Positions 1 through 64,000 of a stretch of DNA of 64,000 nt are shown in pieces. The DNA is taken from positions 583-64,582 of the forward strand of contig CAYQZE010000018.1 of assembly GCA_964421985.1 (NCBI GenBank), given 5' to 3'. Position numbers and translations under genes: made by a program. This DNA is from an uncultured Dehalococcoidia bacterium. Lineage in GTDB: Bacteria; Chloroflexota; Dehalococcoidia; DSTF01; JACRBR01. Position 1 is the stretch's first letter. Each line of letters opens with the position of its first letter. The notes under the pieces are model-generated. The model saw nothing but the letters and a program-made list of their open reading frames with translations. It did not search any database and was not told the DNA's origin.

Positions 1-385
1 GAACTCGGTCTTCGACAAAGGGCGGTCGCTGCAGCTGCCGGTGTACCTCCACGCGGCGGCGTCGCTGCTCGGCCTGGACCCTTCCCAGGGCGAAGCGCAG
101 TACTTCTACGTCAGCCGGGGCGGTGGCTATCGCCGCAAAACGCTCACGGGCGGTGCATTGGCCCGGCAGCAGGGGCAGCAGGGGCAGCTGGAGCAGATCC
201 TCACCACGATCGCGAATGGCGTCGACGGCGGCTTCTTCGCGGCGAATCCGGGCGGAAAGGGGCGGCAGAACTGCGCGTACTGCGAAGTCAGAGATATCTG
301 CGACACGGGCATCGAGCGCATCGCGCTCCGCAAGGCGGATGATTCGCGGGGCGCCGCGTATCGGGCATTGGAGGACGTCGTATGA
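1..385 (+). CDS. helicase-nuclease subunit (AddB/AdnA-like), C-terminal fragment; gene begins upstream of the window
   Basis: Frame 2 is open from the window edge to TGA at 383-385. C-terminal motif CAYCEVRDIC (CxxCx5C) matches the Fe-S-containing nuclease domain of AddB/RecB-type proteins. The stop overlaps the ATG of the next gene (ATGA). Confidence 0.55.
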   Translation, partial: NSVFDKGRSLQLPVYLHAAASLLGLDPSQGEAQYFYVSRGGGYRRKTLTGGALARQQGQQGQLEQILTTIANGVDGGFFAANPGGKGRQNCAYCEVRDICDTGIERIALRKADDSRGAAYRALEDVV

Positions 386-3300
386 CGAATTCGTTCACTC
401 CGTCCGATCGGCGTGTGCGCGATGACATCCGCACGCAGCTGGACGCCAATATCTGTGTCGAAGCCGGCGCCGGCACGGGCAAGACGACCGTGCTCGTCGA
501 CCGCATCGTGGAAGTACTGCGCCGTGAACACGCCGCGGTCGCGCAATTGGTGGTGATCACATTTACCGAGAAGGCTGCGGCGGAACTGGCATCACGTGTG
601 CGGCGCGGGCTGGAGGACGCTCTGCGCGCCGCACCGGATGACGCCGAGCGCGACTGCCTGGCGGCGGCGATCCGCGGGTTGAACCACGCGCACATCGAGA
701 CGATCCACGCGTTCGCGGCGAGCTTGCTGAGGGAGCGTCCGGTCGAGGCGCTGATGGACCCCGGATTCGACGTGCTGGATGAGCTGCCCGCCCAACTGGC
801 GTTCAGCGCAGCCTGGGACGCGTGGCTGACGGATGAGCTAGCGCAAGAACCGCCGTCCCCGGCGCTCCTGAACATCCTCGACCTGAATCTCGACTTCCGT
901 TACGTGCGCGAGGCGGCGGAGCGGCTGAACCGCCACCGGTACGCCCTGCCGCTGCGCGCCTATCCCGCGGCGCCTCGCGACCCGAAGGCGTTGCTGGCCG
1001 CGCTCGGAGAGGCGGCGATCCGCCTGCGCGAACTCGACCGCCGCGTAGGTGCGTTCGAGGATCCGGCCCGGCAGGCGATGCCGGAGTACATCGAGCGCTT
1101 GGAACAGCTGCTCGAGCTGGGCGCAGGAAGCCCCGCGCTGCCCCACGCGCTGGCCTCGATCACATTTCCCGCGACCCACCTCGGGAACAAGCAGCGCTGG
1201 CCACGTCCATCCGATTGCGACGCGGCTAAGGCCGGCATGAAGTTCGTGAAGGGGGCCATCGGCGAGTACGTCGGGGCGCTGCGGAGTGCCGCCACGGGTG
1301 ATCTGGTGCGCTGGCTCGAAGGCTTCGTGCGCTTCTTCGAGCAACGGCGGCGTCGCGACGGCGTCGCCGACTTCGACGACCTGCTGCTCCGTGCGCGCGA
1401 CCTGGTGCGGGATGCGCCGGAGGTCCGGCGTTACTTCCAGGGCAAGTATCGCTGCATCCTGGTCGACGAGTTTCAGGATACCGACCCGGTGCAGGCGGAG
1501 ATGATCGTGCGCCTGTGCGCCGAGGACGGCGGCGAGGCCGACTGGCGGGCGGCGACGTTGCGCGCCGGGGCGCTCTTCGTCGTTGGCGACCCCAAGCAGT
1601 CCATCTACCGCTTCCGGCGCGCCGACATCACCATGTACGACGAGGTGAAGCGCGGCCTGTTCCACGGCGAACGCGCGATCGTCCAGAACTTTCGCTCGGC
1701 GACGCCGATCATCGGCTGGATCAACGATGTGTTCGGGCGGATGATCACCGCGAGCCAGGGAGTGCAGCCGGCCTATGTCCCGCTCGAGCATCAGCCGGCG
1801 TTCGAGGCGGGCGCGGTGGCGCTGGTGCGAGGGACCGTCGCCGCCTCCGCGAAGATCGCCGACGTCCGGTCGGCCGAGGCGTCGGCGCTGGCTGGGCTGA
1901 TCGCCCGCGAGGTGAACGCCGGTAGCTGGGCGGTGAGAGGGGAAGGCAACGGGGATCCGCGTCCCGCGACGTGGCGCGACGTGGGGGTGTTGATCCCGTC
2001 TCGTACAGAGCTGCAGATCTACGAAGACGCCTTCGCCCGCGCACGCATCCCGTATCGGCATGAAGGCGGACGCACGTTTTTCCTCCGACAGGAGGTGCGG
2101 GAGCTGGTCGCCGTCCTGCGCGCCATCGACGACCCGTCGGACGGCGTCGCGGCGATCGCAGCGCTGCGTTCGGCCGGGTTCGGCTGCTCGGACGAAGACC
2201 TGTTCATCCATCGCAGCGAGGGTGGCCGCTTCGATCACGCCGCGCCAAGGCGCACGGGCGTCGCATCCGTCACCTACGCCCTCGGCACGCTGCACGAGTT
2301 CGCGGAGATGCGCCGCACGATGGCGCTTCCGGATCTTGTGCGTGCCGTGCTCGATCGCACGCGGCTTGTCGAGTTCGCGATGCTGCAGCCGCACGGCGAT
2401 CAGGTCGCGGCCAATCTGTTGAAGATGATCGACCAGGCGCGCGCCTTCGCCGATGCCGAGGGCAGCGGATTGCGCGGGTTCACGCGCTGGCTGAAGGACA
2501 ACGTGACGCGCGCAGCCGACCCACGCGCCGGGTCTGGCGGCGACGAAACGGATGCCCTGATCAGCGAGGACACGGATGACGTGGTCCGCATCATGACCGT
2601 ACACGCGGCGAAGGGGCTGGAGTTCCCGGTGGTCGTGCTGGCGAACATGTGCGGCGAACGCGCCGATCTGACGAACGTGATTGCCGTCCGAGACGGGGCG
2701 CCGGGCGCCAGCCTCCACATGAAGTTAGGCAAGAAGGACGACGGCTTCCGCACGCCCGGCTACGACGAAGCGGAGGTAACGGAGGATCTGCACCGCGAGG
2801 CCGAGGAGAAGCGCCTGCTGTATGTTGCCGCCACGCGTGCGAAGGACCGCCTGGTCGTCCCGTTCTTCGACAAAGATCACGGCCACGCCAAGCGGACTGA
2901 GCTGTCGAAGTCGCTGAGCGGCTGGCTGAAGTCCGCCGGGGCGGATCAGGGGGAAGCGATCGCCGCTGGGACGCTGCCGGCCGGCGCGGCGGACCTGCCG
3001 GTCTGGCGCGGCAGCATTCGTTCCGCACGACCTGGCGATATTGCTCGTGTATTGGCGGAGCGCGACGCCTGGCTGGGCGCGCACGAAGCGCTCGTGACCG
3101 AAGGGAACAGGCAGCTGCGCGTGCGCACCGCCACGTCGATGAAGGCCGAGATGGAGCCGCCGTGGGCATCGGACGAGCAGATCCGGCGCAGCCGGGCGGC
3201 GGACTTCGGCACGGCCGTGCACGCGTTGCTCGAGCGCATCGATCTGCGTGACCACGCTGACCTCGCGGAGCGGGCACAGGTGGTGGCCGTGGAGTTCGGC

Positions 3301-3732
3301 ATGCGCGAGCGCGCGGGAGAGATCGAGCGCGTCGCTCGCAATGCGCTCGGCAGCCCGGCGCTCGACCGCGCGCGTGCATCGAAGCGCTTCCTGCGGGAGG
3401 TCGCGTTCACCGCTCCGTTGCCGGGCGATGACGGGGGATTCGGGGAGGGGCGAATCGACCTGCTCTTCCTCGAGGATGGAGCCAATGGCCCCGGCATCAT
3501 CGTCGTGGACTACAAGACCGATACGATCCGGCCCCACGAACTGCGGGCCCGCACCGAGAGCTACCGCCCGCAGGCGCTGGTCTACGCCTGGGCGGCGGCG
3601 GCCGCCACGGGACTGCTGGTCCGCGCGGTCGTGTTCCTGTACGCACGTCTGCCGGCAGAATCGATCGTGCCGGTGGATGCGGCATTCGTGGCGGAGTCCG
3701 AGCGAGCGATGCGGTCGCCTGTGCCTGCCTGA
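382..3732 (+). CDS. UvrD/Rep-family ATP-dependent helicase-nuclease subunit (AddA/AdnB-like)
   Basis: 1116 aa. Walker A GAGTGKTT. UvrD-type motifs: DEFQDT, GDPKQSIYRFRRAD, TVHAAKGLEF, LLYVAATRAKD. C-terminal RecB-type PD-(D/E)XK motif GRIDLLFLED...IIVVDYKTD. Translationally coupled to the upstream partial nuclease gene. Confidence 0.85.
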   Translation: MTNSFTPSDRRVRDDIRTQLDANICVEAGAGTGKTTVLVDRIVEVLRREHAAVAQLVVITFTEKAAAELASRVRRGLEDALRAAPDDAERDCLAAAIRGLNHAHIETIHAFAASLLRERPVEALMDPGFDVLDELPAQLAFSAAWDAWLTDELAQEPPSPALLNILDLNLDFRYVREAAERLNRHRYALPLRAYPAAPRDPKALLAALGEAAIRLRELDRRVGAFEDPARQAMPEYIERLEQLLELGAGSPALPHALASITFPATHLGNKQRWPRPSDCDAAKAGMKFVKGAIGEYVGALRSAATGDLVRWLEGFVRFFEQRRRRDGVADFDDLLLRARDLVRDAPEVRRYFQGKYRCILVDEFQDTDPVQAEMIVRLCAEDGGEADWRAATLRAGALFVVGDPKQSIYRFRRADITMYDEVKRGLFHGERAIVQNFRSATPIIGWINDVFGRMITASQGVQPAYVPLEHQPAFEAGAVALVRGTVAASAKIADVRSAEASALAGLIAREVNAGSWAVRGEGNGDPRPATWRDVGVLIPSRTELQIYEDAFARARIPYRHEGGRTFFLRQEVRELVAVLRAIDDPSDGVAAIAALRSAGFGCSDEDLFIHRSEGGRFDHAAPRRTGVASVTYALGTLHEFAEMRRTMALPDLVRAVLDRTRLVEFAMLQPHGDQVAANLLKMIDQARAFADAEGSGLRGFTRWLKDNVTRAADPRAGSGGDETDALISEDTDDVVRIMTVHAAKGLEFPVVVLANMCGERADLTNVIAVRDGAPGASLHMKLGKKDDGFRTPGYDEAEVTEDLHREAEEKRLLYVAATRAKDRLVVPFFDKDHGHAKRTELSKSLSGWLKSAGADQGEAIAAGTLPAGAADLPVWRGSIRSARPGDIARVLAERDAWLGAHEALVTEGNRQLRVRTATSMKAEMEPPWASDEQIRRSRAADFGTAVHALLERIDLRDHADLAERAQVVAVEFGMRERAGEIERVARNALGSPALDRARASKRFLREVAFTAPLPGDDGGFGEGRIDLLFLEDGANGPGIIVVDYKTDTIRPHELRARTESYRPQALVYAWAAAAATGLLVRAVVFLYARLPAESIVPVDAAFVAESERAMRSPVPA

Positions 3733-3760
3733 CGGGGAAGCCGCCCCGCGGGCGCAGGAC

Positions 3761-3789
3761 GGGCGCCGTCGGTGGTCCGGACGGCGCCC
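3761..3789. terminator. GC-rich hairpin (10-bp stem gggcgccgtc/gacggcgccc, 9-nt loop) in the convergent gap after the helicase gene
   Basis: Perfect inverted repeat read directly from the sequence. No U-tract, so this is a possible factor-independent terminator only. Confidence 0.35.
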
Positions 3790-3901
3790 CGCATGAGTGT
3801 GCTAACCCCATGTGACCGGCGCCGCTTGTGGCGGCAGCACGGTCGTCCTGCGGCGAAGCCAGGATGCGCGCAGACTCGTCTGGTGGCACGCGCGCCCGGC
3901 C

Positions 3902-4948
3902 TCATCGCTCCGCGCGCGAGTTCGGGGCCTCCATGCCAGGGCGAGCGCCCGCGCGCGCGGCACGGGTGAGGATGCGGCCGGCCAGCCCTACGCAACCGGC
4001 GATGAATCCAAGCCCGTACGCGAAGTGGAGACACGCGAAGACGACGGGTAGAGGTGGGACGCGTCGCCAGCCGTGTCGCCGTACAAGAGCGAGTGATGCG
4101 ATGGTGGCGCTGAGAGTATACACCCCCAGGAGGGCCTTGAGCGCGCCAGAGCGGCCAAGAATCGCGGCAAATGCTGTTGCGATCACGGCGCTGACGAATG
4201 CCGCCGGGACGAATTGCCGGGGCCGTGCCTGCGCCGGGTGCCTGCGCAACACCTCCGGCTTGGCGCGGCCGTAGCCGAAGTACTGGCACCAGACGCCGGG
4301 CAGGCCGCCACGCACCGTGTAGGTGGCGGCGATGCCAGGCGCCAGCGTAATGACGCCGCCATGGTCCAGGAGCCGGTAGTTGAATTCGTCGTCCTCGCCC
4401 TTCTCGATGTCTTCTGTGAAGCCGCCGATGCGTTCGAACACGTCGCGCCGATACGCGCCGAACGCGACCGTGTCTGCGGGGCCATCGCCGCCGATGCGAA
4501 ACGCCACGCCGCCGACGCCGAACCGCGACGACATGGCGACGGCGACCGCGCGGCCGACATAGGTGTCACCCTCGGTGGTGAGCGCGCCGCCGACGCAGTC
4601 CGCGACCGTGGTCTCCAGCGCCTCGACGTTGCGCCTGAGGAAGTCCCGCGCGACGGTCGCATGTCCATCGACGCGTACGACGACATCGCCGCGGGCTTCA
4701 GCGAGACCGATGTTCAGCCCGGCGGCCGTGCGGCGCCGCGGGTTCTCTAGCAGCCGCAGGTCCAGCGTGGATTCGGCAGCGAAGCGATAGATGATCGCTC
4801 TGGTCTTGTCGCTCGATTGGCCGTCGATGACGAGGACTTCGAAGCTGCCGCGCGGATAGTCCTGCGCAGCGATGCTGTAGAGACAGCGCTCGATGTAGCG
4901 TTCTTCGTTTCGCACGGGGACCAGGACTGAGACGAACGGCTGCCACAT
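3902..4948 (-). CDS. family 2 glycosyltransferase with C-terminal transmembrane segments
   Basis: GT2 core VSVLVPVRNEERYIERCL...VIDGQSSDKT...DDEF. C-terminal hydrophobic helices. Start ambiguous: ATG at 4948 or GTG at 4990. Confidence 0.75.
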   Translation of the reverse strand: MWQPFVSVLVPVRNEERYIERCLYSIAAQDYPRGSFEVLVIDGQSSDKTRAIIYRFAAESTLDLRLLENPRRRTAAGLNIGLAEARGDVVVRVDGHATVARDFLRRNVEALETTVADCVGGALTTEGDTYVGRAVAVAMSSRFGVGGVAFRIGGDGPADTVAFGAYRRDVFERIGGFTEDIEKGEDDEFNYRLLDHGGVITLAPGIAATYTVRGGLPGVWCQYFGYGRAKPEVLRRHPAQARPRQFVPAAFVSAVIATAFAAILGRSGALKALLGVYTLSATIASLALVRRHGWRRVPPLPVVFACLHFAYGLGFIAGCVGLAGRILTRAARAGARPGMEAPNSRAER

Positions 4949-5260
4949 GGAGGCAGTGTAGCGCCGGAACCTAACCCCCGGTCTGTACACCTACGAGGGA
5001 AGGGGAGCCTCGCAAGTGGATGTGGCGCGAAACGCGATAGGCGTCAGGCCGGTCCCAGCATACGCCTGCGGGCGCCCAACGTTAGGTGCACACCGACGCG
5101 GCCACAACGCTTCGGTTCAATGGCATATCGCGGGAATCATCCCACAGCCAACCGCCTCGATCAAACGAGATTGAACCGCTTCCACCGGAGTAGGCGTCGA
5201 TCGCCCCGACGGGAATCGAAGCAGTACCTGAGAAGCTCTCGCATCGGGTGAGCCGCGCGC

Positions 5261-5761
5261 CTATTCGACGGGGCTGGCTGCCTCGATCGGGCGCGTTTCC
5301 AGCGAGTCAAGCGCGATGCGGACGTTCTTGCCGAACAGCTGCAACTGATCGTCCAGGCGGCGCAGCATCTCGGTGGCGTAGCGGTCGGCTTCGTCCATCT
5401 GTTCGTTCGCCAGCTTCTCGGCCTCGCCCATGCGCGCGCGCGCCTGGTTCTCTGTGTCGAGCAGCATGTGGTCGCAGCGTGCTTCTGCCTCGCGCACCAG
5501 CATGTCGGCGCGCGCCTCGGCAGCCTTCACGACGGATTCGTTCGAAAGGATATCGTCGGCCTGCTCCTCCGCGCGGCGCAGCTTTATCTTCGACTCTTCC
5601 TCCGCGCGCTCGATCATCTCGTCGCGGCGGCGGAGAATGTCCTCCGCCTCCCTGATCTCCGTCGGCATCGCGGCGCGCATCTGGTCGACCAGGTCCAGCA
5701 GACGCCGGCGGTCGACGACGACGCCCGCGCCGATCGGCATGCGCCGGCCCTCGGCGACCAT
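5261..5761 (-). CDS. hypothetical coiled-coil protein (charged E/R/A-rich heptad-like sequence)
   Basis: 166-aa ORF, highly charged coiled-coil-like composition. It lies downstream of coaD-rsmD in the same orientation. No confident family assignment. Confidence 0.5.
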   Translation of the reverse strand: MVAEGRRMPIGAGVVVDRRRLLDLVDQMRAAMPTEIREAEDILRRRDEMIERAEEESKIKLRRAEEQADDILSNESVVKAAEARADMLVREAEARCDHMLLDTENQARARMGEAEKLANEQMDEADRYATEMLRRLDDQLQLFGKNVRIALDSLETRPIEAASPVE

Positions 5762-5823
5762 CTCCTCGAGGCGGTCGATGAGATGTAGAGAATCGATGGC
5801 GCACCTCCCTGTGCTGGCGCGGG

Positions 5824-6294
5824 CTATCCGCGCGCCGCGTACTTCTTCTTCAGCGCGGTCCAGACGTGCGGCGGTACCAGATCGCTCACATCATACCCCA
5901 GCGCCGATACCTCGCGAATGCGGGTGCCGCTTATGTAGAGGTGCTCGAGGCTGGCCATCATGAAGATCGACTCGATCTCGGGCGCCATCTTCTTGTTCAT
6001 CAGCGCCATGTCGAATTCTGCCTCGAAGTCGGTGACGGCGCGCATCGATCGGACAACCACGCTGACGCCCTGCTGTCGCGCGAACTCGACCGTCAACCCC
6101 GAAAATGACGTCACGTCGATGTTCCCGCAATCCGCCACGGCCTCGCGGAGCAAGCTGACGCGTTCGGCGGTGGAGAAGAGGTAGTTCTGCTTCAGATCCG
6201 CGACGGCGACCAGCACGGTATCGAACATCCTCGCGGCGCGGCGCACAATGTCCCGATGACCGTTGGTGACCGGGTCGAACCGGCCGGGGAACAT
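5824..6294 (-). CDS. coaD: phosphopantetheine adenylyltransferase
   Basis: MFPGRFDPVTNGHRDIV...SFSGL...ISGTRIRE, full-length CoaD (157 aa). ATG at 6292-6294 inside a longer upstream-extended ORF. Confidence 0.9.
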   Translation of the reverse strand: MFPGRFDPVTNGHRDIVRRAARMFDTVLVAVADLKQNYLFSTAERVSLLREAVADCGNIDVTSFSGLTVEFARQQGVSVVVRSMRAVTDFEAEFDMALMNKKMAPEIESIFMMASLEHLYISGTRIREVSALGYDVSDLVPPHVWTALKKKYAARG

Positions 6295-6299
6295 CGCTT

Positions 6300-6875
6300 T
6301 CACAACGGAATCCCTTCTGCGGCGTAGATCGCGACGGCCGTATCTCCGTGCGCGCGTCTCTTGAGCAGGCGCAGGCGCCCCAGCGCCTCCGCTGTAACCG
6401 TCTTCTTGTGCTGCTCCAGCACAAGCACGGTCTCCGCATCTACCAGCGGCGAATCCGCGACGGCGGATACGCACGCCAGCGCGCCCTCATCGTAATACGG
6501 CGGGTCGGCGAGGACGAGGGTGTATGGCCCAGAAAGCCGTCCGATCGCACGATCGGCTGTCAAGCGGTGGACGTGGCCGCGCGCTTCCAGGCCCGTGCGT
6601 ATCAGGTTCGCCGAAATGATCGACGCCGTGGCCGCGTCGGCCTCCACGAAGTCCGCGGCGCCGTCGCCACGGCTCAGCGCCTCGATACCGAGCGCGCCTG
6701 TCCCGGCGTAGAGGTCCAGCACACGGGCATAGTCGGCGCCCATCGCGTCCAGCATGTCGAAGATGACGCCGCGGATCAGGTCCGACGTCGGACGGACGCC
6801 CGGGCGGCCCGGGGCGCGCGGCCTCGGCGGGCTCAACAGCGTGCGGCCGCGAGCGCTCCCCGCGATCACACGCAT
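6300..6875 (-). CDS. rsmD: 16S rRNA (guanine966-N2)-methyltransferase
   Basis: MRVIAGSARGRTL...VLDLYAGTGALGIEALSRG...LVLADPPY, typical RsmD. The start is set at the MRVIAG methionine; the 5' extension of the ORF is low complexity. Confidence 0.85.
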   Translation of the reverse strand: MRVIAGSARGRTLLSPPRPRAPGRPGVRPTSDLIRGVIFDMLDAMGADYARVLDLYAGTGALGIEALSRGDGAADFVEADAATASIISANLIRTGLEARGHVHRLTADRAIGRLSGPYTLVLADPPYYDEGALACVSAVADSPLVDAETVLVLEQHKKTVTAEALGRLRLLKRRAHGDTAVAIYAAEGIPL

Positions 6876-6913
6876 CGCGCGCGAGTCGTCGGTCGAGAGT
6901 CGTTGGTCGTGGG

Positions 6914-6960
6914 GATTGAACCACAGAGACACAGAGCCACAGAGATGCCTTGTTGGGTTA
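6914..6960. repeat. TTGAACC + CACAGAG x3 element (period 8), copy 1, 30-40 nt upstream of the rsmD start
   Basis: gattgaaccACAGAGacACAGAGccACAGAGatgccttgttgg. About 55 bp is shared with two copies at 28323-28378 and 28552-28608. Confidence 0.7.
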
Positions 6961-7044
6961 GATGGGAGAGCTGCCTGGGATCGCGCGTTGGGCATTGGGG
7001 GTCGGTCGAGGGTTGTCGGTCGGCGGCGGAACGGGATGCGCAGA

Positions 7045-8718
7045 TCACGGAGGGGTTGTCGCTCCCGGCGCGACATCCAATGAGACAAGCTGCCCTGCCC
7101 GGACGACGCCGTCGCTGACGATCAGCGTGACGGTGTAGGTGCCTTCGTTGGCGGGGGCCGTCCAGGTGACGGCGTCGCCGGTTTGCGGTGTGATGGTGCC
7201 GCTGGCGGTTGACCACGCCGGCGTCAGAAGCTCGCCGTTCGGACGTGATAGTGTGAGGCTGCCCGTGTCAGCCGCCTGTTGCACGGGCGCCCACACATCG
7301 GCTCCACCGCCCTGGGTCGAGACGTCATTGATGGTGACGCCACCGAGGCCGCGCCGCTGCGCCAGGTCCAGCCGGAAGGCCGCGCTGAAGGCGTTGGCAA
7401 CCCAGACCGTGCGCGTGCCGCCACGGCCGGGATACTTGAATGTGACGGAGCGCGCTCCATCGTCCCACGTGAGCCCGCTGGCATTCTCGCTCGCTGCCAG
7501 GTTCTGGGCGACCAACTGCACCTTCGACGACGGCGTCAGATCGCCGGCCGTCTTCACGCTGACTATGCTGGCGCGGCCGAGCGCGTCGTCGAGCGAGAGT
7601 GTGCGAAGGCCGTCGCCGCCCCGTTCGACGCTGAGCGAGCTGATACTGATCAGCACCTTCGTGCGGTCGACTTTGTCGATGATGTAGTCGAGCGCTGCCT
7701 CGGTGTTCTGGAAGTACAGTTCCTGATCCAGCCCCCCGGCCAGCTCGAGCGTATCGGCCGACGTACCGAGTTGCTGCCAGTCGTAGGCGCCGGACTGCAC
7801 GGTGCCGCCTTCCTTCGCGGGCATGGGCAGCGTCAGCGTGAGCGTGCGGCCGTCCGCGTGGAGGGCCTTGGCGACAAGCGCGATGAGGCTCGTGAACTGG
7901 ACGCGCAGCGTGGGGTTGACGCTGCGGTAATCGATGTCGATGCCGGCGAAGTTGCCTTGCTTCACCGCATCGGCGATCGCGGCGGCGTGTTTGGCCTGGA
8001 GGTCTGTGGAACGCAAGATGCTATCAACGACTTCGGGCGCCGGGGCGACGATCGCCGGGACGACCTTGTAGCCCGCGGGCGGGACGGCGGGCGGCTGCCC
8101 GACGATCGTGCCATCGCCGACGGGGATGAACACGATGGGATGGAGCGTCGTAATGACCGCTTCGGCGCGCTTGTCCAGAGTAGCGCCGGCGGACATCGAC
8201 CCGGCCACCTGCAGCGTCGCCTTGCTGCGACGAAGCACGACGACGTTGCCAGGCAGCGCGCCGACGTCGCCACGCACCGCCTCGCCGCTCGCGACGAGCG
8301 TCGCGTCCGAGAGCCGCTGCCACTTGCCATCGATGTAGGTGTACAGCGCGAGGCTCCGCTGCTCGGTCTGCTTTTCGCGCAGCGGCACGGTGATCTTGGC
8401 GGCTCCGCGCTGATCCTGCGGCGCCGCCAGGTCGAATAGCGCAGAGGCCGCGACCAGTCCCGCCGGCAACTTCGGCATGCCGCTGCGGACGGTCGACGTA
8501 TAGGCGTCTGCGTCGCCCGGGCCGCTGGGGATGCCGCCGGTCCCTCCTCCACGACTGAGAATCGAGACCGGGGGCAGCAGCAGCACGAGCAGCAGGATTG
8601 CAAGCCCGACGATCGCGCCGGCGACGTAGATGGCGGCACGGTCGGGCCCGGGCGGTTCGGGGCCGTCGGGTTTCGTCTTCAGGATGCGGTCGAAGGGTCC
8701 GCGTGGTTGCGTCGTCAT
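7045..8718 (-). CDS. membrane-anchored protein with a GH18-like (chitinase-like, probably non-catalytic) domain
   Basis: N-terminal TM helix (AIYVAGAIVGLAILLLVLLL). Central motif FAGIDIDYR resembles the GH18 DxxDxDxE region but lacks the catalytic Glu. Confidence 0.5.
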   Translation of the reverse strand: MTTQPRGPFDRILKTKPDGPEPPGPDRAAIYVAGAIVGLAILLLVLLLPPVSILSRGGGTGGIPSGPGDADAYTSTVRSGMPKLPAGLVAASALFDLAAPQDQRGAAKITVPLREKQTEQRSLALYTYIDGKWQRLSDATLVASGEAVRGDVGALPGNVVVLRRSKATLQVAGSMSAGATLDKRAEAVITTLHPIVFIPVGDGTIVGQPPAVPPAGYKVVPAIVAPAPEVVDSILRSTDLQAKHAAAIADAVKQGNFAGIDIDYRSVNPTLRVQFTSLIALVAKALHADGRTLTLTLPMPAKEGGTVQSGAYDWQQLGTSADTLELAGGLDQELYFQNTEAALDYIIDKVDRTKVLISISSLSVERGGDGLRTLSLDDALGRASIVSVKTAGDLTPSSKVQLVAQNLAASENASGLTWDDGARSVTFKYPGRGGTRTVWVANAFSAAFRLDLAQRRGLGGVTINDVSTQGGGADVWAPVQQAADTGSLTLSRPNGELLTPAWSTASGTITPQTGDAVTWTAPANEGTYTVTLIVSDGVVRAGQLVSLDVAPGATTPP

Positions 8719-8953
8719 CAGCTTCCGCCGCGCTCGCGAGGAGCGCGATCGGGTGTACCTCCATCAAGTCTCTTGCGCTGGCGGCTCGCGGGTCAGGTAC
8801 GGCCGCTGCGGAAGTGTGGCTACCGCGCGGTCGAAGATCAACATGCGCCCCTTGGAAGGCCGCCGCGCCCCTTCAGCCGGCACCAGGAGCCGACGATCCT
8901 CATGGGCAGAACGGTGGCCATGCCGGCGGCGCATGGCGCGGCGGCCGAGGGGT

Positions 8954-8982
8954 TTGGAAGCACTTTACAGGGGTGCGATCTC
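8954..8982 (+). promoter_or_regulatory. sigma70-like promoter for greA (TTTACA, 17-nt spacer, TATATT)
   Basis: -35 TTTACA at 8954-8959 and -10 TATATT at 8977-8982. About 110-nt leader to the greA ATG. Confidence 0.5.
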
Positions 8983-8994
8983 GCGGGTATATTG

Positions 8995-9025
8995 GCCGCG
9001 TCGCGACTGGGGCCCACCCGCCTCA
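8995..9025 (+). terminator. intrinsic-terminator-like hairpin plus T-tract inside the greA leader (possible attenuator / GraL-like small RNA)
   Basis: Stem ACTGGGG/CCTCAGT (7 bp, one G-U) with an 8-nt loop, followed by TTCTTTTGTT. Confidence 0.4.
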
Positions 9026-9098
9026 GTTCTTTTGTTCACGATCGCCACGAATGCCGGCCGAAGAATCGGCGCAACAGGGGAACCGAGGGGATGTTGCC

Positions 9099-9569
9099 AT
9101 GGTGGAGAAGCAGCAACCGATCACAAAGGCCGGCCTGAAGAAGTTCGAGAAGGAACTCGCGCGTCTGGAGAGCGTGGGCCGGCGTGAAGTGGCCGACAAG
9201 ATCCACCAGGCCCACGAGCTGGCCAGCACGCAGAACAACGCCGAATACGAAGACGCCAAGAACGAACAGGCGATGGTCGAGGGCCGCATCGCCCAGCTCC
9301 ACAGCCTGATCACCAACGCGACCATCATCGACGAGGCCGGCGCTCACAAATCCAAGCTTGTGACCCTGGGCAGTCATGTGAAGGTGCGTAGCGAGGGGAA
9401 GTCGCAGGAATACACCATCGTCGGACCCGCCGAAACGGACCCGAGCGAGGGGAAGATCAGCAACGAATCACCCGTGGGCCGCGCGCTGATCGGCAAGAAG
9501 CTGCACGACGAAGTGCAGGTGAGCGTGCCCAGGGGCATCATCACCATGAAGATCACGAAGATCAGTTAA
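9099..9569 (+). CDS. greA: transcription elongation factor GreA
   Basis: 157 aa, MVEKQQPITKAGLKKFEKELARLE...GKISNESPVGRALIGKK. GAGGGG ribosome-binding site 8 nt upstream of ATG 9099. Confidence 0.9.
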   Translation: MVEKQQPITKAGLKKFEKELARLESVGRREVADKIHQAHELASTQNNAEYEDAKNEQAMVEGRIAQLHSLITNATIIDEAGAHKSKLVTLGSHVKVRSEGKSQEYTIVGPAETDPSEGKISNESPVGRALIGKKLHDEVQVSVPRGIITMKITKIS

Positions 9570-9572
9570 CGG

Positions 9573-9593
9573 GTCGCCGGTCGCCGGTCGTCG
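9573..9593. repeat. tandem heptad triplet GTCGCCG-GTCGCCG-GTCGTCG directly after the greA stop
   Basis: Direct read of the sequence. It abuts the REP element at 9593. Confidence 0.7.
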
Positions 9594-9618
9594 TAGGGGC
9601 GGACCTGTGTGTCCGCCC
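9593..9618 (+). repeat. REP element (5'-GTAG + 8-bp GC-rich hairpin gggcggac/gtccgccc)
   Basis: GTAGGGGCGGACCTGTGTGTCCGCCC. Same architecture as the REPs at 41948, 57957 and 58259. Confidence 0.6.
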
Positions 9619-9699
9619 TGTCGGCTAGCGCCTTCCGCCGGCAGATCACTCCATGCTCCATCCTCCCCTTTCCAGCGCCCCGTCCTATACCCTTGCGCT

Positions 9700-11193
9700 A
9701 TGCCGGGCGAGGAAGAACTGATCCAACTCCGCAGGGAGAAATTGGCGCGCCTGCGCGCACGCGGCATCGATCCGTATCCAGCGCGGACGCCGCGAACACA
9801 TTCGGCGGCCGACGCGCTCGCGGCGTTTGGGCGCTGGGAGGCGGCCGACGGCGCGGTGCGCGGCGACGCGCCCACGGCGTGCGTCGCCGGGCGTATCACG
9901 GCGCTGCGCGATATGGGGAAGGCGTCGTTCCTCGACGTTCGCGATGGCACGGAGCGCATCCAGTGCTACCTGAAGAAGGATGTCATCGGAGAGGAGGCGT
10001 ACACCGGCATCGCTGATCTCGACCTCGGCGACTTCCTCGCGGTCAGCGGACCGCTGTTTCGCACCCGCACGCAGGAGATCACCGTCGAGGCGCGCTCGTA
10101 CACGGTGCTAGCGAAGGCGCTGCGCCCGCCTCCCGAAAAGTGGCACGGCATCGAGGACGTCGAGATCCGCTATCGCCAACGCTACCTCGACCTCATGTCG
10201 AACGCAGACGTGCGTGAGATCTTCCGCAAGCGCTCCGCGATCGTCGCGGCGATCCGCCGCTACCTGGACGCGCGGGGGTTCATGGAGGTGGAGACGCCCG
10301 TCCTGCAGGCCGAAGCTGGCGGTGCCGCAGCGACTCCGTTCGTCACGCACCACCGGGCTCTGGATCAAGACTTCTTCCTGCGTATCTCGCTGGAACTGCA
10401 CCTGAAGCGTCTCGTCATCGGCGGATTCGACCGCGTGTACGAGATGGGCCGCATCTTCCGCAACGAAGGCGTCTCGTGGAAGTACAACCCCGAGTTCACG
10501 ATGCTGGAGACCTACGAGGCGTACGCCGATTACAACGATGTTGCGCGCAGGATCGAAGACATGGTGTCGGGCGTCGCGCGAGACGCGGCAGGCGGCACGT
10601 CGGTCGTGTTCGGCGAGCATGTGTTGGACCTGGCGCCACCGTGGAGGCGGGTGACGATGCGCGACGCGTTGGTCGAGCATGCGGGCATCGACTTCGAGGA
10701 GTTCCGCACGCGTGACAAGCTGCTGGAGGAGTTGCAGCGGCGCAAGCTGGGCGACATCGACCCCGGGTGGTCGTGGAGCAAACTGCTCGATGAGGCAGTA
10801 TCGCACTACGTCGAGCCGAAGCTGATCCAGCCGACCTTCCTCCTCGATTACCCGAAGGAGATCTCGCCGCTGGCGAAGAGCAAGCCCGGCGCTCCCGGCA
10901 TTGTCGAGCGCTTCGAGGTGTTCTGCGCCGGGTTCGAGCTGGGCAACGCCTACTCCGAGCTGAACGACCCGACCGACCAGCGCGAGCGTTTCGAGACGCA
11001 GGCGCGACTCGCCGCTGCGGGACTCGAGGAAGTGGAGACGCTGGACGAAGACTTTCTCACCGCCCTGGAATACGGCATGCCGCCCACGGGGGGCTTTGGT
11101 CTCGGCATCGACCGGCTGGTGATGATCCTCACCGGCCAGACGTCGATCCGCGAAGTGATCCTCTTCCCGCAGCTGCGGAAGAAAGAGCAATAG
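9700..11193 (+). CDS. lysS: lysine--tRNA ligase (class II)
   Basis: 497 aa, class II aaRS motifs FMEVETPVLQ, GGFDRVYEMGRIFRNEG, ELGNAYSELNDP, GMPPTGGFGLGIDRL. Conserved greA-lysS arrangement. Confidence 0.95.
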   Translation: MPGEEELIQLRREKLARLRARGIDPYPARTPRTHSAADALAAFGRWEAADGAVRGDAPTACVAGRITALRDMGKASFLDVRDGTERIQCYLKKDVIGEEAYTGIADLDLGDFLAVSGPLFRTRTQEITVEARSYTVLAKALRPPPEKWHGIEDVEIRYRQRYLDLMSNADVREIFRKRSAIVAAIRRYLDARGFMEVETPVLQAEAGGAAATPFVTHHRALDQDFFLRISLELHLKRLVIGGFDRVYEMGRIFRNEGVSWKYNPEFTMLETYEAYADYNDVARRIEDMVSGVARDAAGGTSVVFGEHVLDLAPPWRRVTMRDALVEHAGIDFEEFRTRDKLLEELQRRKLGDIDPGWSWSKLLDEAVSHYVEPKLIQPTFLLDYPKEISPLAKSKPGAPGIVERFEVFCAGFELGNAYSELNDPTDQRERFETQARLAAAGLEEVETLDEDFLTALEYGMPPTGGFGLGIDRLVMILTGQTSIREVILFPQLRKKEQ

Positions 11194-11197
11194 CCCG

Positions 11198-11650
11198 GTG
11201 GACCGCCCGGCCGACGTTCAGGCCGCCATGCGTGCATGGCAGGCCGTCACCGACGACCTCGTTAGCCTTGCTCGCGCGTTTCACCCGCCGCAGCTCGATG
11301 CGCGGAGCGCCTGCGGCGACTGGACGAATCGGCAGCTGCTGGCGCACCTCGCCACCGGCTACAGTGTGCGGATCTCGGCACTGCAGGCCGCGATCGGCGG
11401 CGCACGCGCCTCCGCGATCGATGTCGACCGGGCCAACGCAGCCGATGTGATCCGACTGCAAGGCGCGCCCACGGAAGCGATCATCGCCGACCTCGTGCAG
11501 GTGCGAGGCCGCGTGCTCGAGCTGCTCTCGAAACTCAAGCCCGAACACCTGGCGACACGCACGTCCCTGGGCGGCGGCAAGACGCTCGGGGAGGCGCTCG
11601 GCGGGCTCAGCGCCCACGACCTGCAGCACGCAGCGGAGCTGCGCGGGTAG
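11198..11650 (+). CDS. DinB_2 / mycothiol-maleylpyruvate-isomerase N-terminal-domain family protein (TIGR03083-like)
   Basis: 150 aa. WTNRQLLAHL motif typical of DinB_2/TIGR03083 proteins. Confidence 0.55.
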   Translation: MDRPADVQAAMRAWQAVTDDLVSLARAFHPPQLDARSACGDWTNRQLLAHLATGYSVRISALQAAIGGARASAIDVDRANAADVIRLQGAPTEAIIADLVQVRGRVLELLSKLKPEHLATRTSLGGGKTLGEALGGLSAHDLQHAAELRG

Positions 11651-11883
11651 TCCCCGCGACGCACAGGCGGTGGACTCTACGAGATTCACCGTCGTTCACG
11701 CGTAGCACCATCCACGGAGGTCTGCTCAATCCCGACGGGCGTGGGGGTCCAACACCCCTCCGTGAAATCCGTGAAATCCTTGTTTCCCCTGGTCGACTGC
11801 GGAATCCGCAGCCGGCACCGCTTGAGACTTCATGCCGATCGAGCCACAATATCCCTCACCACCCACAGTGGAAGGGACGCACG

Positions 11884-12594
11884 TTGGATTCGCAGCACTT
11901 CGACTTGCCGGTAGCCGTCACGCTTCGCTTGCAGTCACGCTCGGGCAACATCGACGTCCTCGCGGAGCCGCGCGACGATGTCGCTGTGGAGGGCGACGGG
12001 TTCAACACCAGTGAGGCGGACGGCGGGGCGACGCTGGAGGTCCACGCCGGGCGTGCGGGCTCGAAATCGCTCTCGGTGCGCTGCCCCGCCGGCACGGATA
12101 TCGTCATCGGCACGCACTCGGGCTCGGTGAACATGCGCGGCGAGTTCGGCTGCGTCTCCGTCACGACGATGAGCGGCGGCATCGACGTCGAGCGTGCCGA
12201 TGAGGCCGACCTGCGGACCGCTGCCGGAAGCGTCCGGCTAGGTTCCTGCAGCGGGCGTTGCCGGATGAACTCGATGAGCGGCAGCATCAGCGCCGGCTCC
12301 GTTGGCGCGGCGTCGGCAGGCACGATGTCCGGTTCGATCACGATCGAGCGGGTGGCCGGGCGCTTCAAAGCACGGAGCGTCAGCGGCGCCATCAAGGCCG
12401 CGTGCAATTGCGAGGGCGAGATCGCCGTCAAAACGGTGTCGGGCAAGGTGTATCTGGAATTGCCGAGCGGCACCGCGCTCGACACGCGCTTCAAGACGTT
12501 GTCAGGCAAGGTCCGCAACCCCTTCCCCGCGGGGAACGACTGCCGTCTCGAAGCGATGAGCATCTCCGGGTCGATCGAATTGGTCCAGACATGA
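11884..12594 (+). CDS. DUF4097-like putative adhesin / beta-helical repeat protein
   Basis: 236 aa with repeated SGSI/SGsV beta-helix-like units. TTG start with GGAAGGGA ribosome-binding site. The stop overlaps the next gene start (ATGA). Confidence 0.55.
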   Translation: MDSQHFDLPVAVTLRLQSRSGNIDVLAEPRDDVAVEGDGFNTSEADGGATLEVHAGRAGSKSLSVRCPAGTDIVIGTHSGSVNMRGEFGCVSVTTMSGGIDVERADEADLRTAAGSVRLGSCSGRCRMNSMSGSISAGSVGAASAGTMSGSITIERVAGRFKARSVSGAIKAACNCEGEIAVKTVSGKVYLELPSGTALDTRFKTLSGKVRNPFPAGNDCRLEAMSISGSIELVQT

Positions 12595-13133
12595 TGGCGA
12601 CCACGCCAGTCAGAGCGATGGTCGTGCGCGGCACGGTCATGTTCACCGATATCGTCGGCTTCACCGAATTCACGGCCCTGCGGGGCGATGACGAGGCGCT
12701 CACCCTGCTGGCGCTACAAGAAGAGATCGTGAACGAAGAGCTGGGCGACGACGCCCGGATCGTCAAGCACCTCGGAGACGGCCTGATGATCTGGTTCTCC
12801 GACCCTTGCGCGGCGATCGAGGCCGGGCTGCGCTTGCAGGAGCGGTTCGAGGAAGCCTCTTGGAGTCACGACACTCCGCTTTGGGTGCGCATCGGACTGC
12901 ACTCGGGTCAGCAGTCGCGCCGCGGCGACGATCTCATCGGTCACGACGTGAACGTAGCCGCGCGCATCGTCAACGTCGCGGACACGGGCGAAGTGCTGGC
13001 GTCGGAAGCGACGGTACGCAGCGCTGATGGCGGCGTGCCCAACGTCGCATTCCATCGCCTGGGCCCCGTCGTCATGAAGGGCATCCCCAACCCCATCAGC
13101 CTGTTCCGCGCCGAGCGCCGCGTCCCGGCGTAG
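12591..13133 (+). CDS. class III adenylate/guanylate cyclase (stand-alone catalytic domain)
   Basis: 180 aa. Motifs VMFTDIVGFTEF...LGDGLMIWF...VRIGLHSGQ...GHDVNVAARI. ATG at 12591 overlaps the DUF4097 stop. Confidence 0.8.
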   Translation: MMATTPVRAMVVRGTVMFTDIVGFTEFTALRGDDEALTLLALQEEIVNEELGDDARIVKHLGDGLMIWFSDPCAAIEAGLRLQERFEEASWSHDTPLWVRIGLHSGQQSRRGDDLIGHDVNVAARIVNVADTGEVLASEATVRSADGGVPNVAFHRLGPVVMKGIPNPISLFRAERRVPA

Positions 13134-13217
13134 CTTCGCCGCGACGTTCATGAGCCCCAGACACAGCTCGCGCCGCCCGGCCTGAGGGCGGGACAGCCAA
13201 TCCATCCTCATCAGCCT

Positions 13218-13248
13218 AATTGATATATTCGGTATGGTTGATATAATT
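13218..13248 (+). promoter_or_regulatory. AT-rich sigma70 promoter (TTGATA, 16-nt spacer, TATAAT) with a TTGATATA direct repeat; candidate antitoxin operator
   Basis: -35 at 13220-13225 and -10 at 13242-13247. TTGATATA at 13220 and 13238. About 35% GC against a roughly 68% GC background. Confidence 0.6.
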
Positions 13249-13279
13249 GCGATAATGAGTAGTAGCCTGAGGTGATGCC

Positions 13280-13570
13280 GTGAAACGAACGCTCACAGCC
13301 ATGGAAGCGCGCCGCAAGTTCGGCGAGATGCTGGAGGACGTACGCCGAGGCGATGAGGTGATCATCGAGCGCGCCGGCAAAGTGATGGGCGTGCTGATCC
13401 CACCCGAGCGCTACAGCATGATCGAACGGGATCGCGAGCAGTTCCACCAGCTGGTGGCCGAAGCGCGTGAGCGGTTCGAAGGCGTGCCTGGCGAAGAGAT
13501 CGATCGCCTAGTCGACGAAGCCGTGCGCGACGCGCGCGGTAAGAGCCGCGCAAAGCGCCGCTCCGCCTAA
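13280..13570 (+). CDS. Phd/YefM-family antitoxin
   Basis: 96 aa. MKRTLTAMEARRKFGEMLEDVRRGDEVIIERAGKVMGVLIPPERY matches Phd/YefM. GTG start with GAGGTGA ribosome-binding site. Confidence 0.8.
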   Translation: MKRTLTAMEARRKFGEMLEDVRRGDEVIIERAGKVMGVLIPPERYSMIERDREQFHQLVAEARERFEGVPGEEIDRLVDEAVRDARGKSRAKRRSA

Positions 13571-13987
13571 GTGCGAATCGTCGTCGACACCAACGTCATC
13601 GTTAGCGGTGTGCTGCGCAGCGTCGGCTTCCCGGCTCGAGTCCTTGTCACGAACGATGCGGACGACATCCTCTGGATCACGTCCGAGCCACTCCTGGCTG
13701 AACTGCGACGCGTACTCGCGCGTCCGCACGTCAGGCGAAGACTGTTGTGGGACAATGCGCGGATCGTGTTGTTCGGCGATGTGCTTCGCCGAAGATCCAT
13801 GGTGGTCGTCCCCACTACTAGTATCGCAGTGTCGCGCGACCCGGACGACAACCGCGTACTCGAAGCCGCCGTCGCGGGCCAAGTGGACTACATCGTCACC
13901 GGCGATCGCGATCTGCTCGCACTCCGTTCGCACGCCGGCATACGGATGCTCACGCCGGCTCAGTTCGTAGAATTCCTTCCGGCGTAG
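13571..13987 (+). CDS. PIN-domain toxin (VapC-like)
   Basis: 138 aa. MRIVVDTNVIVSG...ILWITSEPLLAEL...VTGDRDLL, PIN acidic residues present. GTG start immediately after the antitoxin TAA. Confidence 0.8.
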   Translation: MRIVVDTNVIVSGVLRSVGFPARVLVTNDADDILWITSEPLLAELRRVLARPHVRRRLLWDNARIVLFGDVLRRRSMVVVPTTSIAVSRDPDDNRVLEAAVAGQVDYIVTGDRDLLALRSHAGIRMLTPAQFVEFLPA

Positions 13988-13992
13988 CCGTA

Positions 13993-14577
13993 TCAATCAC
14001 CGCTGCCGCAGCGCCGGACGTCGAACGGCGCGATGCCGATGACGCCCCGGCTGCGCGTGCAGCTGCGCGATTCCGTATCGACGATCACGTCGCCCTGTGG
14101 GCCCGTGCGAACGTCGAAGCGGTCGAGGTCGCCGTAGCTGTTGCCGAACGAGAACTTGCCGTCAATCCGCCAGACGGCGCGGCCGCTGTTGCAGTCTTCC
14201 ACGAAGGCACCCGCCGTATCGGGCAGCGGTTCCAGTGTGCCGATGCCTGCGGCGTCCTCGTAGTGCACGCGGCAGTCGCCGTTGAGCTCTTGCTGCCTCG
14301 ACGATCGGTCGTAGAGTGCTACAAATCCGCCGTCGGGGAGATGCACGAGAAAGAAGTGCTGCTGCTCAAACTCGTTGACCGAACCCGGCGGGAACGACGT
14401 GATGTTGCCGGCGATGAAGCCATGTGCGCGCTGGTCCGCCTCGTCGCCCTGGTTGAATATCGTGCCGACGGCGACGACGATGCCGGTGATCACCGCCGCG
14501 GCGATGACGACGCGCAACAGGCAGCCGCCCGCGCTGAACCCGCGTTTCGTTGCGGATGGCTGCGCTCCCGCGCTCAT
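13993..14577 (-). CDS. hypothetical membrane-anchored protein
   Basis: 194 aa with an N-terminal TM helix (LLRVVIAAAVITGIVVAVG). Start overlaps the stop of the upstream enoyl-CoA hydratase gene (ATGA). Confidence 0.5.
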   Translation of the reverse strand: MSAGAQPSATKRGFSAGGCLLRVVIAAAVITGIVVAVGTIFNQGDEADQRAHGFIAGNITSFPPGSVNEFEQQHFFLVHLPDGGFVALYDRSSRQQELNGDCRVHYEDAAGIGTLEPLPDTAGAFVEDCNSGRAVWRIDGKFSFGNSYGDLDRFDVRTGPQGDVIVDTESRSCTRSRGVIGIAPFDVRRCGSGD

Positions 14578-15305
14578 ACGGTGCGACTCGCCACGATGCG
14601 TCTCGCGACCGTCGCTTCGAGCCGCAGCGCGGGCTCCAGCGCCAGGTCCGCTCCGCGCACCATTGCCTCCTTGGCGGCCCGCAGCGCCCCCTCCGGCTGC
14701 GCCGCGAGCCGCCCGGCAACGTCCGTGGCTTCAGCACGGAGCCGCGTCCGCGGCACGACGCGCTGCACCAGTCCGGCTCGCAACGCCGTCATCGCGTCGA
14801 TCGGTTGGCCGCTGAGGATCATCTGACGGGCGAGGCCAGGCGGCACAGTGCGCGGCAGCATCTGCGTACCGCCCGCCGACGGGATGTAGCCGAGCGTGAC
14901 TTCAGGCAGCGCGAACGTTGCGTCCTCAGCGGCGATGCGGATGTCGCAGAACAGGCTCATCTCGCAGCCCGCGCCGAACGCGTAGCCATGCATCGCCGCC
15001 ACCAGCGGCTTCGTGCACGCGAGCATCGCGCCCCAGACGTCCCGATCCTGCCGCGCCCGCCGCGCTTCCACAAACGACGGCGCGCTGCCGAACTCGCTGA
15101 TATCCGCACCGGCCGAGAAAGCGCGTTCGCCCGCGCCCAGGAGCACCACGGCGCGGATCTCCGGATCGTCGCGGACGGCCGCCAGCGCCATCCACATCTC
15201 GTCCCGCACGGCCATGTTCATGGCGTTCAGCACGTGCGGGCGGTTCAGCGTCAGCCAGGCGACGCCGTTGGGAGCCTTCTCGAACAGCAAGGGCGATTCA
15301 CTCAC
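14574..15305 (-). CDS. enoyl-CoA hydratase/isomerase family protein
   Basis: Crotonase-fold motifs LNRPHVLNAMN...RAVVLLGAGERAFSAGADI...MHGYAFGAGCEMSLFCD. GTG start at 15303-15305. Confidence 0.8.
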   Translation of the reverse strand: MSESPLLFEKAPNGVAWLTLNRPHVLNAMNMAVRDEMWMALAAVRDDPEIRAVVLLGAGERAFSAGADISEFGSAPSFVEARRARQDRDVWGAMLACTKPLVAAMHGYAFGAGCEMSLFCDIRIAAEDATFALPEVTLGYIPSAGGTQMLPRTVPPGLARQMILSGQPIDAMTALRAGLVQRVVPRTRLRAEATDVAGRLAAQPEGALRAAKEAMVRGADLALEPALRLEATVARRIVASRTV

Positions 15306-15403
15306 GATCCTAAGGCTAACAGGGGCCGCGAAGGCGAAACAGCCACCGTCAGCGACGTGGCTTCGTTTGATCGCGCACGGCGCGCACCCTACGATGTACA
15401 GCG

Positions 15404-15718
15404 ATGACCATCGACGCCGCGACAGCAATCGCCGACCAGGAGGCCTTTCTCGTAGAGGTCGATGCGTGCCTGGACGAGATGCGGCCGTACGTGCATTCGC
15501 ACGGCGGCGAGTTGAATCTGGTCGAGTGGATCCCGGAGGAGGGCCGGCTTCGACTGCAGCTGGCGGGCTCCTGCCACGGCTGTCCGATGAGCATGGTGAC
15601 GATGAAGCTCGGGATCGAACGCATCGTGCAGGACCGCTTCCCGCAGGTAGCGATCGTCGAAGCGATCAAGGTGGACGACTACGACTACCCCGAACTGGGC
15701 ACGGATCCGGCGACGTAA
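15404..15718 (+). CDS. NifU-like (Nfu C-terminal domain) Fe-S assembly protein
   Basis: 104 aa. GGELNLVEW...LQLAGSCHGCPMS matches the Nfu CxxC domain. Confidence 0.7.
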   Translation: MTIDAATAIADQEAFLVEVDACLDEMRPYVHSHGGELNLVEWIPEEGRLRLQLAGSCHGCPMSMVTMKLGIERIVQDRFPQVAIVEAIKVDDYDYPELGTDPAT

Positions 15719-15723
15719 CGTTC

Positions 15724-16239
15724 ATGAGCGCTGCTCCCTTCTCCTTCGACCAACGCGAGACCATCGATCGCCTGCGCGATTCTGTGGTCACGATCGAATC
15801 GTTCCTGCAACTCGTACCGGCAAAGTGGACGCACACGCCGCCCGATGAAGGTGCCTGGTCGGTCGCGATGAACCTCGCGCACATGATCGCGTATGAGGAG
15901 CAGCTCGCGACGCCGGTTATGGAATCGCTCGCGGACGGTGGCACCGGGCAGGACGTCGTGCCGAGCGGCGGCGAAGGATGGCTTCTCACGAGCGCGCAGG
16001 CCATGGCGGACGCCTCGCTCGAGACGCTAGCCGCGCGGTTGCGCGCGATCCGAGAGCGTCAGATCGCGATCATCGATTCGATGTCACCCGGCCTGTTCAA
16101 CACGCCGCGGACGATGCTGTGGTCCAACCGTAACGGCGGCAAGCCCCTTGCCATCAGCTGGGTGGCGACGAAGACCTTCCAACACACCTGGGAGCATGGG
16201 AACGCGATCCTGCGCGTAGCGATGTTCGCGCCGCGTTAG
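15724..16239 (+). CDS. DinB-family (DinB_2 four-helix bundle) protein
   Basis: 171 aa. Has the metal-binding His-containing helices typical of DinB_2 (HMIAYEEQ...TWEHGNAI). The longer upstream ORF was discounted. Confidence 0.65.
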   Translation: MSAAPFSFDQRETIDRLRDSVVTIESFLQLVPAKWTHTPPDEGAWSVAMNLAHMIAYEEQLATPVMESLADGGTGQDVVPSGGEGWLLTSAQAMADASLETLAARLRAIRERQIAIIDSMSPGLFNTPRTMLWSNRNGGKPLAISWVATKTFQHTWEHGNAILRVAMFAPR

Positions 16240-16266
16240 CCGAACACCAACGAAGGGCGCGCCGGC

Positions 16267-16650
16267 ATGGACGGATACCGCGAATTCTGGAATGCAGTCT
16301 TCTACGGGGAATCGCAGTTCCTGGGTACCTCCGATATCCAGACGTACTGGATCAGATTGATCCTCATCGCCGGGGCGTTCTTGCTCGCCGGCGTCGCATC
16401 GAACCGCCTGAGATGGCTTCCGATTGTATTGACGGCGCTCCTCCTGTCGCTGTATGCGACATCCGTAGCGCCGTTCATGATCTGGGCGGCACGCTGCGGC
16501 GGCTGCGGGGCCTCGTATAGCGCCGACTCGGCGCGATCGTACGAGGCGATACTGATCAATCAGTGGTGGGGCGGGCTCATCGCAATCGCGGTGAGCGCGG
16601 TCTGGATAGGTGCGGCGATCGCACGCGGTCGGCGCGCGCCTCGACCGTAA
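16267..16650 (+). CDS. small hypothetical integral membrane protein
   Basis: 127 aa with 3-4 predicted TM helices. Confidence 0.4.
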   Translation: MDGYREFWNAVFYGESQFLGTSDIQTYWIRLILIAGAFLLAGVASNRLRWLPIVLTALLLSLYATSVAPFMIWAARCGGCGASYSADSARSYEAILINQWWGGLIAIAVSAVWIGAAIARGRRAPRP

Positions 16651-16705
16651 CCTGATCGAGGCGATCCGGTTGGGCAAACACCCACGTGCCGCGCCGGGCG
16701 GATCG

Positions 16706-17650
16706 TCAGAACGAAGCGAACTCGTCCGCGAACAGCGCCGGCGCGCCTCCCGTGTGCAGGAAAACAACCGTGCTGCTGATCCTGCCGCTCTTCACGGCGG
16801 CGATCAGGCCGGCCATTGCCTTGCCTGAATAGACAGGGTCGAGCACGAGCGCCTCGGTACGCGCGGCGAGCCGCACCGCGTACTGCGCTTCTTCCGTGAT
16901 CGATGCGTAGTAGGGGCCGCAGTGGTCGGCGATGATCACGTCGCCGGCGGGCGGCGGGCGCTTGGCCAGCGCGGCGGTCCTGGCGGCCAGCTTCGGCACA
17001 CTGATCGAAAGCGGCGTCTTCGGGCGCGCGACGTCGATGCCGAGCACGCGCACCTCGCGCGGAAGGCCAGCGAGCAGCCCCGCCTGCGTGCCGCCGCTGC
17101 TCGTCGCGTGGACGATCCAGTCCGGCGGCGCGTCCATCTGCGACAGGATCTCGTCCGCCGCGGCGACGTAGCCGAGCGAGCCGACGGGCGTCGCGCCGCC
17201 GATCGGCATCGGGTAGGCGCTCGGCCCGATGCCGGCCGCGATGCGCTTGACCTCCGCCCACAGCGCGTCCCAGTCGTCCGTGCCCGCGAAGTGCAATTCG
17301 GCGCCGAAGATCCGGTCGAGCAGGATGTTGCCCGAATCGTGCGCCGGTGCGTCTCCGCTGAGCACGAGGTGGCACGCCATGCCGAGCCTCGCCGCCGCGG
17401 CCGCGGTCATGCGTGCAAAGTTCGATTGCGCGCCGCCGGCAGTCACCACGGTATCGCAGCCCTTCTCGATGGCGTCCCGCATCAGGTAGTCGAGCTTGCG
17501 CGCCTTGTTGCCGCCCATCGCCAGGCCGGTGAGGTCGTCGCGCTTGATGAGGATGCGCAGGCTCCCAGTCGCCGACGGAGCCAGCTCGGATGAGAGGCGG
17601 GGAGCCTCGTCAAGCGGAGTGGGAAGGTGCGAGAGCGGCCTGAAGCTCAT
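16706..17650 (-). CDS. PLP-dependent ACC deaminase / D-cysteine desulfhydrase family protein
   Basis: 314 aa. LIKRDDLTGLAMGGNKARKLDYLM (PLP lysine motif) and VTAGGAQSNFAR. Confidence 0.8.
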   Translation of the reverse strand: MSFRPLSHLPTPLDEAPRLSSELAPSATGSLRILIKRDDLTGLAMGGNKARKLDYLMRDAIEKGCDTVVTAGGAQSNFARMTAAAAARLGMACHLVLSGDAPAHDSGNILLDRIFGAELHFAGTDDWDALWAEVKRIAAGIGPSAYPMPIGGATPVGSLGYVAAADEILSQMDAPPDWIVHATSSGGTQAGLLAGLPREVRVLGIDVARPKTPLSISVPKLAARTAALAKRPPPAGDVIIADHCGPYYASITEEAQYAVRLAARTEALVLDPVYSGKAMAGLIAAVKSGRISSTVVFLHTGGAPALFADEFASF

Positions 17651-17726
17651 TGCCCCAGTCTGACGCCTCCCAGCCGTACTCGCGAGGGGCTCGGTTCGGC
17701 CCGACAGAACCCTGTAGCTGCGGTGT

Positions 17727-17788
17727 TTGACATCCGTCGGCCCGGGCGCTACGATCTCGTCCGGATGTTAGTGAGTGGCCACTCACTA
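17727..17788 (+). promoter_or_regulatory. promoter (TTGACA, 17-nt spacer, TACGAT) followed by a 20-bp perfect palindrome TAGTGAGTGGCCACTCACTA; candidate TetR operator
   Basis: -35 at 17727-17732 and -10 at 17750-17755. Palindrome at 17769-17788, immediately downstream of the predicted start site. Confidence 0.6.
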
Positions 17789-17807
17789 CGCGTTCCGGAG
17801 CGATACG

Positions 17808-18482
17808 GTGGTCCAGCAGCGGGCACGCAGACTTCCGGCCGACAAGCGCAAGCGCCAGATCATCGAGAGCGCGCGCGGCGTCTTCGCGTCGCAGTCGTAC
17901 GCGCATGTCGGCACCGCCGACCTCGCGCGCGCCGCCGGCATCTCCGAACCGGCGCTCTATCGCCATTTCGCCGGCAAGAAGGAGCTGTTCGTCGCGACGA
18001 TCCGCGCGACAGGGCCGCGACTGCTGAAGATCTGGGAAGACATCTCCGTCGACTACGAAGACCCGATCGAGACGCTGTGGGCGATCGGCGTCTACTACTA
18101 CGACCACCTCGAGTCGCACTCCGCCAACATGAAGCTGCAGTTTCGCGCCCTGTCGGAAGCGGACGACCCGGAGATCCAGTCGGCGCTGCACGATAACTTC
18201 GAAGCGTTCGTCGAATTCGTCGCCGACACGCTGGAGGAAGGCAAAGCGCGCGGCGTCGTCAAGCGCGACGTCGACACGCGGCTCGTCGCCTGGCAGTTCC
18301 TCGGCATCGGCATGACGCTGGACCTGATGAACATGCTGGGGTTCAAGGACGAGATGGATCACGCGCGCGCCGACCTGTGGGGGCGCGTCTACCTGGAGAC
18401 GGTGCGCCGGAAGGACAGCCGCCGCCCGCAATACGCGACGGCCGAGGGCACCCCCCTGCGCGCCCCCGGCGGCAGTGGATAA
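17808..18482 (+). CDS. TetR/AcrR-family transcriptional regulator
   Basis: HTH region RKRQIIESARGVFASQSYAHVGTADLARAAGISEPALYRHF. GTG 17808 with GGAG ribosome-binding site preferred over GTG 17775, which lies inside the operator palindrome. Confidence 0.8.
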   Translation: MVQQRARRLPADKRKRQIIESARGVFASQSYAHVGTADLARAAGISEPALYRHFAGKKELFVATIRATGPRLLKIWEDISVDYEDPIETLWAIGVYYYDHLESHSANMKLQFRALSEADDPEIQSALHDNFEAFVEFVADTLEEGKARGVVKRDVDTRLVAWQFLGIGMTLDLMNMLGFKDEMDHARADLWGRVYLETVRRKDSRRPQYATAEGTPLRAPGGSG

Positions 18483-18537
18483 ACAATGGGCTGCGGCCCG
18501 CGGGGAATCGATCTGGTTCTAAGTTCTTGGGGATCGC

Positions 18538-19755
18538 ATGGACTTTCACGACACGCCAACCGAAGCAGCATTTCGCGCTGAAGTGCGCGCGTTCATCGAA
18601 AATGAGTGCCCGCCCGGCATCAAGCGCCGGGGCTTCCGCGCGGCGTTCGGCGGCGGCGGCTGGGACGACATCCGCATGTCGCGCGAGGAGTACTTCGCGA
18701 CGAACGGCGGTTGGGTGAAGAAGCTGGCAGAGCACGGCTGGATCGCGCCGGCCTGGCCGAAAGAGTACGGCGGCGCCGGGATGACCGTTATGGAGCAGTT
18801 CATCTTCAGCCAGGAGATGTCGCTCGCGGGCGCGCCGCGCGGCGGCAACTTCGGCATCGGCACCGGCTGGGCCGGCCCGACGATCATCCTCCACGGCACC
18901 GAGGAACAGCGCAAGCGGTATCTGCCGGGCATCGTGCAGGGCGACGAGGTCTGGTGCCAGGGCTTCAGCGAGCCGGGCGCCGGCAGCGACCTTGCATCGG
19001 TGCAGACGCGCGCGATCAAGGACGGCGACGACTACGTTGTCAACGGACAGAAGATCTGGACATCGGGCGCGCACGTCGCGAAGTACATGATCCTGCTCGC
19101 TCGCAGCGACCCCGACGCGCCCAAGCACAAGGGCATCAGCTACTTCATCGTCGATATGAAGTCGCCCGGCATCACCATCCAGCCGCTGGTGAACATGGCG
19201 AACAACCACGACTTCAACGAAGTCTTCTTCGACAACGTGCGCGTGCCGGCGAAGAACATGATCGGCGAGGAGAACCGCGGCTGGTACGTCGGCACGACGA
19301 CACTCGACTTCGAGCGCTCCGGTATCGCCACGAGCATCTCGCATTCGCTCATGGTGCAGGATCTCGCGACCTTTGTGCGCGAGAACAAAGGCCAGGGATT
19401 CATCTCGGAGAGCAAGAGCGTAAAGAACGAGATCGCCGACCGGATGATCGAAGCGGGCGTCGAGGAGATGCTGTCGTACCAGGTGATCTCGATGCAGAAC
19501 CGCGGCCTCGTGCCGAACAAGGAGTCATCGATCGCCAAGCTGTTCTCGTCGGAGCTGGACGTGCGGATCGCCGGCACCGCCATGCGCGTGCTGGGCCCCT
19601 ACGGCCAGCTGTGCACCGGCAGCGAGCACGCCCCGGCGGGCGGACGCGTCGAAAGCACATACCTGTACGCGACGACGAGCACAGTCGGTGGCGGAACATC
19701 GGAAATCCAAAGAAATATCATCGCGTCGCGCGGGCTGGGTTTACCCCGCGCGTAG
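18538..19755 (+). CDS. acyl-CoA dehydrogenase, paralog 1
   Basis: 405 aa. GWIAPAWPKEYGGAG, WCQGFSEPGAGSDLAS, C-terminal GGTSEIQRNIIASRGLGLPR. About 60-70% similarity to paralogs 2-5. Confidence 0.9.
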   Translation: MDFHDTPTEAAFRAEVRAFIENECPPGIKRRGFRAAFGGGGWDDIRMSREEYFATNGGWVKKLAEHGWIAPAWPKEYGGAGMTVMEQFIFSQEMSLAGAPRGGNFGIGTGWAGPTIILHGTEEQRKRYLPGIVQGDEVWCQGFSEPGAGSDLASVQTRAIKDGDDYVVNGQKIWTSGAHVAKYMILLARSDPDAPKHKGISYFIVDMKSPGITIQPLVNMANNHDFNEVFFDNVRVPAKNMIGEENRGWYVGTTTLDFERSGIATSISHSLMVQDLATFVRENKGQGFISESKSVKNEIADRMIEAGVEEMLSYQVISMQNRGLVPNKESSIAKLFSSELDVRIAGTAMRVLGPYGQLCTGSEHAPAGGRVESTYLYATTSTVGGGTSEIQRNIIASRGLGLPRA

Positions 19756-19771
19756 AAACATGAACGAGCGT

Positions 19772-19793
19772 GTAGCGCGGACTTCAGTCCGCG
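19772..19793 (+). repeat. REP element type 2 (GTAG + cgcggac/gtccgcg hairpin)
   Basis: GTAGCGCGGACTTCAGTCCGCG. An inverted degenerate copy of the palindrome core lies at 19815-19830. Confidence 0.55.
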
Positions 19794-19892
19794 TGAGGTG
19801 GGAAGCGGCGAACGCGCAGACTGAAGTCCACGCCACAGAATCGCCGAACAGACGACTGACGGCCGACGACCAATTCGAGAGAGGATCAACCG

Positions 19893-21074
19893 ATGAACTT
19901 TGCTGACAGCGCGGAAGAGGCGACGTTTCGGCAGGAGGTGCGCGACTTCGTCAACGCCGAGATCAAGTCCGACTTGAAGACCGGCGATCTGGTGGAGTCG
20001 GGCATGTATCGCGGCGCCTTCGAGCGCCTGAAGGGCGTGCGCGGCAAGCTCGCGAAGCGCGGCTGGATCGCCCCGGCGTGGCCGAAGGAGTACGGCGGTG
20101 CCAGTCTCTCCGTGATGCAGCAGTTCATCATGAACGAGGAGTTCGCCGAAAGCCGTGTGCCGCCCGTCGGCGGCATGGGCGTCTCGATGGTCGGACCGAC
20201 GATCATCACCCACGGCAACGAGGACCAGCGGAAGGAGCACCTGAGCCGCATCCTCTCGGGTGACGTGCAGTGGTGCCAGGGCTTCAGCGAGCCCGGATCG
20301 GGCTCCGACCTCGCGTCGCTGCAGACACGCGCGGTGAAGGACGGCGACGACTACGTGATCAACGGTCAGAAGATCTGGACATCCGGCGCTTCCTACGCGC
20401 ACTGGATGTTCATGATGGCGAGGACCGACCCTGATGCGCCGAAGCACAAGGGCATCAGCTACTTCCTCGTCGACATGAAGTCGCCTGGCGTCGAGGTGCG
20501 GCCGCTGACGAACCTCGCGAATCAGAACATGTTCAATGAGGTGTTCTTCCAGGACGTGCGCGTGCCGGCGAAGAACATCGTTGGCGAGGTGAACCGCGGT
20601 TGGTACGTCGGCACCACGACGCTCGACTTCGAGCGATCGAGCATCGGCAGCGCCGTCGGCCTCAAGCTGCAGCTCGATGAACTGGTGAAGTACGCGAAGC
20701 AAAACGAGAAGACAGGCAGCAGCCGCACCGGCTATCTCTCGTCAGTCAAGTCGGAGCTCGCCGACCGCTACGTCGAAGCGACCGTCGCGAAAATGATGTC
20801 CTATCGCGTCGTCACGATGCAGGCCAAGGGCCTGATCCCCAACCATGAAGCATCGATGACCAAACTCTTCGCTTCGGAGTTGACGCAGCGCATCGCGCGC
20901 ACGGGCGTGAAGGTGCTGGGTCTGTACGGGCAGCTCTACGGCGAAGGCGCACCGATGCGTGGCCGTTACGAGAGCTCGTACATGACGTCCCTCGCATCGA
21001 CGATCGCCGGCGGCACCAGCGAGATCCAGCGAAACATCATCGCGACCAGAGGGCTCGGACTACCGCGGGACTGA
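19893..21074 (+). CDS. acyl-CoA dehydrogenase, paralog 2
   Basis: 393 aa with the same motif set as paralog 1. Confidence 0.9.
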   Translation: MNFADSAEEATFRQEVRDFVNAEIKSDLKTGDLVESGMYRGAFERLKGVRGKLAKRGWIAPAWPKEYGGASLSVMQQFIMNEEFAESRVPPVGGMGVSMVGPTIITHGNEDQRKEHLSRILSGDVQWCQGFSEPGSGSDLASLQTRAVKDGDDYVINGQKIWTSGASYAHWMFMMARTDPDAPKHKGISYFLVDMKSPGVEVRPLTNLANQNMFNEVFFQDVRVPAKNIVGEVNRGWYVGTTTLDFERSSIGSAVGLKLQLDELVKYAKQNEKTGSSRTGYLSSVKSELADRYVEATVAKMMSYRVVTMQAKGLIPNHEASMTKLFASELTQRIARTGVKVLGLYGQLYGEGAPMRGRYESSYMTSLASTIAGGTSEIQRNIIATRGLGLPRD

Positions 21075-21088
21075 CGAGATGGTCGCCT

Positions 21089-21116
21089 GGTGAGTAGTGA
21101 CTAGTGATTGGTGGGT
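21089..21116. repeat. heptad array GGTGAGT-AGTGACT-AGTGATT-GGTGGGT; left terminal inverted repeat of four-helix-bundle cassette 1
   Basis: Four tandem 7-mers with consensus RGTGAYT. Inverted relative to the array at 21499-21526. Confidence 0.6.
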
Positions 21117-21127
21117 TGTCCCATCGC

Positions 21128-21451
21128 ATGGAGAAGGGATACGAGGATCTAGAGGTGTACCGCCGCGGACTCGCCTTGCAGCGACCGGTTCATGCGCTCG
21201 TCCTCCGATTTCCCGACTATGAGAAATACGACCTCGCGAGCCAAATGCGCCGGGCATGCAAGTCGATTCCGACCAATATTGTCGAGGGCTACGCGCGACG
21301 GCGATCTCCAAAGGAATTTTGCAGCTATCTCGCGCTGTCCGTAGGCTCAGCCAACGAGATGGAAGTACATTTCAAGATTGCGAAGGAGCTCGACTACATC
21401 AACGAAGCGGAGTTCGCACACTTCATCGAGGAATATCAGATCATCGGCTAA
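21128..21451 (+). CDS. four-helix-bundle protein (TIGR02436 / 23S rRNA intervening-sequence protein family), probably C-terminally truncated
   Basis: MEKGYEDLEVYRRGLAL...DLASQMRRACKSIPTNIVEGYARRR...SANEMEVHFKIA. TAA at 21449; in-frame continuation (QLTRLIQYWRT) is homologous to the C-terminus of the paralog at 23982-24389. Confidence 0.7.
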   Translation: MEKGYEDLEVYRRGLALQRPVHALVLRFPDYEKYDLASQMRRACKSIPTNIVEGYARRRSPKEFCSYLALSVGSANEMEVHFKIAKELDYINEAEFAHFIEEYQIIG

Positions 21452-21498
21452 CAACTAACGCGGCTTATCCAGTACTGGCGGACAAAAGGCGACGAGTC

Positions 21499-21526
21499 GG
21501 TCACCAGTCACCAATCACCAATCACG
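21499..21526. repeat. heptad array GGTCACC-AGTCACC-AATCACC-AATCACG; right terminal inverted repeat of cassette 1
   Basis: Reverse complement reads CGTGATT-GGTGATT-GGTGACT-GGTGACC. Followed by GAGGAGACCAGACG and the ATG of ACAD paralog 3. Confidence 0.6.
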
Positions 21527-21539
21527 AGGAGACCAGACG

Positions 21540-22721
21540 ATGGACTTTAAGGACACGCCGACCGAAGCAGCATTTCGCAACGACGTGCGCACGTTCATTC
21601 AGGCCGAGGCGCCGAAGCGGAAGCTGGGCCAATCGGTCGAGGAAGCGATGGTGTCCGGCTGGCAGGCGAACCAGGAGTGGTTCCACAAGCTGGGCAGGAA
21701 GGGCTGGATCGCCCCGGCCTGGCCGAAGGAGTACGGCGGCGCCAGCATGACCACCGTCGAGCAGTTCATCTTCAACGAGGAGATGGCGCTCAACAAGGCG
21801 CCGCGCCCCCTGCACCAGATCATCGGGCTGGGCATGGCCGGCCCGACGCTCATCGTCCACGGCACAGAGGAGCAGCGGAAGAAGTACCTTCCGGGCATGT
21901 TGACCGGCGACGACGTCTGGTGCCAGGGCTACAGCGAGCCGGGCGCAGGCTCCGACCTCGCATCCTTGCAGACCCGCGCCGTGCGCGAAGGCGACGACTA
22001 CGTCGTGAACGGCCAGAAGATCTGGACGACGCTGGCGCACATCGCCCGCTACATGATCCTGCTCACGCGCACCGATCCGGATGCGCCGAAGCATCGCGGC
22101 ATCACGTACTTCATCCTCGATATGAAGTCGCCCGGCGTCGAAGTGCGGCCGCTCTACAACCTCGGCAACAGTCACGAGTTCAACGAGGTGTTCTTCGACA
22201 ACGTGCGCATCCCGAAGGACAACGTCATCGGCGAGGAGAACCGCGGCTGGTACTCCGCCGTCACCACGCTCGACTTCGAGCGCTCCAGCATCGGCAGCGC
22301 GACGGGCATGAAGCAGCACGTCGAAGAGCTGATCGACTACGCGACAGAGCACGCAGGCGACCCCACGAGCACGCTCCGGACGAACCCGATGCTGCGCTAC
22401 GAGCTTGCGGACCGCATGGTCGAGACCGAGGTCGCACGGATGCTGTCGTATCGCGTGGCCTCGATGCAAGCGCGCGGGCTGATCCCGAACTACGAGGCGT
22501 CGTCGCTGAAACTGTTCTCGACGGAGCTGAACCAGCGCATCGCGAAGTCGGCGATCCATATCCTGGGGCTCTACGGTCAACTGCGCGGCGACAGCGCGCC
22601 GACGAAGGGCCGCTGGCTCGGCCTGTTCTTGCGCTCGGCGGCGTATCCCCTCGAAGGCGGCACGTCCGAGATCCAGCGCAACATCCTCGCCCAGCGCGGC
22701 CTCGGCCTCCCGCGAGACTAA
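21540..22721 (+). CDS. acyl-CoA dehydrogenase, paralog 3
   Basis: 393 aa. MDFKDTPTEAAFRNDVRTFI...GWIAPAWPKEYGGAS...GGTSEIQRNILAQRGLGLPRD. Confidence 0.9.
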   Translation: MDFKDTPTEAAFRNDVRTFIQAEAPKRKLGQSVEEAMVSGWQANQEWFHKLGRKGWIAPAWPKEYGGASMTTVEQFIFNEEMALNKAPRPLHQIIGLGMAGPTLIVHGTEEQRKKYLPGMLTGDDVWCQGYSEPGAGSDLASLQTRAVREGDDYVVNGQKIWTTLAHIARYMILLTRTDPDAPKHRGITYFILDMKSPGVEVRPLYNLGNSHEFNEVFFDNVRIPKDNVIGEENRGWYSAVTTLDFERSSIGSATGMKQHVEELIDYATEHAGDPTSTLRTNPMLRYELADRMVETEVARMLSYRVASMQARGLIPNYEASSLKLFSTELNQRIAKSAIHILGLYGQLRGDSAPTKGRWLGLFLRSAAYPLEGGTSEIQRNILAQRGLGLPRD

Positions 22722-22749
22722 CGCCCGTGCCGGTGGATGGGAGTCCACG

Positions 22750-23931
22750 ATGCGATTCAAGTTCACGCCAGCACAAGAAGCATTCCGCACTGAGGTCAAC
22801 ACCTTCCTCAAGGAGACGCTGCCGCCCGACTGGGAGGGCGCGGATAACGCGATCGACGACGAGTCGTACGAGTTCGGGCGCGAGTTCCTGAAGAAGCTAG
22901 CGCCCAAACGCTGGATCGCGCCGGCATGGCCGACGGAGTACGGCGGGCTTGCGCTCTCGCACTGGGACCAGGTCATCTACAACGAGGCGATGGGCTACGC
23001 GCGCGCACCGATCATCAACGCGGCCGCGACGGGCTACCTCGGCCCGACCGTCATTCTCTACGGCAGCGACGAGCAGAAGGCGCAGCACCTGCCAGGCATC
23101 ACCTCCGGTGAAGTGGTGTGGTGCCAGGGGTACAGCGAGCCGAACTCCGGATCCGACCTCGCCTCACTGCAGACGCGCGCGGTGATGGACGGTGACGACT
23201 TTATCCTCAACGGGCAGAAGATCTGGACTAGCCAGGCGCACTACGCCGACTGGATGTTCGTCCTGGCGCGCACCGACCCCGACGCACCGAAGCATCGCGG
23301 CATCAGCTACTTCCTCATGGATATGAAGACGCCCGGCATAAGCGTGCGGCCGCTGGTCAATATGGCGAATGGTGCAGGCTTCAACGAAGTCTTCTTCGAG
23401 AACGTACGCATCCCGAAGTCCGGCCTGTTGGGAGAACTCAACCGCGGTTGGTACATCGCGACCACGACGCTCGACTTCGAGCGCTCGTCGCTGACCGGGA
23501 CGGCGCAGTCGCAACGCTCGCTCGAAGACCTGACGCGATTCGCGAAGACGGAGCGCCAGGCGGGCACCGGCGCCCGGCTCTGGGACAGGCCGGCCGTGCG
23601 GCACACCCTCGCCGACCTGTGGGTGTCGCTCGACGTGACGCGCATGCTGTCGTACCGCGTCGTCAGCATGCAGGCGCGCGGTTTGGTGCCCAACTACGAA
23701 GCGTCGATCATCAAGGTCTTCAATACGGACTATGTGCAGCGACAGGCGCGCGTCGGCCTCGGCCTCATGGGCCTCTACGGCGGACTGTGGGGCGAAGGCC
23801 CTTGGTCGAAGCTGCGCGGCCGCTTCGCGAAGTCCTACGTCGCCACGGTCGGCGCGGCGATCGCCGGCGGCACGACGGAGATCCAGCGCAACATCATCGC
23901 CCAGCGCGGTTTGGGCTTGCCGAGGCAGTAA
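22750..23931 (+). CDS. acyl-CoA dehydrogenase, paralog 4
   Basis: 393 aa. WIAPAWPTEYGG...WCQGYSEPNSGSDLAS...GGTTEIQRNIIAQRGLGLPRQ. Confidence 0.9.
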   Translation: MRFKFTPAQEAFRTEVNTFLKETLPPDWEGADNAIDDESYEFGREFLKKLAPKRWIAPAWPTEYGGLALSHWDQVIYNEAMGYARAPIINAAATGYLGPTVILYGSDEQKAQHLPGITSGEVVWCQGYSEPNSGSDLASLQTRAVMDGDDFILNGQKIWTSQAHYADWMFVLARTDPDAPKHRGISYFLMDMKTPGISVRPLVNMANGAGFNEVFFENVRIPKSGLLGELNRGWYIATTTLDFERSSLTGTAQSQRSLEDLTRFAKTERQAGTGARLWDRPAVRHTLADLWVSLDVTRMLSYRVVSMQARGLVPNYEASIIKVFNTDYVQRQARVGLGLMGLYGGLWGEGPWSKLRGRFAKSYVATVGAAIAGGTTEIQRNIIAQRGLGLPRQ

Positions 23932-23942
23932 TGGTGGCCGAG

Positions 23943-23963
23943 AGGTCAGAAGTCAGAGGTCGG
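23943..23963. repeat. heptad triplet AGGTCAG-AAGTCAG-AGGTCGG; left terminal inverted repeat of four-helix-bundle cassette 2
   Basis: Matches 18 of 21 positions of the reverse complement of the triplet at 24347-24367. Confidence 0.6.
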
Positions 23964-23981
23964 AATGTGACAAGCACGAGC

Positions 23982-24389
23982 GTGATCAAAAGCTTTCGTG
24001 ACCTTCAGGTGTACCAGCGCGGTATGTCGTTGCTGAAGCCGGTGCATGAGCTGACGCGCACGCTGCCAGACTACGAGAAGTACGATCTTGCGAATCAACT
24101 TCGTCGCGCCTGCAAGTCAGTGCCCGCGAACATCGCGGAAGGTTACGCGAAGCGGCGCTCAGCGAAGGAGTTTCGCGCCTACCTGACCAACGCGATGGGC
24201 TCCGCGACCGAGATGGAAGTGCATCTGGAAATCGCACGCGAACTGGAATACATTTCGATCGAAGAGGCCGCGCAGCTAATCGACCAGTACCAGATCCTGG
24301 CGAGACAGCTGTACCGGCTCATCGAGAAGTGGCGCACGCTCGAGATCCGACCTCCGACTTCCGATCTCTCAGCCACCGGAACGGATTGA
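23982..24389 (+). CDS. four-helix-bundle protein (TIGR02436 / 23S-IVS protein family), full-length paralog
   Basis: GTG start gives IKSFRDLQVYQRGMSLL..., aligning with MEKGYEDLEVYRRG of paralog 1. C-terminus QILARQLYRLIEKWRT. TGA overlaps the ATG of ACAD5 (TGATG). Alternative in-frame starts at 23931 and 23967. Confidence 0.7.
   Translation: MIKSFRDLQVYQRGMSLLKPVHELTRTLPDYEKYDLANQLRRACKSVPANIAEGYAKRRSAKEFRAYLTNAMGSATEMEVHLEIARELEYISIEEAAQLIDQYQILARQLYRLIEKWRTLEIRPPTSDLSATGTD
24347..24367. repeat. heptad triplet CCGACCT-CCGACTT-CCGATCT within the 3' end of four-helix-bundle gene 2; right terminal inverted repeat of cassette 2
   Basis: Reverse complement reads AGATCGG-AAGTCGG-AGGTCGG. The 7-nt periodicity is out of codon phase, so this is a DNA-level repeat. 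Confidence 0.6.
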
Positions 24390-25570
24390 TGGACTTCCGA
24401 GATTCTCCCGAAGACGCAGCATTCCGGCAAGAAGTACGCGACTTCCTGCGTGATGAGCTGCCGCACGACCTGCGGGCCGCCGATGACGCGATCCTGGGCG
24501 TGGGCATCGGCGAGGATGAGCGCGAGCGCGACTGGCTGCGGACGCTGGCAAAGCGCGGCTGGGTCGCGCCGGCGTGGCCGAAGGCCTACGGCGGCGCCGG
24601 TCTCTCCGTGATGCAACAGTTCGTCTTCAACGAAGAGATGGCACGCGCCGCGGCGCCGCGGCCGAACTGCCTCGCGATCGGCCTCGCAGGGCCGACGATC
24701 ATCGTGCACGGGACCGAGGAGCAGAAGCGCGAGCACCTCTCGGGCATCCTCTCCGGCGAACAGTTCTGGTGCCAGGGATTCAGCGAGCCGGGGTCGGGAT
24801 CGGACCTGGCGTCGCTGCAGACGCGCGCCGTGGAGGATGGTGACGACTACATCATCAACGGCCAGAAGATCTGGACGTCAGGCGCGCACCGCTCGCAGCG
24901 GATGATGCTGCTGGCGCGCACGGACCCGGACGTACCGAAGCACAAGGGCATCAGCTACTTCCTCCTGAACATGAAGTCGCCGGGCATCACGGTGCGGCCG
25001 CTGACGAACATCGCGGACACGCCGAGCTTCAACGAAGTGTTCTTCGACAACGTACGCGTGCCGAAGAGCGACCTGCTGGGCGAGTTGCACCGCGGCTGGT
25101 ACGTGGCGACGACCACGCTCGATTTCGAGCGCTCGGGCATCATCAATGGCGTTTCCCTGCAGCGGCTCGTGCATGAACTCGCTGCGTTCGTCCGCGATCG
25201 CGATCGCGTGCGGGATGACCCCGGCCTGGAAACCGTCCGACACGAGCTGGCGGACCGGGCGATCGAGGCACGGATCTCTATCGTGCTGTCCTACAGAGTG
25301 GCGACGATGCAAGCGAAGGGCATCGTGCCCAACCAGGAGGCATCGATCACCAAGTTGTTCGGATCTGAGCTGGCGCAGCGCATCGCGCGCACCGGTGTTA
25401 AGCTCAGCGGCCTCTACGGACAGCTGCGGGCGGGGTCGGCGCGCGCGCCGTTGGGCGGGCGGCTGGACGCGATGTATCGCATCGCGGTCGGCTCGACCCT
25501 GGCGGGCGGCACGTCGGAGATCCAGCGCGGCGTGATCGCGCAGCGCGGGCTGGGGATGCCGCGGGGATGA
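24389..25570 (+). CDS. acyl-CoA dehydrogenase, paralog 5
   Basis: 394 aa. MDFRDSPEDAAFRQEVRDFL...GWVAPAWPKAYGGAG...GGTSEIQRGVIAQRGLGMPRG. Confidence 0.9.
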   Translation: MDFRDSPEDAAFRQEVRDFLRDELPHDLRAADDAILGVGIGEDERERDWLRTLAKRGWVAPAWPKAYGGAGLSVMQQFVFNEEMARAAAPRPNCLAIGLAGPTIIVHGTEEQKREHLSGILSGEQFWCQGFSEPGSGSDLASLQTRAVEDGDDYIINGQKIWTSGAHRSQRMMLLARTDPDVPKHKGISYFLLNMKSPGITVRPLTNIADTPSFNEVFFDNVRVPKSDLLGELHRGWYVATTTLDFERSGIINGVSLQRLVHELAAFVRDRDRVRDDPGLETVRHELADRAIEARISIVLSYRVATMQAKGIVPNQEASITKLFGSELAQRIARTGVKLSGLYGQLRAGSARAPLGGRLDAMYRIAVGSTLAGGTSEIQRGVIAQRGLGMPRG

Positions 25571-25664
25571 GGCTGGAAGTGGAAGCAGGAAACGGGATGC
25601 GAGAAGCGAGATGCGCGAACCGAAAGCGATCACGAATCGTGCTGTGCGAGCGGGCGGGTCATCG

Positions 25665-26051
25665 ATGAAGCGTATCGGCCTTGCTCTGGCAATCGCGCTG
25701 GCCATCTACGGCCTGGCCGTAGGCGTCGGTTCGCTGCTGTACGCGACCGGCGCGATATCGACCGGCGCGACGCACAACGACTGCGACCGCGCGCTGATCG
25801 CGCGGACGCTCGGGAAGGCGGACGACGACCTGACGCAGCAGGAGTTGAAGGAGGGGACGCAGACGTGCCTCGACGAGCATCAACTGACGAAAGGGCACGC
25901 CTTTCGCACCGAGTATCTGTTCTGGTCGGCGTGGCCTGCCGTCATCTGCGCGGTCGTGTTCCTGGCGTGGCCGGCGTGGGCGCAGATTCTGCGAACGCAG
26001 GAAGACGCCGATCGCGATGCCGAAGCGAGCCGTCAGCAGATGGGGCAATGA
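25665..26051 (+). CDS. small hypothetical membrane protein
   Basis: MKRIGLALAIALAIYGLAVGV... with two TM helices. Start uncertain (25611 or 25665). Confidence 0.4.
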   Translation: MKRIGLALAIALAIYGLAVGVGSLLYATGAISTGATHNDCDRALIARTLGKADDDLTQQELKEGTQTCLDEHQLTKGHAFRTEYLFWSAWPAVICAVVFLAWPAWAQILRTQEDADRDAEASRQQMGQ

Positions 26052-26139
26052 CCGGGTAGGCAACAACAAGGGATGACTTCCGCCTAAGGCGGATCAATTG
26101 CATAATCTGGATCCGAAGAAAGGAAAGGGGAACGCACAC

Positions 26140-27264
26140 ATGGACCTGGGTCTGTCCGAAGAACAAGAACTGCTGAAGAACGCAGCGCGCGACTTCCTGG
26201 AGAAGGAGTGCCCGGAAACGCTCGTCCGCGAGATGGAGGACGACGAGAAGGGGTACTCCCCTGATCTCTGGAAGAAGATGGCTGAGCAGGGCTGGCAGGG
26301 GCTGCTGATCCCCGACGCCCACGGCGGCGCGGGATTCGGCTACCTCGACCTGATCATCCTGATCGAGGAGTTCGGGCGAGCCCTGGTGCCGGGTCCGTTC
26401 ATCTCGACGCAGGTCGGCGGCGTCTTGCCGCTACTCGAGGGCGGGACCGACGATCAGAAGAAGCAGTACCTGCCGAAGATCGCCAGCGGCAACGCCATCT
26501 GGACCCTCGCCTACACCGAGCCCTCCGCCCGCTTCGACACCGAGGGCGTGGCGCTCGAAGTGAAGGAGGACGGCAACGACCTCGTGCTCAATGGCACGAA
26601 GCTCTTCATCCGCGACGCGAACGTCGCCGACTTCTTCACGGTCGTCGGCCGCAAGCCGGGCACGAAGGGCGACGACGGCATCACGCTCGTCATCGTCGAT
26701 GCGAAGACCGCCGGCATCAGCCAGACGCAACTCAAGACCATCGCCGCCGACAAGCAGGCCGAAGTGAAGTTCGAGAACGTCCGCGTGCCGAAAGCGAGCA
26801 TCATCCCGGGCGGCGCCGCCACCCTCAAGAAGGTGCAGCGCAAGGCGACCGTGCTGGAGTGCGCGTACCTCGTCGGACTGGCGCAGATGGACTTCGAGGT
26901 CAGCGTGCAGTACGCGAAGGACCGGATCCAGTTCGGCCGGCCGATCGGCTCGTTCCAGGCGATTCAGCACAAGGCCGCCGACATGGTGACCGACGTCGAC
27001 GGCTCCCGCTTCATCATGTACCGCGCCGCCTGGTCCGTCGACCAGGACGAATCCGACGCCGACATGAACGTGCACATGGCGAAAGCGTGGTGCAGCGAGG
27101 CGACGCGCCGCGTCGTGGCGCATGGCCAGCAGATCCACGGTGGCATCGGCTTTACGAAGGACTACAAGATCCAGCTCTACTTCCGCCGCCAGAAAGCGTC
27201 CGAACTGGCCTGGGGCGACGGCGACTACCACCGCGAGCTGGTGGCGTCGGAGCTGGCGATCTAG
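26140..27264 (+). CDS. acyl-CoA dehydrogenase (distinct sixth ACAD, short-chain-like)
   Basis: 374 aa with classical ACAD architecture (TEPSARFDTEG...QIHGGIGFTKDYKIQLYFRR). ATG 26140 with AAAGGAAAGGGG ribosome-binding site. Confidence 0.85.
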   Translation: MDLGLSEEQELLKNAARDFLEKECPETLVREMEDDEKGYSPDLWKKMAEQGWQGLLIPDAHGGAGFGYLDLIILIEEFGRALVPGPFISTQVGGVLPLLEGGTDDQKKQYLPKIASGNAIWTLAYTEPSARFDTEGVALEVKEDGNDLVLNGTKLFIRDANVADFFTVVGRKPGTKGDDGITLVIVDAKTAGISQTQLKTIAADKQAEVKFENVRVPKASIIPGGAATLKKVQRKATVLECAYLVGLAQMDFEVSVQYAKDRIQFGRPIGSFQAIQHKAADMVTDVDGSRFIMYRAAWSVDQDESDADMNVHMAKAWCSEATRRVVAHGQQIHGGIGFTKDYKIQLYFRRQKASELAWGDGDYHRELVASELAI

Positions 27265-27304
27265 CGCCGCCCGTCGACGACGAAGGCTCGAACCAGCATG
27301 TAAG

Positions 27305-27335
27305 GAAGGGCCGCCCACATCGGGCGGCCCTTCCT
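27305..27335. terminator. 13-bp perfect-stem hairpin (ggaagggccgccc / gggcggcccttcc, loop acatc) between convergent ACAD6 and panE-like genes; bidirectional terminator candidate
   Basis: Read directly from the sequence. Confidence 0.5.
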
Positions 27336-27342
27336 TGCTCAA

Positions 27343-28314
27343 CTAACCGCCCATCTCGGCTTCTACATCGTGCACGCTCACGGATCCCGGTGCGGCGCCG
27401 TCGCGCGCCATGCGCGATGCGATCGCCTGCAGCGCGGCGTTCGCGCGCGTGGCGACGCCGTGCAGCCTGCCCAGCAGGGCGATCTCGCCGTTGAGGTAGT
27501 CGGTCTCGATGCTGCCGGTCTTGCGGGCGAGGCTCTGCCACGACGACCCGCCGGCGCGGGCATGCCCCGCGATCTCGCGCATCGGCGACATCGGCCTGCG
27601 CCGCTCGTTCATCTCGTCGTCCGACGCCCAATCGATGCCGGCGGCGCGATAGCAGGCGATCGCTTCGTCGCGCAGGCGGGCGTGGAGTGCGCGCGTGTTG
27701 CCGCCGAGGCCGCATGAAGCCTGGACGGCGTTGCCGAGGTTCGAGAGCAGCTTGGCGTACTTCCAGCGCATGATATCGGCCGTCGGATGCGCGCTGATGC
27801 CCGACGCGTCGAGGTCCGCGGTGACGCGTGCGATCAGCGCGTCGCTGCCCGACGGATAGCAACCCGCATCGAGCACGCCGCTGACGGGTGCGCAGTGTGC
27901 TTGCACACGCCCGGGATCGAGATGCGTCGCGGGCAGCAGGACGAGCATCCCGTAGACGTTGGCGAACCGCCGCGCCGCCAAACGCTCGTTCTCGACGCCG
28001 TTCTGGGCGCAGACGACGGGCACGTGCGGTCCGGCCGTGGTGTGGAGGTCGGCGAGCGCGGCGGCCGTGTGCTGCGTCTTCATCGTCATCAGCACGACGT
28101 CATCCCCGGTGAACCGCAGCTCGGACGGATGGGCGACGGCGCTGATGCGCAGCGTCGTGCTCGTATCCGGCGTCTCGAGTGTCAGGCCGTGGCCGCGAAT
28201 GGCATCGAGGTGCCGCCCGCGCGCGATCAGCACGACGTCGTGCCCTTGCTGGAAGAGCCGCCCGCCGATGACGCCTCCGACGGCGCCGGCACCGTAGATG
28301 ATGTAGCGCGTCAT
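27343..28314 (-). CDS. 2-dehydropantoate 2-reductase (ApbA/PanE) family protein
   Basis: MTRYIIYGAGAVGGVIGGRLFQQGHDVVLIARG Rossmann N-terminus. The start is set at the MTRY methionine inside the longer ORF. Confidence 0.8.
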   Translation of the reverse strand: MTRYIIYGAGAVGGVIGGRLFQQGHDVVLIARGRHLDAIRGHGLTLETPDTSTTLRISAVAHPSELRFTGDDVVLMTMKTQHTAAALADLHTTAGPHVPVVCAQNGVENERLAARRFANVYGMLVLLPATHLDPGRVQAHCAPVSGVLDAGCYPSGSDALIARVTADLDASGISAHPTADIMRWKYAKLLSNLGNAVQASCGLGGNTRALHARLRDEAIACYRAAGIDWASDDEMNERRRPMSPMREIAGHARAGGSSWQSLARKTGSIETDYLNGEIALLGRLHGVATRANAALQAIASRMARDGAAPGSVSVHDVEAEMGG

Positions 28315-28722
28315 GCTTGATTTTGAACCACAGAGGCACAGAGGCACAGAGGCTTTGGATGATGGTGGATGGTGGAGATCAACGGGGCGGGCAAGAGCGA
28401 TTGGAACGGCCGCCCGAGCGCGAACGGCCTCTCTTCTCGTCTGCGCACCCGGATTGCCGGAGAGGTCTATGTATTCGAACGCACGGCGTACAGCCGATGA
28501 CGCCTCCGACGGCGCCGGCACCGTAGATGATGTAGCGCGTCATGCTTGATTTTGAACCACAGAGGCACAGAGGCACAGAGGTTTTGGTGGGTGGTGGATG
28601 GTGGAGACCAACGGGGCGGGCAAGAGCGATTGGGAACGGCCGCCCGAGCGGGAACGGCCTCTTTTCTCATCTGCGCGCCCGGATTGCCGGAGAGGTCTAT
28701 GTATTCGAACGTACGGCGTACA
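28264..28722. repeat. tandem duplication of a 229-bp unit (copies 28264-28492 and 28493-28722, about 95% identical)
   Basis: The unit spans the first ~17 codons of the panE-like gene, the intergenic CACAGAGG x3 element and the last ~13 codons of the hydrolase-cyclase gene. The junction sits at a shared gccg microhomology. It generates the pseudo-ORFs MTRYIIYGAGAVGGVIG... and ...QRLYAVRSNT. Confidence 0.85.
28323..28378. repeat. TTGAACC + CACAGAGG x3 element, copy 2 (8 nt upstream of the panE-like start on the minus strand)
   Basis: ttttgaaccACAGAGGCACAGAGGCACAGAGGctttggatgatggtgg. Copy 3 at 28552-28608 lies inside the duplicated unit. Confidence 0.75.
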
Positions 28723-30043
28723 GCCGCTGCGGCTCCTCGATGCCTTTGAGCGCATGCTCGCCACGATCGTCGAACGCGACGCCGGCCGACGTACGCCCGA
28801 GCGAGCGCACGACATCGGATACCAAGGTCTCGCCCGGCGCGGATGCGCTCGCAACGCGCGCGGCGATGTTCACGGCGCCGCCGTGGACGTCCTGCCCGTC
28901 GCGGATCACGTCGCCGGCGTGGATGCCGACGTGCAGTTGCAGATCGAGTCCGGCTGCCGCTTCGTGGCACCGCAGGGCACCCGCGATGGCGTCCTTCGCC
29001 GCATCGAACACCGCCATCACGCCATCGCCCAGCACGCGGCCTTCGACGACGCGCCCGCCGGCCGCCGCCAGCGCTTCGCGCACGCCGCGATGCAGCGCAT
29101 CGGATCGCCCGTGAAACGCCGCATCACCGATGCGCTCCGTGATCGCCGTCGAATCGACGATATCGGCGAAGAGGATGATGGCGGTGCCAACCGTGGCCGT
29201 GGGCGTCGCTTCAGTCATTTCGTGGTCCGCCGACGGCTCGCGGCCAAGCACGAACCGGGTGACGGCCCCGGCATCCTCGCGCCAGCCGAGCGCGGTATTC
29301 ATCGTCATCAGTCGTGCCCCGGCGACTCCGGCGACGACGACGCGTGCGAACTCGTTTCCGAGGCCGGAATACTGCTGGATCAGCGTAGGCGCTTGCACCC
29401 GCGCCAGCATCGGCGTGACGTCCTGCTCGCGTAGCGCCGCCAGGTAGCGCCGCAGCGTCGCTGGAGTAGTGGCTGAGCGCATGAGGCGGGCGAGCGCCGG
29501 CGCATCATCGCCACTCGCGTTCGCGGCTGTGAGCGCCGTTGCGTGCGTCAGCGTGTACAGCTCCCACTTCTCATCACCCATGGCCCGGAACGACTCCAGT
29601 CCTTGCATGGTTGGTAGGCGCCGATACCATTCGGCGCCGTTCACAAACGGGGTCGTGAGGATGAGGTGCGTCAGCCGCGTGGGATATTGAGCCGCGTAGG
29701 CGATACACGCGGGCGTGGCGAACACCATGCCCCACAACGCGAACCGTTCGAGCTGGAGGTGCTCACGCAGTGCCTCGAGGTCGGCGACCTGGCTTTCGAT
29801 CGAGAAATCTTCGACGTCACGGTCGGACATGCCCATGCCGCGCATGTTGTAGCGGACGAGATGGAAGCTGTCGCCGACGAGTTGGAGCGACGGCTCTCGC
29901 CACTCCATCTCCCATTGCAGGTCGAGGTGCGCCCAGATGTTGGACGAGAAGACGAGCGGCACACCTTCGCCCATATCGGTATAGGCGATGTGCGTGCCGT
30001 CAGCGCTGCGCACATACTGGACCTGCGGTTGCATGATCGGCAT
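28697..30043 (-). CDS. alpha/beta-hydrolase domain fused to a class III adenylate/guanylate cyclase domain
   Basis: 448 aa. N-terminal alpha/beta-hydrolase fold (HLVRYNMRGMGMSD...ALWGMVFATPACI). C-terminal cyclase motifs ILFADIVDSTAIT...VGIHAGDVIRDGQDVHGGAVNIAARV. Confidence 0.8.
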   Translation of the reverse strand: MPIMQPQVQYVRSADGTHIAYTDMGEGVPLVFSSNIWAHLDLQWEMEWREPSLQLVGDSFHLVRYNMRGMGMSDRDVEDFSIESQVADLEALREHLQLERFALWGMVFATPACIAYAAQYPTRLTHLILTTPFVNGAEWYRRLPTMQGLESFRAMGDEKWELYTLTHATALTAANASGDDAPALARLMRSATTPATLRRYLAALREQDVTPMLARVQAPTLIQQYSGLGNEFARVVVAGVAGARLMTMNTALGWREDAGAVTRFVLGREPSADHEMTEATPTATVGTAIILFADIVDSTAITERIGDAAFHGRSDALHRGVREALAAAGGRVVEGRVLGDGVMAVFDAAKDAIAGALRCHEAAAGLDLQLHVGIHAGDVIRDGQDVHGGAVNIAARVASASAPGETLVSDVVRSLGRTSAGVAFDDRGEHALKGIEEPQRLYAVRSNT

Positions 30044-30108
30044 CGTACCGCGACCGGCCGCGATGCGCCCGAACGGCGCACTTTCGCGCTAATCCGGCTG
30101 CCTGCCGG

Positions 30109-31035
30109 TCAGCCGCTCATCACCGTCGCCAGCCAGAAGTCGGCGAAGGCGGGCGCGTCGACCGAGGTGACGATCTCCGCTTCGTGTCCGGCGGCCGGGT
30201 CGATGAACGTGCGGACATGGCCGTGATGCATCGCCACGGTTACAGGCATCCGACTCGTCGTGACGAAGCGCCGGCCATCATCGACCATGCAGGCGATGGC
30301 GAGCGGATCGTGGAGCAGCGCGACGAACTCGGGCGGGATGATGCCACGGCCGCCGCGCTGGAAGTGCGGGATCCAGATGTCGATCTGGCGCGCCAGCGCG
30401 CGGCAGAGCGCATCGCCTTTGCGCAACTGGTCGAGGTGCGAGGCGGTGAGCCACGTCCCCATGGTCACATCGCACGGCACGTAGAGCGTCGAACCGCCGG
30501 TGTTGAGGGCGCGCAACGACGCCGGCTGGTCGACGTTGAGGTTGTGGTCGACGGTCGGCGGCAGTGTCACGCCCAGGAACTGCACCGGCGCGAACACCCC
30601 TCCCATCACCGTCAGCCGCGGCACCGTCGTCAGGAACCCCGCGTCGCCTTCGAGCGCCGCGGCGATGTTCGACTGCATGCCGACCGTGGCAATCTCGTAC
30701 CCCCGCGCTTCGCACTCGGCCAGCAACAGGCTGACGGCGCCGCGCTCGGAAGGCGCCAGATCGCCCGCCTCGCCGAGCATGGCGTCCTCGTGACCAGCTT
30801 CCGCGCTGCGCAGCGGCTGGCTCTGGATGCCCCGCTCGCCCGCCGCGACCTCGATGTCGTCGCGCCCCGCGAGCAGAAGCAGCTTCCTGGCGATCCGCGC
30901 GCGCCGCACGGTGTCGCCCGAGACGGTGGTTACCGCGCGGAGGTCCAGCGCCGGGTGACGCAGCGCGAACGCGAGGGCCAGCGCGCCGTCCACGTCGGTG
31001 CCGATGTCGGTATCCAGGATGAACGAGAGGGGCAT
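30109..31035 (-). CDS. inosine-uridine-preferring nucleoside hydrolase family protein
   Basis: MPLSFILDTDIGTDVDGALALAFAL matches the IU-NH Asp-rich N-terminal motif. Confidence 0.8.
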   Translation of the reverse strand: MPLSFILDTDIGTDVDGALALAFALRHPALDLRAVTTVSGDTVRRARIARKLLLLAGRDDIEVAAGERGIQSQPLRSAEAGHEDAMLGEAGDLAPSERGAVSLLLAECEARGYEIATVGMQSNIAAALEGDAGFLTTVPRLTVMGGVFAPVQFLGVTLPPTVDHNLNVDQPASLRALNTGGSTLYVPCDVTMGTWLTASHLDQLRKGDALCRALARQIDIWIPHFQRGGRGIIPPEFVALLHDPLAIACMVDDGRRFVTTSRMPVTVAMHHGHVRTFIDPAAGHEAEIVTSVDAPAFADFWLATVMSG

Positions 31036-31114
31036 CGTGAACCTGTCGTACAGGATGCGGAGGCACGGGATCAGCCGCATCAGCCTAAACGCCCGTGACC
31101 GGCCGTCCCAGCGG

Positions 31115-31143
31115 TTGACAAACAAACGTTTGTTTGCTTAGAT
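31115..31143 (+). promoter_or_regulatory. promoter TTGACA, 17-nt spacer, TTAGAT with an 18-bp perfect palindrome CAAACAAACGTTTGTTTG in the spacer; candidate autoregulatory TetR operator
   Basis: Palindrome 31119-31136. GTG start of the TetR gene at 31151 implies a leaderless or near-leaderless mRNA. Confidence 0.65.
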
Positions 31144-31150
31144 CGTTGCC

Positions 31151-31825
31151 GTGAGTACTCTCGTCGCCAACGCCCCGCCCAGCGAGCTCCCCTCCACGCG
31201 CACCGCGATCCTGGACGCCGCCGAGCGGCGCTTCGCCGAGCGGGGCTTTGACGGCGTGTCGGTGCGGGAGATCGCCGCCGACGCGGGACTGAAGAACCAG
31301 GCGAGCCTGTACTACCACTTCGCGAACAAGCAGGAGATCTACGAAGCCGCGCTCGAGCGCAGCGTGGCGTCGATCATTGCGCGGTTGGCGGGCGCTGCGG
31401 ATGTGGCACGCCGCCCGCACGATCCGGCAACGATCGCGCATGATCTCGACCGCGTGCTCGATTACCTCATCGAGCATCCGCACGTCGCGAGGATCATCCA
31501 GCGCGCCGGCCTCGACGAGAGCGCGCTCGTCCGCGGCGTCGCGCAGCGTGCCGTCGAGCCGCTGTACACGCTCGGGGTACGACTCTTGCAGGATGCCGGC
31601 GGCCCCTGGCACGCGGACGAACTGCCGCATGTCGCGGCCGGGTTGTATCACCTGATCTTCGGGTACTTTGCCGACGCGGCGTTGCTGGAGGGCGTGCTGC
31701 ACGAAGATCTTCGCGGCGCGCCGGCATTGGCACGGCAGCGCAAGTTTCTCAGACGCGCCGTGGCGCGATTGATCGGCGCCGCGCCGCGGGACGAGACAAT
31801 GACGCACCAAGGAGACACACGATGA
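31151..31825 (+). CDS. TetR-family transcriptional regulator
   Basis: TRTAILDAAERRFAERGFDGVSVREIAADAGLKNQASLYYHF HTH. Stop overlaps the P450 start (ATGA). Confidence 0.8.
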   Translation: MSTLVANAPPSELPSTRTAILDAAERRFAERGFDGVSVREIAADAGLKNQASLYYHFANKQEIYEAALERSVASIIARLAGAADVARRPHDPATIAHDLDRVLDYLIEHPHVARIIQRAGLDESALVRGVAQRAVEPLYTLGVRLLQDAGGPWHADELPHVAAGLYHLIFGYFADAALLEGVLHEDLRGAPALARQRKFLRRAVARLIGAAPRDETMTHQGDTR

Positions 31826-33033
31826 CCACGGAGACCCGCGTCGATCTGTACAGCCCCAGCACGTACCAGCAGTCGATGCCGCACGAGGCGTTTACGGCGC
31901 TGCGCGGGGAACAGCCGGTCGTCTGGCAGCCGGAGCCGGACGGCACCGGCTACTGGGCCTTTACGCGTTACGAGGATATCGTGACCATTTCGTCGGATAA
32001 CTCGCTGTTCTCATCCGGGCGCGGCGGCACGAACATCGAAGATCAACCGGAGGAGGCGATGGCGCTGCTTCGGACGATCCTGATCAATATGGACCCGCCG
32101 AAGCACACGAAGTATCGCAGGCTGGTGGCCACCGGCTTTACACCGAAGATCGTCGCGCAGACCGAGCCTCACGTGCGGGAGATCACGAAGCGCATCGTCG
32201 ATAGCGTCGCGGCGAAGGGGTCGTGCGACTTCGTGACGGAGGTCGCGGCGAAGCTCCCGCTGGCGGTGATCTGCGAGATGCTGGGCGTACCCGAGGAGGA
32301 CCACGGTAAGGTGTTCGACTGGAGCAACCGGTTGATCGGCTTCGATGACCCCGAGTACCACACGTCGCCGGAAGACGGCCGCGTGGCCGCTACGGAAATG
32401 TTCCTGTACGCGCACGGGCTCGCGGCGGAGCGCAAGGCGCGACCGAAGGCCGACATCATCAGCATTCTGATGGGTGCTGAAGTGGAAGGCGACGTGTTGA
32501 ACGAGGCGGACTTCGACGGGTTCTTCATCCTCCTGTCGGTCGCCGGCAATGAGACGACGCGCAACCTCATCTCCGGCGCCATGCTGGCGTTGATCGAGCA
32601 TCCGGAACAGCGCGCCCGGCTGATAGCCGACCCGGCGCTGATGACGACGGCGGTCGAGGAGTTTCTGCGCTGGGTTTCGCCCCTGATCTACTTCCGCCGC
32701 ACGCTTGCTCGCGATGTGGTGGTGGGTGGACAGCAGCTGCGTGAAGGCGACAAGGTCGCCATGTACTACCCCTCCGGCAACAGGGACGAAGCGATCTTCG
32801 AGGGCGGGCAGGTCTTCGATGTCGCGCGCAGCCCGAACCCGCACATGGCGTTCGGTGGCGGCGGCCCGCACTTCTGCCTCGGCGGGAGCCTGGCGCGCCT
32901 GGAGATTCGCTGCATGTTCCAGGAGCTGCTGACGCGCTTGCCCGACATCGAATTGAACGGCCCGGTGCAGCGGCTGCGGTCGAACTTCATCAACGGCATC
33001 AAGCACATGCCGGTGCGGTTCACCGCTGCCTAG
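31822..33033 (+). CDS. cytochrome P450
   Basis: 403 aa. I-helix AGNETT, EEFLRW, heme-binding loop FGGGGPHFCLG. Confidence 0.9.
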   Translation: MTTETRVDLYSPSTYQQSMPHEAFTALRGEQPVVWQPEPDGTGYWAFTRYEDIVTISSDNSLFSSGRGGTNIEDQPEEAMALLRTILINMDPPKHTKYRRLVATGFTPKIVAQTEPHVREITKRIVDSVAAKGSCDFVTEVAAKLPLAVICEMLGVPEEDHGKVFDWSNRLIGFDDPEYHTSPEDGRVAATEMFLYAHGLAAERKARPKADIISILMGAEVEGDVLNEADFDGFFILLSVAGNETTRNLISGAMLALIEHPEQRARLIADPALMTTAVEEFLRWVSPLIYFRRTLARDVVVGGQQLREGDKVAMYYPSGNRDEAIFEGGQVFDVARSPNPHMAFGGGGPHFCLGGSLARLEIRCMFQELLTRLPDIELNGPVQRLRSNFINGIKHMPVRFTAA

Positions 33034-33156
33034 CAGGGCGACGCAGATGCACCACGGATCTTAACCCGGGATAACCCGGCGTTAACGCACGGGCAGTACA
33101 GTGGAGACGCGCAAGAGCGAAACCAATCGGCAGCGAAGCATGCCGGGTGGTCGGGA

Positions 33157-33206
33157 GGCCGGACGAGGCGGGGCGTCCGGCCTCTCTCCGTGTATTCACG
33201 GAGAGA
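33157..33206. terminator. two adjacent perfect hairpins (9-bp stem ggccggacg/cgtccggcc; 10-bp stem tctctccgtg/cacggagaga) between the convergent P450 and flavin-reductase genes
   Basis: Read directly from the sequence. Confidence 0.5.
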
Positions 33207-33256
33207 CGACCGTCCATCCTCTACCACCCATCGTCCATGGTCGCTACAAGCCGCCG

Positions 33257-33937
33257 TTAGCCCCGGCGCTTGCGGTCTTCTTCTTCCGCCGCGCGCACGC
33301 GCCTCTCCGCCGACTCCTCCTCGCTGACGACCTCCGCAGCGCCGGCCTCGACATCGCGCTTGATGTCCGCGGGTTGCGGGATGCGCGCCTCCAGCACGTC
33401 GCCGAGGATGGCGTAGCGGTTGATCCCCAGGTAGTGCAGCGGACGCTCCTCCGGGTCGGCGAGCAACCACGTCTCGTCGAACGCGTCCTTCTCCGCCTGC
33501 ACGGCGGACACCTTGCCGACGAACAGCGTGTGGTCGCCGATCCGGTAGGCATCCTCGACGCCGCACTCAATCCATCCGACGCAGCCCTCCAGCAGCGGCG
33601 CATCGACGCGCCGCGCCCGAAACGTCGGGAGCTTCGTCAGCTCCAGCTTGCTCAGCTCGGCGCCGGTGACGCTGCCGAGGTACTGCACGTGGTGCAGCAG
33701 CTCGCGCGTCGGAATATTCAGCGCGAACTCCTCGCTGTACTTGATCATGTCGTGCGTGTGGCGGGCCGGATGCACCGCCACGCCGATCAGCGGCGGGTCG
33801 ATGCTGAGCGGCGTGACGAAGGCGGCCGGCATGACGTTCTGCGCGCCGTGCCACGCCGTCGTAATCAGCGCCACGGGCGAGCCGCCGAGCAGCCGCCGGG
33901 CATCGTGTTCGTCGATCGTGTGTCGCATCGCGACCAT
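33257..33937 (-). CDS. flavin reductase-like (FMN-binding split-barrel) domain protein with an acidic C-terminal tail
   Basis: LLGGSPVALITTAWHGAQNVMPAAF...IGVAVHPARHTHDMI resembles the flavin-reductase domain. Start uncertain (33937 or 33964). Confidence 0.65.
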   Translation of the reverse strand: MVAMRHTIDEHDARRLLGGSPVALITTAWHGAQNVMPAAFVTPLSIDPPLIGVAVHPARHTHDMIKYSEEFALNIPTRELLHHVQYLGSVTGAELSKLELTKLPTFRARRVDAPLLEGCVGWIECGVEDAYRIGDHTLFVGKVSAVQAEKDAFDETWLLADPEERPLHYLGINRYAILGDVLEARIPQPADIKRDVEAGAAEVVSEEESAERRVRAAEEEDRKRRG

Positions 33938-33994
33938 CGTACGCGAACGGCGGGCGGCGGTCACGGCCAGCGCCGAACGGATCGCACATCACCG

Positions 33995-34110
33995 TCCGGA
34001 GGTGCGGCTGCTGACGAATCTGGCGAATCAGACGGGGCTTATCCGGTGCTGGCGAACAAGAGGCGGCGCGTAGGCCACCAATCACCAGACACCAATCACA
34101 AGGAGACCAG
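33995..34110 (+). pseudogene. 3' relic of a four-helix-bundle (TIGR02436-like) gene with its terminal heptad array, placed just 5' of larC
   Basis: About 80% nucleotide identity to 21461-21540. Translation ...LLTNLANQTGLIRCWRTRGGA* parallels the C-terminal helix of the 4HB paralogs. Followed by heptads GGCCACC-AATCACC-AGACACC-AATCACA and AAGGAGACCAGAC. Confidence 0.45.
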
Positions 34111-34154
34111 ACCGGCGCTACGGCGCGGTACGATGGTGGACGGAGGATGCGCGT

Positions 34155-35339
34155 GTGACCAAGATCGCCTACCTGGACTGCTTCGCCGGCATCAGCGGCG
34201 ACATGCTGCTCGGCGCGCTGCTCGATGCCGGGCTTAGCATCGATGCGCTCCGCGGCGAACTCGATCGCCTCGACGTCGCGGGCTGGACGCTGCGTGGCGA
34301 GCGCGTGACCCGCGCCGGTATCGCGGCGACAAAGGCGCACGTCGACCTCGCCGAATCGCCACCGCCGCACCGCAGGCTGCCCGACATCCTGGCCCTGATC
34401 GACCGCTCAACGCTGCCTGCGGCCGACAAGCAACGCGCAGCCAGCGTGTTCGAGCGGCTTGCGGTGGCTGAGGCGCGTGTGCACGGCGTCGAACGCGAGT
34501 CCATCGACTTTCACGAGGTCGGTGCGCTCGACGCGATCGTCGACATCGCCGGCTGCGTCGCCGGGCTGCGGCTGCTCGGCATCGAGCGGCTGTACTGCTC
34601 GGCGTTGCCGGCAGGCGGCGGTACGGCGCGCTCGGCGCACGGCACGCTGCCCGTGCCCGCACCGGCGACGCTCGAATTGATCGCTCTGGCGCAGGCGCCC
34701 CTCGCGGCTTCGGCCGGCGACCGGCCTGTGGAGATGGTGACGCCGACGGGCGCCGCTCTGGCGACGACGCTGGCGGTCTTCGAACGGCCGGCGATGCACG
34801 TGACCGCCGTCGGTTATGGCGCCGGCGGCCGCGACCCGGAGGGCTGGCCGAACGTGCTGCGCATCTGGCTGGGCGATGCGATCGAGCCCGCTTCGCCCGC
34901 GATGCTGCTCGTCGAGACGAACATCGACGACATGAACCCGGAGATCTATGGCTACGTGCAGGAGCGGCTGTTCGCGGCGGGGGCGGCCGACGTCTGGTTC
35001 CAGCCGATCCAGATGAAGAAGAACCGCCCCGGCGTACTGCTCTCGGTGCTCTGCGCCATCGACCGGGAAGATGCCGTCGCCGGCGTCCTGCTGCGCGAGA
35101 CGCCGACGCTGGGTGTGCGCGTCAGCGCCGTGTCGCGGCATGAGGCGCTCCGCGAGAGCTTCGACTTCGAATCGAGCCTCGGTCCCGCGGCCGTGAAGAT
35201 CAAGCGCCTGCCTGGTGAGCCAGCGCGCGTTGCGCCCGAGTACGAATCCTGCCGCCGCATCGCCGAAGCACGCGGCATGCCGCTGGCCGAGGTGTACCGC
35301 ATGATCGAGCGCGAGGCGCTGGCGCTGCTGCAGCCCTGA
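34155..35339 (+). CDS. larC: LarC-family (DUF111) nickel-pincer cofactor biosynthesis protein
   Basis: MTKIAYLDCFAGISGDMLLGALLDAG N-terminus and overall LarC/UPF0272 architecture. GTG start with GGAGG ribosome-binding site. Confidence 0.8.
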   Translation: MTKIAYLDCFAGISGDMLLGALLDAGLSIDALRGELDRLDVAGWTLRGERVTRAGIAATKAHVDLAESPPPHRRLPDILALIDRSTLPAADKQRAASVFERLAVAEARVHGVERESIDFHEVGALDAIVDIAGCVAGLRLLGIERLYCSALPAGGGTARSAHGTLPVPAPATLELIALAQAPLAASAGDRPVEMVTPTGAALATTLAVFERPAMHVTAVGYGAGGRDPEGWPNVLRIWLGDAIEPASPAMLLVETNIDDMNPEIYGYVQERLFAAGAADVWFQPIQMKKNRPGVLLSVLCAIDREDAVAGVLLRETPTLGVRVSAVSRHEALRESFDFESSLGPAAVKIKRLPGEPARVAPEYESCRRIAEARGMPLAEVYRMIEREALALLQP

Positions 35340-35479
35340 GCCAGGCGCGCGTCGGATCCCGGACATATTCGTAACGCTGGGCGCATCGGCATGAGGCGGC
35401 GGCTGTGCTGGCGGCCGACGGAGCTTCGACGCACCGACGCTATCCGCGCAGCGCCGGTCGGCGTGCCATCCACATCGAC

Positions 35480-36430
35480 CTAGATCGAGAACTGCTCCTT
35501 GCCCTCGTACACCGCCATCGCCTCGTCGACGCTGTGGCCGCCGTAGGTGATGGCGGAGATGGCGTTCGTCATCTGCACCGCCTCGTGCAGCGGCTTCTGG
35601 TGGATATTGCGCCCCGTGGCGCTGCCGTAGGCGCCCGAGATGAAGATCTGGTCGTGCAGCGTCTGAAGAAACTTGCGCACGTCGGTGCTGCCGCCGCCCG
35701 CCGTGATCACACGCGTGCGTCCGGCCGCCTTGACTGCTTCCTTGAAGGCCTCAGCGGGCGAGCCTTCCTTCGGTTTGCAATAGTTCACCTTGCAAAAGTC
35801 TGCGCCCAGCGTCGCACCCAGACCAGTCGCTCCGGCGATGATGTGCGGGTGCTGTTCCTCGGGTACGGCCGCCCCGCGCGGATAGATCCAGAGCGCCGAG
35901 ACCAGGCCCGCCCGGTGGGCCTGGAAGCAGGCCTGCGCTGCCTCGCGCATCTGCTCCGGCTCGTACGCACTGCCCAGGTAGACGGTGAAGCCCACGGCGA
36001 CGACGTTCACGCCATTCTCTCGCAGCGTCAACGCGTCGCCGACACTGCACCATGCCAGGCTGCGCGGATCCTGCTGCGAGGTCTTGATGAGATGCGATTT
36101 TGAGTTGAGCTTCACGAGATAGGGCACCGTCGGATAATCGCGGGCGTATCGAGCGATCAGCCCGAGCTGCGTCGCGAAACAGCCGATGACGCCATCGCGC
36201 GCGATGCGGAACAGGTGCTCCGGGTCGGCATCGTCGTCCGCGATGGGCGTGCCGTCGCTGAGCGCGCCGTAGAAGTCGTCGTTCAGATGTTCGACCTTCT
36301 GGTCGCCGGCGAACAGCATCAGCCGGCCGGTGCCCTTCGTCATCGTCTGGAAGTTCTGTTCGTAGAGCGCGCGATTTGCGGAGGGCACGTCGGCGGGGAC
36401 ATCGATCCGGTTGGTCGTCATCGTGGTCAT
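35480..36430 (-). CDS. class I fructose-bisphosphate aldolase, DhnA/FbaB family
   Basis: 316 aa, archaeal-type class I aldolase family (PYLVKLNSKSH...FCKVNY...). Confidence 0.7.
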   Translation of the reverse strand: MTTMTTNRIDVPADVPSANRALYEQNFQTMTKGTGRLMLFAGDQKVEHLNDDFYGALSDGTPIADDDADPEHLFRIARDGVIGCFATQLGLIARYARDYPTVPYLVKLNSKSHLIKTSQQDPRSLAWCSVGDALTLRENGVNVVAVGFTVYLGSAYEPEQMREAAQACFQAHRAGLVSALWIYPRGAAVPEEQHPHIIAGATGLGATLGADFCKVNYCKPKEGSPAEAFKEAVKAAGRTRVITAGGGSTDVRKFLQTLHDQIFISGAYGSATGRNIHQKPLHEAVQMTNAISAITYGGHSVDEAMAVYEGKEQFSI

Positions 36431-36715
36431 GTCGGCGCTCCTTCGGTCGCTGTGTCGCGGGTCGTCACTTGCCGGGACGTGATATGCCCGATCGCCGGCA
36501 GCGACCCTGCCCCTTTATTATCGAACTCCCGCCGGGCGATGACAACGGCCGGACCGTACTTGACCGCTTACAGGTACCGAGCGCGGTGAGGGCAGTTCGC
36601 CGCGGGAGGCCGGAGCCGCGGGACGCGCATGACCGCGCACGCACGGCGAGCGGCAGGCCGTTCACGGAGCAGACCGCGCGCGTGCGCCGCATTCCGGGTA
36701 GCGGTGACCGGCGTC

Positions 36716-37366
36716 TCAGCCCCGCTGGAACTCAGCCGCTCCGTAGCCCAGCAGATCGCTGAAATTCTTCGTGACGATATCCGGCTTGTAGTCGACGGCG
36801 TGCTTGGGGTCGAGTGCGTACTTGCCCTGGAGCACGTGGACCGTCGTGAGTCTCGAGCCCAGCGCCGCCTTCGCGCGCATGAGAATGCCGGGCTTATCGT
36901 CGATGAGCACGTAGTGGCCGGCCTTGAACTGCGCTTCTACGGCAGGAAGAAAGCGCTCCTTGTGCGCAAAAATGAACACCCGGCCATCGACGGCTTCGGT
37001 GACGCCGCACTTGTGGATCTTCGTCGGCTGGAACACCGGGTCGCCGTCCGAAAGCACGAGCGGCAGGCCCATCGTCTTGAGGTGCAGGACCGTCTCGATC
37101 GCGCGCGGGTAGACGCGTGCGGAAAAGTCCCAGTCCGCCAGCGCGTCGGTGGCGGCGTCGACGACCGGCAGCTTGTCGCCGGCCACTTCAGCGCGTAGCC
37201 GCTTCATCTGCTCGAAGAAGTCGATGACGTCGAGATCTTTGCGGACGGCTTCGTACAGCTCCCAGAAGCGCACGGCCAGTGCGTCGCCCAGGATCTCAAG
37301 CATGCGTCGTTCGAGGTCCTTCTTCACGCCGTCGTTGTCGAGGATCGTGTTGTCCAGATCGATCAT
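36716..37366 (-). CDS. HAD-superfamily hydrolase
   Basis: MIDLDNTILD (DxDxT motif I). LVLSDGD. Confidence 0.65.
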   Translation of the reverse strand: MIDLDNTILDNDGVKKDLERRMLEILGDALAVRFWELYEAVRKDLDVIDFFEQMKRLRAEVAGDKLPVVDAATDALADWDFSARVYPRAIETVLHLKTMGLPLVLSDGDPVFQPTKIHKCGVTEAVDGRVFIFAHKERFLPAVEAQFKAGHYVLIDDKPGILMRAKAALGSRLTTVHVLQGKYALDPKHAVDYKPDIVTKNFSDLLGYGAAEFQRG

Positions 37367-37490
37367 GAAGACGAGGTCGCGCACGAGATCCCCTTCCGCC
37401 GGCACTTGATGGCGGCCGTCCACGGCAACCATGGTACGCCGCGGCCTCCGTTCAGGCGAGGGCCGAGTGGGCCGAATGGAACAAGTTCAT

Positions 37491-38438
37491 CTACGGCCGA
37501 AGCATCAACGTCCCGGCGACGTACGGGAGGAGCGCGGACAGATCACCACTCGCGCGCAGGAAGATCTGCGCGTCGGGAGCGATCTGCCGGACCGCTCGCA
37601 GCAGACCTCTGGCGTCGGCGATCCAGTCGGCGTCGGTGTAGGTGCGGTTCGTCGCTTTGTTGATCGGATGCGAGAGCAGCACGGCATCACCGCATGGCGT
37701 GAGGGGCGCCGGCACGCACGCGGCGACACCGTCGAGCAGCACGCCGTCGTAGCCCAGCCTGGCGAACTGCCGCGTCCGGACGCCGATGTCGTTGCGGACG
37801 TCCGCGCTGGCCGGGTCGAAGGCATAGCTCGGCCTTCCATTCCATGCGGCGATGTCCTGGTAGGCGTGCACGAACTCGCCGCTGCCGTCGCGCAGGAACC
37901 ACGGGCCGTGCACGCCGTCGTCGGGAGCGACGCCGAAGATCGGCCCGTCGTTGTTCGTCAGCGCGCCGACGTAACGCAACACGCGCAGCCGGGGATTCGT
38001 GGCCTTCATGCTCGCGATCTGCGATGCGTCGAACGCCGCTCCGTCCGGTTGCCAGCGGAGGTCGTCGACGACGATGTCGTGCGCGGCCGCGATGGCGGCG
38101 AGTTCGTCCGGCGTGGCGTCGCGCTTCGGCGGATTGCCGTAGCGGTCACGCCGCGTCAGGTCGAGCGGACGGAAGTCGAGCGCGATCGCCTGCGACTCTA
38201 TCGCCTTCTCCGGGCCCGATGCCCGCTGCGGCCCGCTCGCCCCCGGCGCGGCCGCTGCGCCCTCCCCCGGTGCGTGCGCCACGGCCACGGGCGGAGCCGC
38301 ATCGCTGCCAGCCCCGTAGCTCGCCCGCCCGCGCGGGACGTCGTCCGACGGCAGCACCCGCGCCAGCCCGGCGATGCCGCCGCCGAACGCAACAGCCCCC
38401 ACAAGCACGACCAGCCACGACATCCGGGTAACCCGCAC
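37491..38438 (-). CDS. hypothetical exported/membrane-anchored protein (possible glycoside-hydrolase-like TIM barrel)
   Basis: N-terminal TM/signal anchor MSWLVVLVGAVAFGGGIAGLA. No confident family. Confidence 0.4.
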   Translation of the reverse strand: MRVTRMSWLVVLVGAVAFGGGIAGLARVLPSDDVPRGRASYGAGSDAAPPVAVAHAPGEGAAAAPGASGPQRASGPEKAIESQAIALDFRPLDLTRRDRYGNPPKRDATPDELAAIAAAHDIVVDDLRWQPDGAAFDASQIASMKATNPRLRVLRYVGALTNNDGPIFGVAPDDGVHGPWFLRDGSGEFVHAYQDIAAWNGRPSYAFDPASADVRNDIGVRTRQFARLGYDGVLLDGVAACVPAPLTPCGDAVLLSHPINKATNRTYTDADWIADARGLLRAVRQIAPDAQIFLRASGDLSALLPYVAGTLMLRP

Positions 38439-38570
38439 GCGTAGGTATCGGCAGCGCGGCCGCGCATGTATGGGGGTTCACCTAAGGGAAGCCGCTCATC
38501 GGAGCCTTCGCGGCGCGCGTCCCTGGGGCCGGAATCGCCCTCGCCGCGCCGATTCGCCATACTGCGCCGC

Positions 38571-39374
38571 ATGGAGATCACCGCAGATGCACCGCTGACG
38601 CCGCGTGGCCGCGCCGGCACACGCGCGTTCGGCGATACGCCGTGGACGCCGCGTGACGTGCTGTTCGGCGCGCTGTGGTTCGTTGGCATCTTCGTCGGCG
38701 CGCAGGTCGCGCTGCTGCCGCTGGCCCTGGTGTTCGGCGCGGCGTCCGGGCAGTTCTTCTCGGCGGCGTTCATCTCGAGCGCGGCGGTCGAAGTGTGCAT
38801 CGTCGTCGTGGCGGCGAACTTCACCTTCCGGCGCTACGGCGGCAGCTGGGAGCGGCTGGGCATCCGCCAGCCGGGGCGCTCGGCGATCGTCTGGGCGTTG
38901 GCGGCCTTCGCCGGCGCGCTCGTCGTCTCGTTCGTCTATGCCGCGATCATCGATGTGCTCGACGTGGGCTGGCTGCGGTCCGGATGCGCCGAGCAGGTGC
39001 CGAAGGAGGTGCGCGACACGCGCGCGCTGCTCGCGCTGGCCAGTCTGACGGTGATCGCCTTCGCGCCCGTGTGCGAGGAACTGTTCTTCCGTGGCTTCAT
39101 CGTGCCGGGGATCTCGAATCGCTGGGGGCTGGTCGCCGGGATCGTCGCCAGCGGCGTCATCTTCTCGGGCGTCCACCTGCTGTACAAGTCGTTCGTACCG
39201 ATCGCGGGCGTTGGTATGGTGTTCGCCTACGCGTACTACCGGAGCGGCAACATCTTCACGACCATCCTGGCGCACATCGCCTTTAACAGCCTCTCGATCG
39301 GTCTGATTGCGGCGGGGTCCTGCGACAGCACGTCTTCCATCTCCACCGGCCTGGTGAGGGGGTGGCCGCTGTGA
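38571..39374 (+). CDS. CPBP-family intramembrane metalloprotease (CAAX protease homologue)
   Basis: EELFFRGF and FSGVHL motifs in a polytopic membrane protein. Confidence 0.75.
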   Translation: MEITADAPLTPRGRAGTRAFGDTPWTPRDVLFGALWFVGIFVGAQVALLPLALVFGAASGQFFSAAFISSAAVEVCIVVVAANFTFRRYGGSWERLGIRQPGRSAIVWALAAFAGALVVSFVYAAIIDVLDVGWLRSGCAEQVPKEVRDTRALLALASLTVIAFAPVCEELFFRGFIVPGISNRWGLVAGIVASGVIFSGVHLLYKSFVPIAGVGMVFAYAYYRSGNIFTTILAHIAFNSLSIGLIAAGSCDSTSSISTGLVRGWPL

Positions 39375-40174
39375 GCCGCATCGCGGCGACGTTGGAGCGC
39401 GCCCGCGCGGAAGGGCGCATCGCGCTCTTCCCTTTCATGACGGTGGGGTATCCGGACCTGGACACCAGCATCGCGCTGGTGAAGGCGATGGTCGAGGCCG
39501 GGGGCGAGGGGATCGAGCTGGGGATCCCCTTCAGCGACCCGCTCGCCGACGGGCCGACGGTGCAGAAGGCCTCATACCAGGCCTTGCAGGGCGGCACGCA
39601 CCCCCGCGATGCGCTTGACGTCGTGCGCCGGTTGCGCGCCGCCGGGGTTGCCGTGCCACTGATCCTTATGGGATACTTGAACACCTTCCTCGCCTGTGGC
39701 GAGGAATCGTTTATCTCGGACGCTGCCACGGCCGGCGCCGACGGGCTGATCATCGTCGATCTGCCGCCGGAAGAGTCGGACGCCACGAAGGCGCTGTGCG
39801 AGACGAACGGGCTCGACCTGATCTACCTGCTGGCGCCGACATCGGACGATGGGCGCATTGCAGAGGTCACGTCGAGGGCGTCGGGGTTCATCTACTGCGT
39901 GGGCGTGGTAGGCGTAACGGGCGCCCGGGACAGCATCTCGGCGGAGTTGCCAGGGTTCTTGCGCCGGCTGCGCGAGAAGACTGCTCTGCCGCTGGTAGTA
40001 GGATTCGGCATCTCCAAGCGCGAGCACGTGCAGGCGCTGGAGGGGCTGGCCGACGGGGCGATCGTCGCCAGCGTGCTGATTGACATCGTAGAGTCGTCGC
40101 CTCGCGACGAACAGGTGCAGAGAGTTCGGACGTATGTTGAGGTGCTCACCGGCCGCTCGGAGGCCAGCACGTAG
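39362..40174 (+). CDS. trpA: tryptophan synthase alpha chain
   Basis: ALFPFMTVGYPDL...GIELGIPFSDPLADGPTVQ...GFGIS, 270 aa. GTG start overlaps the upstream gene end. Confidence 0.9.
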   Translation: MAAVSRIAATLERARAEGRIALFPFMTVGYPDLDTSIALVKAMVEAGGEGIELGIPFSDPLADGPTVQKASYQALQGGTHPRDALDVVRRLRAAGVAVPLILMGYLNTFLACGEESFISDAATAGADGLIIVDLPPEESDATKALCETNGLDLIYLLAPTSDDGRIAEVTSRASGFIYCVGVVGVTGARDSISAELPGFLRRLREKTALPLVVGFGISKREHVQALEGLADGAIVASVLIDIVESSPRDEQVQRVRTYVEVLTGRSEAST

Positions 40175-40279
40175 AGCCATCGAAGGTTCCTTGCGGATCT
40201 CCGCCGGCTGCGCGTGGTACTCCGCGGCCGGCGCATTTGGGCCGTATCGCTAGCGGCCGCTCGCGCGTGACGGGCGGTC

Positions 40280-40296
40280 GTAGGCCCCGGCGGGGC
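40280..40296 (+). repeat. weak REP-like element (GTAG + gccccg/cggggc palindrome)
   Basis: GTAGGCCCCGGCGGGGC. Confidence 0.3.
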
Positions 40297-40319
40297 GTAC
40301 GGTCGAAGGCGGAGCATCC

Positions 40320-40706
40320 ATGGGCACGAACGAGGCGATCCGGCTGCGCGGGATCCGCGGTGCGACGACAGTCGAGTCGAACACCAGAGAGGCGATCCTC
40401 GAAGCCACCGGCGAACTGCTCACCGCCATCATCGACGCGAATGGCCTTCAGGAAGACGACGTCGCGAGCGTGTTCTTTTCCGCGACGCAGGACCTGAACG
40501 CCGAGTTTCCCGCACTGGCGGCGCGACACATGGGCTGGTCTCACGTCGCGCTCACCTGCATGCAGGAGATGTACGTGCCGGGCAGCCTGCCGATGTGCGT
40601 GCGGATCCTGATGCACGCGAACACTGCGAAGGCGCTGCGGGAGGTCCAATTCGTCTACCTGCGCGGGGCACGCGTGCTGCGCCCGGACCTGGCGAACGAG
40701 GCGTGA
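40320..40706 (+). CDS. aroH: monofunctional chorismate mutase, AroH class
   Basis: 128 aa. IRGIRGATTVESNTREAIL is the AroH-class signature. Confidence 0.8.
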   Translation: MGTNEAIRLRGIRGATTVESNTREAILEATGELLTAIIDANGLQEDDVASVFFSATQDLNAEFPALAARHMGWSHVALTCMQEMYVPGSLPMCVRILMHANTAKALREVQFVYLRGARVLRPDLANEA

Positions 40707-40889
40707 CCGCCGGGAGCTACGAATGCGACGGCCCGTGGAGGGCACGAAGGGGATCACGAAGAGTTGACCACAGAGGGAACAGCGGCGCGCCCGCTGCGTT
40801 GAGTCAGATAGGGCGCGGACTGCCGAGTCGAACAACGGCTGGAATCACGTCTTCCACCACGAGGTGGAGGATGGAGGAGAGAGAGTCAA

Positions 40890-41930
40890 ATGATGGTAAT
40901 CATGAAGCCGGGACATACCCGAGCGGAGTTCGATGCGGTGATGGGCCGCATCAAGGAAGTGGGGCTGGACGGCCACCCGATCATCGGCGTCGAGCGCACG
41001 GTGATCGGTGTCGTCGGCTTGGATCGGGAACACCCTGAGCTGGCCGACGACATCGAGGTGATGCCGGGCGTTGAAGGGACGGTGCCGATTAGCAGCCCCT
41101 TCAAGCTGTGCAGCCGCGAGTTCCGCTCGGACGATACCGTGGTCAACGTCAACGGCGTGCGCATCGGCGAGGGCACCGTGACCGTGATGGCGGGTCCGTG
41201 CGCCGTCGAGAGTGAAGCGCAGTTGATGGCGACGGCGAAGGCGATGAAGGAGCGTGGCGCGTCGATCCTGCGCGGCGGCGCCTTCAAGCCACGGACGTCA
41301 CCCTACAGCTTTCGCGGGCTCGAGGAAGACGGCCTCAAGCTGCTGGCGCAAGCGCGCCAGGAGACGGGGTTGCCGGTGGTGACGGAGGTGATGTCCGAAA
41401 CGACCGTGCAGTTGATCGCCAAGTACGCCGACATCCTGCAGATCGGCACGCGCAACGCGCAGAACTTCTTCCTGCTCGAAGAGGTGGCGAAGGCACACAA
41501 GCCCGTTCTGCTCAAGCGCGGCCGGTCCTCGCCGATCCAGGAGTGGCTGCTCGCGGCCGAGTACATCCTGGCGAAGGGCAACCGCGACGTCATCCTCTGC
41601 GAGCGCGGCATCAGCACGTTCGAGACGGCGGCGCGGAACACCATGGACATCAACGCCATCCCCCTGGTGAAGGAGATGAGCCATCTCCCCATCGTCGCCG
41701 ACCCGAGCCACGGCACGGGCAAGCGAAAGCTGGTCGGTCCGGTGGCGCTGGGTATGGTGGCGGCCGGCGCCGACGGGCTGATCCTCGAAGTGCACCCTAG
41801 CCCTGAGCACGCGCTCAGTGACGGCGCGCAGTCGCTGACGTTCGACCTCTTCTCGAGCCTGATGCAGAACGTCACCAAGGTGGCGGCCGCCGTCGGCAAG
41901 CGGATGGAGCGCGAAGCGGTGGCTGTGTAA
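40890..41930 (+). CDS. 3-deoxy-7-phosphoheptulonate (DAHP) synthase, type I-beta, with an N-terminal regulatory domain
   Basis: 346 aa. MAGPCAVESEAQL...GAFKPRTSPYSFRGL...DPSHGTGKRK. Confidence 0.9.
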   Translation: MMVIMKPGHTRAEFDAVMGRIKEVGLDGHPIIGVERTVIGVVGLDREHPELADDIEVMPGVEGTVPISSPFKLCSREFRSDDTVVNVNGVRIGEGTVTVMAGPCAVESEAQLMATAKAMKERGASILRGGAFKPRTSPYSFRGLEEDGLKLLAQARQETGLPVVTEVMSETTVQLIAKYADILQIGTRNAQNFFLLEEVAKAHKPVLLKRGRSSPIQEWLLAAEYILAKGNRDVILCERGISTFETAARNTMDINAIPLVKEMSHLPIVADPSHGTGKRKLVGPVALGMVAAGADGLILEVHPSPEHALSDGAQSLTFDLFSSLMQNVTKVAAAVGKRMEREAVAV

Positions 41931-41947
41931 CGGAAAGGTTGTACGTC

Positions 41948-41971
41948 GTAGGGGCGTAGCCTGCTGCGCCC
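41948..41971 (+). repeat. REP element type 1 (GTAG + 9-bp hairpin gggcgtagc/gctgcgccc)
   Basis: GTAGGGGCGTAGCCTGCTGCGCCC. One G-T difference from the copies at 57957 and 58259. Confidence 0.6.
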
Positions 41972-41993
41972 TCGCGAGGATCGGATACATCAC

Positions 41994-42016
41994 GTAGCGC
42001 GGGCTTCAGCCCGCGC
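41994..42016 (+). repeat. REP element type 2 (GTAG + gcgcgggc/gcccgcgc hairpin, loop ttca)
   Basis: GTAGCGCGGGCTTCAGCCCGCGCGG. Paralogous to the copy at 19772. Confidence 0.55.
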
Positions 42017-42036
42017 GGACAACGCACAAAGCATGA

Positions 42037-42078
42037 GGGACGGATGGCCTATGCCGTCCGTCCCTCAACGTTTTGTGG
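42037..42078 (+). terminator. 12-bp-stem hairpin (gggacggatggc/gccgtccgtccc) followed by a TCAACGTTTTGTGG T-rich tract, between convergent genes
   Basis: Read directly from the sequence. Confidence 0.5.
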
Positions 42079-42085
42079 CGATGCG

Positions 42086-42841
42086 TCACACCTCGCGCGT
42101 CTCGGATGCGTAGAACGTCGCCGACATGTGGTCGATCGTCGTGCTCGCGAGCGCGCGCTTCGGCAGGCCAAGCGCGCGCAATTCGTCGGCGATCGCGTGC
42201 GTACCAAGTTGCAGGCTTGCACCACCAAGACGTGCGCCCAGCCCGGTGCCGCCCATCGTTGCGCGCGTCCGGTACAGCGCGCCGTCCCGCAATGCGTACG
42301 ATATCTGCTCGCGCCGGGGCATCGAGCGCGAGCCACCGGCGTGCACGGTCTGCGTGAGGACGTGCTGTCCATCGACCGTCAACACCGACGTGCTGCCGCC
42401 GGCCACGGCGGAGATCGCGATCTCGCTCATGAATTTCGGGAAGCCCCAGATGGTCCGACCGGCTTCGCACGTGAACTCGCCATCGACGGGCAGGTGGTGG
42501 ATGTAGGCGGCGAGGTTGCCTCGCACCATGCTCAGGACGGTCCCTGCGAAGGGTATCGCCCGCGTGCCGCGCTCCCGTACGAAGAAGGTGATCGCGATCT
42601 CGTGGTACCGGCCGAGGTCGTTGTCCCGGTAGTCGACGCTGCCGATCGAGCAGAGCGTGCGCCCGGGGAGGATCGTCGCGACGTGAAGGCCCGTGGGGGC
42701 GACGAGGTGCTGCGCCGCCCTGGCGCTGACCAGATAGAACGCCACAGCCGTGGAGGCGTCGCGCACCTCGACCGGCAGGCGCACGTCACGGCCCTGAATC
42801 CGATGCGTTTCCGCCTGGACGAGCGGCGCCGGCGACGTCAC
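42086..42841 (-). CDS. acetoacetate decarboxylase (ADC) family protein
   Basis: 252 aa from GTG 42839-42841 with GGAGG ribosome-binding site. ADC-like beta-cone family similarity; modest confidence. Confidence 0.55.
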   Translation of the reverse strand: MTSPAPLVQAETHRIQGRDVRLPVEVRDASTAVAFYLVSARAAQHLVAPTGLHVATILPGRTLCSIGSVDYRDNDLGRYHEIAITFFVRERGTRAIPFAGTVLSMVRGNLAAYIHHLPVDGEFTCEAGRTIWGFPKFMSEIAISAVAGGSTSVLTVDGQHVLTQTVHAGGSRSMPRREQISYALRDGALYRTRATMGGTGLGARLGGASLQLGTHAIADELRALGLPKRALASTTIDHMSATFYASETREV

Positions 42842-43011
42842 GCGAAACCTCCAGTCCGCTGGGGCTCGATCATAGCACGGACGCCCCGGCGCGCGCCGAA
42901 GGCTTACCGTGTGGCAACTGGCGTCGTGTGCTCGACGCCGATTGGCCCTCGTCGAGGCGGCCGGGTGTCCGCTACACTGGGGCTGTCCACGCACATAACG
43001 GAGGATGAACC

Positions 43012-43953
43012 ATGGTTGCCACGAATGAACGTTCCCCGCAGACGAGCCCGTCTTCGAACGGCGGTAGCGCGGCCGTAACCGGGACGTGGGCCGTCAAGAA
43101 GGGGCTGGCGCAGATGTTGAAGGGCGGCGTCATCATGGACGTCGTCACGCCGGAGCAGGCGAAGATCGCCGAGGAGGCAGGCGCCTGCGCCGTCATGGCG
43201 CTGGAGCGCGTGCCCTCGGATATCCGCAAAGATGGCGGCGTTGCGCGCATGTCGGACCCGGAGATGATCACCGGCATCATCGCCGCCGTCACGATCCCTG
43301 TGATGGCGAAAGCCCGCATCGGTCACTTCGTTGAGGCGCAGGTGCTGGAGGCGCTGGGTGTCGATTACATCGACGAGTCCGAGGTACTGACGCCGGCCGA
43401 TGAGGAGCATCACATCGACAAGCACCAGTTCAAGGTGCCGTTCGTCTGCGGCTGCCGCGACCTGGGCGAGGCGCTTCGCCGGATCAGCGAGGGCGCGGCG
43501 ATGATCCGCACCAAGGGCGAAGCCGGCACCGGGAATGTGGTGGAGGCCGTGCGACACATGCGCGCGCTGTGGGACGGCATCCGCCGCCTCCAAAACATGC
43601 CGGAGGACGAACTCTTCGCCGCTGCGAAGGAGCTGTCGGCCCCGTATGACCTCGTGAAGTACGTCCACGATAACGGCAAGTTGCCCGTCGTGAACTTCTC
43701 AGCCGGCGGCATCGCGACGCCGGCGGACGCGGCGCTGATGATGCAGCTCGGAGCGGAAGGCAACTTCGTCGGCTCGGGCATCTTCAAGTCGGAGAATCCG
43801 GAGCAGATGGCGAAAGCGATCGTCAAGGCGACCACGCACTTCCGCGACGCCGCGATCATCGCCGAGGTCTCGCGAGGTACCGGCACGGCGATGAAGGGCC
43901 TCGAGATCGGTGCTATTCCGCCGCACGAGATCCTGGCAACGCGCGGCTGGTAG
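43012..43953 (+). CDS. pdxS: pyridoxal 5'-phosphate synthase subunit PdxS
   Basis: GGVIMDVV...AEEAGA...[13 protein letters not shown]...[19 protein letters not shown]...[17 protein letters not shown]. Confidence 0.9.
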
Positions 43954-44203
43954 GCAACCCGGGCACACGTCGGTGCGGGTCAGAGCGGCGGCGTCGTCTC
44001 GGCCCCGCTGATCCGGCCTGGCAGCGCCCGACGATCCCGAATCGACCGGAAAAACAGGCTACGTTGCCTGTAATGTTCGGCCGGGTTCAGCGTTGGAATA
44101 CCGGCGAGCAAGCGAAAGAGCGCTCGTGGACGGCACTCCCGCCGGCGGGGGTGCAGGCACCAATACAGATTCGGCCGGCGCGTCCGATGCTTAGGGTAAG
44201 GCG

Positions 44204-44398
44204 ATGACCATGACCACCAAGACTGCAGAGAATCCGACCAGCTTCGAAGAGGCCGCGGCCGCCCGATGGCTTGCCACGACGCTGGCACAGGCCCGCATCG
44301 ATACCAAGAACGTGCCGTCGGCGGACGCCGTCGACCGTATCCGCGCCCGCGTCTTCGGGCCCGAGCCAGCCCAAAAGGCACGCTCGATCGCGGCGTAA
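44204..44398 (+). CDS. small hypothetical protein (64 aa)
   Basis: ORF only. Preceded by a 250-bp non-coding gap and followed by a strong hairpin. Confidence 0.3.
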   Translation: MTMTTKTAENPTSFEEAAAARWLATTLAQARIDTKNVPSADAVDRIRARVFGPEPAQKARSIAA

Positions 44399-44419
44399 CA
44401 CCCGGCGAACGATTGTTGA

Positions 44420-44448
44420 AGCATGCCCGGTTACGAGCCGGGCATGCT
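44420..44448 (+). terminator. 11-bp perfect-stem hairpin (agcatgcccgg/ccgggcatgct, loop ttacgag) 22 nt after the small ORF stop
   Basis: Read directly from the sequence. No U-tract. Confidence 0.4.
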
Positions 44449-44517
44449 CGCGCCCGCCGCCGAGGATGGAGCGCCCCCCGCTTAGCACGCAAGCCGCGCA
44501 GGCCCGATACTGTAGGC

Positions 44518-45195
44518 ATGCCCCGAGAACCCGATCTGACCGGTATTACGATCGTCGCCCGGCCCACGGCCGAGCTAACCCGCAGCGACCGGGCCACGAT
44601 GTCGGCGCTCTTCGCTATGGCGTACCGCGCCGCGAACCAGCCGTATCTCGAGAAGTCGCTGACCACACTTCGCTTTGCCGCGATCGGGATGCAGGGCGAG
44701 ACGCCGGCCGGACTCGCGCTGGGCGACGTACGCGTGATGGACCTGCCTGGCCTGCCGCAGCAAGCCGTGATCCTCGCCGGCATCTGCTGCATCGATCCTC
44801 GCTTCCGTCGCCGCGGCCTGTTCGGCGCGATCGAACGCGCGGCGGTCCTGGGCGCCGGCATCGTGCCGAACGGCCGCGTGCTCAGTGCCGGACGCATGGC
44901 CCACCCGGTGAGCTTCCGCGTGATGAACCCGGCGACGCGGATCCCGCGCTACGGCACCGCACTGACGCCCTGGCAGCGGGCGGTCGGTCAGGCGGTCGCC
45001 GATGCGTACGGCGTGCCGAAGTTCGACCAGGAGACCTTCGTCTGCCATGGCACGGGCGAGCCCATCGGCTACCCGATCATCGAGATGGATGTCGAGCCGG
45101 AGGAGTGGCGGATCTTCGCGCACGTCAACCGCGATCGCGGTGACTCGCTGCTGGGTCTTACCTGGTCACCGGACGCACCGGAAGGCTGGCTGTAG
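44518..45195 (+). CDS. hypothetical protein, possibly GNAT-like acyltransferase
   Basis: FRRRGLFGAIERA resembles GNAT motif A. Weak assignment. Confidence 0.4.
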   Translation: MPREPDLTGITIVARPTAELTRSDRATMSALFAMAYRAANQPYLEKSLTTLRFAAIGMQGETPAGLALGDVRVMDLPGLPQQAVILAGICCIDPRFRRRGLFGAIERAAVLGAGIVPNGRVLSAGRMAHPVSFRVMNPATRIPRYGTALTPWQRAVGQAVADAYGVPKFDQETFVCHGTGEPIGYPIIEMDVEPEEWRIFAHVNRDRGDSLLGLTWSPDAPEGWL

Positions 45196-45298
45196 TCTCG
45201 GCGGGGCCGGTCTTTACGGCGTGATGCGCCAGCGCCTCCGCGGCGTCATCCCACGCTGCCACCGCGCCGGTCACTCTCCGTCGACGCCGCGCGGAAGA

Positions 45299-45793
45299 CT
45301 ACGCCTCGCGCAGGCCGGCGCGGATGTGAGCGGCATGCTCCGCCAGGTGTTCTACCGGCTTCTGAAACATGGCGGCGATCGTCATAGTCTCGCCCATGCG
45401 CGTAGCGGACAATCGCAGCGTTTCATCATCGAACGCTTCCAGCACTGCCAGGAGCTTCCGCGCGGCGGTGTCAAAATCGGCGCGCACCTCCGCGGAGGTC
45501 GCCTTCCGCGATACGACGCGAACACGCCACTCGTTCATCTTATAGAGGATCGGCCGCACGAACGCGGGCGGATTGAGCGCCTTGCCATCCTTCGCCTTCT
45601 CTATCTGACCGGCCAGGAACGCGGTGCCCGACGCCAGGTGCCATGCGAGTTGCCCGCAGGTGTACGCGGGAAGCCCGCTCTTCGTCTTCCATCCCCCGTC
45701 GCCAATCTGCCCCAGGAGGGTCGCGAATTCTGGCGACATCCCCTCGATCGCGGTCCGGATTGCGACACGGTCTGCTGATACCGTCGCGTCCAT
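45299..45793 (-). CDS. DinB_2 / TIGR03083-like protein
   Basis: 164 aa. CGQLAWHLASG...HLAEHAAH helices typical of the family. Confidence 0.55.
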   Translation of the reverse strand: MDATVSADRVAIRTAIEGMSPEFATLLGQIGDGGWKTKSGLPAYTCGQLAWHLASGTAFLAGQIEKAKDGKALNPPAFVRPILYKMNEWRVRVVSRKATSAEVRADFDTAARKLLAVLEAFDDETLRLSATRMGETMTIAAMFQKPVEHLAEHAAHIRAGLREA

Positions 45794-45874
45794 GTCATCA
45801 CTCCTTGCTGTGTGTCTCCGCACTGCGCGTGCATGAGCCAGCGTAGCGCATCCGGCTCCCCACGCATGCTCTGG

Positions 45875-46960
45875 TCACACACGGTCGCCCGGCATGATCT
45901 TTATGCCCGGCTCTGGCTCGTGATCCTCTTCGACTTCCGCGCCGTTGCCCAGCACGGCATCGACCACCACCGCGCGATCGCCAACACCGGCGTAGGCAGC
46001 GATGATACTGCTGCTGATGCGGGCGCCGTCGCCGATGCGCGCCTCTTCCCAGACGATGCTCGAGGAGATCGTCGCGCCTGCCCCGATGACGGTGTCGTGC
46101 CCGACCACCGCAGGCCCCACGATGCGCGTCCCGGCGCCGATCGACACGCCGTCGCCAATCAGCACGTCGCCCTCGAAGTGCGCGTCGGCGGCGATGGCCG
46201 TCCTCTCGCCGACGGCGAACGTGACGCCGAGGTCGCGCATCGTGCGCTCCAGCAGGAGCCGCGTCGCTGTCATGTAGCGCTCGGGCGATCCAACGTCGAC
46301 CCAGAGGTCCTCCTGAAATCCCTGCACGCGAAGGCCATCCCCGATGATGCCGGGGAAGAGGACGCGCTCCGAGAAGCCGTCGCGCACGGCCGTGTCGTCA
46401 TCAGGAATGCGATCGAGCATCCGCGGCTCCCAGAGCCAGGTGCCCCCGTTGATCAGGTTGCTCGGTTCCTCGCCGCGCGGCGGCTTCTCGACGAAGCTGA
46501 GGATGCGGAGGTCTTCGCTCACCTCGGCCACGCCGTACGTCCAGGGATCGTCTACCGACGCCAGCGACATGCTGAGCGTTGCGTCCGTATCGCGGTGGCG
46601 CGCGATCATTGCCGTGAGGTCTACGTTTGTCAGGATATCGCCGTTGCAGACGACGAGCGTGCCTTCCGCTCCGACGGCCCGCGCCGCCTCCTTGACGGCG
46701 CGACCCGATCCCAGCGGACGATCCTCGTAGGAGTACCGCAGACGCACGCCAAGTGCCCCGCCATCACCGAAGTGTTCCTCGATCTCGCCGGCGCCCTGCG
46801 AGCAGGCGAGCACGATGTCGAGCACGCCGTGTTCCCGAAGGTTGACCAGGCGATATTCGAGCAGCGGCCGGTTGAGAAGCGGCACGAGCTCCTTGCGCCG
46901 CGCGTAGGTGAGGGGGCGCAGGCGCGTGCCGCTCCCCCCGGCGAGAATGACAGCAAACAT
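45875..46960 (-). CDS. sugar-phosphate nucleotidyltransferase with a C-terminal left-handed beta-helix (mannose-1-P guanylyltransferase-like)
   Basis: MFAVILAGGSGTRLRPLT signature, followed by C-terminal hexapeptide repeats. Confidence 0.75.
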   Translation of the reverse strand: MFAVILAGGSGTRLRPLTYARRKELVPLLNRPLLEYRLVNLREHGVLDIVLACSQGAGEIEEHFGDGGALGVRLRYSYEDRPLGSGRAVKEAARAVGAEGTLVVCNGDILTNVDLTAMIARHRDTDATLSMSLASVDDPWTYGVAEVSEDLRILSFVEKPPRGEEPSNLINGGTWLWEPRMLDRIPDDDTAVRDGFSERVLFPGIIGDGLRVQGFQEDLWVDVGSPERYMTATRLLLERTMRDLGVTFAVGERTAIAADAHFEGDVLIGDGVSIGAGTRIVGPAVVGHDTVIGAGATISSSIVWEEARIGDGARISSSIIAAYAGVGDRAVVVDAVLGNGAEVEEDHEPEPGIKIMPGDRV

Positions 46961-46992
46961 GCGAAGAGGATACCGGCGAGGCCGCGGAGGCG

Positions 46993-47634
46993 TTAGGTCA
47001 GGCGCTCGAGCCACGGATGGCCCGCGTACACCGCCGAGATCGCGTCGTGCAGCCAGCCGCGGGCCGCGGCGTCGAGCGCCGCCGCACCAGCATCGAAGTC
47101 GGCGGCGTTGCGATCGATCTCCAGGTGGTTCGCCTTGTAGAGCAGCGCCACCTCTGGGGCGACATACGGGATGCCGTCCGCCGTGACCCGGCCGAGCGCC
47201 GGTAGCGGCATCCGCACGGAGGGCTCTCTACGGAATACCCAGTCGCCATCTTCGTCATCTTCGAGCAGGATCTCGAACGCCCAGGCGGCGTTCGTCGCGC
47301 GCCGCACCCAGAACTGGTGACGCGGCGCCGCCAGCCAGTCGCCGGGCGCCCAGGGCATCAACTCGCCTTCATGAGCTACCTGTACATCCCAGCTGACCAG
47401 GTGCCCCTGCAGGAGTGGCTGGTCACGGCGCAAGATGGCCAGATCGAGGTCGCCGTGCGGGCGCGTCTGACGCCCGAGGAAGAGGTCGAGCGCCCAGCCG
47501 CCCGCCACCCACCAGGGCCCGCCGAACCCGTCCAGCACCCTGCGGACCTCGTCGGGCGAGAGCGCGTCCCATCGATGGGTCGTCACGGAAGCTGGCGCGG
47601 CGTCACGCCGGCGCCTCGCGCTTCTTCGACGCAC
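46993..47634 (-). CDS. nucleotidyltransferase-domain protein resembling the aminoglycoside-2''-adenylyltransferase (AadB/ANT(2'')) family
   Basis: GGWALDLFLGRQTRPHGDLDLAI matches the minimal nucleotidyltransferase (GG...D.D) motif of AadB-like proteins. Confidence 0.5.
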   Translation of the reverse strand: MRRRSARRRRDAAPASVTTHRWDALSPDEVRRVLDGFGGPWWVAGGWALDLFLGRQTRPHGDLDLAILRRDQPLLQGHLVSWDVQVAHEGELMPWAPGDWLAAPRHQFWVRRATNAAWAFEILLEDDEDGDWVFRREPSVRMPLPALGRVTADGIPYVAPEVALLYKANHLEIDRNAADFDAGAAALDAAARGWLHDAISAVYAGHPWLERLT

Positions 47635-49114
47635 GCTTCGGCTTCGGGTCGTCGCTGGTCAGCATGTGACCGGTGCGCACGTCGGACATGCGATCGCCGG
47701 GAAGGATGACGATGAACTCCGTGCCGTCCAACTCCGAGCTGATGGCGCGTACCGTGCCGCCGTGCGCCTCTACGATCTCGCTCACGATCGACAGGCCAAG
47801 GCCGCTGCTGCCGCCTTTGCGTGCGCGTGCGCGGTCCACCTGGAAGAATCGCTCGAACACGCGCGGAAGATCTTCCTTGGGGATGACGGAGCCGGTGTTG
47901 TGGACGCCAATACTGACATGTCCGCCCGCCAGCGTACGGGCGCGGACCGTGATCGTGCCGCCGCGAGGTGTGTGCCGCACCGCGTTCTGCAGGAGATTCG
48001 AGAACACCTGCTCGAGGCGGCGTTCGTCACCGTGCACCTCCGAAACGGGTTCGACGCGCAGCCGCGGCTCGATGCCGGCGTCGCGGATCGCGAACTGAAA
48101 GCGCTCAATCGTGCGCTCAAGAAGCTGGCGTACGTCGACGTGCGCATGCTGCATCGCGACCTGCCCCGACTCGATCTGCGAGAGCAGCATCAGGTCGTCG
48201 ACGAGTGCTCGCATGCGGTTCGACTCCTCGTGGATCGTGCGACTGTACTCCTTGACGTCGTCCGGGCCGCTGACCACGCCGTCCACCATCGCCTGCGAAA
48301 ATCCCTGAATCGATGTCAGCGGCGTCTTCAGTTCGTGTGACACATTGGCCAACAGATCTTTCATCATCCGTTGCGAGGTGTTGACCTGGGTGGCCATCTG
48401 GTTGAACGCTTCCGCCAGACGACCCACTTCGTCCTCTCCTTTGATGGGGATGTGGACGTCGTAGTTGCCGCCGGCCATCTGTTTCGATGCCGCCGTGATG
48501 CGCGCCAGCGGGCCGGAGATCGATCGCGAGATGAAGAACGAGACGACGAACGACACGGTCAGCGCGATGGCCCCCGCGAGCGCGAGGCGCGGCGCGAGAT
48601 CGAGCCAGGCGGAGGCGAGCTTGTCCTGCGGAATCGCGATGATCGCGTCGTACGTAGGGGCGGTGAAGGTGGCGTCCTCTGGCCGCGGCGGGGAGGCGAA
48701 CAGCGTCAGGTGCGTGTCGCCGCGGTCGAAGTTGGACCATTTGTAGGTGATGCCTGCCGCCTGGGCCGACTTCACGCGATTTCCGGCGAACGACAACACG
48801 TACTTGCCCGTCAGGCCGTCATCGACGCTGTCGAACGCCACCTGCAGATCCTGGTCCAGCAGCAGGATGCGCACGCCGGAATCCGCGGCGCGCTGGCGGA
48901 GCTCGACCTTGACTGCGTCGAGCGGCTGGCCGGCGCCCAGCAGCCGCGCCACGCGGTCGTTCACGGGCTCCGCCAGGCGGCCGTAGCGTTCGCGCGCCGT
49001 CTCTTGCTGCTTGTCGCGCAGGAGGAAGAGCGCGCCCGCGCCGGCGAGGAAGACGGCCAGCGCGACCACCAGCGTAAACGAGACGATCAGCCGGGCTCGA
49101 AGGCTACCCAGCAT
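47603..49114 (-). CDS. sensor histidine kinase (two TM helices, HAMP, HisKA, HATPase_c)
   Basis: H-box SHELKTPLTSI. N/G-box motifs NLLQNAVRHTP...GSSGLGLSIV. Confidence 0.85.
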   Translation of the reverse strand: MLGSLRARLIVSFTLVVALAVFLAGAGALFLLRDKQQETARERYGRLAEPVNDRVARLLGAGQPLDAVKVELRQRAADSGVRILLLDQDLQVAFDSVDDGLTGKYVLSFAGNRVKSAQAAGITYKWSNFDRGDTHLTLFASPPRPEDATFTAPTYDAIIAIPQDKLASAWLDLAPRLALAGAIALTVSFVVSFFISRSISGPLARITAASKQMAGGNYDVHIPIKGEDEVGRLAEAFNQMATQVNTSQRMMKDLLANVSHELKTPLTSIQGFSQAMVDGVVSGPDDVKEYSRTIHEESNRMRALVDDLMLLSQIESGQVAMQHAHVDVRQLLERTIERFQFAIRDAGIEPRLRVEPVSEVHGDERRLEQVFSNLLQNAVRHTPRGGTITVRARTLAGGHVSIGVHNTGSVIPKEDLPRVFERFFQVDRARARKGGSSGLGLSIVSEIVEAHGGTVRAISSELDGTEFIVILPGDRMSDVRTGHMLTSDDPKPKRASKKREAPA

Positions 49115-49790
49115 CGCTTTCCACCACCAGCTTGTAGCCAACACCCCAGACGGTCTGGATCTTGACCGATCCTTCGCCGAGCTTGTCGCGGAGCCAGGCG
49201 ACGTGCACGTCGATCGTCCGCGAATCGCCGTAGTAATCGGTCCCCCACACCAGGCGCAACAGCCGCTCCCGGTCGAGGACGTTCCCCTTGTGCTGGGCGA
49301 ACGCCGTGAGCAGGTCGAACTCCTTCGCGCGAAGGGTAAGCGGGCGGCCGTCCAGCGTCGCCTCGCGGCTGGCCACATCGATACGGAGGCCGCCGGCCTC
49401 GACCACGTCGGGCGCGTCGTGTTCGCCCTGGGCGCGCCGCAGGACGGCCTTCACCCGCGCGACGAGTTCGCGCGGGTTGAATGGCTTCGCCATGTAGTCG
49501 TCGGCGCCGATCTCCAGCCCGATGATGCGGTCGATCTCGTCGCCCCGGGCAGTGAGGATGATCACGGGGACGTTGCTGGTCTTCCGGAGCTCTTTGCAGA
49601 CGGTGAGGCCGTCCATCTCCGGCATCATAACGTCCAGGACGATCAGATCCGGCTTGATCGCCTTCGCCTTCTCAAGCGCCTGCTTGCCATCGTGCGCCGC
49701 TTCGACGCGAAACCCCTCGTTGTTGAGGTAGAGCCGCGCAAGCTGGACGATGTTCTTTTCGTCATCGACGACGAGGATCGTTCCCGGCAT
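49104..49790 (-). CDS. OmpR-family response regulator
   Basis: MPGTILVVDDE...DLIVLDVMMPEMDG receiver domain plus winged-helix C-terminus. 11-nt overlap with the kinase gene. Confidence 0.9.
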   Translation of the reverse strand: MPGTILVVDDEKNIVQLARLYLNNEGFRVEAAHDGKQALEKAKAIKPDLIVLDVMMPEMDGLTVCKELRKTSNVPVIILTARGDEIDRIIGLEIGADDYMAKPFNPRELVARVKAVLRRAQGEHDAPDVVEAGGLRIDVASREATLDGRPLTLRAKEFDLLTAFAQHKGNVLDRERLLRLVWGTDYYGDSRTIDVHVAWLRDKLGEGSVKIQTVWGVGYKLVVESDAG

Positions 49791-50263
49791 CGGGCCGCCT
49801 TCTGTACATGCTTTCGGGCCATTATAGACGGAAGGCTCGCCCGCGGACTGCCGGCACACCCCCGCGCTACGCCACGCACGGCGCGACACGTTCGCCCTGG
49901 TTGTTCAGCGTAGCACCGCGGGCCGACCCCGCTCTCCGGCGATCGTGCCAGCCGCCCACGTTACCGCCGCCAGCCGCCCATGCGACGGTTGTAGTCGGCC
50001 CGGACCACGTCCTCGCGGCGCAGCGCCGCCAGTTCGTCCTCCAGCGCCGGTGGGTCGTCTGGCCGCACGAACGACAGCACGCGTCCCTGCCGCAGATACG
50101 GCGCGCCCGGCCACAGGCTCTTTCGATGCCCAGGTGACGGCGATCGCGCCCCGGCGTCTCGATGAATACCGCGTCGCATACGGGATCATCGGCAGAACCC
50201 CTAGGGAACTGCACCTAAGGGCTCGGCTGTCCGATACCAAAGACAGGGATACGAGGCACGGAC

Positions 50264-51031
50264 ATGCTGATTTCCATAGCCCGGCGCAGTCTGGCGGTCG
50301 CTCTGGTCGCGTGCGTTCTTCTGGCGGCTGCGGCCAACCGTCCAGCGCTCGACGCGGCTGCCGCGGGCGGCTGCACCGTGGATGCCGCAATGGACAGCGA
50401 GGAACAGGCGTTCCTTCTGTTAATCAACAACTACCGCGCGCAGAACGGACGGGCCCCGCTCAAGGCGTCCTACATGCTGACGAAGGCGGCGGCCTGGAAG
50501 TCCAGGGACCTCGCCACGAACAACTACCTCGCGCACGACGACCTCAATCGCACGTGGTCCCAGCGCATCGTGGACTGCGGCTACGGGTTCAACACGTGGC
50601 TGGGAGAGAATATCGCGGCCGGCTACGCCACTGCGCAGCAGGTGTTCGGCGGCTGGAAGGCGAGTCCCGGCCACAACGCCAACATGCTCGGTGCGAACTA
50701 CACGGCAATCGGCATCGGCCGCTACTTCCAGCAGGGCAGCACCTACGGCTGGTACTGGACCACGGACTTCGGCGGGTTCAGCGACGGCTGGGCGACGGCC
50801 ACCGGCGCGGTGTCCCCGATCATCGGCGACAGTGAGCCATCATCGGGCCGCCCGCAGTCCGCGATGGCTCGCCGGACTCCACCTCTCCAGGCGCGGCCGG
50901 TGCGCGCGGGCGCGGGCGTGCCGTCAACGCCGCGTGGTCCCCAGTGGAGCTGGCGGCGTCGCGAGACGTCAGGCGGAGCGTCGCGGGATCAAGAAGCTCG
51001 GCCGGCTACCACTGTACGAACATTGGCATGA
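50264..51031 (+). CDS. secreted CAP/SCP (PR-1-like) domain protein with a low-complexity C-terminal tail
   Basis: Signal peptide MLISIARRSLAVALVACVLLAAAA. CAP motifs GHNANMLGANYTAIGIG and YWTTDFG. Confidence 0.6.
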   Translation: MLISIARRSLAVALVACVLLAAAANRPALDAAAAGGCTVDAAMDSEEQAFLLLINNYRAQNGRAPLKASYMLTKAAAWKSRDLATNNYLAHDDLNRTWSQRIVDCGYGFNTWLGENIAAGYATAQQVFGGWKASPGHNANMLGANYTAIGIGRYFQQGSTYGWYWTTDFGGFSDGWATATGAVSPIIGDSEPSSGRPQSAMARRTPPLQARPVRAGAGVPSTPRGPQWSWRRRETSGGASRDQEARPATTVRTLA

Positions 51032-52136
51032 CGACGTGAACGTAGTTGTCGTTGTCGATGGGCCGGATCACGCCCGGCTGCGATGGGCCCGTCGTTTCGA
51101 GCGCGACGCGGCCGCCATCGAGCACCTGCAGCACTTCTTGCAGATACTTGCCGTTGAAGGCGATCTTCGACGCCTCGCCCTCGACGGCCGCGTCTAGCGC
51201 GCCGTGGTTGTCGCCGATCTCTTCGGCCCGGGCCGCTACCGTCATCTGGCCGGGCGCGCCGCCTTCGCCGTTCTCGAACGTGATGCGGACGATACCGCTG
51301 CCGTCGCGCGCGAAGATCGAGGCGATCTTCGTCTCCTGCAGGAAGTCGCGCACCTCGACGACGGCGCGGCTCCCCCATTCGCTGGGGATCAGCCGGCTGT
51401 AGTCCGGGAAGGTGCCTTGGATCAGCTGCGCGACCATCTCGACGTCCTTCAGCTTGAACAGCACCTGTGTCTTGCCGGCGTTGAACGTCACCTGCACGGG
51501 GTCTTCCTGATCCTGCAGCAGGCGGTTGAGTTCCGACAGCGCCCGGGACGGCACGATTACTTCCTGGCGCTCGCTGACCTTCTTTTTGAGCTTGAGCTTC
51601 CGAACGGCGAGCCGAAATCCATCAGCCGCCGCCAGCGTCATCTGGTCGCCCTCCACGACAATATCGACGCCGGTCAACACCGGACGCGAGTCGTCTGTGG
51701 CGGCGGAGAATACAACCTGTGCGATCGCCTCGCGCAGCGTCTTCGCCTCGATCTCCAGCGTGTCGCCTTCGACCGAAGGGATCGGCGGGAAATCGTCGGC
51801 GTCCATGCCGCCGATGGTCGCTTCGTTGCGCGCGCAGACGAGCTTCAACTGCCGGGAGCGTGGCGAGAGCGTGAGCGCGATCTTGTCGGCCGGCAGCGAG
51901 TTCACGAAGTCGGTCAGCAGCCGCGACGGCACGGTAATCGCGCCTTCTTCTTCGATCTGGCCGCCGATCCAGCAACTCAGCGCGATGTCGAGATTCGTCG
52001 CAGCGAGCTTGATGCGGCCATGTTCCGTCGCTATCAGCACGTTCGACGTGATCGGCAGCGTGCTGCGCAGCGCGACCGCCCGCCCAACGATGCCGAGGCC
52101 CCTCGCCAGGTTCTCCTGGAGACACGTAACCTTCAT
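51006..52136 (-). CDS. dnaN: DNA polymerase III beta sliding clamp
   Basis: 376 aa. MKVTCLQENLARGL...three-domain clamp. Not adjacent to dnaA/recF/gyrB in this window. Confidence 0.9.
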   Translation of the reverse strand: MKVTCLQENLARGLGIVGRAVALRSTLPITSNVLIATEHGRIKLAATNLDIALSCWIGGQIEEEGAITVPSRLLTDFVNSLPADKIALTLSPRSRQLKLVCARNEATIGGMDADDFPPIPSVEGDTLEIEAKTLREAIAQVVFSAATDDSRPVLTGVDIVVEGDQMTLAAADGFRLAVRKLKLKKKVSERQEVIVPSRALSELNRLLQDQEDPVQVTFNAGKTQVLFKLKDVEMVAQLIQGTFPDYSRLIPSEWGSRAVVEVRDFLQETKIASIFARDGSGIVRITFENGEGGAPGQMTVAARAEEIGDNHGALDAAVEGEASKIAFNGKYLQEVLQVLDGGRVALETTGPSQPGVIRPIDNDNYVHVVMPMFVQW

Positions 52137-52239
52137 TGCGCTCACCCGTGTAATCACTTTTCGGGGAGTATACGGCGGCGTTTGTCAAGCGACAATAGAT
52201 CAACGCGCTTGATCATTTCAGGGCGCCGGCCTTCTGGGA

Positions 52240-53664
52240 TCAGGCGCCGGCGGCGAACGGCGGCCAGCGATCGGCCCACGGCATCGCCGATTCGAGCTGC
52301 GCCGCGACGCGCAGCAGCACGTCGTCGCGCCCGTACGCGCCGACGGCGTGCACGTCGTCGGGCAGGCCGCCCGGCGTCCAATGTAGCGGTAGCGACAACG
52401 CCGGCTGGCCACTAAAGCTGAAGGCGGGCGGGAAGACCCCCGCGCCGACGGCGCCGCCGGTGAGGCCCAGCGGCCACGGAGGCTGCCGGAGCGTCGGCGT
52501 GATGAGGATGTCGTGGCCCGACGCCCACCAGTCGCGGACCGGTCGTGTTTCACGGACGATCGCGTTGATCGCGTCCGTCAGCCGGGCGCCGGACGTGGGC
52601 GTGGCTTCCGCGGCAACGGCGTTTGGGTCATCGAGGTCGGCAGCGGTGACGTCGCGCCCCACCATGTCCGATAGCCACCCTGGCTGCGAGCGCGACACGG
52701 AGATCAGCGCCTGGACATGCGGGAAGATGCGCAGCAAGAGCCCGTCGAGTGCAGGCGGGTGTGACAGTTCAAGGTGGTGCCCAAGCGACGCCAACGACTG
52801 TCCGGTGCGCTCGACGGCCGCGACGCACGCGGCGTCGGTGCTCATTCCTGTTATGACGTCGCGGCGCATCAGCCCGACGCGCAGGGGGCCAGTCGGCGTG
52901 CCGATCGCGTCGCGGTAGGGCGGCGCGGACCTCACGCTCGCGAAGCTCTCGCCGTCGGCCGGACCGCCAACGGCGTCGAGGATGCCCGCCAGGTCGCGGA
53001 CGCTGCGCGCGAGTACGAACTCCGTCCAGACGCGAAGAAGGTCGACTTCGCCGCTCGGCGTGTCCGTCGGCACACGCCCGCGTGAGGGCTTCAATGTCGC
53101 CACGCCGCAGCATGCTGCCGGGTAGCGCAGCGACCCGGTGCCGTCGCTGCCATGGGCGATGGATATCATGCCGCTGGCGACCGCCGCCGCGGACCCGCCG
53201 CTCGATCCGCCGACGCTCCGCGTGACATTCCAGGGATTACGCGTGGCGCCAAAAGACCGAGGCTCTGTTGTGATCCCGCCGGAGAGCTCCGGCACGTTCG
53301 TCTTTCCAAGGAAGATGAATCCGGCGTGACGGAGGCGATGCGCCAGCTCCGTGGTGTGCTTCGAGCGGTAGCCCGCGTCACGCAGGAGCCGCGTGCCGAT
53401 GTAGTAGGGCGTCCCTTCGACCTGGATGCACGCGTCCTTCAACAACATCGGCACGCCCGCGAACGCCCCGGTGCCGTAGTCGCCGTCGCGCGCTTGCCGG
53501 CGTGCCGAATCGAACATCGGCGTGACGACGGCGTTGATCTGCGGATTCAGCAGCTCGATGCGGGCGATCGCGGCATCGACCATCTCGACCGCCGTCACCT
53601 GGCGCCCGGCGATCAGCGCCGCCTGCGCGGTGGCGTCCAGCTTCCACAGATCGCGCGTGTCCAT
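52240..53664 (-). CDS. amidase-signature family enzyme
   Basis: GGSSGGSAAAVASGM...GSDGTGSLRYPAACCG amidase signature. Confidence 0.85.
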   Translation of the reverse strand: MDTRDLWKLDATAQAALIAGRQVTAVEMVDAAIARIELLNPQINAVVTPMFDSARRQARDGDYGTGAFAGVPMLLKDACIQVEGTPYYIGTRLLRDAGYRSKHTTELAHRLRHAGFIFLGKTNVPELSGGITTEPRSFGATRNPWNVTRSVGGSSGGSAAAVASGMISIAHGSDGTGSLRYPAACCGVATLKPSRGRVPTDTPSGEVDLLRVWTEFVLARSVRDLAGILDAVGGPADGESFASVRSAPPYRDAIGTPTGPLRVGLMRRDVITGMSTDAACVAAVERTGQSLASLGHHLELSHPPALDGLLLRIFPHVQALISVSRSQPGWLSDMVGRDVTAADLDDPNAVAAEATPTSGARLTDAINAIVRETRPVRDWWASGHDILITPTLRQPPWPLGLTGGAVGAGVFPPAFSFSGQPALSLPLHWTPGGLPDDVHAVGAYGRDDVLLRVAAQLESAMPWADRWPPFAAGA

Positions 53665-53735
53665 GCGTCAGGATCGTACGAGCGGAGCGCAGTGGCAGGC
53701 AGGTACGAACGCACCATCTTGCCTGCCGCGCGCGG

Positions 53736-56465
53736 TCAGGACACCACGCGGATACGCGAGCCGTTCCCGCACGTCTCGACGAGGATCTGGTCGGGAAAAT
53801 TGTCGCGATTGGTGAACGCGTCGAGGTGCGATACGACGATCACCTTATCCATGTGCGTCGCCAGTTGCCGCAGCTCATCCACCATCTGCTGCTGGCCGGC
53901 GGCGTCGAGGCTGCCGAAGCCCTCGTCGATGACGATCGAGCGCATGCCGCCGGCCCCCGCATACTGCCCGATGCCCGACGCGATGGCGACCGCGCAGCGG
54001 AACTTCTGTGAGCCGGACAGCACCTTCGGGCTACGTGGCTCTCGCATGCACGTGGAGTCGATCGCCAGCAGCTCCAGCAGGTCGCCCTTGGGGCGCTCGA
54101 TGGCGAGCTGCAGCGTGCCGCCGGTGAGCCGCTGCAGGAACGCGTTCGCGTTGCTGGTGATCGCGTTCAGCGCGTCCGTGATCAGCACGCCCTGCAGCCC
54201 TTTCTTGCCGAGCAGATCGGCGAGCTTCTTCAGTCGCTTGATCCGTACCTCGCCGTGCGCGCGTTCTGCCTGCTTGCGCGCCAGCTCGTCGATGCGCGCT
54301 TCGAGGAGCGTGAGCCGCTGTTGCGCGGCCTGCGCCGTGCGCCGCGCTGCATCCGCTTGGGCTTCCGCGCCGGCGGCGATGACGCGCGCGGTCGCCTCGT
54401 CGATGCGGTGGTCCGCCGGGATCGACGCGACCTCGCTCTGCTTCGCCGCGCGCTCGCCGCTGCAGGCCGCGTGGTCGCGCAGCGCCTCATCGAGGGAGGA
54501 CTTGCGTTGCGGCGCACCAGCGAGATCCTGGCGGTGCGAGCGCAGCGTGGCAAGCGTGCCAGCCGCGTCGTCCAATGCAGGCTCCGCCAGCGCGCCAAGA
54601 CCGCGGGCGACCTCCTCGGCGGCCTGATGATGCCCGACAGCTTCCTGCGTCCGATGCGCCGCCGTCGCCTCGAGTGCCGCTCGCTGGTCGCGGGCCGTCG
54701 CGAGCGCATCGCGCGCTGCCGCTTCTGCCGCGCGCGACGCATCCAGCTGACGTCGCGCGCCCGCAAGCGCGACCTGCAACGACTCGAGTTGACGCACCGT
54801 GCGCGCGTGCGCCTCCTGCGCCGGTCCGACGTCCTTGTTGCGCCCGTTGAGCTTCGCCTCATGCGCGGCGAGCACCGTCGTCGCGCGCTCGTGCTCCAGC
54901 ACGGCGGCTGCGCGCTGTCCATCAAGACGGTGCAGCTGCTGCTCGACCGTCTTCATGCCCTCGGCGATTTCGTCGTGCCGCTGCCGGGCGGCGGCTCGGG
55001 CAGCGGCCGCCCGTTTCTCCGCGGCACGTGCGCCCGTCGCCTGCTGCTGCGCGGCCGCGAGCTGCGCCGTCAGCTCGCCGATCTGTTCCTTCGCCGCCTT
55101 CTTGTCGATCGGATGCCCGCAGCGTGTACAGGTCGATTCCTTTGCGGCGGCTTTGCGGTCGGCCAGCTGTTGCCTGACGGCGCCCGCGGCTGCATCGGCC
55201 TCGGCAGCTGCCGTGCGCGCCGCGTCGAGCGTGGCATCCGCCTGTTCGGCGGCCATCCGCGCGGCGGCGGCATCACGCGCGACGGACTCCCGGCCGGCCG
55301 ACAGCTCGCGGAGCTGTGCGTTCGCTTGCGTCCGCTGCTCGGCGATGGCCGCGACGCGTGCCTGGCCCTCGAGCACCGCACCTGCGATCTGCGCGAAGTC
55401 ACGCGCGTCGCGTTCCGCCGCCGCCGTCGCATCGTGCTCGCGCTCGTCTTTACTCACCTTCTCCGTCAGCGCTCGGACCTGCGCTGCCGCCGCGACGTGC
55501 TCCGCCGTCAGCGCATCGATGTCCAGCGCAGCGGCCCGCTTGCGCGAGTCGTTCGCCGCGCCCTCGGCCTGTTGCGCGTCGGTGAGCAGCGACGCGATCC
55601 GCTGCACGGAGTCGATCGCGCCCTCCAGCGTCTCGAACAGCGCCGCATCCTTCTCGATCTGGTCGCGCTCAGCGATCAGGATCTCGGCTCCGGCAAGCCG
55701 CGCATCGAGCGCCGCGATCTCGCCGGCCAGCCGCGCATGGCGCTGCGCGTCCGCGAGGAGCGTGCGCGCCGCCTGTGCGGCGGCGGCGGCCTGCTGCTCG
55801 CGTTCCAGCGTCGCCGTCAGTTCCTCCCGCAGGCGTATGACGGCGTCGGCATCGACGCCCTCGAATCCTTTGAGGTCTTCCGTGAGCTTGTCGAGAATGA
55901 CCTTCTCCACTTTGTGCGCGTCGCGCGCGCGCTTCTCCAGCGCCTCGTACTCGTGCAGCCCGATCAGGCCGCTGACGATGTCGAATCGCGGCTTCGGGTC
56001 GGCGTCGAGGAAGCGCGTGGCGTCGCCCTGCTGCAACAGAAACGAGGACGTGAACGCCTCGGGCGTCAGTCGCACGATGTGGTCGATGGCGCGTTTCAGC
56101 GCGTCTTCCTTCTGGGTGCCGGGCACCTGCGTCCAGTCGCTCGCGCCGGCGTCCCAGATCCAGAGGCTCTGATCGCGCTCCGCCTCCTTGCGGCCGCGGC
56201 TTCTGCGCACGAGGTAGCGCTGCCCGTCCGTCTCAAACTCGAAGTCGACTGACAGCCGGTCCATGTCTTGCGAGATGAGCTGCGCCGCGTGCACCTTGCC
56301 GAGGCGATGCAGCCCGTAGAGCGCAAACGTGATGGCATCGAAGATGGACGACTTGCCGGCGCCGTTCGCACCGCAGATCGCGATCAGCGGGCCGCCGCCG
56401 AAGTCGGCGACCTGCTCGTCGCGATAGCGCATCCAGCCGCTCATGCGGACGCTCAGCGGGATCAT
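53736..56465 (-). CDS. sbcC: SbcC/Rad50-family SMC-like ATPase with a CxxC zinc hook
   Basis: 909 aa from ATG 56463-56465. Walker A GANGAGKSS. Central coiled coil with CTRCGHP hook. C-terminal signature LSGSQKFRCAVAIA and Walker B VIDEGFGSLD. Confidence 0.85.
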   Translation of the reverse strand: MIPLSVRMSGWMRYRDEQVADFGGGPLIAICGANGAGKSSIFDAITFALYGLHRLGKVHAAQLISQDMDRLSVDFEFETDGQRYLVRRSRGRKEAERDQSLWIWDAGASDWTQVPGTQKEDALKRAIDHIVRLTPEAFTSSFLLQQGDATRFLDADPKPRFDIVSGLIGLHEYEALEKRARDAHKVEKVILDKLTEDLKGFEGVDADAVIRLREELTATLEREQQAAAAAQAARTLLADAQRHARLAGEIAALDARLAGAEILIAERDQIEKDAALFETLEGAIDSVQRIASLLTDAQQAEGAANDSRKRAAALDIDALTAEHVAAAAQVRALTEKVSKDEREHDATAAAERDARDFAQIAGAVLEGQARVAAIAEQRTQANAQLRELSAGRESVARDAAAARMAAEQADATLDAARTAAAEADAAAGAVRQQLADRKAAAKESTCTRCGHPIDKKAAKEQIGELTAQLAAAQQQATGARAAEKRAAAARAAARQRHDEIAEGMKTVEQQLHRLDGQRAAAVLEHERATTVLAAHEAKLNGRNKDVGPAQEAHARTVRQLESLQVALAGARRQLDASRAAEAAARDALATARDQRAALEATAAHRTQEAVGHHQAAEEVARGLGALAEPALDDAAGTLATLRSHRQDLAGAPQRKSSLDEALRDHAACSGERAAKQSEVASIPADHRIDEATARVIAAGAEAQADAARRTAQAAQQRLTLLEARIDELARKQAERAHGEVRIKRLKKLADLLGKKGLQGVLITDALNAITSNANAFLQRLTGGTLQLAIERPKGDLLELLAIDSTCMREPRSPKVLSGSQKFRCAVAIASGIGQYAGAGGMRSIVIDEGFGSLDAAGQQQMVDELRQLATHMDKVIVVSHLDAFTNRDNFPDQILVETCGNGSRIRVVS

Positions 56466-57646
56466 CCGTCGGCTCCTGCCGGCAGAGCGCGCAGTTCTGT
56501 CACCAACTCCAGCAGCGCGGCGCGCTCGTCTTCGGGCATCTGCTGCTCGCCGAGGTAGCGGCGTACCGTTTCCTCGACGTCCGCCGGATTCAAGCCGGCG
56601 ACCGTCGGGACGAGCGGCGCCGCGTCCGTCCACGCGCAGTCGACGTTGCCGTACAGCCGCGGGAAGAGTTGGCGCGCCCGGTCCAGCAGCGGCGCCAGAT
56701 ACGTCCCCTGAGGCACCTGCAGCGTCAGCTTCACGAGCGTCACGTCCGGCCGTGCGATTGTCGCCGCACCGGCCACCAGAGTCGTTTCGTCCGACGCGGT
56801 GATGGCAGCGATCGGAGTCGGGTCGAGCGGCAGCGACGTGACCTCGCGCACGCCGGCCGGGCCGATGTCGGCGAGCAGGACGCGCGGCTGGTAGTCACGC
56901 TCGCCCACATCCATCCGGTCGAGCGCGCCGACGTAGTAGAAGTGCCCGCCACCGAGTTGCTCGGCCTTGTGGATGTGACCGACGACGGTCAGCTCGAACT
57001 CCGGGAAGGCGCCACGCGGCACGACCACATCGTCGCGCGGCGTGATGCGATGCGCCTTCACCGTGGTGCCGGTGACGGTGACATGCGTGAGCAGTACCGT
57101 CGGCAGCCGCTGTTCGGCCGACGCTTTCCGCAGCTCCTCCATCTTCTCGACGAAGAGCTTGGTGAGCTGTTCGTTGCGCTGCGCGACACCGCCCGCATCA
57201 TCGTGCTGGAGTTCGTAGCGCGCGAGCGTGGGGAACGGCAGCATCGCGAAGTTCAGGCGCTCGCCGCGCGCTTCGACGGTGAGCAACTCGGGACGCGTGC
57301 GCAAGGCGATGCGTTCCCCATCGGCGGGCGCGTGCGCACCCAGCCAGGTGCTGGCCATGTCCATGAAGTAGTCGCGATCATGGTTCCCCGCGACAGCGAC
57401 GATGCGCAGCCCGCGCGTCAATGGCCCGGCCAGCGCCTCCATCATCGCCCCGACGGCAGCCCGGGCCGCGCCCCGCTCCTGCGCCTCGAACACGTCGCCC
57501 GCGATCGCCAGCACGTCGACCGCGTGCTCGTCGATGTACGCCGCGATCATCCGGAGCTGCCGCGCCTGATCTGCCAACCGAGGCGCCGGATTCGCGCCGG
57601 CCAGCGAGTATCCCAGGTGCCAGTCGGCGGAGAACAGCACCTTCAT
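56462..57646 (-). CDS. sbcD: SbcD/Mre11-family nuclease
   Basis: MKVLFSADWHLG...AGDVFE...GNHD...calcineurin-like phosphoesterase motifs. Start overlaps the sbcC ATG (ATGA). Stop of the upstream RAYT gene overlaps its ATG. Confidence 0.85.
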   Translation of the reverse strand: MKVLFSADWHLGYSLAGANPAPRLADQARQLRMIAAYIDEHAVDVLAIAGDVFEAQERGAARAAVGAMMEALAGPLTRGLRIVAVAGNHDRDYFMDMASTWLGAHAPADGERIALRTRPELLTVEARGERLNFAMLPFPTLARYELQHDDAGGVAQRNEQLTKLFVEKMEELRKASAEQRLPTVLLTHVTVTGTTVKAHRITPRDDVVVPRGAFPEFELTVVGHIHKAEQLGGGHFYYVGALDRMDVGERDYQPRVLLADIGPAGVREVTSLPLDPTPIAAITASDETTLVAGAATIARPDVTLVKLTLQVPQGTYLAPLLDRARQLFPRLYGNVDCAWTDAAPLVPTVAGLNPADVEETVRRYLGEQQMPEDERAALLELVTELRALPAGADG

Positions 57647-58242
57647 CTGGCGACCTCTGCGCGACCAACGACCGGCGGCGCGGCCTTGCTTAGCCAATAG
57701 TCGAATTCGCGTTCTACGGCGTCGGGTCTCCCGGCCGGATTCTCGCGGTCGAAGGACCACCGCGTGGGGTTGTCGACGATGTACTGGCGGATGCGTCGAA
57801 GCGCGCCTTCGTCCCGAATGATGTGCTCGTGGTAGTTGCGTTGCCACACGATGAACTCACTGCCGGCCAAACGCCGGAGATCCCGAGTCACACGCGCCTT
57901 AAATGAGCGAACGATCGCGCCCAGCGCGCCCGCTTCGACACGAGGCCGCGCATGCTGTAGGGGCGCAGCCTGCTGCGCCCGGTCGGCGGTTGCATCGCGA
58001 TCCCCAAGAAACAAGATGCCATGCACGTGGTTCGGCATGACGACGAACTCGTCGATCTCGATGTACGGATGATGGTTTGGAATGTCCGTCCAAGCGACTT
58101 CTATGATCTGACGCATTCGCAGGTCCGCGAACAATGCTTGGCGACCGCTGGTACAGATCGTGATGAAATAGCCGCCGGGCGTACGGTAGTCGTAGTCCCG
58201 GAGGCGCACGGATCGCCGGTTTGGCGGCACCGAGCCGGTCAT
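57643..58242 (-). mobile_element. REP-associated tyrosine transposase (RAYT; IS200/IS605-like Y1 HuH transposase family, TnpA_REP)
   Basis: 199 aa. RRSVRLRDYDYRTPGGYFITICT resembles the RAYT N-terminus. HuH motif PNHVHGILFL. Catalytic Tyr region RNYHEHIIRDE. A REP copy lies inside the CDS (57957-57980) and another 17 nt upstream (58259-58282). Confidence 0.8.
57957..57980 (+). repeat. REP element type 1 inside the RAYT coding sequence
   Basis: GTAGGGGCGCAGCCTGCTGCGCCC. Encodes ...QQAAPLQ... within a linker of the RAYT protein. Confidence 0.65.
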
Positions 58243-58258
58243 CGCGATCGCCCGTTCC

Positions 58259-58282
58259 GGGCGCAGCCCGCTGCGCCCCTAC
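58259..58282 (-). repeat. REP element type 1 (inverted orientation) just upstream of the RAYT start
   Basis: Reverse complement reads GTAGGGGCGCAGCGGGCTGCGCCC. Confidence 0.65.
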
Positions 58283-58316
58283 AGTGCCTCCGCGATCGTT
58301 CAGGAAGCTGCCCCAT

Positions 58317-60266
58317 CTACATCTCCAGAGACTGCGCCTTGCGCTTGCCGTCCGGCGACGGCGTCACCTTCCCGGCGTCGATGCCGGGCGCGCGCTCGGC
58401 GCCGGCGAGGCAGTCCGGCGGCGTGTCGGTTGCCTCTTCTGGGCGCATCGCCCAGGGCGGGCGCGGCACCTTCACGTGCAGTGCCTCGCGAAAGTTCGGT
58501 GCGACGATGACTTTCTCCTCCGGGCTCAGCCGCAGCGCGAGCTTGCGGTCGCCCTCGGAGAAGCCGCGCCAGATCGCATCCGCCAGCTCCTGCCCGCCGG
58601 AGCGGCCCAGCACGCGCGTCTGGCTGTTCTCGATCACGACGTCCGACACGCGCGACCCCTGCTGCTGCGCGCCGAAGAGGATGATGCCGCGTGAGCGCAT
58701 CTGGCTGGCGACGTACTCGAACAGCCTGGTGATCGCGTCCGATGCGCCGCGCGGCGCGTAGCGGTTGAGTTCGTCGATGACGACGAGAAAGGTCTCGTAA
58801 CGCGCTGCGTGCGGGCCGCTCCGCCACTGCACGAGCTGGTTGAGCGCCGCCGCGATGACGAAGCGCTGCAGGTGCGCGTCGTGGATCGACTGGATGTCGA
58901 TGACGCTGACATCCTCCTGCATCGTCACCAGCGAGAGCGGCGCGCCCTCGATGTCGTCGCGGCGCAGCAGCCCCGACGTCGGTCCGAGCACGCGCGCGAG
59001 CCTGCGCCACAGCGCCTGGATGGTGGAGTTGCTCATGCTGCGCAGGCTGTCGTCGTCGACATCCTTCGACTCAGGTTGCGCCTTCATTTCGATGTAGTTC
59101 AGCAGGTCCTGGAATGTCAGCACCGGGTTGCCGCCGGCGAGGTCGTTCTTGCTGTTGAACGCCCGCTCCAGCGAGTCGGTCAGCTGGCGGCGGGCGGCGA
59201 CGCGCGCGTCGGGTGCGCCGCCCAGCCGCTCCTCCAGGCTCTGCGCCTTCGTGCGGCCGACGGACAGCCGGTGGCTGAGCCAGTTGATCAGCGTGACGAT
59301 GTTATCGTTCGCGCGCGTCTCCTCCGAGAACAGCAGATCGAAGAGGCCGAAATCGATGATGTCCTTCAGTGACCACGAGTACGGCTTCACATCGCCCGGG
59401 CGCTCCGTCGTGATCGGCAGTGGCGCGCCGCTTCGTTGCGATGTCTCGGGCGCGTAGTAGGCGATGCTGCGGAAGATGTCGGGCGACGCCACGCCCATCT
59501 CGCGCCACGTCCGCAGGTCAGCCTCCGTGAACTTGTTGGACCAGCGGTCGAGCCAGAAGAGGTCGAACCCCTTGACGTTGAAGATGATCGCCTTGATCCG
59601 CGGACGCTGGCCGCTTCCCACCATGCCGGCGCCGCGCGTCTTCACGGCGTTGATCGTCTGCGACGCGGCGAGCGTGAGGAACGACGACTTCGTGCCGGAA
59701 CCGGCCGCGCCGTTGACGTTCAGGTGCCCCGACTGCGCGCCCAGCAGGAAATCCTGATCGAGGAATGCTCGGCCCGCGGTGGAGTCCCCGCCGTTGCGGA
59801 TCAGACCGACGCAGACGCCGCGCTCGTCGGCGTACTGGTCGATCTCGTACGCGCGCTCGGCGTCGCGCTCCCCGCACGAAAACACGGTGCTGCCTTCGAT
59901 GGGCGGCGCCAGTTTCGGTGGGAAGGCGTTGACCACGCGCGCCTTTGCGTACGTCACGCCGTCGCGGTCCAGCATCAGGTCATCGGCGATCGGATCGCCG
60001 TCGTGCGCCGCCAGCTCCATGTGCATGGAGCTGATGGTCGAGCGGCGGTAGACCTGCTCGACGACGCCGAACAGCTCGACCTCCGCGCCGCCCATGACCG
60101 TCGGCACGCGCACGATCTGCGTCTGCTCGACGAGCTGCCCGGGCGCCAGCCAGAAGTAGAACTCATCGCCGTTCGCCTCCTGCCCCAGCGGGCAGCCGAT
60201 ACGCCCGACCGCCTGGGGTTCGGGTGCGTCTGGCGTGTGGCCGTTGGCGGAGGAATCCATCGTCAT
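58317..60266 (-). CDS. HerA-like FtsK/HerA-superfamily ATPase (bipolar DNA helicase homologue)
   Basis: 649 aa. P-loop NGAAGSGTKSS. Walker B LVVIDELNRYAP. C-terminal GAQQQGSRVSDVV sensor-like region typical of HerA/FtsK/VirB4 ATPases. N-terminal ~140 aa is consistent with a HAS-barrel. Gene order nurA...herA. Confidence 0.65.
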   Translation of the reverse strand: MTMDSSANGHTPDAPEPQAVGRIGCPLGQEANGDEFYFWLAPGQLVEQTQIVRVPTVMGGAEVELFGVVEQVYRRSTISSMHMELAAHDGDPIADDLMLDRDGVTYAKARVVNAFPPKLAPPIEGSTVFSCGERDAERAYEIDQYADERGVCVGLIRNGGDSTAGRAFLDQDFLLGAQSGHLNVNGAAGSGTKSSFLTLAASQTINAVKTRGAGMVGSGQRPRIKAIIFNVKGFDLFWLDRWSNKFTEADLRTWREMGVASPDIFRSIAYYAPETSQRSGAPLPITTERPGDVKPYSWSLKDIIDFGLFDLLFSEETRANDNIVTLINWLSHRLSVGRTKAQSLEERLGGAPDARVAARRQLTDSLERAFNSKNDLAGGNPVLTFQDLLNYIEMKAQPESKDVDDDSLRSMSNSTIQALWRRLARVLGPTSGLLRRDDIEGAPLSLVTMQEDVSVIDIQSIHDAHLQRFVIAAALNQLVQWRSGPHAARYETFLVVIDELNRYAPRGASDAITRLFEYVASQMRSRGIILFGAQQQGSRVSDVVIENSQTRVLGRSGGQELADAIWRGFSEGDRKLALRLSPEEKVIVAPNFREALHVKVPRPPWAMRPEEATDTPPDCLAGAERAPGIDAGKVTPSPDGKRKAQSLEM

Positions 60267-60688
60267 CGGCGCTCCAGTACCTCACCCCCCGACCCCCTCT
60301 CCACGACGTGGAGAGGGGGGGCAGGAGCACCGAGCGTGCGCAGTATGTCACCGAGAACTTGCTTGATGTTCTCGAGGACGGTGTGGTTGGTTACGCGAAG
60401 AAATCGGATGCCGCGTTGCTTCAGGTATTCCTGACGCGCGAAGTCTTCGTGCACCCGTCGATCGTGCACGGGCCCGTCGACTTCGATGACAACGCCTAGT
60501 TCGACACAATAGAAGTCCACAATGAACCGGCCGATCGGATGCTGGCGACGGAACTTCCATCCGCCCAGCCGTTTGCCTCGCAAACGCTCCCACAACAGCG
60601 CCTCCGCCTGCGTCGGCTCATGCCGCATCGAGCGGGCGAGCTCGCGCTGAGCGGTCCAACTCCGGCCATGCGTTGTGTAGCGTGTCAC
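60263..60688 (-). CDS. DUF559 (Vsr/restriction-endonuclease-like fold) domain protein
   Basis: 141 aa. EALLWERLRGKRLGGWKFRRQHPIGRFIVDFYCVELGVVIEVDGPVH is the canonical DUF559 core. GTG start with AGGAG ribosome-binding site. Stop overlaps the herA ATG. Confidence 0.7.
   Translation of the reverse strand: MTRYTTHGRSWTAQRELARSMRHEPTQAEALLWERLRGKRLGGWKFRRQHPIGRFIVDFYCVELGVVIEVDGPVHDRRVHEDFARQEYLKQRGIRFLRVTNHTVLENIKQVLGDILRTLGAPAPPLHVVERGSGGEVLERR
60293..60319. repeat. 27-bp perfect palindrome CCCCCTCTCCACG-A-CGTGGAGAGGGGG (inside the 3' end of the DUF559 ORF, upstream of herA)
   Basis: Read directly from the sequence. Partner copy at 60710-60734. Confidence 0.85.
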
Positions 60689-60709
60689 AAGAACTCTCCT
60701 CGTGCGGCT

Positions 60710-60734
60710 CCCCTCTCCACGTCGTGGAGAGGGG
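60710..60734. repeat. 25-bp perfect palindrome CCCCTCTCCACG-T-CGTGGAGAGGGG (between the nurA stop and the DUF559 start)
   Basis: Read directly from the sequence. Together with 60293-60319 it brackets a ~440-bp DUF559 unit. Confidence 0.85.
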
Positions 60735-60788
60735 CTGGGGGTGAGGTGCCCCGGCCTGCACCGACGTGTCGCCTTCCCAACAATCCGC

Positions 60789-61880
60789 TCATCTGAACAT
60801 CCGGTGCAGCCGCGGGATCAGCGCGTCCAGGTCGGGCAGGATGGCGTGCAGGTGATCTTCGACCCGCACGATCGGCTCCACGCTGATGCCGGCGCGCGCA
60901 TACGCCAGGTCGCGGTGGCGCAGGCGATACAGGTACGCCGCGAGCCCCGACAGGTAATCCGGCATGTCGTGCGCGTGCGCGCTCTCGACGTACGCCAACG
61001 GCGCCGTCAGGCGGACGATGCCGTACGACGGCGAGGTGCCGGCTTCGCCTGACAGCCGCACGTAGGTGTTCACCAGGTCGACATGCTGCACGGTCCGCAG
61101 GACGAATGCCGGCGTGCGCTCGCCCGGCTTCAGCGCGTAGGTCAGCTCCTGCAGGCCCGCAGGGAGGTACGCCGTCATCTGGCGCTTCACCAGGCCGACG
61201 ATCGGCACGTTGTGCGTCGGCGCGGTCGCGAGGCGGCGTTCGAGCAGGCCGTCCATCAGCGTCGACTTCGCGAAGTCGGCGAGCATGACAGCGCGTTCGG
61301 CTTCCTCCATCGCTTCCATCGCCAGGCTGCGCGTGCCGCGGCGCATCGTATCGAAATCGCCGTGCACCGAGCCCAGCGGGCGTTCCAGCAGGTCGACGTC
61401 GATCGCCCGCAGTGCGTGGAACGCCTCGGCGATCGCGTCGCGCTCGATGCCATCGGAGTACACGCACAGCACCTTGCGCGTGAGCGCCCCGGCGCCGCGC
61501 TTCGTCGCACGCCCGTCGATCTCAAGCGAGGCGGCCGACACGGCGGCGGCGATGATCGGCCTGCGCCGGAAGTCGACGAGCAGCGATCCGACGGTCTTCG
61601 ACTTGATCGAGCCGTCCACGAAGCGCACGGGCGCGTCGTCCGGCGGCGTGCCCGGCGCGATCGGCGCCCAGGCGTGCTGCGGAAGCTCGTATTCGAGTTC
61701 GAGTCCGTCACGCGGCGTGTCGTCCTCGTCGTCCGCCTCGTGTCCGGGAAACGGCGGTACTGACGCATCGTTGAGCGCGCTTGGCGCATACGCCGAGAAG
61801 ATCGTGCGCGGGGGGGCCGATGCGGGCACGAAAGCTCCGGATGCGTTATGTCGCACGTTTGTTCTAGGTGCTTGCTGCAA
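60789..61880 (-). CDS. NurA-like nuclease (RNase-H-fold 5'-3' nuclease partner of HerA)
   Basis: 363 aa. After a low-complexity N-terminal extension, VRFVDGSIKS matches NurA motif I (catalytic Asp in xxDGS). Size and acidic-residue spacing are consistent with a NurA domain. Assignment rests mainly on this motif and on synteny with the HerA-like ATPase. Confidence 0.55.
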   Translation of the reverse strand: MQQAPRTNVRHNASGAFVPASAPPRTIFSAYAPSALNDASVPPFPGHEADDEDDTPRDGLELEYELPQHAWAPIAPGTPPDDAPVRFVDGSIKSKTVGSLLVDFRRRPIIAAAVSAASLEIDGRATKRGAGALTRKVLCVYSDGIERDAIAEAFHALRAIDVDLLERPLGSVHGDFDTMRRGTRSLAMEAMEEAERAVMLADFAKSTLMDGLLERRLATAPTHNVPIVGLVKRQMTAYLPAGLQELTYALKPGERTPAFVLRTVQHVDLVNTYVRLSGEAGTSPSYGIVRLTAPLAYVESAHAHDMPDYLSGLAAYLYRLRHRDLAYARAGISVEPIVRVEDHLHAILPDLDALIPRLHRMFR

Positions 61881-61962
61881 GGATACGACCGCAGCCTTGG
61901 CGATGTAAAGCCATCCGGCCTAGACTCGGGAGCGAACGATGTTTTGCAGATAACGGTGCGCT

Positions 61963-62484
61963 GTGATCACTGAAGTCGAAGTGCGAGAGGCCGGGACCAA
62001 GGGCAACGGCGTCTTCGCGCGAAGGAGCTTTGAGCACGGCGAGTTCATCTTCCGGCGGCGGCACGGGTGTGTCGTCGACGCCCGGGGATTGGAACAGCTC
62101 TCCGCGCAGGATCAGATGCACATCTGCGAGCTCGACTGGGATCGCTTCGCCGTGCTGGTGCCGCCCGGCTGCTACCTCAACCATTCGTGCGATCCGAACG
62201 CGATGCGCAGCGGCGTCAAGGTCTTCGCATGGAAGCGGATCCGCGCCGGAGACGAGATCACGATCGACTATCGGTTGAATGCGTTCGACGGAAGTACCTG
62301 GCCGTGCGACTGCGGCAGCGCCAACTGCTCCGGTGAGGTCGTCGGAAGTTACTTCGCGCTTCCCGCCGAGCGTCAGAGGACGTATCTCCGCTACGCGCCG
62401 CGATTCATCCAGCGCGAGTACCGGCGGCGACAGCATCGGAACGCGGAGACGGTTGCGGTTCAGAAGATGGCGAGGAGTTCGTAG
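61963..62484 (+). CDS. SET-domain protein (putative protein-lysine methyltransferase)
   Basis: 173 aa. GNGVFARRSFEHGEFI, core NHSCDPN, post-SET-like CDCGSANCSG. Confidence 0.75.
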   Translation: MITEVEVREAGTKGNGVFARRSFEHGEFIFRRRHGCVVDARGLEQLSAQDQMHICELDWDRFAVLVPPGCYLNHSCDPNAMRSGVKVFAWKRIRAGDEITIDYRLNAFDGSTWPCDCGSANCSGEVVGSYFALPAERQRTYLRYAPRFIQREYRRRQHRNAETVAVQKMARSS

Positions 62485-63287
62485 ATGTCCAGCGCGAGCC
62501 CAAGGGCGAGAGGCGGACCGAGCGGCGCGAGCGAGACGATGATCGACCGCCGCCCAGCGCCCGTTGCCACGGGCCGAAACCGCCGCATCAGAGACGGCGA
62601 CTGCTGGACGAACAGGAGGTAGACGAACGTCCCAATGATCAACAACGTCTTGGGCGCGTCGCCCGTCTCCGCGATCAGGGCCGCCAACACGATGCCCGTG
62701 GCGGGCACGAGCAGCAGCATGCCGGCGGTTTGCGGCAGGGCCAGTGTGTACGTGACTGCGCCGCCTCGCGCCGCCGGCACGGCGCGTTGAACGCCGTCGT
62801 ACACGGGGGCGATGAGGATGCCGAAGAAGACGAACAACGCAGCGAATATGGCGACGTTGACCATCGGTATGCCGAACTCCGCAAAATCTGGATTGCTGCC
62901 TTCGATGAGCGGCGATCCGAAGATCCCGAGCACGAGGCCGCCGAACGCCAGTCCGCGCCAGCGGCCGGCCCACGCGAGACGCTGCCGCATCGCGGCGTAC
63001 AGCATGCCGCCGAACGCACCCGCGGCGCCTCCGAGCAGCGCGAGGAAGATCGTCCCGCCGACGCTGATCTCGCCTACGGTGAACCCCGCGTCGGTCTCCT
63101 TGCCCAGGTCCGCGTCGCCGGCAATCAGCGCGACGATGCGCATCGCCAGGCGCGAGCCGATGCCGAGCGCCACCATGCCGCAGAGCAGGCCGGCGAACAC
63201 CGACACCGCGACGGTCCTGAGCCCGGCCGCCATCGTCACGAGCCGGCTTTGCGATCCTGATCTGCGTGCTGCGATGACGTCCGCCAT
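62460..63287 (-). CDS. hypothetical polytopic membrane protein
   Basis: Glycine/alanine-rich TM helices. Start uncertain (63287 or 63365). Confidence 0.45.
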   Translation of the reverse strand: MADVIAARRSGSQSRLVTMAAGLRTVAVSVFAGLLCGMVALGIGSRLAMRIVALIAGDADLGKETDAGFTVGEISVGGTIFLALLGGAAGAFGGMLYAAMRQRLAWAGRWRGLAFGGLVLGIFGSPLIEGSNPDFAEFGIPMVNVAIFAALFVFFGILIAPVYDGVQRAVPAARGGAVTYTLALPQTAGMLLLVPATGIVLAALIAETGDAPKTLLIIGTFVYLLFVQQSPSLMRRFRPVATGAGRRSIIVSLAPLGPPLALGLALDIYELLAIF

Positions 63288-63421
63288 ACCGCGCTCCTGA
63301 TTGGACGCGATGATAGCACGCCGGCGTACGACCGCGCGCGACGACCTCCTGCTACCGTCTCGCATGCTGGTCTGTCACGCTGTGCTGTCGGCGCAAGGTG
63401 GAGCGGAAAGCAGGTGTACGC

Positions 63422-64000
63422 ATGCAAGCACGACAGCTCGGACGCACGGGGCTGCGCGTGCCGCCGCTCTGCCTCGGCACCATGACGTTCGGGCTGCAGT
63501 GCGACGAAGCAACCTCGTTCGCCATCCTCGACCGCGCCTTCGAGGGCGGCATCGACTTCATCGATACAGCGGACGTCTATCCGCTCGGCGGCGCGCTCGA
63601 CACGGTCGGGCGCACGGAGGAGATCGTCGGTAGATGGATGAAGGCGCGCGGCAACCGCGACCGCATCGTGCTGGCGACGAAGTGCGCGGGCGCGATGGGC
63701 GCCGGCGCCAACGACAACGGCATCTCGCGTTACCACATTCTGAAGTCGATCGATGAGAGCCTGCGGCGACTGCAGACCGACGTCATCGACCTCTACCAGG
63801 TGCACTCGTTCGACCCGCGCACACCGATCGACGAGACGATGCGGGCGCTGGACGATCTCGTGCGGTGGGGGAAGGTGCGATACACCGGCTGCTCGAACTA
63901 CCCGGCGTGGCGCCTCGGCGATGCGCTCGCTGCCAGCGCGCGGCTCGGCATCGCCCGATACGACTGCCTGCAGCCGCGGTACAACCTGCTCTACCGCGAG
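63422..64000 (+). CDS. aldo/keto reductase family oxidoreductase (3' end beyond the window)
   Basis: MQARQLGRTGLRVPPLCLGTMTFG...GIDFIDTADVYP...LYQVHSFDP are canonical AKR motifs. The ORF runs off the window end. Confidence 0.8.
   Translation, partial: MQARQLGRTGLRVPPLCLGTMTFGLQCDEATSFAILDRAFEGGIDFIDTADVYPLGGALDTVGRTEEIVGRWMKARGNRDRIVLATKCAGAMGAGANDNGISRYHILKSIDESLRRLQTDVIDLYQVHSFDPRTPIDETMRALDDLVRWGKVRYTGCSNYPAWRLGDALAASARLGIARYDCLQPRYNLLYRE

Follow-up and report, generated by a model that had tools for sequence, protein, structure and literature searches.

Strict co-inheritance of a Toastrack (DUF4097) gene and a gene for a minimal class III cyclase in Chloroflexota and Acidimicrobiia

Here, we report that a gene for a predicted soluble Toastrack (DUF4097) protein and a gene for a class III cyclase reduced to its catalytic domain are strictly co-inherited in three subfamilies from two phyla, even though the genes around them change. 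The pair lies in the 64-kb stretch of DNA analyzed here (the window; Table 1), and the same pair with the same tight junction occurs in approximately 50 independent loci, which is beyond chance. The combination of a Toastrack protein with a naked cyclase points to an undescribed two-protein signaling unit. On balance, we favor a model in which the two proteins form a dedicated module, with the Toastrack protein controlling or scaffolding a homodimeric adenylyl cyclase in trans; in this model, their contact and the input signal are inferred.

Table 1. Features of the Toastrack-cyclase locus and the second cyclase gene of the window.
Feature	Position	Strand	Remarks
Promoter-like element TTGAGA-N17-CACAAT	11822..11850	+	62 nt ahead of the TTG start of the Toastrack gene; 9/12 consensus matches
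Shine-Dalgarno-like GGAAGGGA	11870..11877	+	6 nt ahead of the Toastrack TTG start; read from sequence
Toastrack (DUF4097) gene, predicted soluble stand-alone protein, 236 aa	11884..12594	+	TTG start; PF13349 match
ATGA start/stop overlap, putative translational coupling junction	12591..12594	+	read from sequence
Minimal class III adenylyl cyclase gene (predicted), 180 aa, catalytic domain only	12591..13133	+	ATG start; PF00211 match
Second cyclase, Abhydrolase_1 + Guanylate_cyc, 448 aa	28697-30043	-	Pfam

At the junction, which reads gtccagacATGAtggcg, the ATG of the cyclase gene (12591-12593) and the TGA of the Toastrack gene (12592-12594) share 4 nt. The initial annotation, in which a DUF4097 ORF with repetitive SGSI units ends in ATGA with the start of a cyclase, is borne out in both respects: the ORF matches PF13349 and overlaps the cyclase gene in this manner, and SG(S/K)(I/V) repeats are seen in its translation. 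GC3 of the Toastrack ORF frame is 0.86. Among 55 junctions (related loci plus the window, with a few duplicate records), 29 have a 4-nt NTGA overlap, 13 a 1-nt overlap and five a possible 10-nt overlap, while seven others have gaps of 2, 13 or 42 nt. Related loci also have GGAGG-like strings in the position equivalent to the Shine-Dalgarno-like sequence of the window. Further upstream, 28 of 34 related loci carry the pattern TTGAnn-N16-19-nACAAT 47-74 nt ahead of the Toastrack start, and the single occurrence of this pattern on either strand of the whole window is the element listed in Table 1; in the subfamily of the window, the pair is accompanied by the version TTGAGx-N17-19-(C/G)ACAAT. To judge from this pattern, the element may act as a promoter of the pair. 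Because an Rfam scan of the window at the gathering threshold gave no match, there is no known riboswitch upstream of the pair.

The pairing extends far beyond local synteny. The cyclase gene is immediately downstream of the Toastrack gene in 30/30 Chloroflexota genome loci found with the Toastrack protein, and in all three cyclase relatives that were looked up the Toastrack gene is immediately upstream. The same arrangement is present in a second Chloroflexota subfamily and in a third, Acidimicrobiia-type subfamily, with 14 of the 15 assessable metagenome loci, found with an alignment of a narrower Toastrack set, carrying the pair. By contrast, the flanking genes vary from locus to locus (LysRS/DinB, ABC transporter/PhyH, ValRS/L28, HAD/MFS, UvrD_C_2 and MacB/CLIPPER), and the adjacency is kept despite this complete turnover and a Toastrack identity of only ~30-38% across the two phyla. 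Loss of the adjacency in relatives, which would speak against a two-protein unit, is thus not what we observe in the three subfamilies. Remoter DUF4097 proteins of Actinomycetota (25-27% identity) have no cyclase neighbor; therefore, the link is specific to this subfamily and not a property of the fold in general. We also considered a conserved third partner and rejected it: a membrane-anchored 194-aa protein and an enoyl-CoA hydratase are encoded downstream in 13-15 loci of one subfamily only and are absent from the other contexts that were looked up. In the window and several relatives, a Phd/YefM-PIN toxin-antitoxin pair adjoins the Toastrack-cyclase pair.

The cyclase ORF matches PF00211 (Guanylate_cyc) with an E-value of 1.9e-13 (50.9 bits; cut-off 21.9) over profile positions 10-172 of 183. 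In the PDB, its sequence matches Ma1120 (2.3e-19), the CHD of Rv1900c (1.8e-13) and Rv1264 (3.6e-12), and its AF2 model (pLDDT 81.4) aligns in Foldseek to the same three proteins with a TM of 0.70-0.86 and E about 1e-14. The reading as a minimal stand-alone cyclase therefore holds: a protein of this size with a single Pfam domain, whose closest solved relative is the small Mycobacterium avium cyclase Ma1120. The catalytic set D20, K59, D63, D114, N121, R125 and K163 is complete and conserved in the 120 closest homologs; in 44 distinct Toastrack-linked cyclases, the seven positions are invariant, with position 163 being K or R. In this set, D20 and D63 are the metal-binding Asp pair, N121 and R125 the transition-state pair and K163 the phosphate-binding position, while the adenine-specifying pair K59 and D114, likewise invariant in the 44 linked cyclases, aligns with K101 and D157 of Ma1120. 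N121 aligns with A164 of the latter enzyme (residues of Ma1120 as in PMC4215837). Thus, the initial concern that the metal-binding Asp pair or the transition-state residues could be missing is dispelled for the window and for its 44 relatives. Based on these residues, we predict that the enzyme is catalytically competent and that its product is cAMP. The protein is also predicted to be soluble, and the mean pI of the cyclases is 4.7 with a net charge of about -10.6.

The Toastrack-linked cyclases are one family, with 45-57% identity between subfamilies and 28-38% identity to Ma1120 and to the LipJ-like cyclase of the window. They share fold and size class with Ma1120, the Rv1900c/LipJ CHD and the Rv1264 CHD (class IIIc). 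Ma1120 is similar in that its class III catalytic domain is homodimeric, has the K/D adenine pair and makes up nearly the whole protein, but its identity to the linked cyclases is 28-33% and it has Ala164 where the window enzyme retains the transition-state Asn. Rv1264 and Rv1900c differ in another respect: they are regulated by domains fused in cis, whereas in the window the candidate regulator is a separate protein whose gene is probably coupled to that of the cyclase in translation. In NCBIfam, the small cyclase is best matched by LipJ (NF058673, 1e-20), but only the cyclase part of this model aligns, and with 73.9 bits (cut-off 800) the protein is not a LipJ bifunctional lipase/cyclase. 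In contrast to LipJ-type fusions, it has no hydrolase domain, and it is 30-38% identical to the LipJ-like cyclase domain of the window. The latter belongs to the second cyclase in Table 1, for which the proposed fusion to an alpha/beta-hydrolase is confirmed by its two Pfam domains on the minus strand. Genes for LipJ-type hydrolase-cyclases adjoin the pair in two of the related loci (L009 and L015).

The Toastrack ORF matches Pfam PF13349 (Toastrack DUF4097) with an E-value of 2e-14 (54 bits; cut-off 22.9) and has no other Pfam match. Its AF2 model is all-beta (pLDDT 95.7), and Foldseek matches it with a probability of 1.00 to 3lyc, 4qrk, 3pet, 3ljy and 4opw, with a TM of 0.47-0.60 for most matches and just 0.25 for 4qrk. 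Among these structures, 4qrk and 4opw are Toastrack exemplars (PMC11237479). The fold was found by Foldseek and not by a PDB sequence search with the Toastrack profile, which gave a single, spurious DARPin match (E 0.04). An adhesin-like fold had been proposed for this protein; we correct this to the Toastrack fold. Its PDB relatives bear the name “putative adhesin” as a guess from structural genomics. The protein has no hydrophobic segment (maximal Kyte-Doolittle value over 19 residues 0.81) and a polar N-terminus. On these grounds, i.e. hydropathy and the N-terminus rather than a dedicated signal-peptide predictor, it is predicted to lack a signal peptide and a membrane segment and to be cytoplasmic.

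Among 218 close Toastrack homologs (E<=1e-5), all of the 120 matches listed are stand-alone proteins. Likewise, none of the best 150 of 25,109 clusters matching the Toastrack profile (50% identity, E<=1e-3) is a Toastrack-cyclase fusion, all sizes being ~110-330 aa, and “Rosetta stone” support for a contact of the two proteins is thus missing among these clusters. The conserved residues are mainly Gly and Ser in turns together with R66, D72, D109, R111, R127 and D219, and we found no ligand site or sensor motif in the protein. A Cys-based redox or metal site is unsupported: C67, C122 and C126 are Cys in just 61-71% of diverse family members, and C122 and C126 share one long strand in the AF2 model. 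The mean pI of the Toastrack proteins is 6.2 in the subfamily of the window and 8.2 in the third subfamily.

The window protein belongs to the same Pfam family and has the same fold as the Toastrack proteins of Psp/Lia envelope-stress systems (LiaG, the C-terminal domain of LiaF, YvlB, VraT and LiaX). Those proteins, for which an intracellular location is predicted, have been put forward as flat docking platforms that regulate a signaling enzyme; for instance, LiaF regulates the kinase LiaS (PMC11237479). Unlike them, the window protein has no membrane anchor and its partner is a nucleotide cyclase. It is not LiaG itself, scoring 59.3 bits against the cut-off of 285 for the NCBIfam equivalog NF049997. 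No PspA, PspC, LiaI-LiaF-TM, LiaRS-type two-component or HAAS/PadR partner is present in the eight looked-up contexts or on the map of the window, for which gene content was determined with Pfam, and the sole histidine kinase of the window is 35 kb from the pair.

In the model that we favor, the two genes would make up an operon complete in itself, including a promoter-like element, and would encode a cytoplasmic Toastrack beta-helix protein followed by a catalytic-domain-only cyclase. The overlapping stop and start codons would couple translation, such that both proteins are made together. In the established class III mechanism, a head-to-tail homodimer builds two active sites. Because all catalytic residues are on one chain, the cyclase would need to form such a homodimer to obtain its two active sites. 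Lacking a regulatory domain of its own, the cyclase would be regulated in trans by the Toastrack protein, which may bind the acidic cyclase via one of its two extended beta-sheet faces. This binding, responsive to a signal or a partner, would govern formation or geometry of the dimer and thereby cAMP output. The proposal that Toastrack domains are protein-docking platforms of signaling complexes, e.g. in LiaF-LiaS (PMC11237479), is in line with such an arrangement. In this model, the contact between the proteins, the input signal and whether the cyclase is inhibited or activated are inferred. More tentatively, and with the balance tipping slightly against it, the Toastrack protein could be an allosteric regulatory subunit that acts in trans and gates cyclase dimerization, thereby converting a cue from the cytoplasm or from beneath the membrane into cAMP.

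A Toastrack protein acting downstream of cAMP would fit the conserved operon membership equally well; strict co-inheritance is silent on which protein acts first. In this reversed order, the cyclase would be constitutive or controlled by substrate, with the Toastrack protein as an effector or scaffold that binds cAMP or is recruited by it and relays the signal. It would account for a local receptor, the Pfam map of the 64-kb window having no gene for a cNMP-binding or CRP-type receptor, and the conserved R66, R111, R127, D109 and D219 could make up a site for phosphate or a nucleotide. We nevertheless consider the reversed order unlikely. Genes for cAMP receptors are normally elsewhere in the genome, the Toastrack protein, for which DUF4097 is the only Pfam match, shows no known fold or motif for cyclic-nucleotide binding, and the published Toastrack contexts indicate protein docking rather than nucleotide binding (PMC11237479).

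It is very unlikely that the pair is a Pycsar-like anti-phage module, in which infection would trigger cyclic-nucleotide synthesis by the cyclase and the toxic effector would be the Toastrack protein. The resemblance consists of a compact two-gene module with a class III-family cyclase in varied genomic contexts of two phyla, next to a toxin-antitoxin pair in several cases, and of a weak match of the cyclase to the PADLOC PycC model (1.2e-09, 35.8 bits). However, this score is below that of the generic Pfam cyclase model and reflects common class III ancestry; the Toastrack partner has no PADLOC match, and we do not assign the pair to Pycsar. Pycsar effectors, which Tal et al. reportedly described in 2021, are said to be cNMP-binding domains fused to TIR or membrane-spanning domains; the pair has no cNMP-binding, TIR or membrane effector, and no Pycsar effector genes are near it. 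Moreover, the K/D pair that specifies a purine (adenine) does not vary, the neighbors are mainly housekeeping or metabolic (LysRS, ValRS, L28, ECH), and the partner-first, cyclase-second order is the reverse of the usual Pycsar order.

Finally, ATGA overlaps by themselves are frequent in bacterial operons, also between unrelated adjoining genes, and in some long-read MAGs one gene is frameshifted (the cyclase gene in L016 and L018, the Toastrack gene in L039), but a shared operon with no functional link, or a non-catalytic pseudo-enzyme, is barely credible in view of the adjacency that outlasts full flank turnover at ~30-38% Toastrack identity in two phyla, a sample that already contradicts a pairing no commoner than expected, and of the invariant catalytic residues. 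The broken copies are probably assembly errors because they come from long-read assemblies and the gene broken in L039 is intact on a near-identical contig (L038).

Bacterial class III cyclases are usually seen as modular, with sensor domains fused to the catalytic domain, and, to our knowledge, the control of “naked” class III catalytic domains is largely unknown. Toastrack/DUF4097 proteins are a very large family with a widespread fold that reaches human FAM185A; they are implicated in antibiotic-stress signaling via LiaF, VraT and LiaX, and their molecular action is unknown. In the literature searched, no paper links DUF4097/Toastrack with cyclases, save one review that mentions each term once in passing. 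Similarly, “cyclase” has no occurrence in the Toastrack survey, which leaves a cyclase context unmentioned (PMC11237479). A co-inherited, soluble pair with cAMP as a read-out would open Toastrack function to direct tests in vitro and in cya-deficient E. coli. If the Toastrack protein were without effect, an unexplained but robust gene linkage would stand in poorly studied soil Chloroflexota and Acidimicrobiia. If regulation in trans is correct, it would add a trans-acting mode to the class III cyclase repertoire. Should the Toastrack protein be an allosteric subunit, a biochemical activity would be defined for the Toastrack fold for the first time, and the pair would be the first case of a bacterial class III cyclase with its sensor as a separate, obligately co-inherited polypeptide.

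We suggest that the Toastrack (DUF4097) gene and the class III cyclase gene that follows it encode a dedicated two-protein cAMP module, which is the best-supported reading of our analysis. In Pfam, the two proteins match PF13349 ('Toastrack DUF4097'; 54 bits, cut-off 22.9; E 2e-14) and PF00211 (adenylate/guanylate cyclase catalytic domain; 50.9 bits, cut-off 21.9; E 1.9e-13), respectively. The cyclase ATG and the Toastrack TGA share four bases (...CAGACATGATGGCG...), in agreement with the ATGA junction proposed in the initial annotation, and the cyclase is indeed the stand-alone catalytic domain that it had been taken for, i.e. its match covers the PF00211 profile almost fully and no further Pfam domain was found in its 180 residues. 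Because GC3 is 0.86 in the forward frame of the Toastrack gene (the window sequence is 66% GC), this frame is the coding one and a long ORF antisense to it is spurious.

Features in the window and their positions
Feature	Position	Strand	Remark
Perfect tandem 9-mer	11761-11778	+	CGTGAAATC twice
Promoter-like element	11822-11850		TTGAGA-N17-CACAAT
Toastrack gene	11884-12594	+	TTG start, 236 aa
Cyclase gene	12591-13133	+	first in-frame ATG at 12591, 180 aa
Promoter-like site	13220-13247		TTGATA-16-TATAAT
Phd/YefM antitoxin gene	13280-13570	+	
PIN_3 toxin gene	13571-13987	+	
194-aa protein gene	13993-14577	-	no Pfam match
Enoyl-CoA hydratase gene	14574-15428	-	
Region of positive AT skew	17775-27264	+	skew 0.09-0.17
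TetR regulator gene	17775-18482	+	
Six acyl-CoA dehydrogenase paralogues	18538, 19893, 21540, 22750, 24329, 26098		tandem
146-aa ORF	25611-26051		no Pfam match
Hydrolase-cyclase fusion gene	28697-30043	-	LipJ type
TetR and cytochrome P450 pair	31151-33033	+	
LarC-type nickel-insertion protein gene	34155-35339	+	
CAP domain protein gene	50264-51031	+	cysteine-rich secretory protein family
Uncharacterised cluster	53736-61880		
SMC/AAA_23-type ATPase gene	53736-56633	-	965 aa
Large ORF	56669-57700	+	no Pfam match
Large ORF	58317-60266	-	no Pfam match
Large ORF	60789-61880	-	no Pfam match
SET-domain protein gene	61963-62484		

Adjacency of the two genes, on which the initial annotation had made its interpretation depend, is conserved in relatives with varying flanks. 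A scan of GTDB representatives (one genome per species) with a Toastrack alignment gave 33 loci, and the cyclase gene lies directly downstream in 30 of 30 Chloroflexota loci (Toastrack identity 52-81% in 26 and ~35% in four); at the three remote Actinomycetota DUF4097 loci (25-27% identity, ~317 aa), the cyclase neighbour is absent in each case. The closest loci (~80% amino-acid identity) are in soil and groundwater MAGs labelled Chloroflexota/Dehalococcoidia. In the reverse direction, DUF4097 is directly upstream in all three cyclase relatives checked on long contigs, and ~30 more Toastrack/cyclase cluster pairs sit on equal-sized contigs across the two homologue lists. A second Chloroflexota subfamily has a 190-aa cyclase directly downstream of Toastrack in the one locus examined, and a search seeded with a distant Chloroflexota Toastrack protein uncovered a further group (221-224 aa, labelled Acidimicrobiia by NCBI); in both loci of this group that were examined, the next gene downstream encodes a small cyclase (182-208 aa). 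For this Acidimicrobiia-type group, a metagenome scan gave 18 loci, and the cyclase is present in 14 of the 15 with sufficient downstream sequence. The exception, locus L059, is probably a chimeric assembly: its ORF (68-778) starts with what resembles, by eye, the N-terminus of the DnaN beta-clamp, continues with Toastrack residues 55-213 and has no cyclase downstream. Similarly, the cyclase genes of L016 and L018 (L016/L001 6705-7314; L018 6696-7331) and the Toastrack gene of L039 (6258-7004) are split by single-base indels that are probably assembly errors, because all three are from long-read MAG assemblies and the gene is intact in L038, which is nearly identical to the L039 contig and comes from the same sample. 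An exhaustive Toastrack profile search returned 172 clusters (50% identity) at E<=1e-30, and no Toastrack-cyclase fusion was seen among the 150 best of these, all of ~110-330 aa. The linkage between Toastrack and cyclase is robust and extends across two phyla.

The pairing is not mere conserved synteny, as the flanks vary widely and the pair alone persists. In the window and its closest relatives, the pair is preceded by LysRS and DinB genes and followed by genes for a toxin-antitoxin pair, a membrane protein of 194 aa and an enoyl-CoA hydratase; elsewhere, the pair is flanked by an ABC transporter and PhyH (L036), ValRS and ribosomal protein L28 (L038), ValRS and an alpha/beta-hydrolase (L040), CNNM-CorC with HAD and MFS with SDR (L032, L044), UvrD_C_2 and a histidine phosphatase (L041) or MacB-FtsX and CLIPPER (L042). 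The linked cyclases are 45-57% identical between subfamilies versus 28-38% identical to Ma1120 of Mycobacterium avium and the LipJ-like cyclase of the window and, judged by these identities, are one family. Thus, the two genes have been inherited or transferred together, with the cyclase evolving more slowly (~50% identity between subfamilies) than Toastrack (~30-38%).

Tight coupling is likewise a conserved property. Together with the window, 54 related loci (including a few duplicate records of one contig) gave 55 junctions, of which 29 have a 4-nt NTGA overlap, 13 a 1-nt overlap and five a possible 10-nt overlap, and seven others have gaps of 2, 13 or 42 nt. The 233-bp gap between the DinB-family gene and the Toastrack gene contains a promoter-like element. 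A relaxed form of it, TTGAnn-N16-19-nACAAT, precedes the Toastrack start by 47-74 nt in 28 of 34 loci and matches at this one position across both strands of the window; the element was not found in L029-L032 of the second subfamily, nor in L028 and L038. A separate strong, sigma-70-like site (11/12 matches) with an extended -10 (TG extension) precedes the Phd/YefM-PIN pair. With these two putative promoters, Toastrack and cyclase appear to be a two-gene transcription unit. The tandem 9-mer, which is intergenic and ~45 nt upstream of the Toastrack promoter-like element, could be a regulator binding site. No Rfam family was detected in the window.

Several other genes recur beside the pair. The Phd/YefM gene, directly followed by the PIN_3 gene, adjoins it in seven relatives (L001, L003, L004, L007, L016, L021, L022). 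The gene for the 194-aa protein, which has an N-terminal hydrophobic segment, overlaps the hydratase gene by 4 nt; the former lies downstream of the pair at 13 related loci, the latter at 15 (only ~35% identical in four), and both are missing from other contexts of the pair. The second cyclase domain of the window had been described as fused to an alpha/beta-hydrolase; the fusion (Abhydrolase_1 plus Guanylate_cyc) stands, and its strand is minus. Two LipJ-like fusions (7855-9198 and 9415-10779) are directly downstream of the pair in L015, one (690-2030) is ~4 kb upstream in L009, and L001, L002 and L040 have stand-alone alpha/beta-hydrolase genes beside the pair; cyclase genes may, then, recurrently associate with hydrolases. 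Elsewhere in the window, a TetR gene precedes six acyl-CoA dehydrogenase paralogues in a region of markedly positive AT skew, and three large ORFs accompany the SMC/AAA_23-type gene.

The sequence of the cyclase suggests that it is likely catalytically competent. A single chain holds all seven canonical class III positions, assigned from the motifs FTDIVGFT, VKxLGDG, GDDLIGHDVNVAARI and MKGI and cross-checked against Ma1120: D20 and D63 (metal-binding), K59 and D114 (adenine-specifying), N121 and R125 (transition-state) and K163 (phosphate-binding). Ma1120 is the nearest solved structure (E 2.3e-19, PDB sequence match); K101 and D157 are its substrate residues, and Ala replaces the usual Asn at position 164 (PMC4215837). 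K59, D114 and N121 align exactly with these three positions. The seven residues are invariant or almost so among the 120 closest homologues and, including the Asp pair and transition-state residues that had been singled out for checking, invariant (K or R at 163) in 44 distinct cyclases adjoining a Toastrack gene. The AF2 model (pLDDT 81.4) has TM-scores of 0.70-0.86 to Ma1120, the Rv1900c cyclase domain and Rv1264. Because all catalytic residues are on one chain, we infer a homodimer with two active sites by the established class III mechanism.

The AF2 model of the Toastrack protein (120 homologues; pLDDT 95.7, pTM 0.90) is all beta and matches, with a Foldseek probability of 1.00, the JCSG structures 3lyc, 4qrk, 3pet, 3jx8, 3ljy and 4opw, labelled 'putative adhesin/pectinase'; 4QRK and 4OPW are the structures on which the Toastrack domain was defined (PMC11237479). 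Because it lacks a hydrophobic segment (peak 19-residue hydropathy 0.81) and has a polar N-terminus, the protein is predicted to be soluble and cytoplasmic, in agreement with the intracellular location predicted for the domain in the published survey (PMC11237479). It scores below the LiaG equivalog threshold (59 versus 285 bits).

We consider a functional partnership between the two proteins highly probable and lean, by a modest degree, toward Toastrack being a trans-regulator of cyclase activity. Minimal class III domains need dimerisation to be active and, in the related mycobacterial enzymes Rv1264 and Ma1120, regulation reportedly occurs via how the two catalytic domains assemble. Toastrack domains have two broad beta-sheet faces and are proposed docking platforms for signalling proteins, e.g. 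LiaF with the kinase LiaS (PMC11237479). Based on this dimerisation dependence and docking precedent, we propose that the Toastrack protein (mean pI 6.2-8.2) would bind the strongly acidic cyclase (mean pI 4.7), presumed competent and without a regulatory domain of its own, and would gate its dimerisation or active-site geometry. Our data show that the two genes are co-inherited and tightly coupled and that the catalytic residues are intact, and both proteins are predicted to be soluble; the contact, the sign of the regulation and the input signal are what we infer.

Alternatively, Toastrack could act downstream of the cyclase as a cAMP-responsive effector or scaffold. This reading is compatible with the genomic data and with the lack of a cNMP-binding or CRP-type gene in the 64-kb window; it is unlikely, however, for a protein in which no nucleotide-binding fold is present. 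A Pycsar-like defence pair would fit the only PADLOC match of the cyclase, PycC; however, this match is weak (35.8 bits) and expected from shared ancestry, Toastrack has no PADLOC match, effector domains are missing, the adenine-specifying residues are invariant and the neighbourhoods are housekeeping, making this reading distinctly improbable. Least probable of all is that the genes have no functional link or the enzyme is dead, given the conserved catalytic residues, a cyclase model that superposes on known cyclases, a pairing conserved across subfamilies while flanking genes turn over, and frameshifted copies that are probably assembly errors.

The survey defining Toastrack describes contexts with PspC, LiaI-LiaF-TM, two-component systems, HAAS/PadR, ABC transporters and sigma factors and nowhere mentions cyclases (PMC11237479). 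Psp/Lia components, two-component systems and PadR/HAAS pairs are absent from all contexts of the Toastrack-cyclase pair that we examined, as is a membrane partner. Our literature search, which covered few subscription journals, found DUF4097/Toastrack and cyclases together only in one review that touches on each term once in passing; an earlier description may therefore exist elsewhere. Returning to the two-protein cAMP module, the pair is a candidate for a class III cyclase with its regulator provided in trans by a Toastrack protein, and the linkage would supply an assayable partner for a large domain of unknown action.

Follow-up and report, generated by a model that had tools for sequence, protein, structure and literature searches.

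Heptad-repeat cassettes with four-helix-bundle genes in the spacers of an acyl-CoA dehydrogenase operon from an uncultured Dehalococcoidia bacterium

The only two PF05635/TIGR02436 genes in a 64-kb stretch of DNA from an uncultured Dehalococcoidia bacterium (hereafter, the window) are each enclosed by inverted arrays of heptanucleotides, and the resulting cassettes occupy two intercistronic spacers in an array of acyl-CoA dehydrogenase (ACAD) paralogues. The inverted arrays at both genes are real and far beyond chance. With moderate confidence, we interpret each cassette as a heptad hairpin that carries an ORF and belongs to a widespread family; it would be an element of one kind with the intervening sequences (IVS) of 16S and 23S rRNA genes, found here in the spacers of a protein-coding operon.

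Anatomy of the two cassettes

Four co-directional ACAD paralogues on the forward strand (19893–21074, 21540–22721, 22750–23931 and 24389–25570; Pfam and phmmer map) are part of a six-member array, and no promoter-like or terminator-like sites were found on this strand between 18400 and 27400. Both neighbors of each cassette are ACADs by Pfam. The cassette unit reaches from directly behind the upstream stop codon to the start region of the following gene, in the orientation of the operon; it consists of a purine-rich array of three to five heptads, an ORF for a PF05635 four-helix-bundle protein of about 110 residues, and a reverse-complement heptad array. No recombinase or mobility enzyme is encoded by the cassettes. 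All coordinates and repeat strings given for the two cassettes in a first-pass annotation matched the sequence on re-checking.

The left arm of cassette 1 (21081–21116, forward strand, as are all features below) has a terminal GGTCGCC followed by the purine-rich heptads TGGTGAG TAGTGAC TAGTGAT TGGTGGG (inverted-repeat pairs I4, I14 and I15); as an array (21089–21116), it reads GGTGAGT AGTGACT AGTGATT GGTGGGT. The ORF (21128–21451; PF05635, E 2.2e-27; TIGR02436, 87 bits against a cut-off of 24) encodes 107 amino acids and is cut short by a TAA at 21449–21451, which costs the protein about half of helix 4. That this stop is premature, as had been proposed, is borne out by tblastn, which continues past it to 21481 and recovers QLTRLIQYWR; the untranslated remnant of the 3′ end (21452–21498) reads in frame QLTRLIQYWRTKGDES. 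The right arm (21499–21539) comprises GGTCACC AGTCACC AATCACC AATCACG and then AGGAGACCAGAC, up to the ATG at 21540. Its array (21499–21526) has the reverse complement CGTGATT GGTGATT GGTGACT GGTGACC, and TRF detects a period of 7 at 21501–21525. The terminal GGTCACC (21499–21505) is a direct repeat of GGTCGCC (21081–21087), and the corresponding junction in the related operon L098 lacks exactly everything between these two heptamers.

The left arm of cassette 2 (23933–23964; I1 repeat) starts 2 nt past the TAA of the upstream ACAD and reads GGTGGCCGAGAG, then GTCAGAA GTCAGAG GTCGGA, with the array AGGTCAG AAGTCAG AGGTCGG at 23943–23963. The ORF (23982–24389; PF05635, E 1.3e-31; TIGR02436, 107 bits against the same cut-off of 24) encodes 135 amino acids; public annotation starts it at ATG 23931, giving 152 residues and a TAATG overlap with the upstream stop, and a 152-residue database protein (P0001) is 99% identical to the cassette 2 protein. 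The right arm (24346–24377) comprises TCCGACC TCCGACT TCCGATC TCTCAGCCACC within the ORF tail. Its array (24347–24367; CCGACCT CCGACTT CCGATCT) has the reverse complement AGATCGG AAGTCGG AGGTCGG, identical to the left array at 18 of 21 positions, and a repeat finder extends the arms to 32 nt with 88% complementarity (23933–23964/24346–24377). The proposal that the right array is a signal at the DNA or RNA level was upheld: it lies inside the ORF out of codon phase, and the arm translations are disordered tails in the AF2 model. The tail contains EIRPPTSDL, and its conserved counterpart in homologues, DLRPPTSDL, is exactly what (TCCGACC)n encodes.

The claim that each cassette supplies a ribosome-binding site to the next ACAD gene holds for cassette 1, whose right arm contains the Shine–Dalgarno (SD) sequence GAGGAG (21526–21531) 8 nt before the ATG, but not for cassette 2, which has no good SD and whose stop codon overlaps the next ATG (TGATG, 24387–24391).

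The window contains only five strict period-7 arrays, compared with 0.6 in block shuffles, and two of the five are at the cassettes. Measured against shuffled partners, the arm duplexes are strongly stable (cassette 1: −39.9 kcal/mol, z −5.3; cassette 2: −53.0 kcal/mol, z −9.0). Minimum free energy folds of the whole cassettes pair the two flanks in stems of about 30 bp, and both cassettes fold slightly better as antisense RNA.

The AF2 model of the cassette 2 protein (pLDDT 87) has helices at residues 26–136 and disordered tails. The nearest structures by Foldseek are XCC0516 (2GSC, the best match, TM 0.91), BT_0352 and Avd. Avd is a pentameric helical bundle that binds nucleic acid and acts together with a reverse transcriptase. 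If the cassette protein behaves like the Avd and XCC0516 pentamers, its likeliest role would be to bind the nucleic acid of its own element.

Inverted heptad arms across the protein family

Whether other four-helix-bundle genes also have heptad arrays at both ends was examined for 82 homologous genes from Chloroflexota, CPR bacteria, Gammaproteobacteria and others, with 30 local controls of the same geometry per gene. In 70 of the 82, an inverted, 7-periodic flank repeat exceeds the maximum of the controls; the cognate arm ranks first as partner in 27 and within the top three in 50, and the direct orientation outscores the inverted one in only three. The arms are 7-periodic, with lineage-specific heptads and a separate heptad for each cassette, and the purine-rich arm lies upstream of the ORF in 65 of 82. 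Of 127 period-7 arrays in 426 kb, 80 fall within the 8.3% of sequence that adjoins the genes (p 1e-53). Judged from these sequences, the rule that inverted heptad arrays flank the gene is supported across the family.

The arms are only about 82% complementary family-wide, with many transversions, and the unit numbers of the two arms are uncorrelated (rho 0.24, p 0.07). Mismatches on the sense strand show a modest G·U bias (117 G·U versus 78 A·C, p 0.006), and the sense strand is the more stable one in 44 cassettes versus the antisense strand in 26 (p 0.006).

Genes on both sides are co-directional in 34 of 81 cassettes, including nearly all Chloroflexota copies. CPR copies lie within 16S rRNA (L046, L064, L049) or 23S rRNA (L045), on the rRNA strand and with heptad arms, and further cassettes were found in cas operons, on plasmids and beside unrelated genes. 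PF05635 copies occur on cyanobacterial and Azospirillum plasmids; the inverted-flank pattern likewise extends to most of the cyanobacterial plasmid copies and to Xanthomonas XCC0516. Exceptions are Pseudanabaena, whose arrays are direct instead of inverted, and one Nostoc commune plasmid copy that lacks arms.

Cassette turnover and arrays without the gene

Orthologous ACAD loci were compared in seven syntenic operons whose flanking genes are 84–94% identical, and their sites indeed proved polymorphic in cassette type or presence: an intergenic site may be empty or contain a solo arm, a hairpin without the gene, a pseudogene or a cassette of one type or another. The site-by-genome matrix contains empty sites, solo arms, one gene-less hairpin and two independent nonsense mutations, one in the window and one in L097, whose orthologue of cassette 1 is interrupted by another stop (TAG at codon 11). 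L098 has a solo arm at the b|c site, where L097 has a full cassette with the same heptad.

The flanking ACADs of the window are 88–94% identical to those of L083 and L080, whereas the cassettes at the c|d site are just 49–53% identical and have a different heptad. Cassette 2, which occupies this site in the window, is 81–90% identical to the cassettes at the d|small sites of L083 and L080, with which it has the terminal GGTGGCTGRGA and GAGGTCR arms in common; the sequence beyond the arms is unrelated. We set the boundary of cassette 2 by alignment with L080, L083 and L001 (alignment A3): similarity starts immediately past the upstream stop codon and stops at ...AGCCACC, so the gene moves together with its inverted ends built of heptads. 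The cassettes are best read as mobile, or at least as rapidly exchanged. Of the earlier suggestion of mobility or site-specific recombination, the first part is thus favored by the turnover of cassette type and presence at orthologous sites; nothing supports site-specific recombination in particular, and there is no recombinase.

Arrays also occur without the gene. A solo purine-rich array in the window (25571–25626; GGCTGGA AGTGGAA GCAGGAA ACGGGAT GCGAGAA GCGAGAT GCGCGAA CCGAAAG) lies in the spacer where L080, L083 and L001 hold a cassette of the cassette 2 type. A right arm like that of cassette 1 stands alone (34073–34112; GGCCACC AATCACC AGACACC AATCACA AGGAGACCAGAC) upstream of a LarC-like gene (34155–35336; PF01969), with no PF05635 gene nearby. 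None of 80 perfect metagenomic (GAGGTCG)3 arrays has a PF05635 gene beside it, so the arrays are largely independent of the gene. The first-pass annotation had treated arrays as boundaries of gene cassettes and had held that arrays without the gene would point to a generic repeat; since solo arms and gene-less hairpins are common, the arrays form a wider class of repeats that includes the gene-bearing cassettes.

Discussion

The cassettes are closely similar to the ORF-containing 23S rRNA IVS of Coxiella burnetii and Leptospira, in which the loop encodes the same protein family (S23p), the terminal inverted repeats pair into a stem of about 28–32 bp and the ORF is prone to decay. The Coxiella IVS has a 28-bp terminal stem that is cut by RNase III in vitro, and its arm likewise contains tandem heptamers (two to three copies of GACAGAT, the number depending on the strain; PMC4990558). 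The IVS proteins had been named at first pass, and this family link stands; what had been missed is that the cassettes are built just like the rRNA IVS. Unlike rRNA IVS, the copies in the window occupy spacers between the cistrons of an mRNA operon rather than an rRNA helix and touch the flanking stop and start codons, and their excision by RNase III is only putative. A family-wide rule of inverted heptad arrays in both arms is not stated in the literature searched, where heptamers are noted only on the 5′ side of the Coxiella IVS.

According to the computed folds, the two arms of a transcribed cassette would form an imperfect duplex, about 30 bp long, around a loop of some 400 nt. RNase III would cleave this stem, to judge from the Coxiella IVS, the one experimentally studied rRNA relative. 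The cassettes are, by this analogy, probably RNase III substrates; as the similar Coxiella stem is cut, the operon copies would be excised from polycistronic RNA. The downstream cistron would be served by the right-end SD (cassette 1) or the stop/start overlap (cassette 2). The operon comparison shows that the units degenerate into pseudogenes, solo arms or hairpins that lack the gene, and that one type recurs at different sites. A plain RNA stem accounts for neither the 7-nt periodicity nor the upstream bias of the purine-rich arm (65 of 82); one possible advantage of the periodicity is that slippage would restore long arms again and again, and that such arms tolerate register shifts.

Dispersed heptanucleotide repeats, of which cyanobacterial STRR are one class, provide a further comparison. 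Others are GGGAATC in Xanthomonas and GGGGA(C/T)T in Nostoc/Anabaena (PMC4692102), and TAACTGA in Beggiatoaceae (PMC4679880). Like the cassette arms, these lie between genes as tandem 7-mers with 3 to more than 10 units, often in convergent inverted pairs; for X. campestris pv. campestris, GGGAATC is reported from 186 sites, of which 70 are convergent pairs (PMC4692102). Arrays of GGGAATC also form the arms of the XCC0516 cassette between accB and accC of Xanthomonas, arrays of this kind flank cyanobacterial PF05635 genes, and gene-less pairs were found in our analysis as well. In both papers the repeats are taken for G-quadruplex formers or for signals in regulation, and S23p, four-helix-bundle and IVS proteins go unmentioned; the canonical G-quadruplex is inapplicable to the window heptads (GGTGAYT, GAGGTCR), as they contain no G3 runs.

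It is possible, if rather doubtful, that the cassettes form a DNA-level system akin to REP/RAYT (REPIN), with the PF05635 protein as a trans-acting factor that recognizes, spreads or maintains its own heptad arrays, the gene copy as master and the gene-less arrays as non-autonomous progeny. In both systems a small gene lies between inverted copies of a short repeat, further copies of which are scattered through the genome without the gene, and several types of repeat and gene can coexist. The association is one-way (from gene to arrays in 70 of 82, from arrays to gene in 0 of 80), which speaks for this model; the XCC0516 arms are the heptamer of the 186 sites, two solo arms occur in the window, one like those of cassette 1 (34073) and one of another type (25571), a Geminocystis plasmid carries a third array of its cassette's heptad 2.7 kb away, and purine-first polarity persists in gene-less array pairs (20 versus 2). 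Each cassette has its own heptad, co-inherited with the gene, but this is equally expected from simple common descent. Moreover, RAYTs are HUH/Y1 transposase homologues, whereas the cassette protein is a helical bundle of about 110 residues with no recognizable nuclease or recombinase fold and no known catalytic activity; the cassette repeats are tandem heptads, not palindromic REPs; and, unlike RAYT genes, the gene-bearing units are themselves multicopy, of several types per genome, often pseudogenized and relocating.

That generic heptanucleotide hairpins arise first, by polymerase slippage between genes, and that the PF05635 ORF is a separate selfish gene lodged in their loops, with the arms belonging to the site, is unlikely. 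Solo arrays and tight gene-less hairpins are abundant, among long SSRs, heptanucleotides are the commonest class in many bacteria according to work cited in PMC4679880, and the b|c site can hold a solo arm or a full same-heptad cassette (L098, L097). However, the arms move with the gene, as cassette 2 and its d|small counterparts illustrate, and a single site has entirely different cassette arms in different genomes.

It seems similarly improbable that the long-range stem, perhaps with the small protein, tunes ACAD processing, stability or translational coupling and is kept for host benefit. The precise placement between stop codon and next start, with a right-end SD or stop/start overlap, would suit such a regulator, as would the ACAD homologues that adjoin 21 of 80 cassettes (on both sides in 13) and the location of the XCC0516-type cassette (P0131) within accBC in many Xanthomonas strains; P0131 is indexed in 241 collection blocks and was present in the 25 contigs read. 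Yet, of about 53 ORFs, the eight that overlap the next start (six more end within 5 nt of it) give a rate near that expected from reading frame alone; cassette presence, type and integrity vary freely where the ACADs are 84–94% identical; the ORF is independently broken in the window and L097; and the same element type occurs in rRNA, in cas operons, on plasmids and beside unrelated genes.

Identity with the Avd accessory gene of a diversity-generating retroelement is rejected for practical purposes: although the cassette protein is a distant member of the Avd superfamily with the same fold (Foldseek to Bordetella phage Avd, 4DWL, is weak: E 0.076, TM 0.72), the Avd equivalog model NF033474 gives 16.5 bits against a cut-off of 80, the neighbors are ACADs with no reverse transcriptase, no TR/VR-like direct repeat longer than 33 nt was found in 20900–24600, and Avd genes are not described as having flanking heptad arrays.

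If the cassettes are, as we favor, IVS-like heptad hairpins with an ORF in the loop, they would connect an enigmatic family of proteins with the heptanucleotide repeats that have long gone unexplained in bacteria.

Two arm-bounded four-helix-bundle genes in the ACAD operon

Proteins of the TIGR02436/PF05635 family are annotated in many bacterial genomes and two crystal structures exist, but we know of no function for them. The 64-kb window (67% G+C) has just two PF05635 genes, which lie between acyl-CoA dehydrogenase (ACAD) paralogues, cassette 1 in the spacer a|b and cassette 2 in the spacer c|d. The gene of cassette 1 (21128–21451) scored 95.8 bits against PF05635 (E 2e-27) and 87.2 bits against TIGR02436, and that of cassette 2 (23982–24389) scored 109.4 bits (E 1e-31) and 107.5 bits; both exceed the curated cut-offs (33.8 bits for PF05635, 24 bits for TIGR02436), and the proteins are filed as members of the family, PF05635 being their sole Pfam match. 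In the AlphaFold2 model (pLDDT 87), helices at residues 26–43, 53–73, 78–104 and 110–136 form a bundle spanning residues 26–136. Foldseek matched it to 2GSC (XCC0516; TM 0.91–0.93), to 2RLD (BT_0352; TM 0.82–0.89) and, as a distant third, to the Bordetella phage Avd, and phmmer recovered 2GSC with E 1.7e-16. The four-helix-bundle fold is accompanied by the conserved motif RRAxxSxxxNIAEG, with Q56, R58, R59, A60, K62, S63, I68, E70 and G71 invariant in the homologue alignment.

These are not DGR Avd proteins: the Avd model NF033474 scored 16.5 bits against a cut-off of 80, the neighbours are ACADs, with no RT or TR/VR pair, and a repeat search for TR/VR found no direct repeat longer than 33 nt in 20900–24600. 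A role as defence-system proteins was likewise rejected, no PADLOC model matching at E up to 0.01, as was the presence of a known RNA family at or near the cassettes, since Rfam gave no match at E up to 1 in 19700–26200.

The array strings and coordinates of the first-pass annotation all agree with the sequence. Cassette 1 lies between GGTGAGT AGTGACT AGTGATT GGTGGGT (21089–21116) and GGTCACC AGTCACC AATCACC AATCACG (21499–21526); its 36-nt arms give an RNA duplex of -39.9 kcal/mol (z -5.3 against shuffled partners), and the minimum free energy fold of the whole cassette is closed by them (z -1.7). The arrays of cassette 2 are AGGTCAG AAGTCAG AGGTCGG (23943–23963) and CCGACCT CCGACTT CCGATCT (24347–24367), and with a repeat finder the arms lengthen to 32 nt, 88% complementary (23933–23964 and 24346–24377), with a duplex of -53.0 kcal/mol (z -9.0 against shuffled partners) and a whole-cassette fold again closed by the arms (z -5.0).

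The right-hand array of cassette 2 had been taken for a DNA- or RNA-level signal, and for the arms this is borne out by the proteins, the arm-encoded parts of which are repeat translations that are disordered in the AlphaFold model. The tail DLRPPTSDL, conserved at the C terminus of cassette 2 homologues, is a literal translation of (TCCGACC)n, N-terminal "extensions" such as RSEVGGR are translated (AGGTCGG)n, and the TSNQSPGDQ-type tails of the cassette 1 subfamily are translated (GTCACCA)n-like arrays. The public gene call for cassette 2 (protein P0001, 152 aa) begins at an ATG sharing a base with the upstream stop codon (TAATG, 23929–23933).

A premature TAA had been proposed for the gene of cassette 1; it is codon 108, and tblastn similarity continues past it to 21481. 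Each cassette was also said to supply a GGAG-like ribosome-binding site to the next ACAD gene, which is correct for cassette 1 (GAGGAG, 21526–21531) but not for cassette 2, where the stop codon overlaps the next ATG (TGATG, 24387–24391). The left arm and the gene of cassette 1 lie between the two copies of a 7-nt direct repeat, GGTCGCC (21081) and GGTCACC (21499).

Heptad arrays are not a common feature of this DNA: the window has five strict period-7 arrays where block shuffles have 0.6, and two of the five are at the cassettes. Upstream of a LarC-like gene, at 34073–34112, a right arm of the cassette 1 type stands alone. Other repeats were seen as well. A tandem duplication of about 229 nt (28260–28680), repeating the 5' end of an ApbA/PanE-like gene (minus strand, 27343–28521), carries CACAGAGG x3 octamer arrays (28329–28353, 28558–28581) and GGTGGAT-type heptads (28356–28376, 28584–28606). 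At 6883–6945, GAGTCGTYGGTCG x2 (GTCGTYG-type heptads) is followed by TTGAACCACAGAGACACAGAGCCACAGAG; the motif GAACCACAGAG of this region is seen again at 28320 and 28550, a recurrence suggestive of a further small repeat that is dispersed and associates with heptads. The 137-nt spacer before the ACAD gene at 19893 contains a 13-bp inverted repeat, GCGGACTTCAGTC / GACTGAAGTCCAC (19777–19831), and after it three GA-phased heptads, GACGACT GACGGCC GACGACC (19851–19871).

Inverted heptad arms are common to most members of the family

Homologues were collected at 79 genome loci from Chloroflexota, Patescibacteria/CPR, gammaproteobacterial MAGs, Binatia, Phycisphaerae and Oscillospiraceae. For 82 gene copies we aligned the 110 nt upstream to the reverse-complemented 110 nt downstream, 30 pairs of the same geometry from the same locus serving as controls for each copy. 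The inverted repeat scored above the best control in 70 of the 82 copies, while the direct orientation outscored the inverted one in only three. For 27 upstream arms the cognate downstream arm was the best of all 82 partners, and for 50 it was among the top three. Arms are 7-periodic, typically with 3–5 units (up to 8 or more in CPR), and the median aligned stem is 32 nt. The heptads are lineage-specific (GAAGCGG, GAGGTCR, GGTGAYT, GATGTTR, GAAGATA, GTTGCTG, TTCGARG), but the purine-rich strand is almost always upstream and the consensus unit begins with GA in 65 of 82 copies. Across the retrieved loci, 80 of 127 period-7 arrays fall within the 8.3% of sequence that adjoins the genes (p 1e-53). 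Matched unit numbers in the two arms were not supported, the counts being uncorrelated (Spearman rho 0.24, p 0.07; 0.13 in the high-GC subset).

Neighbouring genes were called with GC3-filtered ORFs, as the longest ORF alone picks antisense frames in high-GC DNA. Chloroflexota cassettes nearly always point the same way as both neighbours and are packed closely against them. A stop/start overlap with the next gene was seen in about 14 of the 53 cases that could be assessed, which is near frame chance, and we therefore rejected it as a designed feature.

Inverted heptad flanks also accompany plasmid-borne PF05635 genes in Nostoc (GGGAGTA), Calothrix (GGGTGTA), Geminocystis (AAGGGAA), Leptolyngbya and Azospirillum, and a further Nostoc plasmid copy has degenerate arms. 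On the Nostoc edaphicum plasmid pNe_5 (locus L085, 1400–1900), a cassette whose arms are (GGGAGTA)x8 and (TACTCCC)x5 separates the two ribonucleotide reductase subunit genes and is encoded on the strand opposite to them. There are two exceptions: a Nostoc commune copy has no arms, and the copy on a Pseudanabaena galeata plasmid (L089), located between cas6 and cas4, has its flanking arrays, (AAAAGCT)x16 and (AAAAGCC)x10 (1370–1500 and 1860–1990), in direct and not in inverted orientation. PF05635-type genes inside cas operons were noticed by Zhang & Ye, who do not mention repeats.

Cassettes turn over between syntenic ACAD operons

Comparison of orthologous loci for presence or absence of the cassettes, a check suggested at first pass, covered seven syntenic ACAD operons (the window, L080, L083, L095, L097, L098 and L044), the ACAD orthologues of which are 84–94% identical as proteins. 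The sites differ in cassette type, gene integrity and presence. At a|b, the window and L097 carry a GGTGAYT-type cassette with different nonsense codons (TAA at codon 108 and TAG at codon 11, respectively), L083 has a TCGTTGG-type cassette and L044 a related TCGTTGG/TCGCTGG-type one. The L098 site is only 48 nt, TCTGGTCGCC AGTCACC AGTCACG AGGAG..., which is the window sequence minus everything between GGTCGCC (21081) and GGTCACC (21499). The b|c site is 34 nt without an array in the window; L044 has a gene-less hairpin there (GATGTTC GATGTTA GAGGTTA cc AACATCG AACATCT AACATCG), L097 a full GAGGTGR cassette and L098 a solo right arm of that same type, while L083 and L095 share an unrelated element of about 230 nt. 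At c|d, the window has cassette 2 (GAGGTCR), L083 and L044 a GGATGGA-type cassette only 49–53% identical to it, L098 a GAAGCTG-type cassette, L095 a solo array and L097 a gene with a DarT domain. Finally, the spacer between ACAD d and the small gene (d|small) holds a GAGGTCR cassette 77–90% identical to cassette 2 in L080, L083 and the further locus L001, solo GAAGCGG-type arrays in the window, L095 and L096, and nothing in L097.

When cassette 2 is compared with the d|small copies, similarity runs from just after the upstream stop (GTGGCYGAGA...) to ...AGCCACC, and the sequence beyond the arms is unrelated; what is shared is the arm-bounded unit and not the neighbourhood. Alignment with the relatives' copies revealed no target-site duplication for cassette 2. 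Intergenic sites exchange the cassette unit within short evolutionary times.

The DarT-domain (PF14487) gene of L097 (4815–6011) encodes 398 aa and fills the spacer between ACAD c and d, in which other genomes have a PF05635 cassette; spacers within this operon seem to be gathering places for selfish genes. The element of about 230 nt, located between ACAD b and c in L083 (2885–3115) and L095 (843–1096) and after the ACAD gene at the contig start in L096 (1132 onward), carries CACGAAGGA-type repeats and a hairpin, GGGACAGGTCTTGAGACCTGTCC. In L096, a 22-bp perfect inverted repeat, GGACGCAGCTTTAGCTCCGTCC / GGACGGAGCTAAAGCTGCGTCC, beside a solo heptad array (3704–3872, the repeat at about 3770–3830; part of the region is present in L095, 2270–2446), looks like a different MITE-like hairpin.

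Heptad arrays without the gene

According to the first-pass annotation, arrays occurring without the gene in related genomes would point to a generic intergenic repeat. Such solo arrays and gene-less hairpins do exist, yet most gene copies have arrays. When metagenomes were scanned for perfect (GAGGTCG)3, 80 loci emerged, and no PF05635 homologue (E up to 1e-6) was present at any of these loci. An inverted partner array lay close downstream in 20 of them (mostly at 1–104 nt) as against two upstream; these pairs are gene-less hairpins that keep the purine-first polarity. The 58 loci with no partner detected within 900 nt are classed as solo arrays, the longest having 30 units. The association thus holds in one direction, genes implying arrays but arrays not implying genes, and since array-first sampling, against expectation, recovered no cassette, the arrays must form a wider class than the cassettes. 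REP sequences stand in the same relation to RAYT genes, as do rRNA intervening sequences (IVSs), mostly without an ORF, to those with one.

A probable stem in RNA and the link to rRNA intervening sequences

Transitions between paired arms favour G.U over A.C on the sense strand (117 against 78, p 0.006), and the duplex is more stable on the sense strand in 44 cassettes as against 26 on the antisense strand (p 0.006); this modest strand bias favours a sense-RNA stem, although both window cassettes show the opposite, their antisense duplexes being slightly the more stable. We found no + strand sigma-70-like promoter or intrinsic-terminator-like site in 18400–27400, which argues mildly against the cassettes having a promoter or terminator of their own, as the host's promoter type may differ from the sigma-70-like model; together with the co-directional packing of the ACAD array, it is consistent with co-transcription. 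Mimicry of SD/anti-SD pairing by the purine-rich upstream arm was rejected, as its hybridisation to the 16S 3' tail (mean -8.0 kcal/mol) is weaker than that of composition-matched shuffles (-9.0 kcal/mol).

Most rRNA IVSs have no ORF; they have reportedly been called selfish elements since the early 1990s, and we know of no means by which they spread. CPR copies of the PF05635 gene were found within 16S rRNA (L046, L064, L049) or 23S rRNA (L045) genes, and others just downstream of 16S; all rRNA-located copies are on the rRNA strand and have heptad arms as elsewhere in the family. In three CPR rRNA operons (L023, L033, L050), group II intron domain matches and one group I intron lie within 1–1.5 kb of the cassettes. 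A preprint on CPR rRNA insertions recorded 23S_rRNA_IVP ORFs in 16S as well as 23S insertions. The IVS of Coxiella burnetii contains an S23p (PF05635) ORF described as decaying, terminal inverted repeats pairing into a 28-bp stem that RNase III cuts in vitro, and two or three tandem GACAGAT heptamers, depending on the strain, upstream of the ORF (PMC4990558).

Like an rRNA IVS, the window cassettes have an S23p-family ORF within an inverted-repeat stem of at least 20 bp (here 36- and 32-nt arms), but they lie between ACAD genes rather than in a 23S or 16S helix. Because they are not in rRNA they are IVS-like and not IVSs in the strict sense; from the anatomy shared with the rRNA-located copies and the Coxiella IVS, we therefore regard them as the IVS build in an mRNA operon. 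By homology with the Coxiella IVS, the cassette stem may be processed by RNase III; excision without religation has been shown for Coxiella and other rRNA IVSs only (PMC4990558). The Shine–Dalgarno sequence or stop/start overlap at the right end would render the insertion neutral to the host, and slippage is a probable source of the heptad arrays.

Relation to dispersed heptamers, REP/RAYT systems and transposons

Heptanucleotide repeats, such as the cyanobacterial STRRs and GGGAATC in Xanthomonas, have been catalogued for decades and, to our knowledge, are unexplained. Orthologues of XCC0516, the crystallised family member, lie between accB and accC in Xanthomonas, preceded by GGGAATC units and followed by CCCATTC units that reach the ATG of accC, so that the operon is split by the cassette (L093/L094, 2929–3372). 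The protein (P0131) is indexed in 241 collection blocks, and the cassette was present in 25 of 25 contigs examined. GGGAATC is reported to be massively enriched in Xanthomonas, with 186 arrays, including 70 convergent pairs, in X. campestris pv. campestris; the study takes it to form G-quadruplexes and does not mention S23p or four-helix-bundle proteins (PMC4692102). That reading does not extend to the window heptads, which have no G3 runs. On a plasmid of Nostoc sp. TCL26-01 (L101, 18680–18722 and 26087–26203), (TCAGTTA)x6 is the reverse complement of TAACTGA, described in Beggiatoaceae, and a gene-less inverted pair, (GATTGCA)x6 / (CAATCTN)x3, lies between two genes.

A general target-site duplication was rejected, since a heptad-level direct repeat exists at cassette 1 and not at cassette 2. 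The mobility proposed at first pass, on the strength of a terminal-inverted-repeat-like structure, agrees with the exchange of units between sites. Of the features of a TIR transposon or MITE, TIR-like ends are present; the 7-nt direct repeat of cassette 1, with its matching L098 junction, may be either a target duplication or a deletion scar, and the cassettes encode no transposase, nor any other enzyme for movement. The cassettes also resemble REP/RAYT systems, in which a gene with inverted repeats has copies of these also dispersed without it, as here (window 34073–34112, Xanthomonas GGGAATC, the Geminocystis plasmid). However, RAYT is a homologue of HUH/Y1 (IS200/IS605-like) transposases, whereas the cassette protein is a four-helix bundle; because they have no HUH transposase, the cassettes are not REP/RAYT members.

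A unit with a common anatomy and architecture thus recurs across phyla and in rRNA genes, operons and plasmids, is discrete, turns over and decays, and has gene-less relatives; these observations tie together PF05635 proteins, rRNA IVSs and heptanucleotide repeats. A full-text literature search found no paper stating a general association between PF05635 genes and heptad arrays. It is credible, though less likely than not, that the two are halves of one unrecognised, phylum-spanning class of elements, general and undescribed, comprising autonomous cassettes (an ORF with inverted arms) and non-autonomous gene-less hairpins and solo arrays, with the protein acting on its cognate heptads. If so, the class would cover the classical ORF-containing rRNA IVSs and would explain why genes for a "four helix bundle protein" are scattered among operons, as well as much of the bacterial heptanucleotide excess, such as GGGAATC in Xanthomonas and STRR-type arrays in cyanobacteria. 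Annotators should be aware that N- and C-terminal "extensions" of TIGR02436/PF05635 proteins are translated repeat arms. The XCC0516-type unit is built of a heptamer that is dispersed in the same genome. Xanthomonas would be a convenient experimental system, and old questions on stem cleavage, heptad binding and the dependence of arrays on the gene are now approachable in culturable organisms.

Follow-up and report, generated by a model that had tools for sequence, protein, structure and literature searches.

A probable lineage-specific 229-nt microhomology duplication between a cyclase gene and panE, with a doubled candidate core promoter, in an uncultured Chloroflexota lineage

Introduction

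In a 64,000-nt stretch of DNA from an uncultured Dehalococcoidia bacterium (hereafter the window, meaning the whole stretch that was analysed), the spacer between a panE-like gene and the cyclase gene upstream of it stands twice, head to tail, each time together with the start of the one gene and the end of the other. How such a unit arose, whether its two copies are real, and what a second copy of the upstream region would do to panE are the questions that this locus raises. We consider it probable that a 229-nt, lineage-specific microhomology duplication followed the replacement of an RDD family gene at this locus, and that it doubled the probable core promoter of panE with a small effect.

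Small microhomology-mediated tandem duplications share with this locus the head-to-tail arrangement without a spacer, a 4-nt junction, single-copy relatives and intact flanking genes. Nothing essential differs, and the duplication is a further instance of this well-known kind of event; a feature of the present case is that the divergence of about 5% between the copies avoids the 89 nt next to the promoter.

Structure of the duplication

A direct-repeat search paired 28264-28404 with 28493-28633 at 96% identity and 28403-28499 with 28633-28729 at 94%, the two in-register blocks being spaced 229 and 230 nt from start to start. MAFFT and a separate global alignment of the two copies each comprised 230 columns, in which 10 positions are substituted and a single base is inserted or deleted, CC vs. 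CCC within a C homopolymer, and a blastn comparison of the window with itself recovered the duplication at 94.3% over 245 nt (E = 2.5e-103). These approaches define a panE-proximal copy 1 of 229 nt (28264..28492, minus strand), which holds the real panE start, and a cyclase-proximal copy 2 of 230 nt (28493..28722, minus strand), which holds the real 3' end of the cyclase gene, and they agree with the head-to-tail duplication with about ten differences and one indel that a preliminary description of this DNA had put at the same positions. The period-229 repeat is missing from the output of Tandem Repeats Finder, and the evidence for it comes from the other tools. In the self-comparison, nothing else in the 64-kb window was repeated at 90% identity or more; the remaining matches are acyl-CoA dehydrogenase paralogues, 66–78% identical, at 18.7–25.5 kb.

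Both flanking genes are intact, as had been proposed. The downstream gene encodes a PanE/ApbA-family reductase of 323 amino acids (27343..28314, minus strand; Pfam PF02558 and PF08546) that aligns over 99–100% of the length of its homologues, the closest of which are 83% identical, and the upstream gene encodes a fusion of an alpha/beta-hydrolase and a class III cyclase of 448 amino acids (28697..30043, minus strand; PF00561 and PF00211). In both proteins the Pfam domains reach the ends.

Each unit contains 17 panE codons (MTRYIIYGAGAVGGVIG), a spacer of 153 nt with three copies of CACAGAGG, and the stop codon of the cyclase gene. The duplicated panE fragment (28493..28543, minus strand) is the same as the real start, in line with the roughly 17 codons first described. 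The count of 13 cyclase codons per unit has to be lowered: the duplicated 3' fragment (28467..28492, minus strand), non-coding in copy 1, consists of the stop codon, seven codons and 2 nt, and the complete codons number seven, or nine if the microhomology is included (RLYAVRSNT and the stop), with EEPQ outside the unit. From the duplicated panE ATG runs a chimeric open reading frame of 54 codons (28379..28543, minus strand), which starts with MTRYIIYGAGAVGGVIG and continues into out-of-frame sequence; no family match was found for it.

The junction between the copies reads GGCGTACA-GCCG-ATGACGCC, and the sequence spanning it is GGCGTACAGCCGATGACGCC. The GCCG microhomology, already recognized in the preliminary description and read directly from the sequence, is present at 28264-28267, 28493-28496 and 28723..28726, and the boundaries of the repeat are therefore ambiguous by 4 nt. 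Beyond GCCG, the match extends to six of seven positions (GCCGATG vs. GCCGCTG).

The same junction bears on whether the duplication is an assembly artefact, in which the assembler or a scaffolding or polishing step set one behind the other two alleles, about 5% apart, of a spacer that each strain has in single copy. We regard this as very unlikely. A precise 4-nt match at the join (six of seven with the adjoining positions) is expected in less than 1% of arbitrary end-joins, given the base composition of the window; an assembly path across the junction, whether de Bruijn or overlap, requires reads that contain it; and there are no Ns or other irregularities nearby, nor any other such repeat in 64 kb. 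On the other hand, the sequence is carried by only one contig in the collections searched, where the PanE protein cluster has one member, 100% identical and presumably from the source contig, the single indel lies in a C homopolymer, and the differences look allelic, with none in the conserved promoter or in the 51 panE coding nucleotides, the rest in unconstrained spacer, and a change in the cyclase fragment that would be synonymous. The divergence of about 5%, from which the absence of a fresh assembly artefact had been concluded, does not by itself exclude one, since two strain alleles in tandem would give the same picture; better arguments are the microhomology at the junction and the fact that reads spanning it are needed.

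Orthologous loci and the history of the locus

The comparison set comprised six orthologous loci (L081–L084, L168 and L170) with PanE proteins 77–83% identical to that of the window. Relatives had been named from the outset as the place to look for a single-copy state, and the panE start region is single-copy in all six, with no repeat around the start. In L081–L084 and L168 the gene order is P450, TetR, nucleoside hydrolase (IUNH), RDD family gene, PanE and acyl-CoA dehydrogenase (ACAD); L170 is outside this count, its contig ending 126 nt upstream of panE. The window departs from this order at one place, where the cyclase occupies the position of the RDD gene, and no RDD homologue was found by blast within the 64 kb. 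The cyclase is the neighbour of panE in none of the five relatives with upstream sequence, the single-copy state thus being sampled from RDD-type loci.

The homology to the relatives spans IUNH (85.5% to L081), ends about 10 nt before the IUNH stop codon, and restarts 63–66 nt before the panE ATG, at 28377 (copy 1) and 28606 (copy 2), to continue through panE at 86.3% nucleotide identity. Between these points, about 650 nt in the relatives, comprising the RDD gene and most of the spacer, correspond to the cyclase gene and about 90 nt of spacer in the window. This distal spacer (28378..28466, minus strand) has a GC-rich hairpin (28408-28429) with no U-tract, and had no match in 1.7 Mb of loci. 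A metagenome scan with PanE gave, among the matches listed, identities of 68% at most and no match with the octamer motif.

The nearest non-self homologue of the cyclase is 62% identical and lies within a cyclase paralogue array, compared with 83% for PanE, and its best genome matches are Chloroflexota MAGs at 57% and 44% identity; the genome scan with the cyclase gave relatives of at most 57%, the best of which (L002) is a cyclase paralogue array without a panE neighbour. Its GC3 is 0.81 vs. 0.88–0.92 in the neighbouring genes. The PanE homologues with a named source are from Chloroflexota or Dehalococcoidia.

Since each unit holds the 3' end of the cyclase gene and the new spacer, the duplication is placed after the replacement of the RDD gene, and the locus passed from the ancestral order through replacement of RDD by the cyclase to duplication. 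In the mechanism that we propose, illegitimate recombination or replication slippage mediated by the microhomology at GCCG would have joined the 5' end of panE with the 3' end of the cyclase gene, doubling the conserved panE-proximal module while leaving both genes intact. Ordinary slippage or illegitimate recombination is what the exact microhomology, the intact genes on either side and the single copy in the relatives suggest.

A candidate core promoter before panE

The ancestral part of the panE upstream region, delimited by homology to the relatives (28315..28377, minus strand), contains a C-rich tract, an octamer arm and a box. Its approximately 63 nt begin with a C-rich, G-poor tract, followed by three octamers, GGT(T/G)(C/A)A, a box of the type nAnAAT and the ATG, and this proximal module is kept in all seven sequences (the window and six orthologues), the octamers in the orthologues being CCTCTGTG and variants such as CCTCCGCG and CCTCGGTG. 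The threefold CACAGAGG element of the preliminary description is present in the unit as reported, but it is not peculiar to this locus: it is conserved in the relatives and is an arm of a dispersed hairpin family. Both copies hold the module, and the claim that the duplication doubles the upstream region of panE stands.

The box, CAAAAT in the window (28320..28325, minus strand; 28549-28554 in copy 2), lies 5 nt before the panE ATG and is a candidate −10 element. In all seven sequences a box of this kind, CAAAAT, AACAAT, CAAACT or CAGAAT, is found 5–7 nt before the ATG, with A at position 2 and T at position 6 constant and T never at position 1. Bacterial leaderless genes, those of Chloroflexi included, have as their published signature a TANNNT-like box some 12 nt upstream of the start codon (PMC3160421). 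There is no recognizable −35 element before panE, and no GGAGG-like Shine-Dalgarno (SD) motif in the 14–17 nt before the ATG of any panE orthologue, while clear SDs precede P450 and an ACAD gene in the same window; the organism therefore seems to use both SD-led and apparently leaderless starts. At the TetR start, TTGACA, 17 nt, TTAGAT, 7 nt and GTG are laid out over a perfect 18-bp palindrome, and the −10 candidate TTAGAT has no A at position 2. A simple consensus scan gave no sigma-70 match at panE, but the same scan misses the TetR site, and consensus promoter and terminator scans are therefore uninformative here.

Taken together, the proximal module is probably a −10-only core promoter of the leaderless type, now present twice. 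This assignment is weak, and it is inferred, as are the recombination mechanism, leaderless initiation and the consequences discussed below; panE could alternatively be co-transcribed with the upstream gene. If the module is a promoter, panE would stand behind two tandem promoters. The upstream one would produce a transcript whose 5'-terminal ATG opens the chimeric 54-codon reading frame, and this transcript would pass the proximal promoter into panE, giving the gene an unstructured leader of 229 nt with no SD at the real start. On balance PanE might rise or fall, probably by little, and the phenotypic effect is most likely small as well, that is, near-neutral or a modest change in panE transcription.

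Other kinds of element were considered for this region. A structured RNA was rejected, because the panE spacer (z = 0.12), the 229-nt leader from the upstream copy (z = 0.05) and the region upstream of rsmD (z = +1.86) all fold no better than shuffled sequence. In Chloroflexota, Bacillota and deltaproteobacteria the pan RNA motif (RF01749) precedes panBCD, frequently as tandem copies, and the present locus is similar in that a gene of the pantothenate-pathway type in Chloroflexota has a repeated element upstream. However, cmscan against Rfam 15 gave no match to any family, RF01749 included, at E ≤ 10 in 27800-29200, and none at gathering score in the whole window. A tRNA T-arm, a DnaA box, CRP half-sites, and sigma-54 and ECF promoters were ruled out by inspection.

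Differences between the two copies

In the global alignment all 11 differences fall in the distal 141 nt, and the copies do not differ in the other 89 nt, which hold octamers, box and ATG together with the panE fragment of 51 nt. A difference-free run of 89 nt has a probability of 0.047 if any such run is counted and of 0.004 if that end is pre-specified. Ten of the differences lie in the distal spacer of about 90 nt, and the lone change in the cyclase fragment is GTG vs. GTA. Seven of the 10 substitutions are transitions, as is typical of real mutations. The divergence of the copies is 0.048 overall and 0.078 in the distal part, and four-fold sites diverge from those of L081 by 0.23 in panE and by 0.34 in IUNH, such that the copies are about one-fifth to one-third as far apart as the nearest sampled lineage.

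This pattern looks like that of two alleles of a constrained single-copy locus, and it fits gene conversion, unequal exchange between diverged haplotypes, or constraint on both copies. Simple neutral decay after a duplication in situ does not predict the identity of the 89 nt, which counts against the explanation that we consider best; this identity would need conversion between the copies, selection on both, or an origin from two diverged alleles.

It is possible, although in our view rather unlikely, that the duplication is real and recent but arose by unequal recombination between two diverged haplotypes, in which case the 5% divergence would predate it. The allele-like differences fit purifying selection on a single-copy locus, and a distal divergence of 7.8%, at one-fifth to one-third of the four-fold divergence, is plausible for co-existing strains; yet gene conversion between tandem copies would yield the same identical tract of 89 nt.

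Distinctly less likely, we think, is that selection maintains the duplication, with two copies of a promoter or operator changing panE expression through output, titration of a regulator or promoter occlusion. In its favour, no differences are seen across 89 nt that take in the non-coding panE fragment as well as both promoter modules, and the proximal module has been kept across orthologues 17–23% apart in protein sequence. Against it, the probability is marginal if the end is not specified beforehand, 51 nt of the identical tract should serve no purpose in copy 2, the leader that the upstream copy would supply folds in no special way, and a second copy is found in none of the six sampled relatives.

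The octamer arms and a dispersed hairpin family

The octamers before panE form an orphan 3' arm, three CCTCTGTG units and GGTTCAA, 14 nt before the ATG (28323..28352, minus strand), with an arm of identical sequence in copy 2 (28552..28581, minus strand). A second orphan arm, TCTCTGTG GCTCTGTG TCTCTGTG-GTTCAA (6916..6945, minus strand), precedes rsmD (6300-6875; PF03602) by about 40 nt, and coaD (5824-6294; PF01467, with the FPGRFDPVTNGH signature) comes after rsmD. With a weight matrix built from seven sites, the three arms score 47–57 bits, and no further site reached 12 bits in the window or 18 bits in 1.5 Mb of loci. Within the window, then, arms occur only as orphans, before panE and before rsmD-coaD, and any pantothenate/CoA reading of them rests on these two loci in 64 kb.

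Outside the window such arms are commonly parts of longer elements. An exact search of a viral contig collection gave 11 stretches with CTCTGTGNCTCTGTGGTTCAA and seven with a CTTCGTG variant, on contigs of 52–69% GC, three of which carry terminase or capsid genes and are genuinely from phages. On the contigs of this collection the arm usually has an inverted partner 16–110 nt away, made up of TTGAACC-CACAGAGG and so on or of CACGAAGG, CACGGAGG and CAGTGAGG units, and the pair forms a hairpin with an outer stem of 28–34 bp (−44 to −85 kcal/mol) that is built from three units of 8–9 nt and often encloses a GC-rich inner hairpin. One such complete element lies at 5978-6065 of L174. Similar arms are present on a Calothrix plasmid, with a single 30-nt match in the annotated plasmid collection, and the annotated phage collection gave no arm match. 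In the spacers between RDD and panE in L081 and L082, the RDD stop codon is followed by CACGAAGG-type units, a terminator-like hairpin, the CCTCTGTG arm and panE. In the window, the partner of the panE arm was lost together with the RDD segment, and the remaining arm has no hairpin potential (z = 0.12).

A set of 47 arms showed no enrichment of co-directional gene starts within 80 nt (51% vs. 45% at random positions), whereas incoming gene stops are enriched (43% vs. 14%), and the TGA within TTGAACC is often the stop codon of the neighbouring gene. Because starts are not enriched next to the arms while incoming gene ends are, we rejected arms as dedicated promoter cassettes, and the family appears to behave as a spacer filler of the REP/terminator type. 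It is absent from Rfam, the phage loci giving only sub-threshold look-alikes of miRNA precursors that are attributable to the long hairpins, and literature searches with the sequence strings found nothing relevant.

One phage contig carries several tandem arrays with 2.6–5.2 copies of about 84 nt, each unit with a run of octamers. Together with the precedent of REP clusters, these arrays lend some support to an element-driven amplification, in which the hairpin-repeat arm would drive tandem reiteration along with flanking DNA. For the window duplication we consider this highly improbable: its breakpoints fall within the coding parts of the two flanking genes and not at the element, at distances of 59 nt and about 115 nt, and the arm itself is an orphan that does not form a hairpin. 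We give as little credence to the idea that the panE and rsmD-coaD arms are domesticated pieces of this undescribed family serving as a common pantothenate/CoA operator or promoter, such that the duplication would double a real site and selection would keep its copies identical. An ordinary microhomology duplication of a probable promoter region is the reading that we retain.

Comparison with known systems and implications

The rnk-citT module of Cit+ E. coli is reportedly a tandem duplication that led to promoter capture. As in that case, the present duplication runs from the 3' end of a gene into the 5' end of the gene that follows, creating a new junction and extra regulatory copies; unlike in rnk-citT, the new junction puts no gene under a new promoter, and panE gains a second copy of its own upstream region.

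The octamer element shares several properties with REP, BIME and REPIN sequences, being dispersed, intergenic, hairpin-forming, often placed just after stop codons, and sometimes present singly, in pairs or in tandem arrays that include flanking DNA (PMC3733652; PMC8049555). REPs are imperfect palindromes of 20–40 bp with an unpaired GTAG or CGTC tag that defines large REP super-families (PMC3733652). In contrast, the octamer element has no GTAG or CGTC tag, its arms end in TTGAACC/GGTTCAA, its stems are 28–34 bp long, and the same octamer sequence is found across phages, Chloroflexota and a cyanobacterial plasmid. Ten open reading frames flanking arms gave only phage capsid and terminase families and no RAYT gene. 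We know of no association of the octamer element with RAYT (Y1 transposase) genes. MITEs have terminal inverted repeats between target-site duplications; here, complete elements have inverted arms, no target-site duplication was seen by eye in the three loci inspected (L177, L174 and L172), and the window copies are one-armed. Integron attC sites have the core sites RYYYAAC and GTTRRRY at the ends of an imperfect palindrome; by inspection, the ends TTGAAC(C)/(G)GTTCAA contain AAC and GTT, but the flanking positions miss the R/Y pattern, and an attC identity was rejected. Near-identical upstream modules before the unrelated panE and rsmD-coaD in one genome are reminiscent of reused or mobile promoters (PMC3575422), although the arm family overall is not a promoter cassette (47 arms). 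On these comparisons, the hairpin family resembles REP/REPIN or MITE-like elements, while lacking the REP tag and having an unusual stem built of octamers.

The duplication alone is a routine example of change in a bacterial spacer. Its locus, however, offers a clean and datable history in three steps, from the ancestral order through gene replacement to microhomology duplication, and a natural test case of one copy vs. two for a promoter of the leaderless type in an uncultured Chloroflexota lineage. A more useful by-product is the hairpin-repeat family, whose octamer arms of 20–30 nt are found in chromosomes, phage genomes and a plasmid, where they fill whole spacers and sometimes supply the stop codon of a neighbouring gene. 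If these elements are mobile or bound by a factor, they would matter for the annotation of terminators, promoters and spurious small open reading frames in environmental genomes.

Gene Replacement Upstream of panE

Set against positions 3285-3934 of L081, a relative's orthologous locus in which the region around the panE start is single-copy, window 28607-30121 is a gene replacement, in which the segment lost comprises the RDD-family gene together with the 5' arm of the spacer hairpin and its terminator, and the segment gained comprises the hydrolase-cyclase fusion gene plus about 90 nt of spacer that matched nothing in 1.7 Mb of loci. The nearest homologues of the cyclase share at most 62% identity with it and are located elsewhere, in tandem paralogue arrays (loci L002 and L169). 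The period-229 repeat at window 28264-28722 was detected by direct-repeat search and blastn; this two-copy repeat was not reported by Tandem Repeats Finder with a longest period of 500, and other two-copy duplications of about this size may escape that program elsewhere.

The region upstream of TetR carries the plus-strand signal TTGACA-17 nt-TTAGAT-7 nt-GTG (window 31115-31151), and the spacer between the two hexamers shares sequence with an 18-bp palindrome, CAAACAAACGTTTGTTTG (31119-31136), which is perfect. This region, conserved at 87-96% among relatives, is probably a leaderless, autoregulated promoter.

On the other side of panE, a cluster of acyl-CoA dehydrogenase (ACAD) paralogues (window 18700-25570; 66-78% DNA identity by self-blast) adjoins additional ACAD genes, and the relatives' loci L083 and L168 show the same expansion. 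The convergent panE/ACAD spacer contains a GC-rich, terminator-like hairpin, GAAGGGCCGCCC...GGGCGGCCCTTC (window 27265-27342), also found in L081 (4970-5040), L083 and L168; in the relatives, the terminator-like hairpin is followed by CTTCGTG-type octamer units. The window copy is degenerate.

The Octamer-Repeat Hairpin Family

These long hairpins have outer stems of 28-34 bp, each built from about three units of 8-9 nt, with TTGAACC-CACAGAGG... on one arm pairing with ...CCTCTGTG-GGTTCAA on the other. Stem-unit variants include CACGAAGG, CACGGAGG and CAGTGAGG, which are usually matched by the opposite arm. Such hairpins occupy whole intergenic spacers in both phage contigs and Chloroflexota chromosomes: they are carried by IMG/VR contigs L171-L181 and L183-L189 (e.g., L174 5978-6065, L172 11283-11419 and L177 3098-3202) and occur at 3822-3995 in both L081 and L082, two of the relatives' loci. 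No counterpart family was found in Rfam, and literature queries by sequence string gave no match.

In L185, a phage contig with a capsid gene, several tandem arrays (731-951, 3903-4342, 5118-5325 and 7847-8113) contain 2.6-5.2 copies of an approximately 84-nt unit, every one of which holds the octamer run CCCTCTGTT CCCTCTGCG CCCTCTGTGG; the terminal sequence of the arrays is CCCTTCGTG x3-GGTTCAAAAATCC. Separately, L177 has a group I intron on the minus strand at 5129-5414, which overlaps the end of the phage capsid ORF (5341-6390); its match to Rfam RF00028 scores 64 bits and so exceeds the gathering score.

Octamer arms TTTTACCACAGAGACGCAGAGGGCACAGAGATAAG and GAACCACGCTCGTCACAAAGGACACAAAGG are also present in an unannotated spacer of the Calothrix sp. 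PCC 7716 plasmid AP025020.1 (L182 1505-1535 and 1590-1625), which suggests that the family extends beyond Chloroflexota. Within the window, an orphan arm on the minus strand (6916-6945), about 40 nt upstream of the rsmD (6300-6875) and coaD (5824-6294) pair, is near-identical to the arm before panE; thus, the same element stands in front of two kinds of gene, one pantothenate-type and the other for CoA synthesis.
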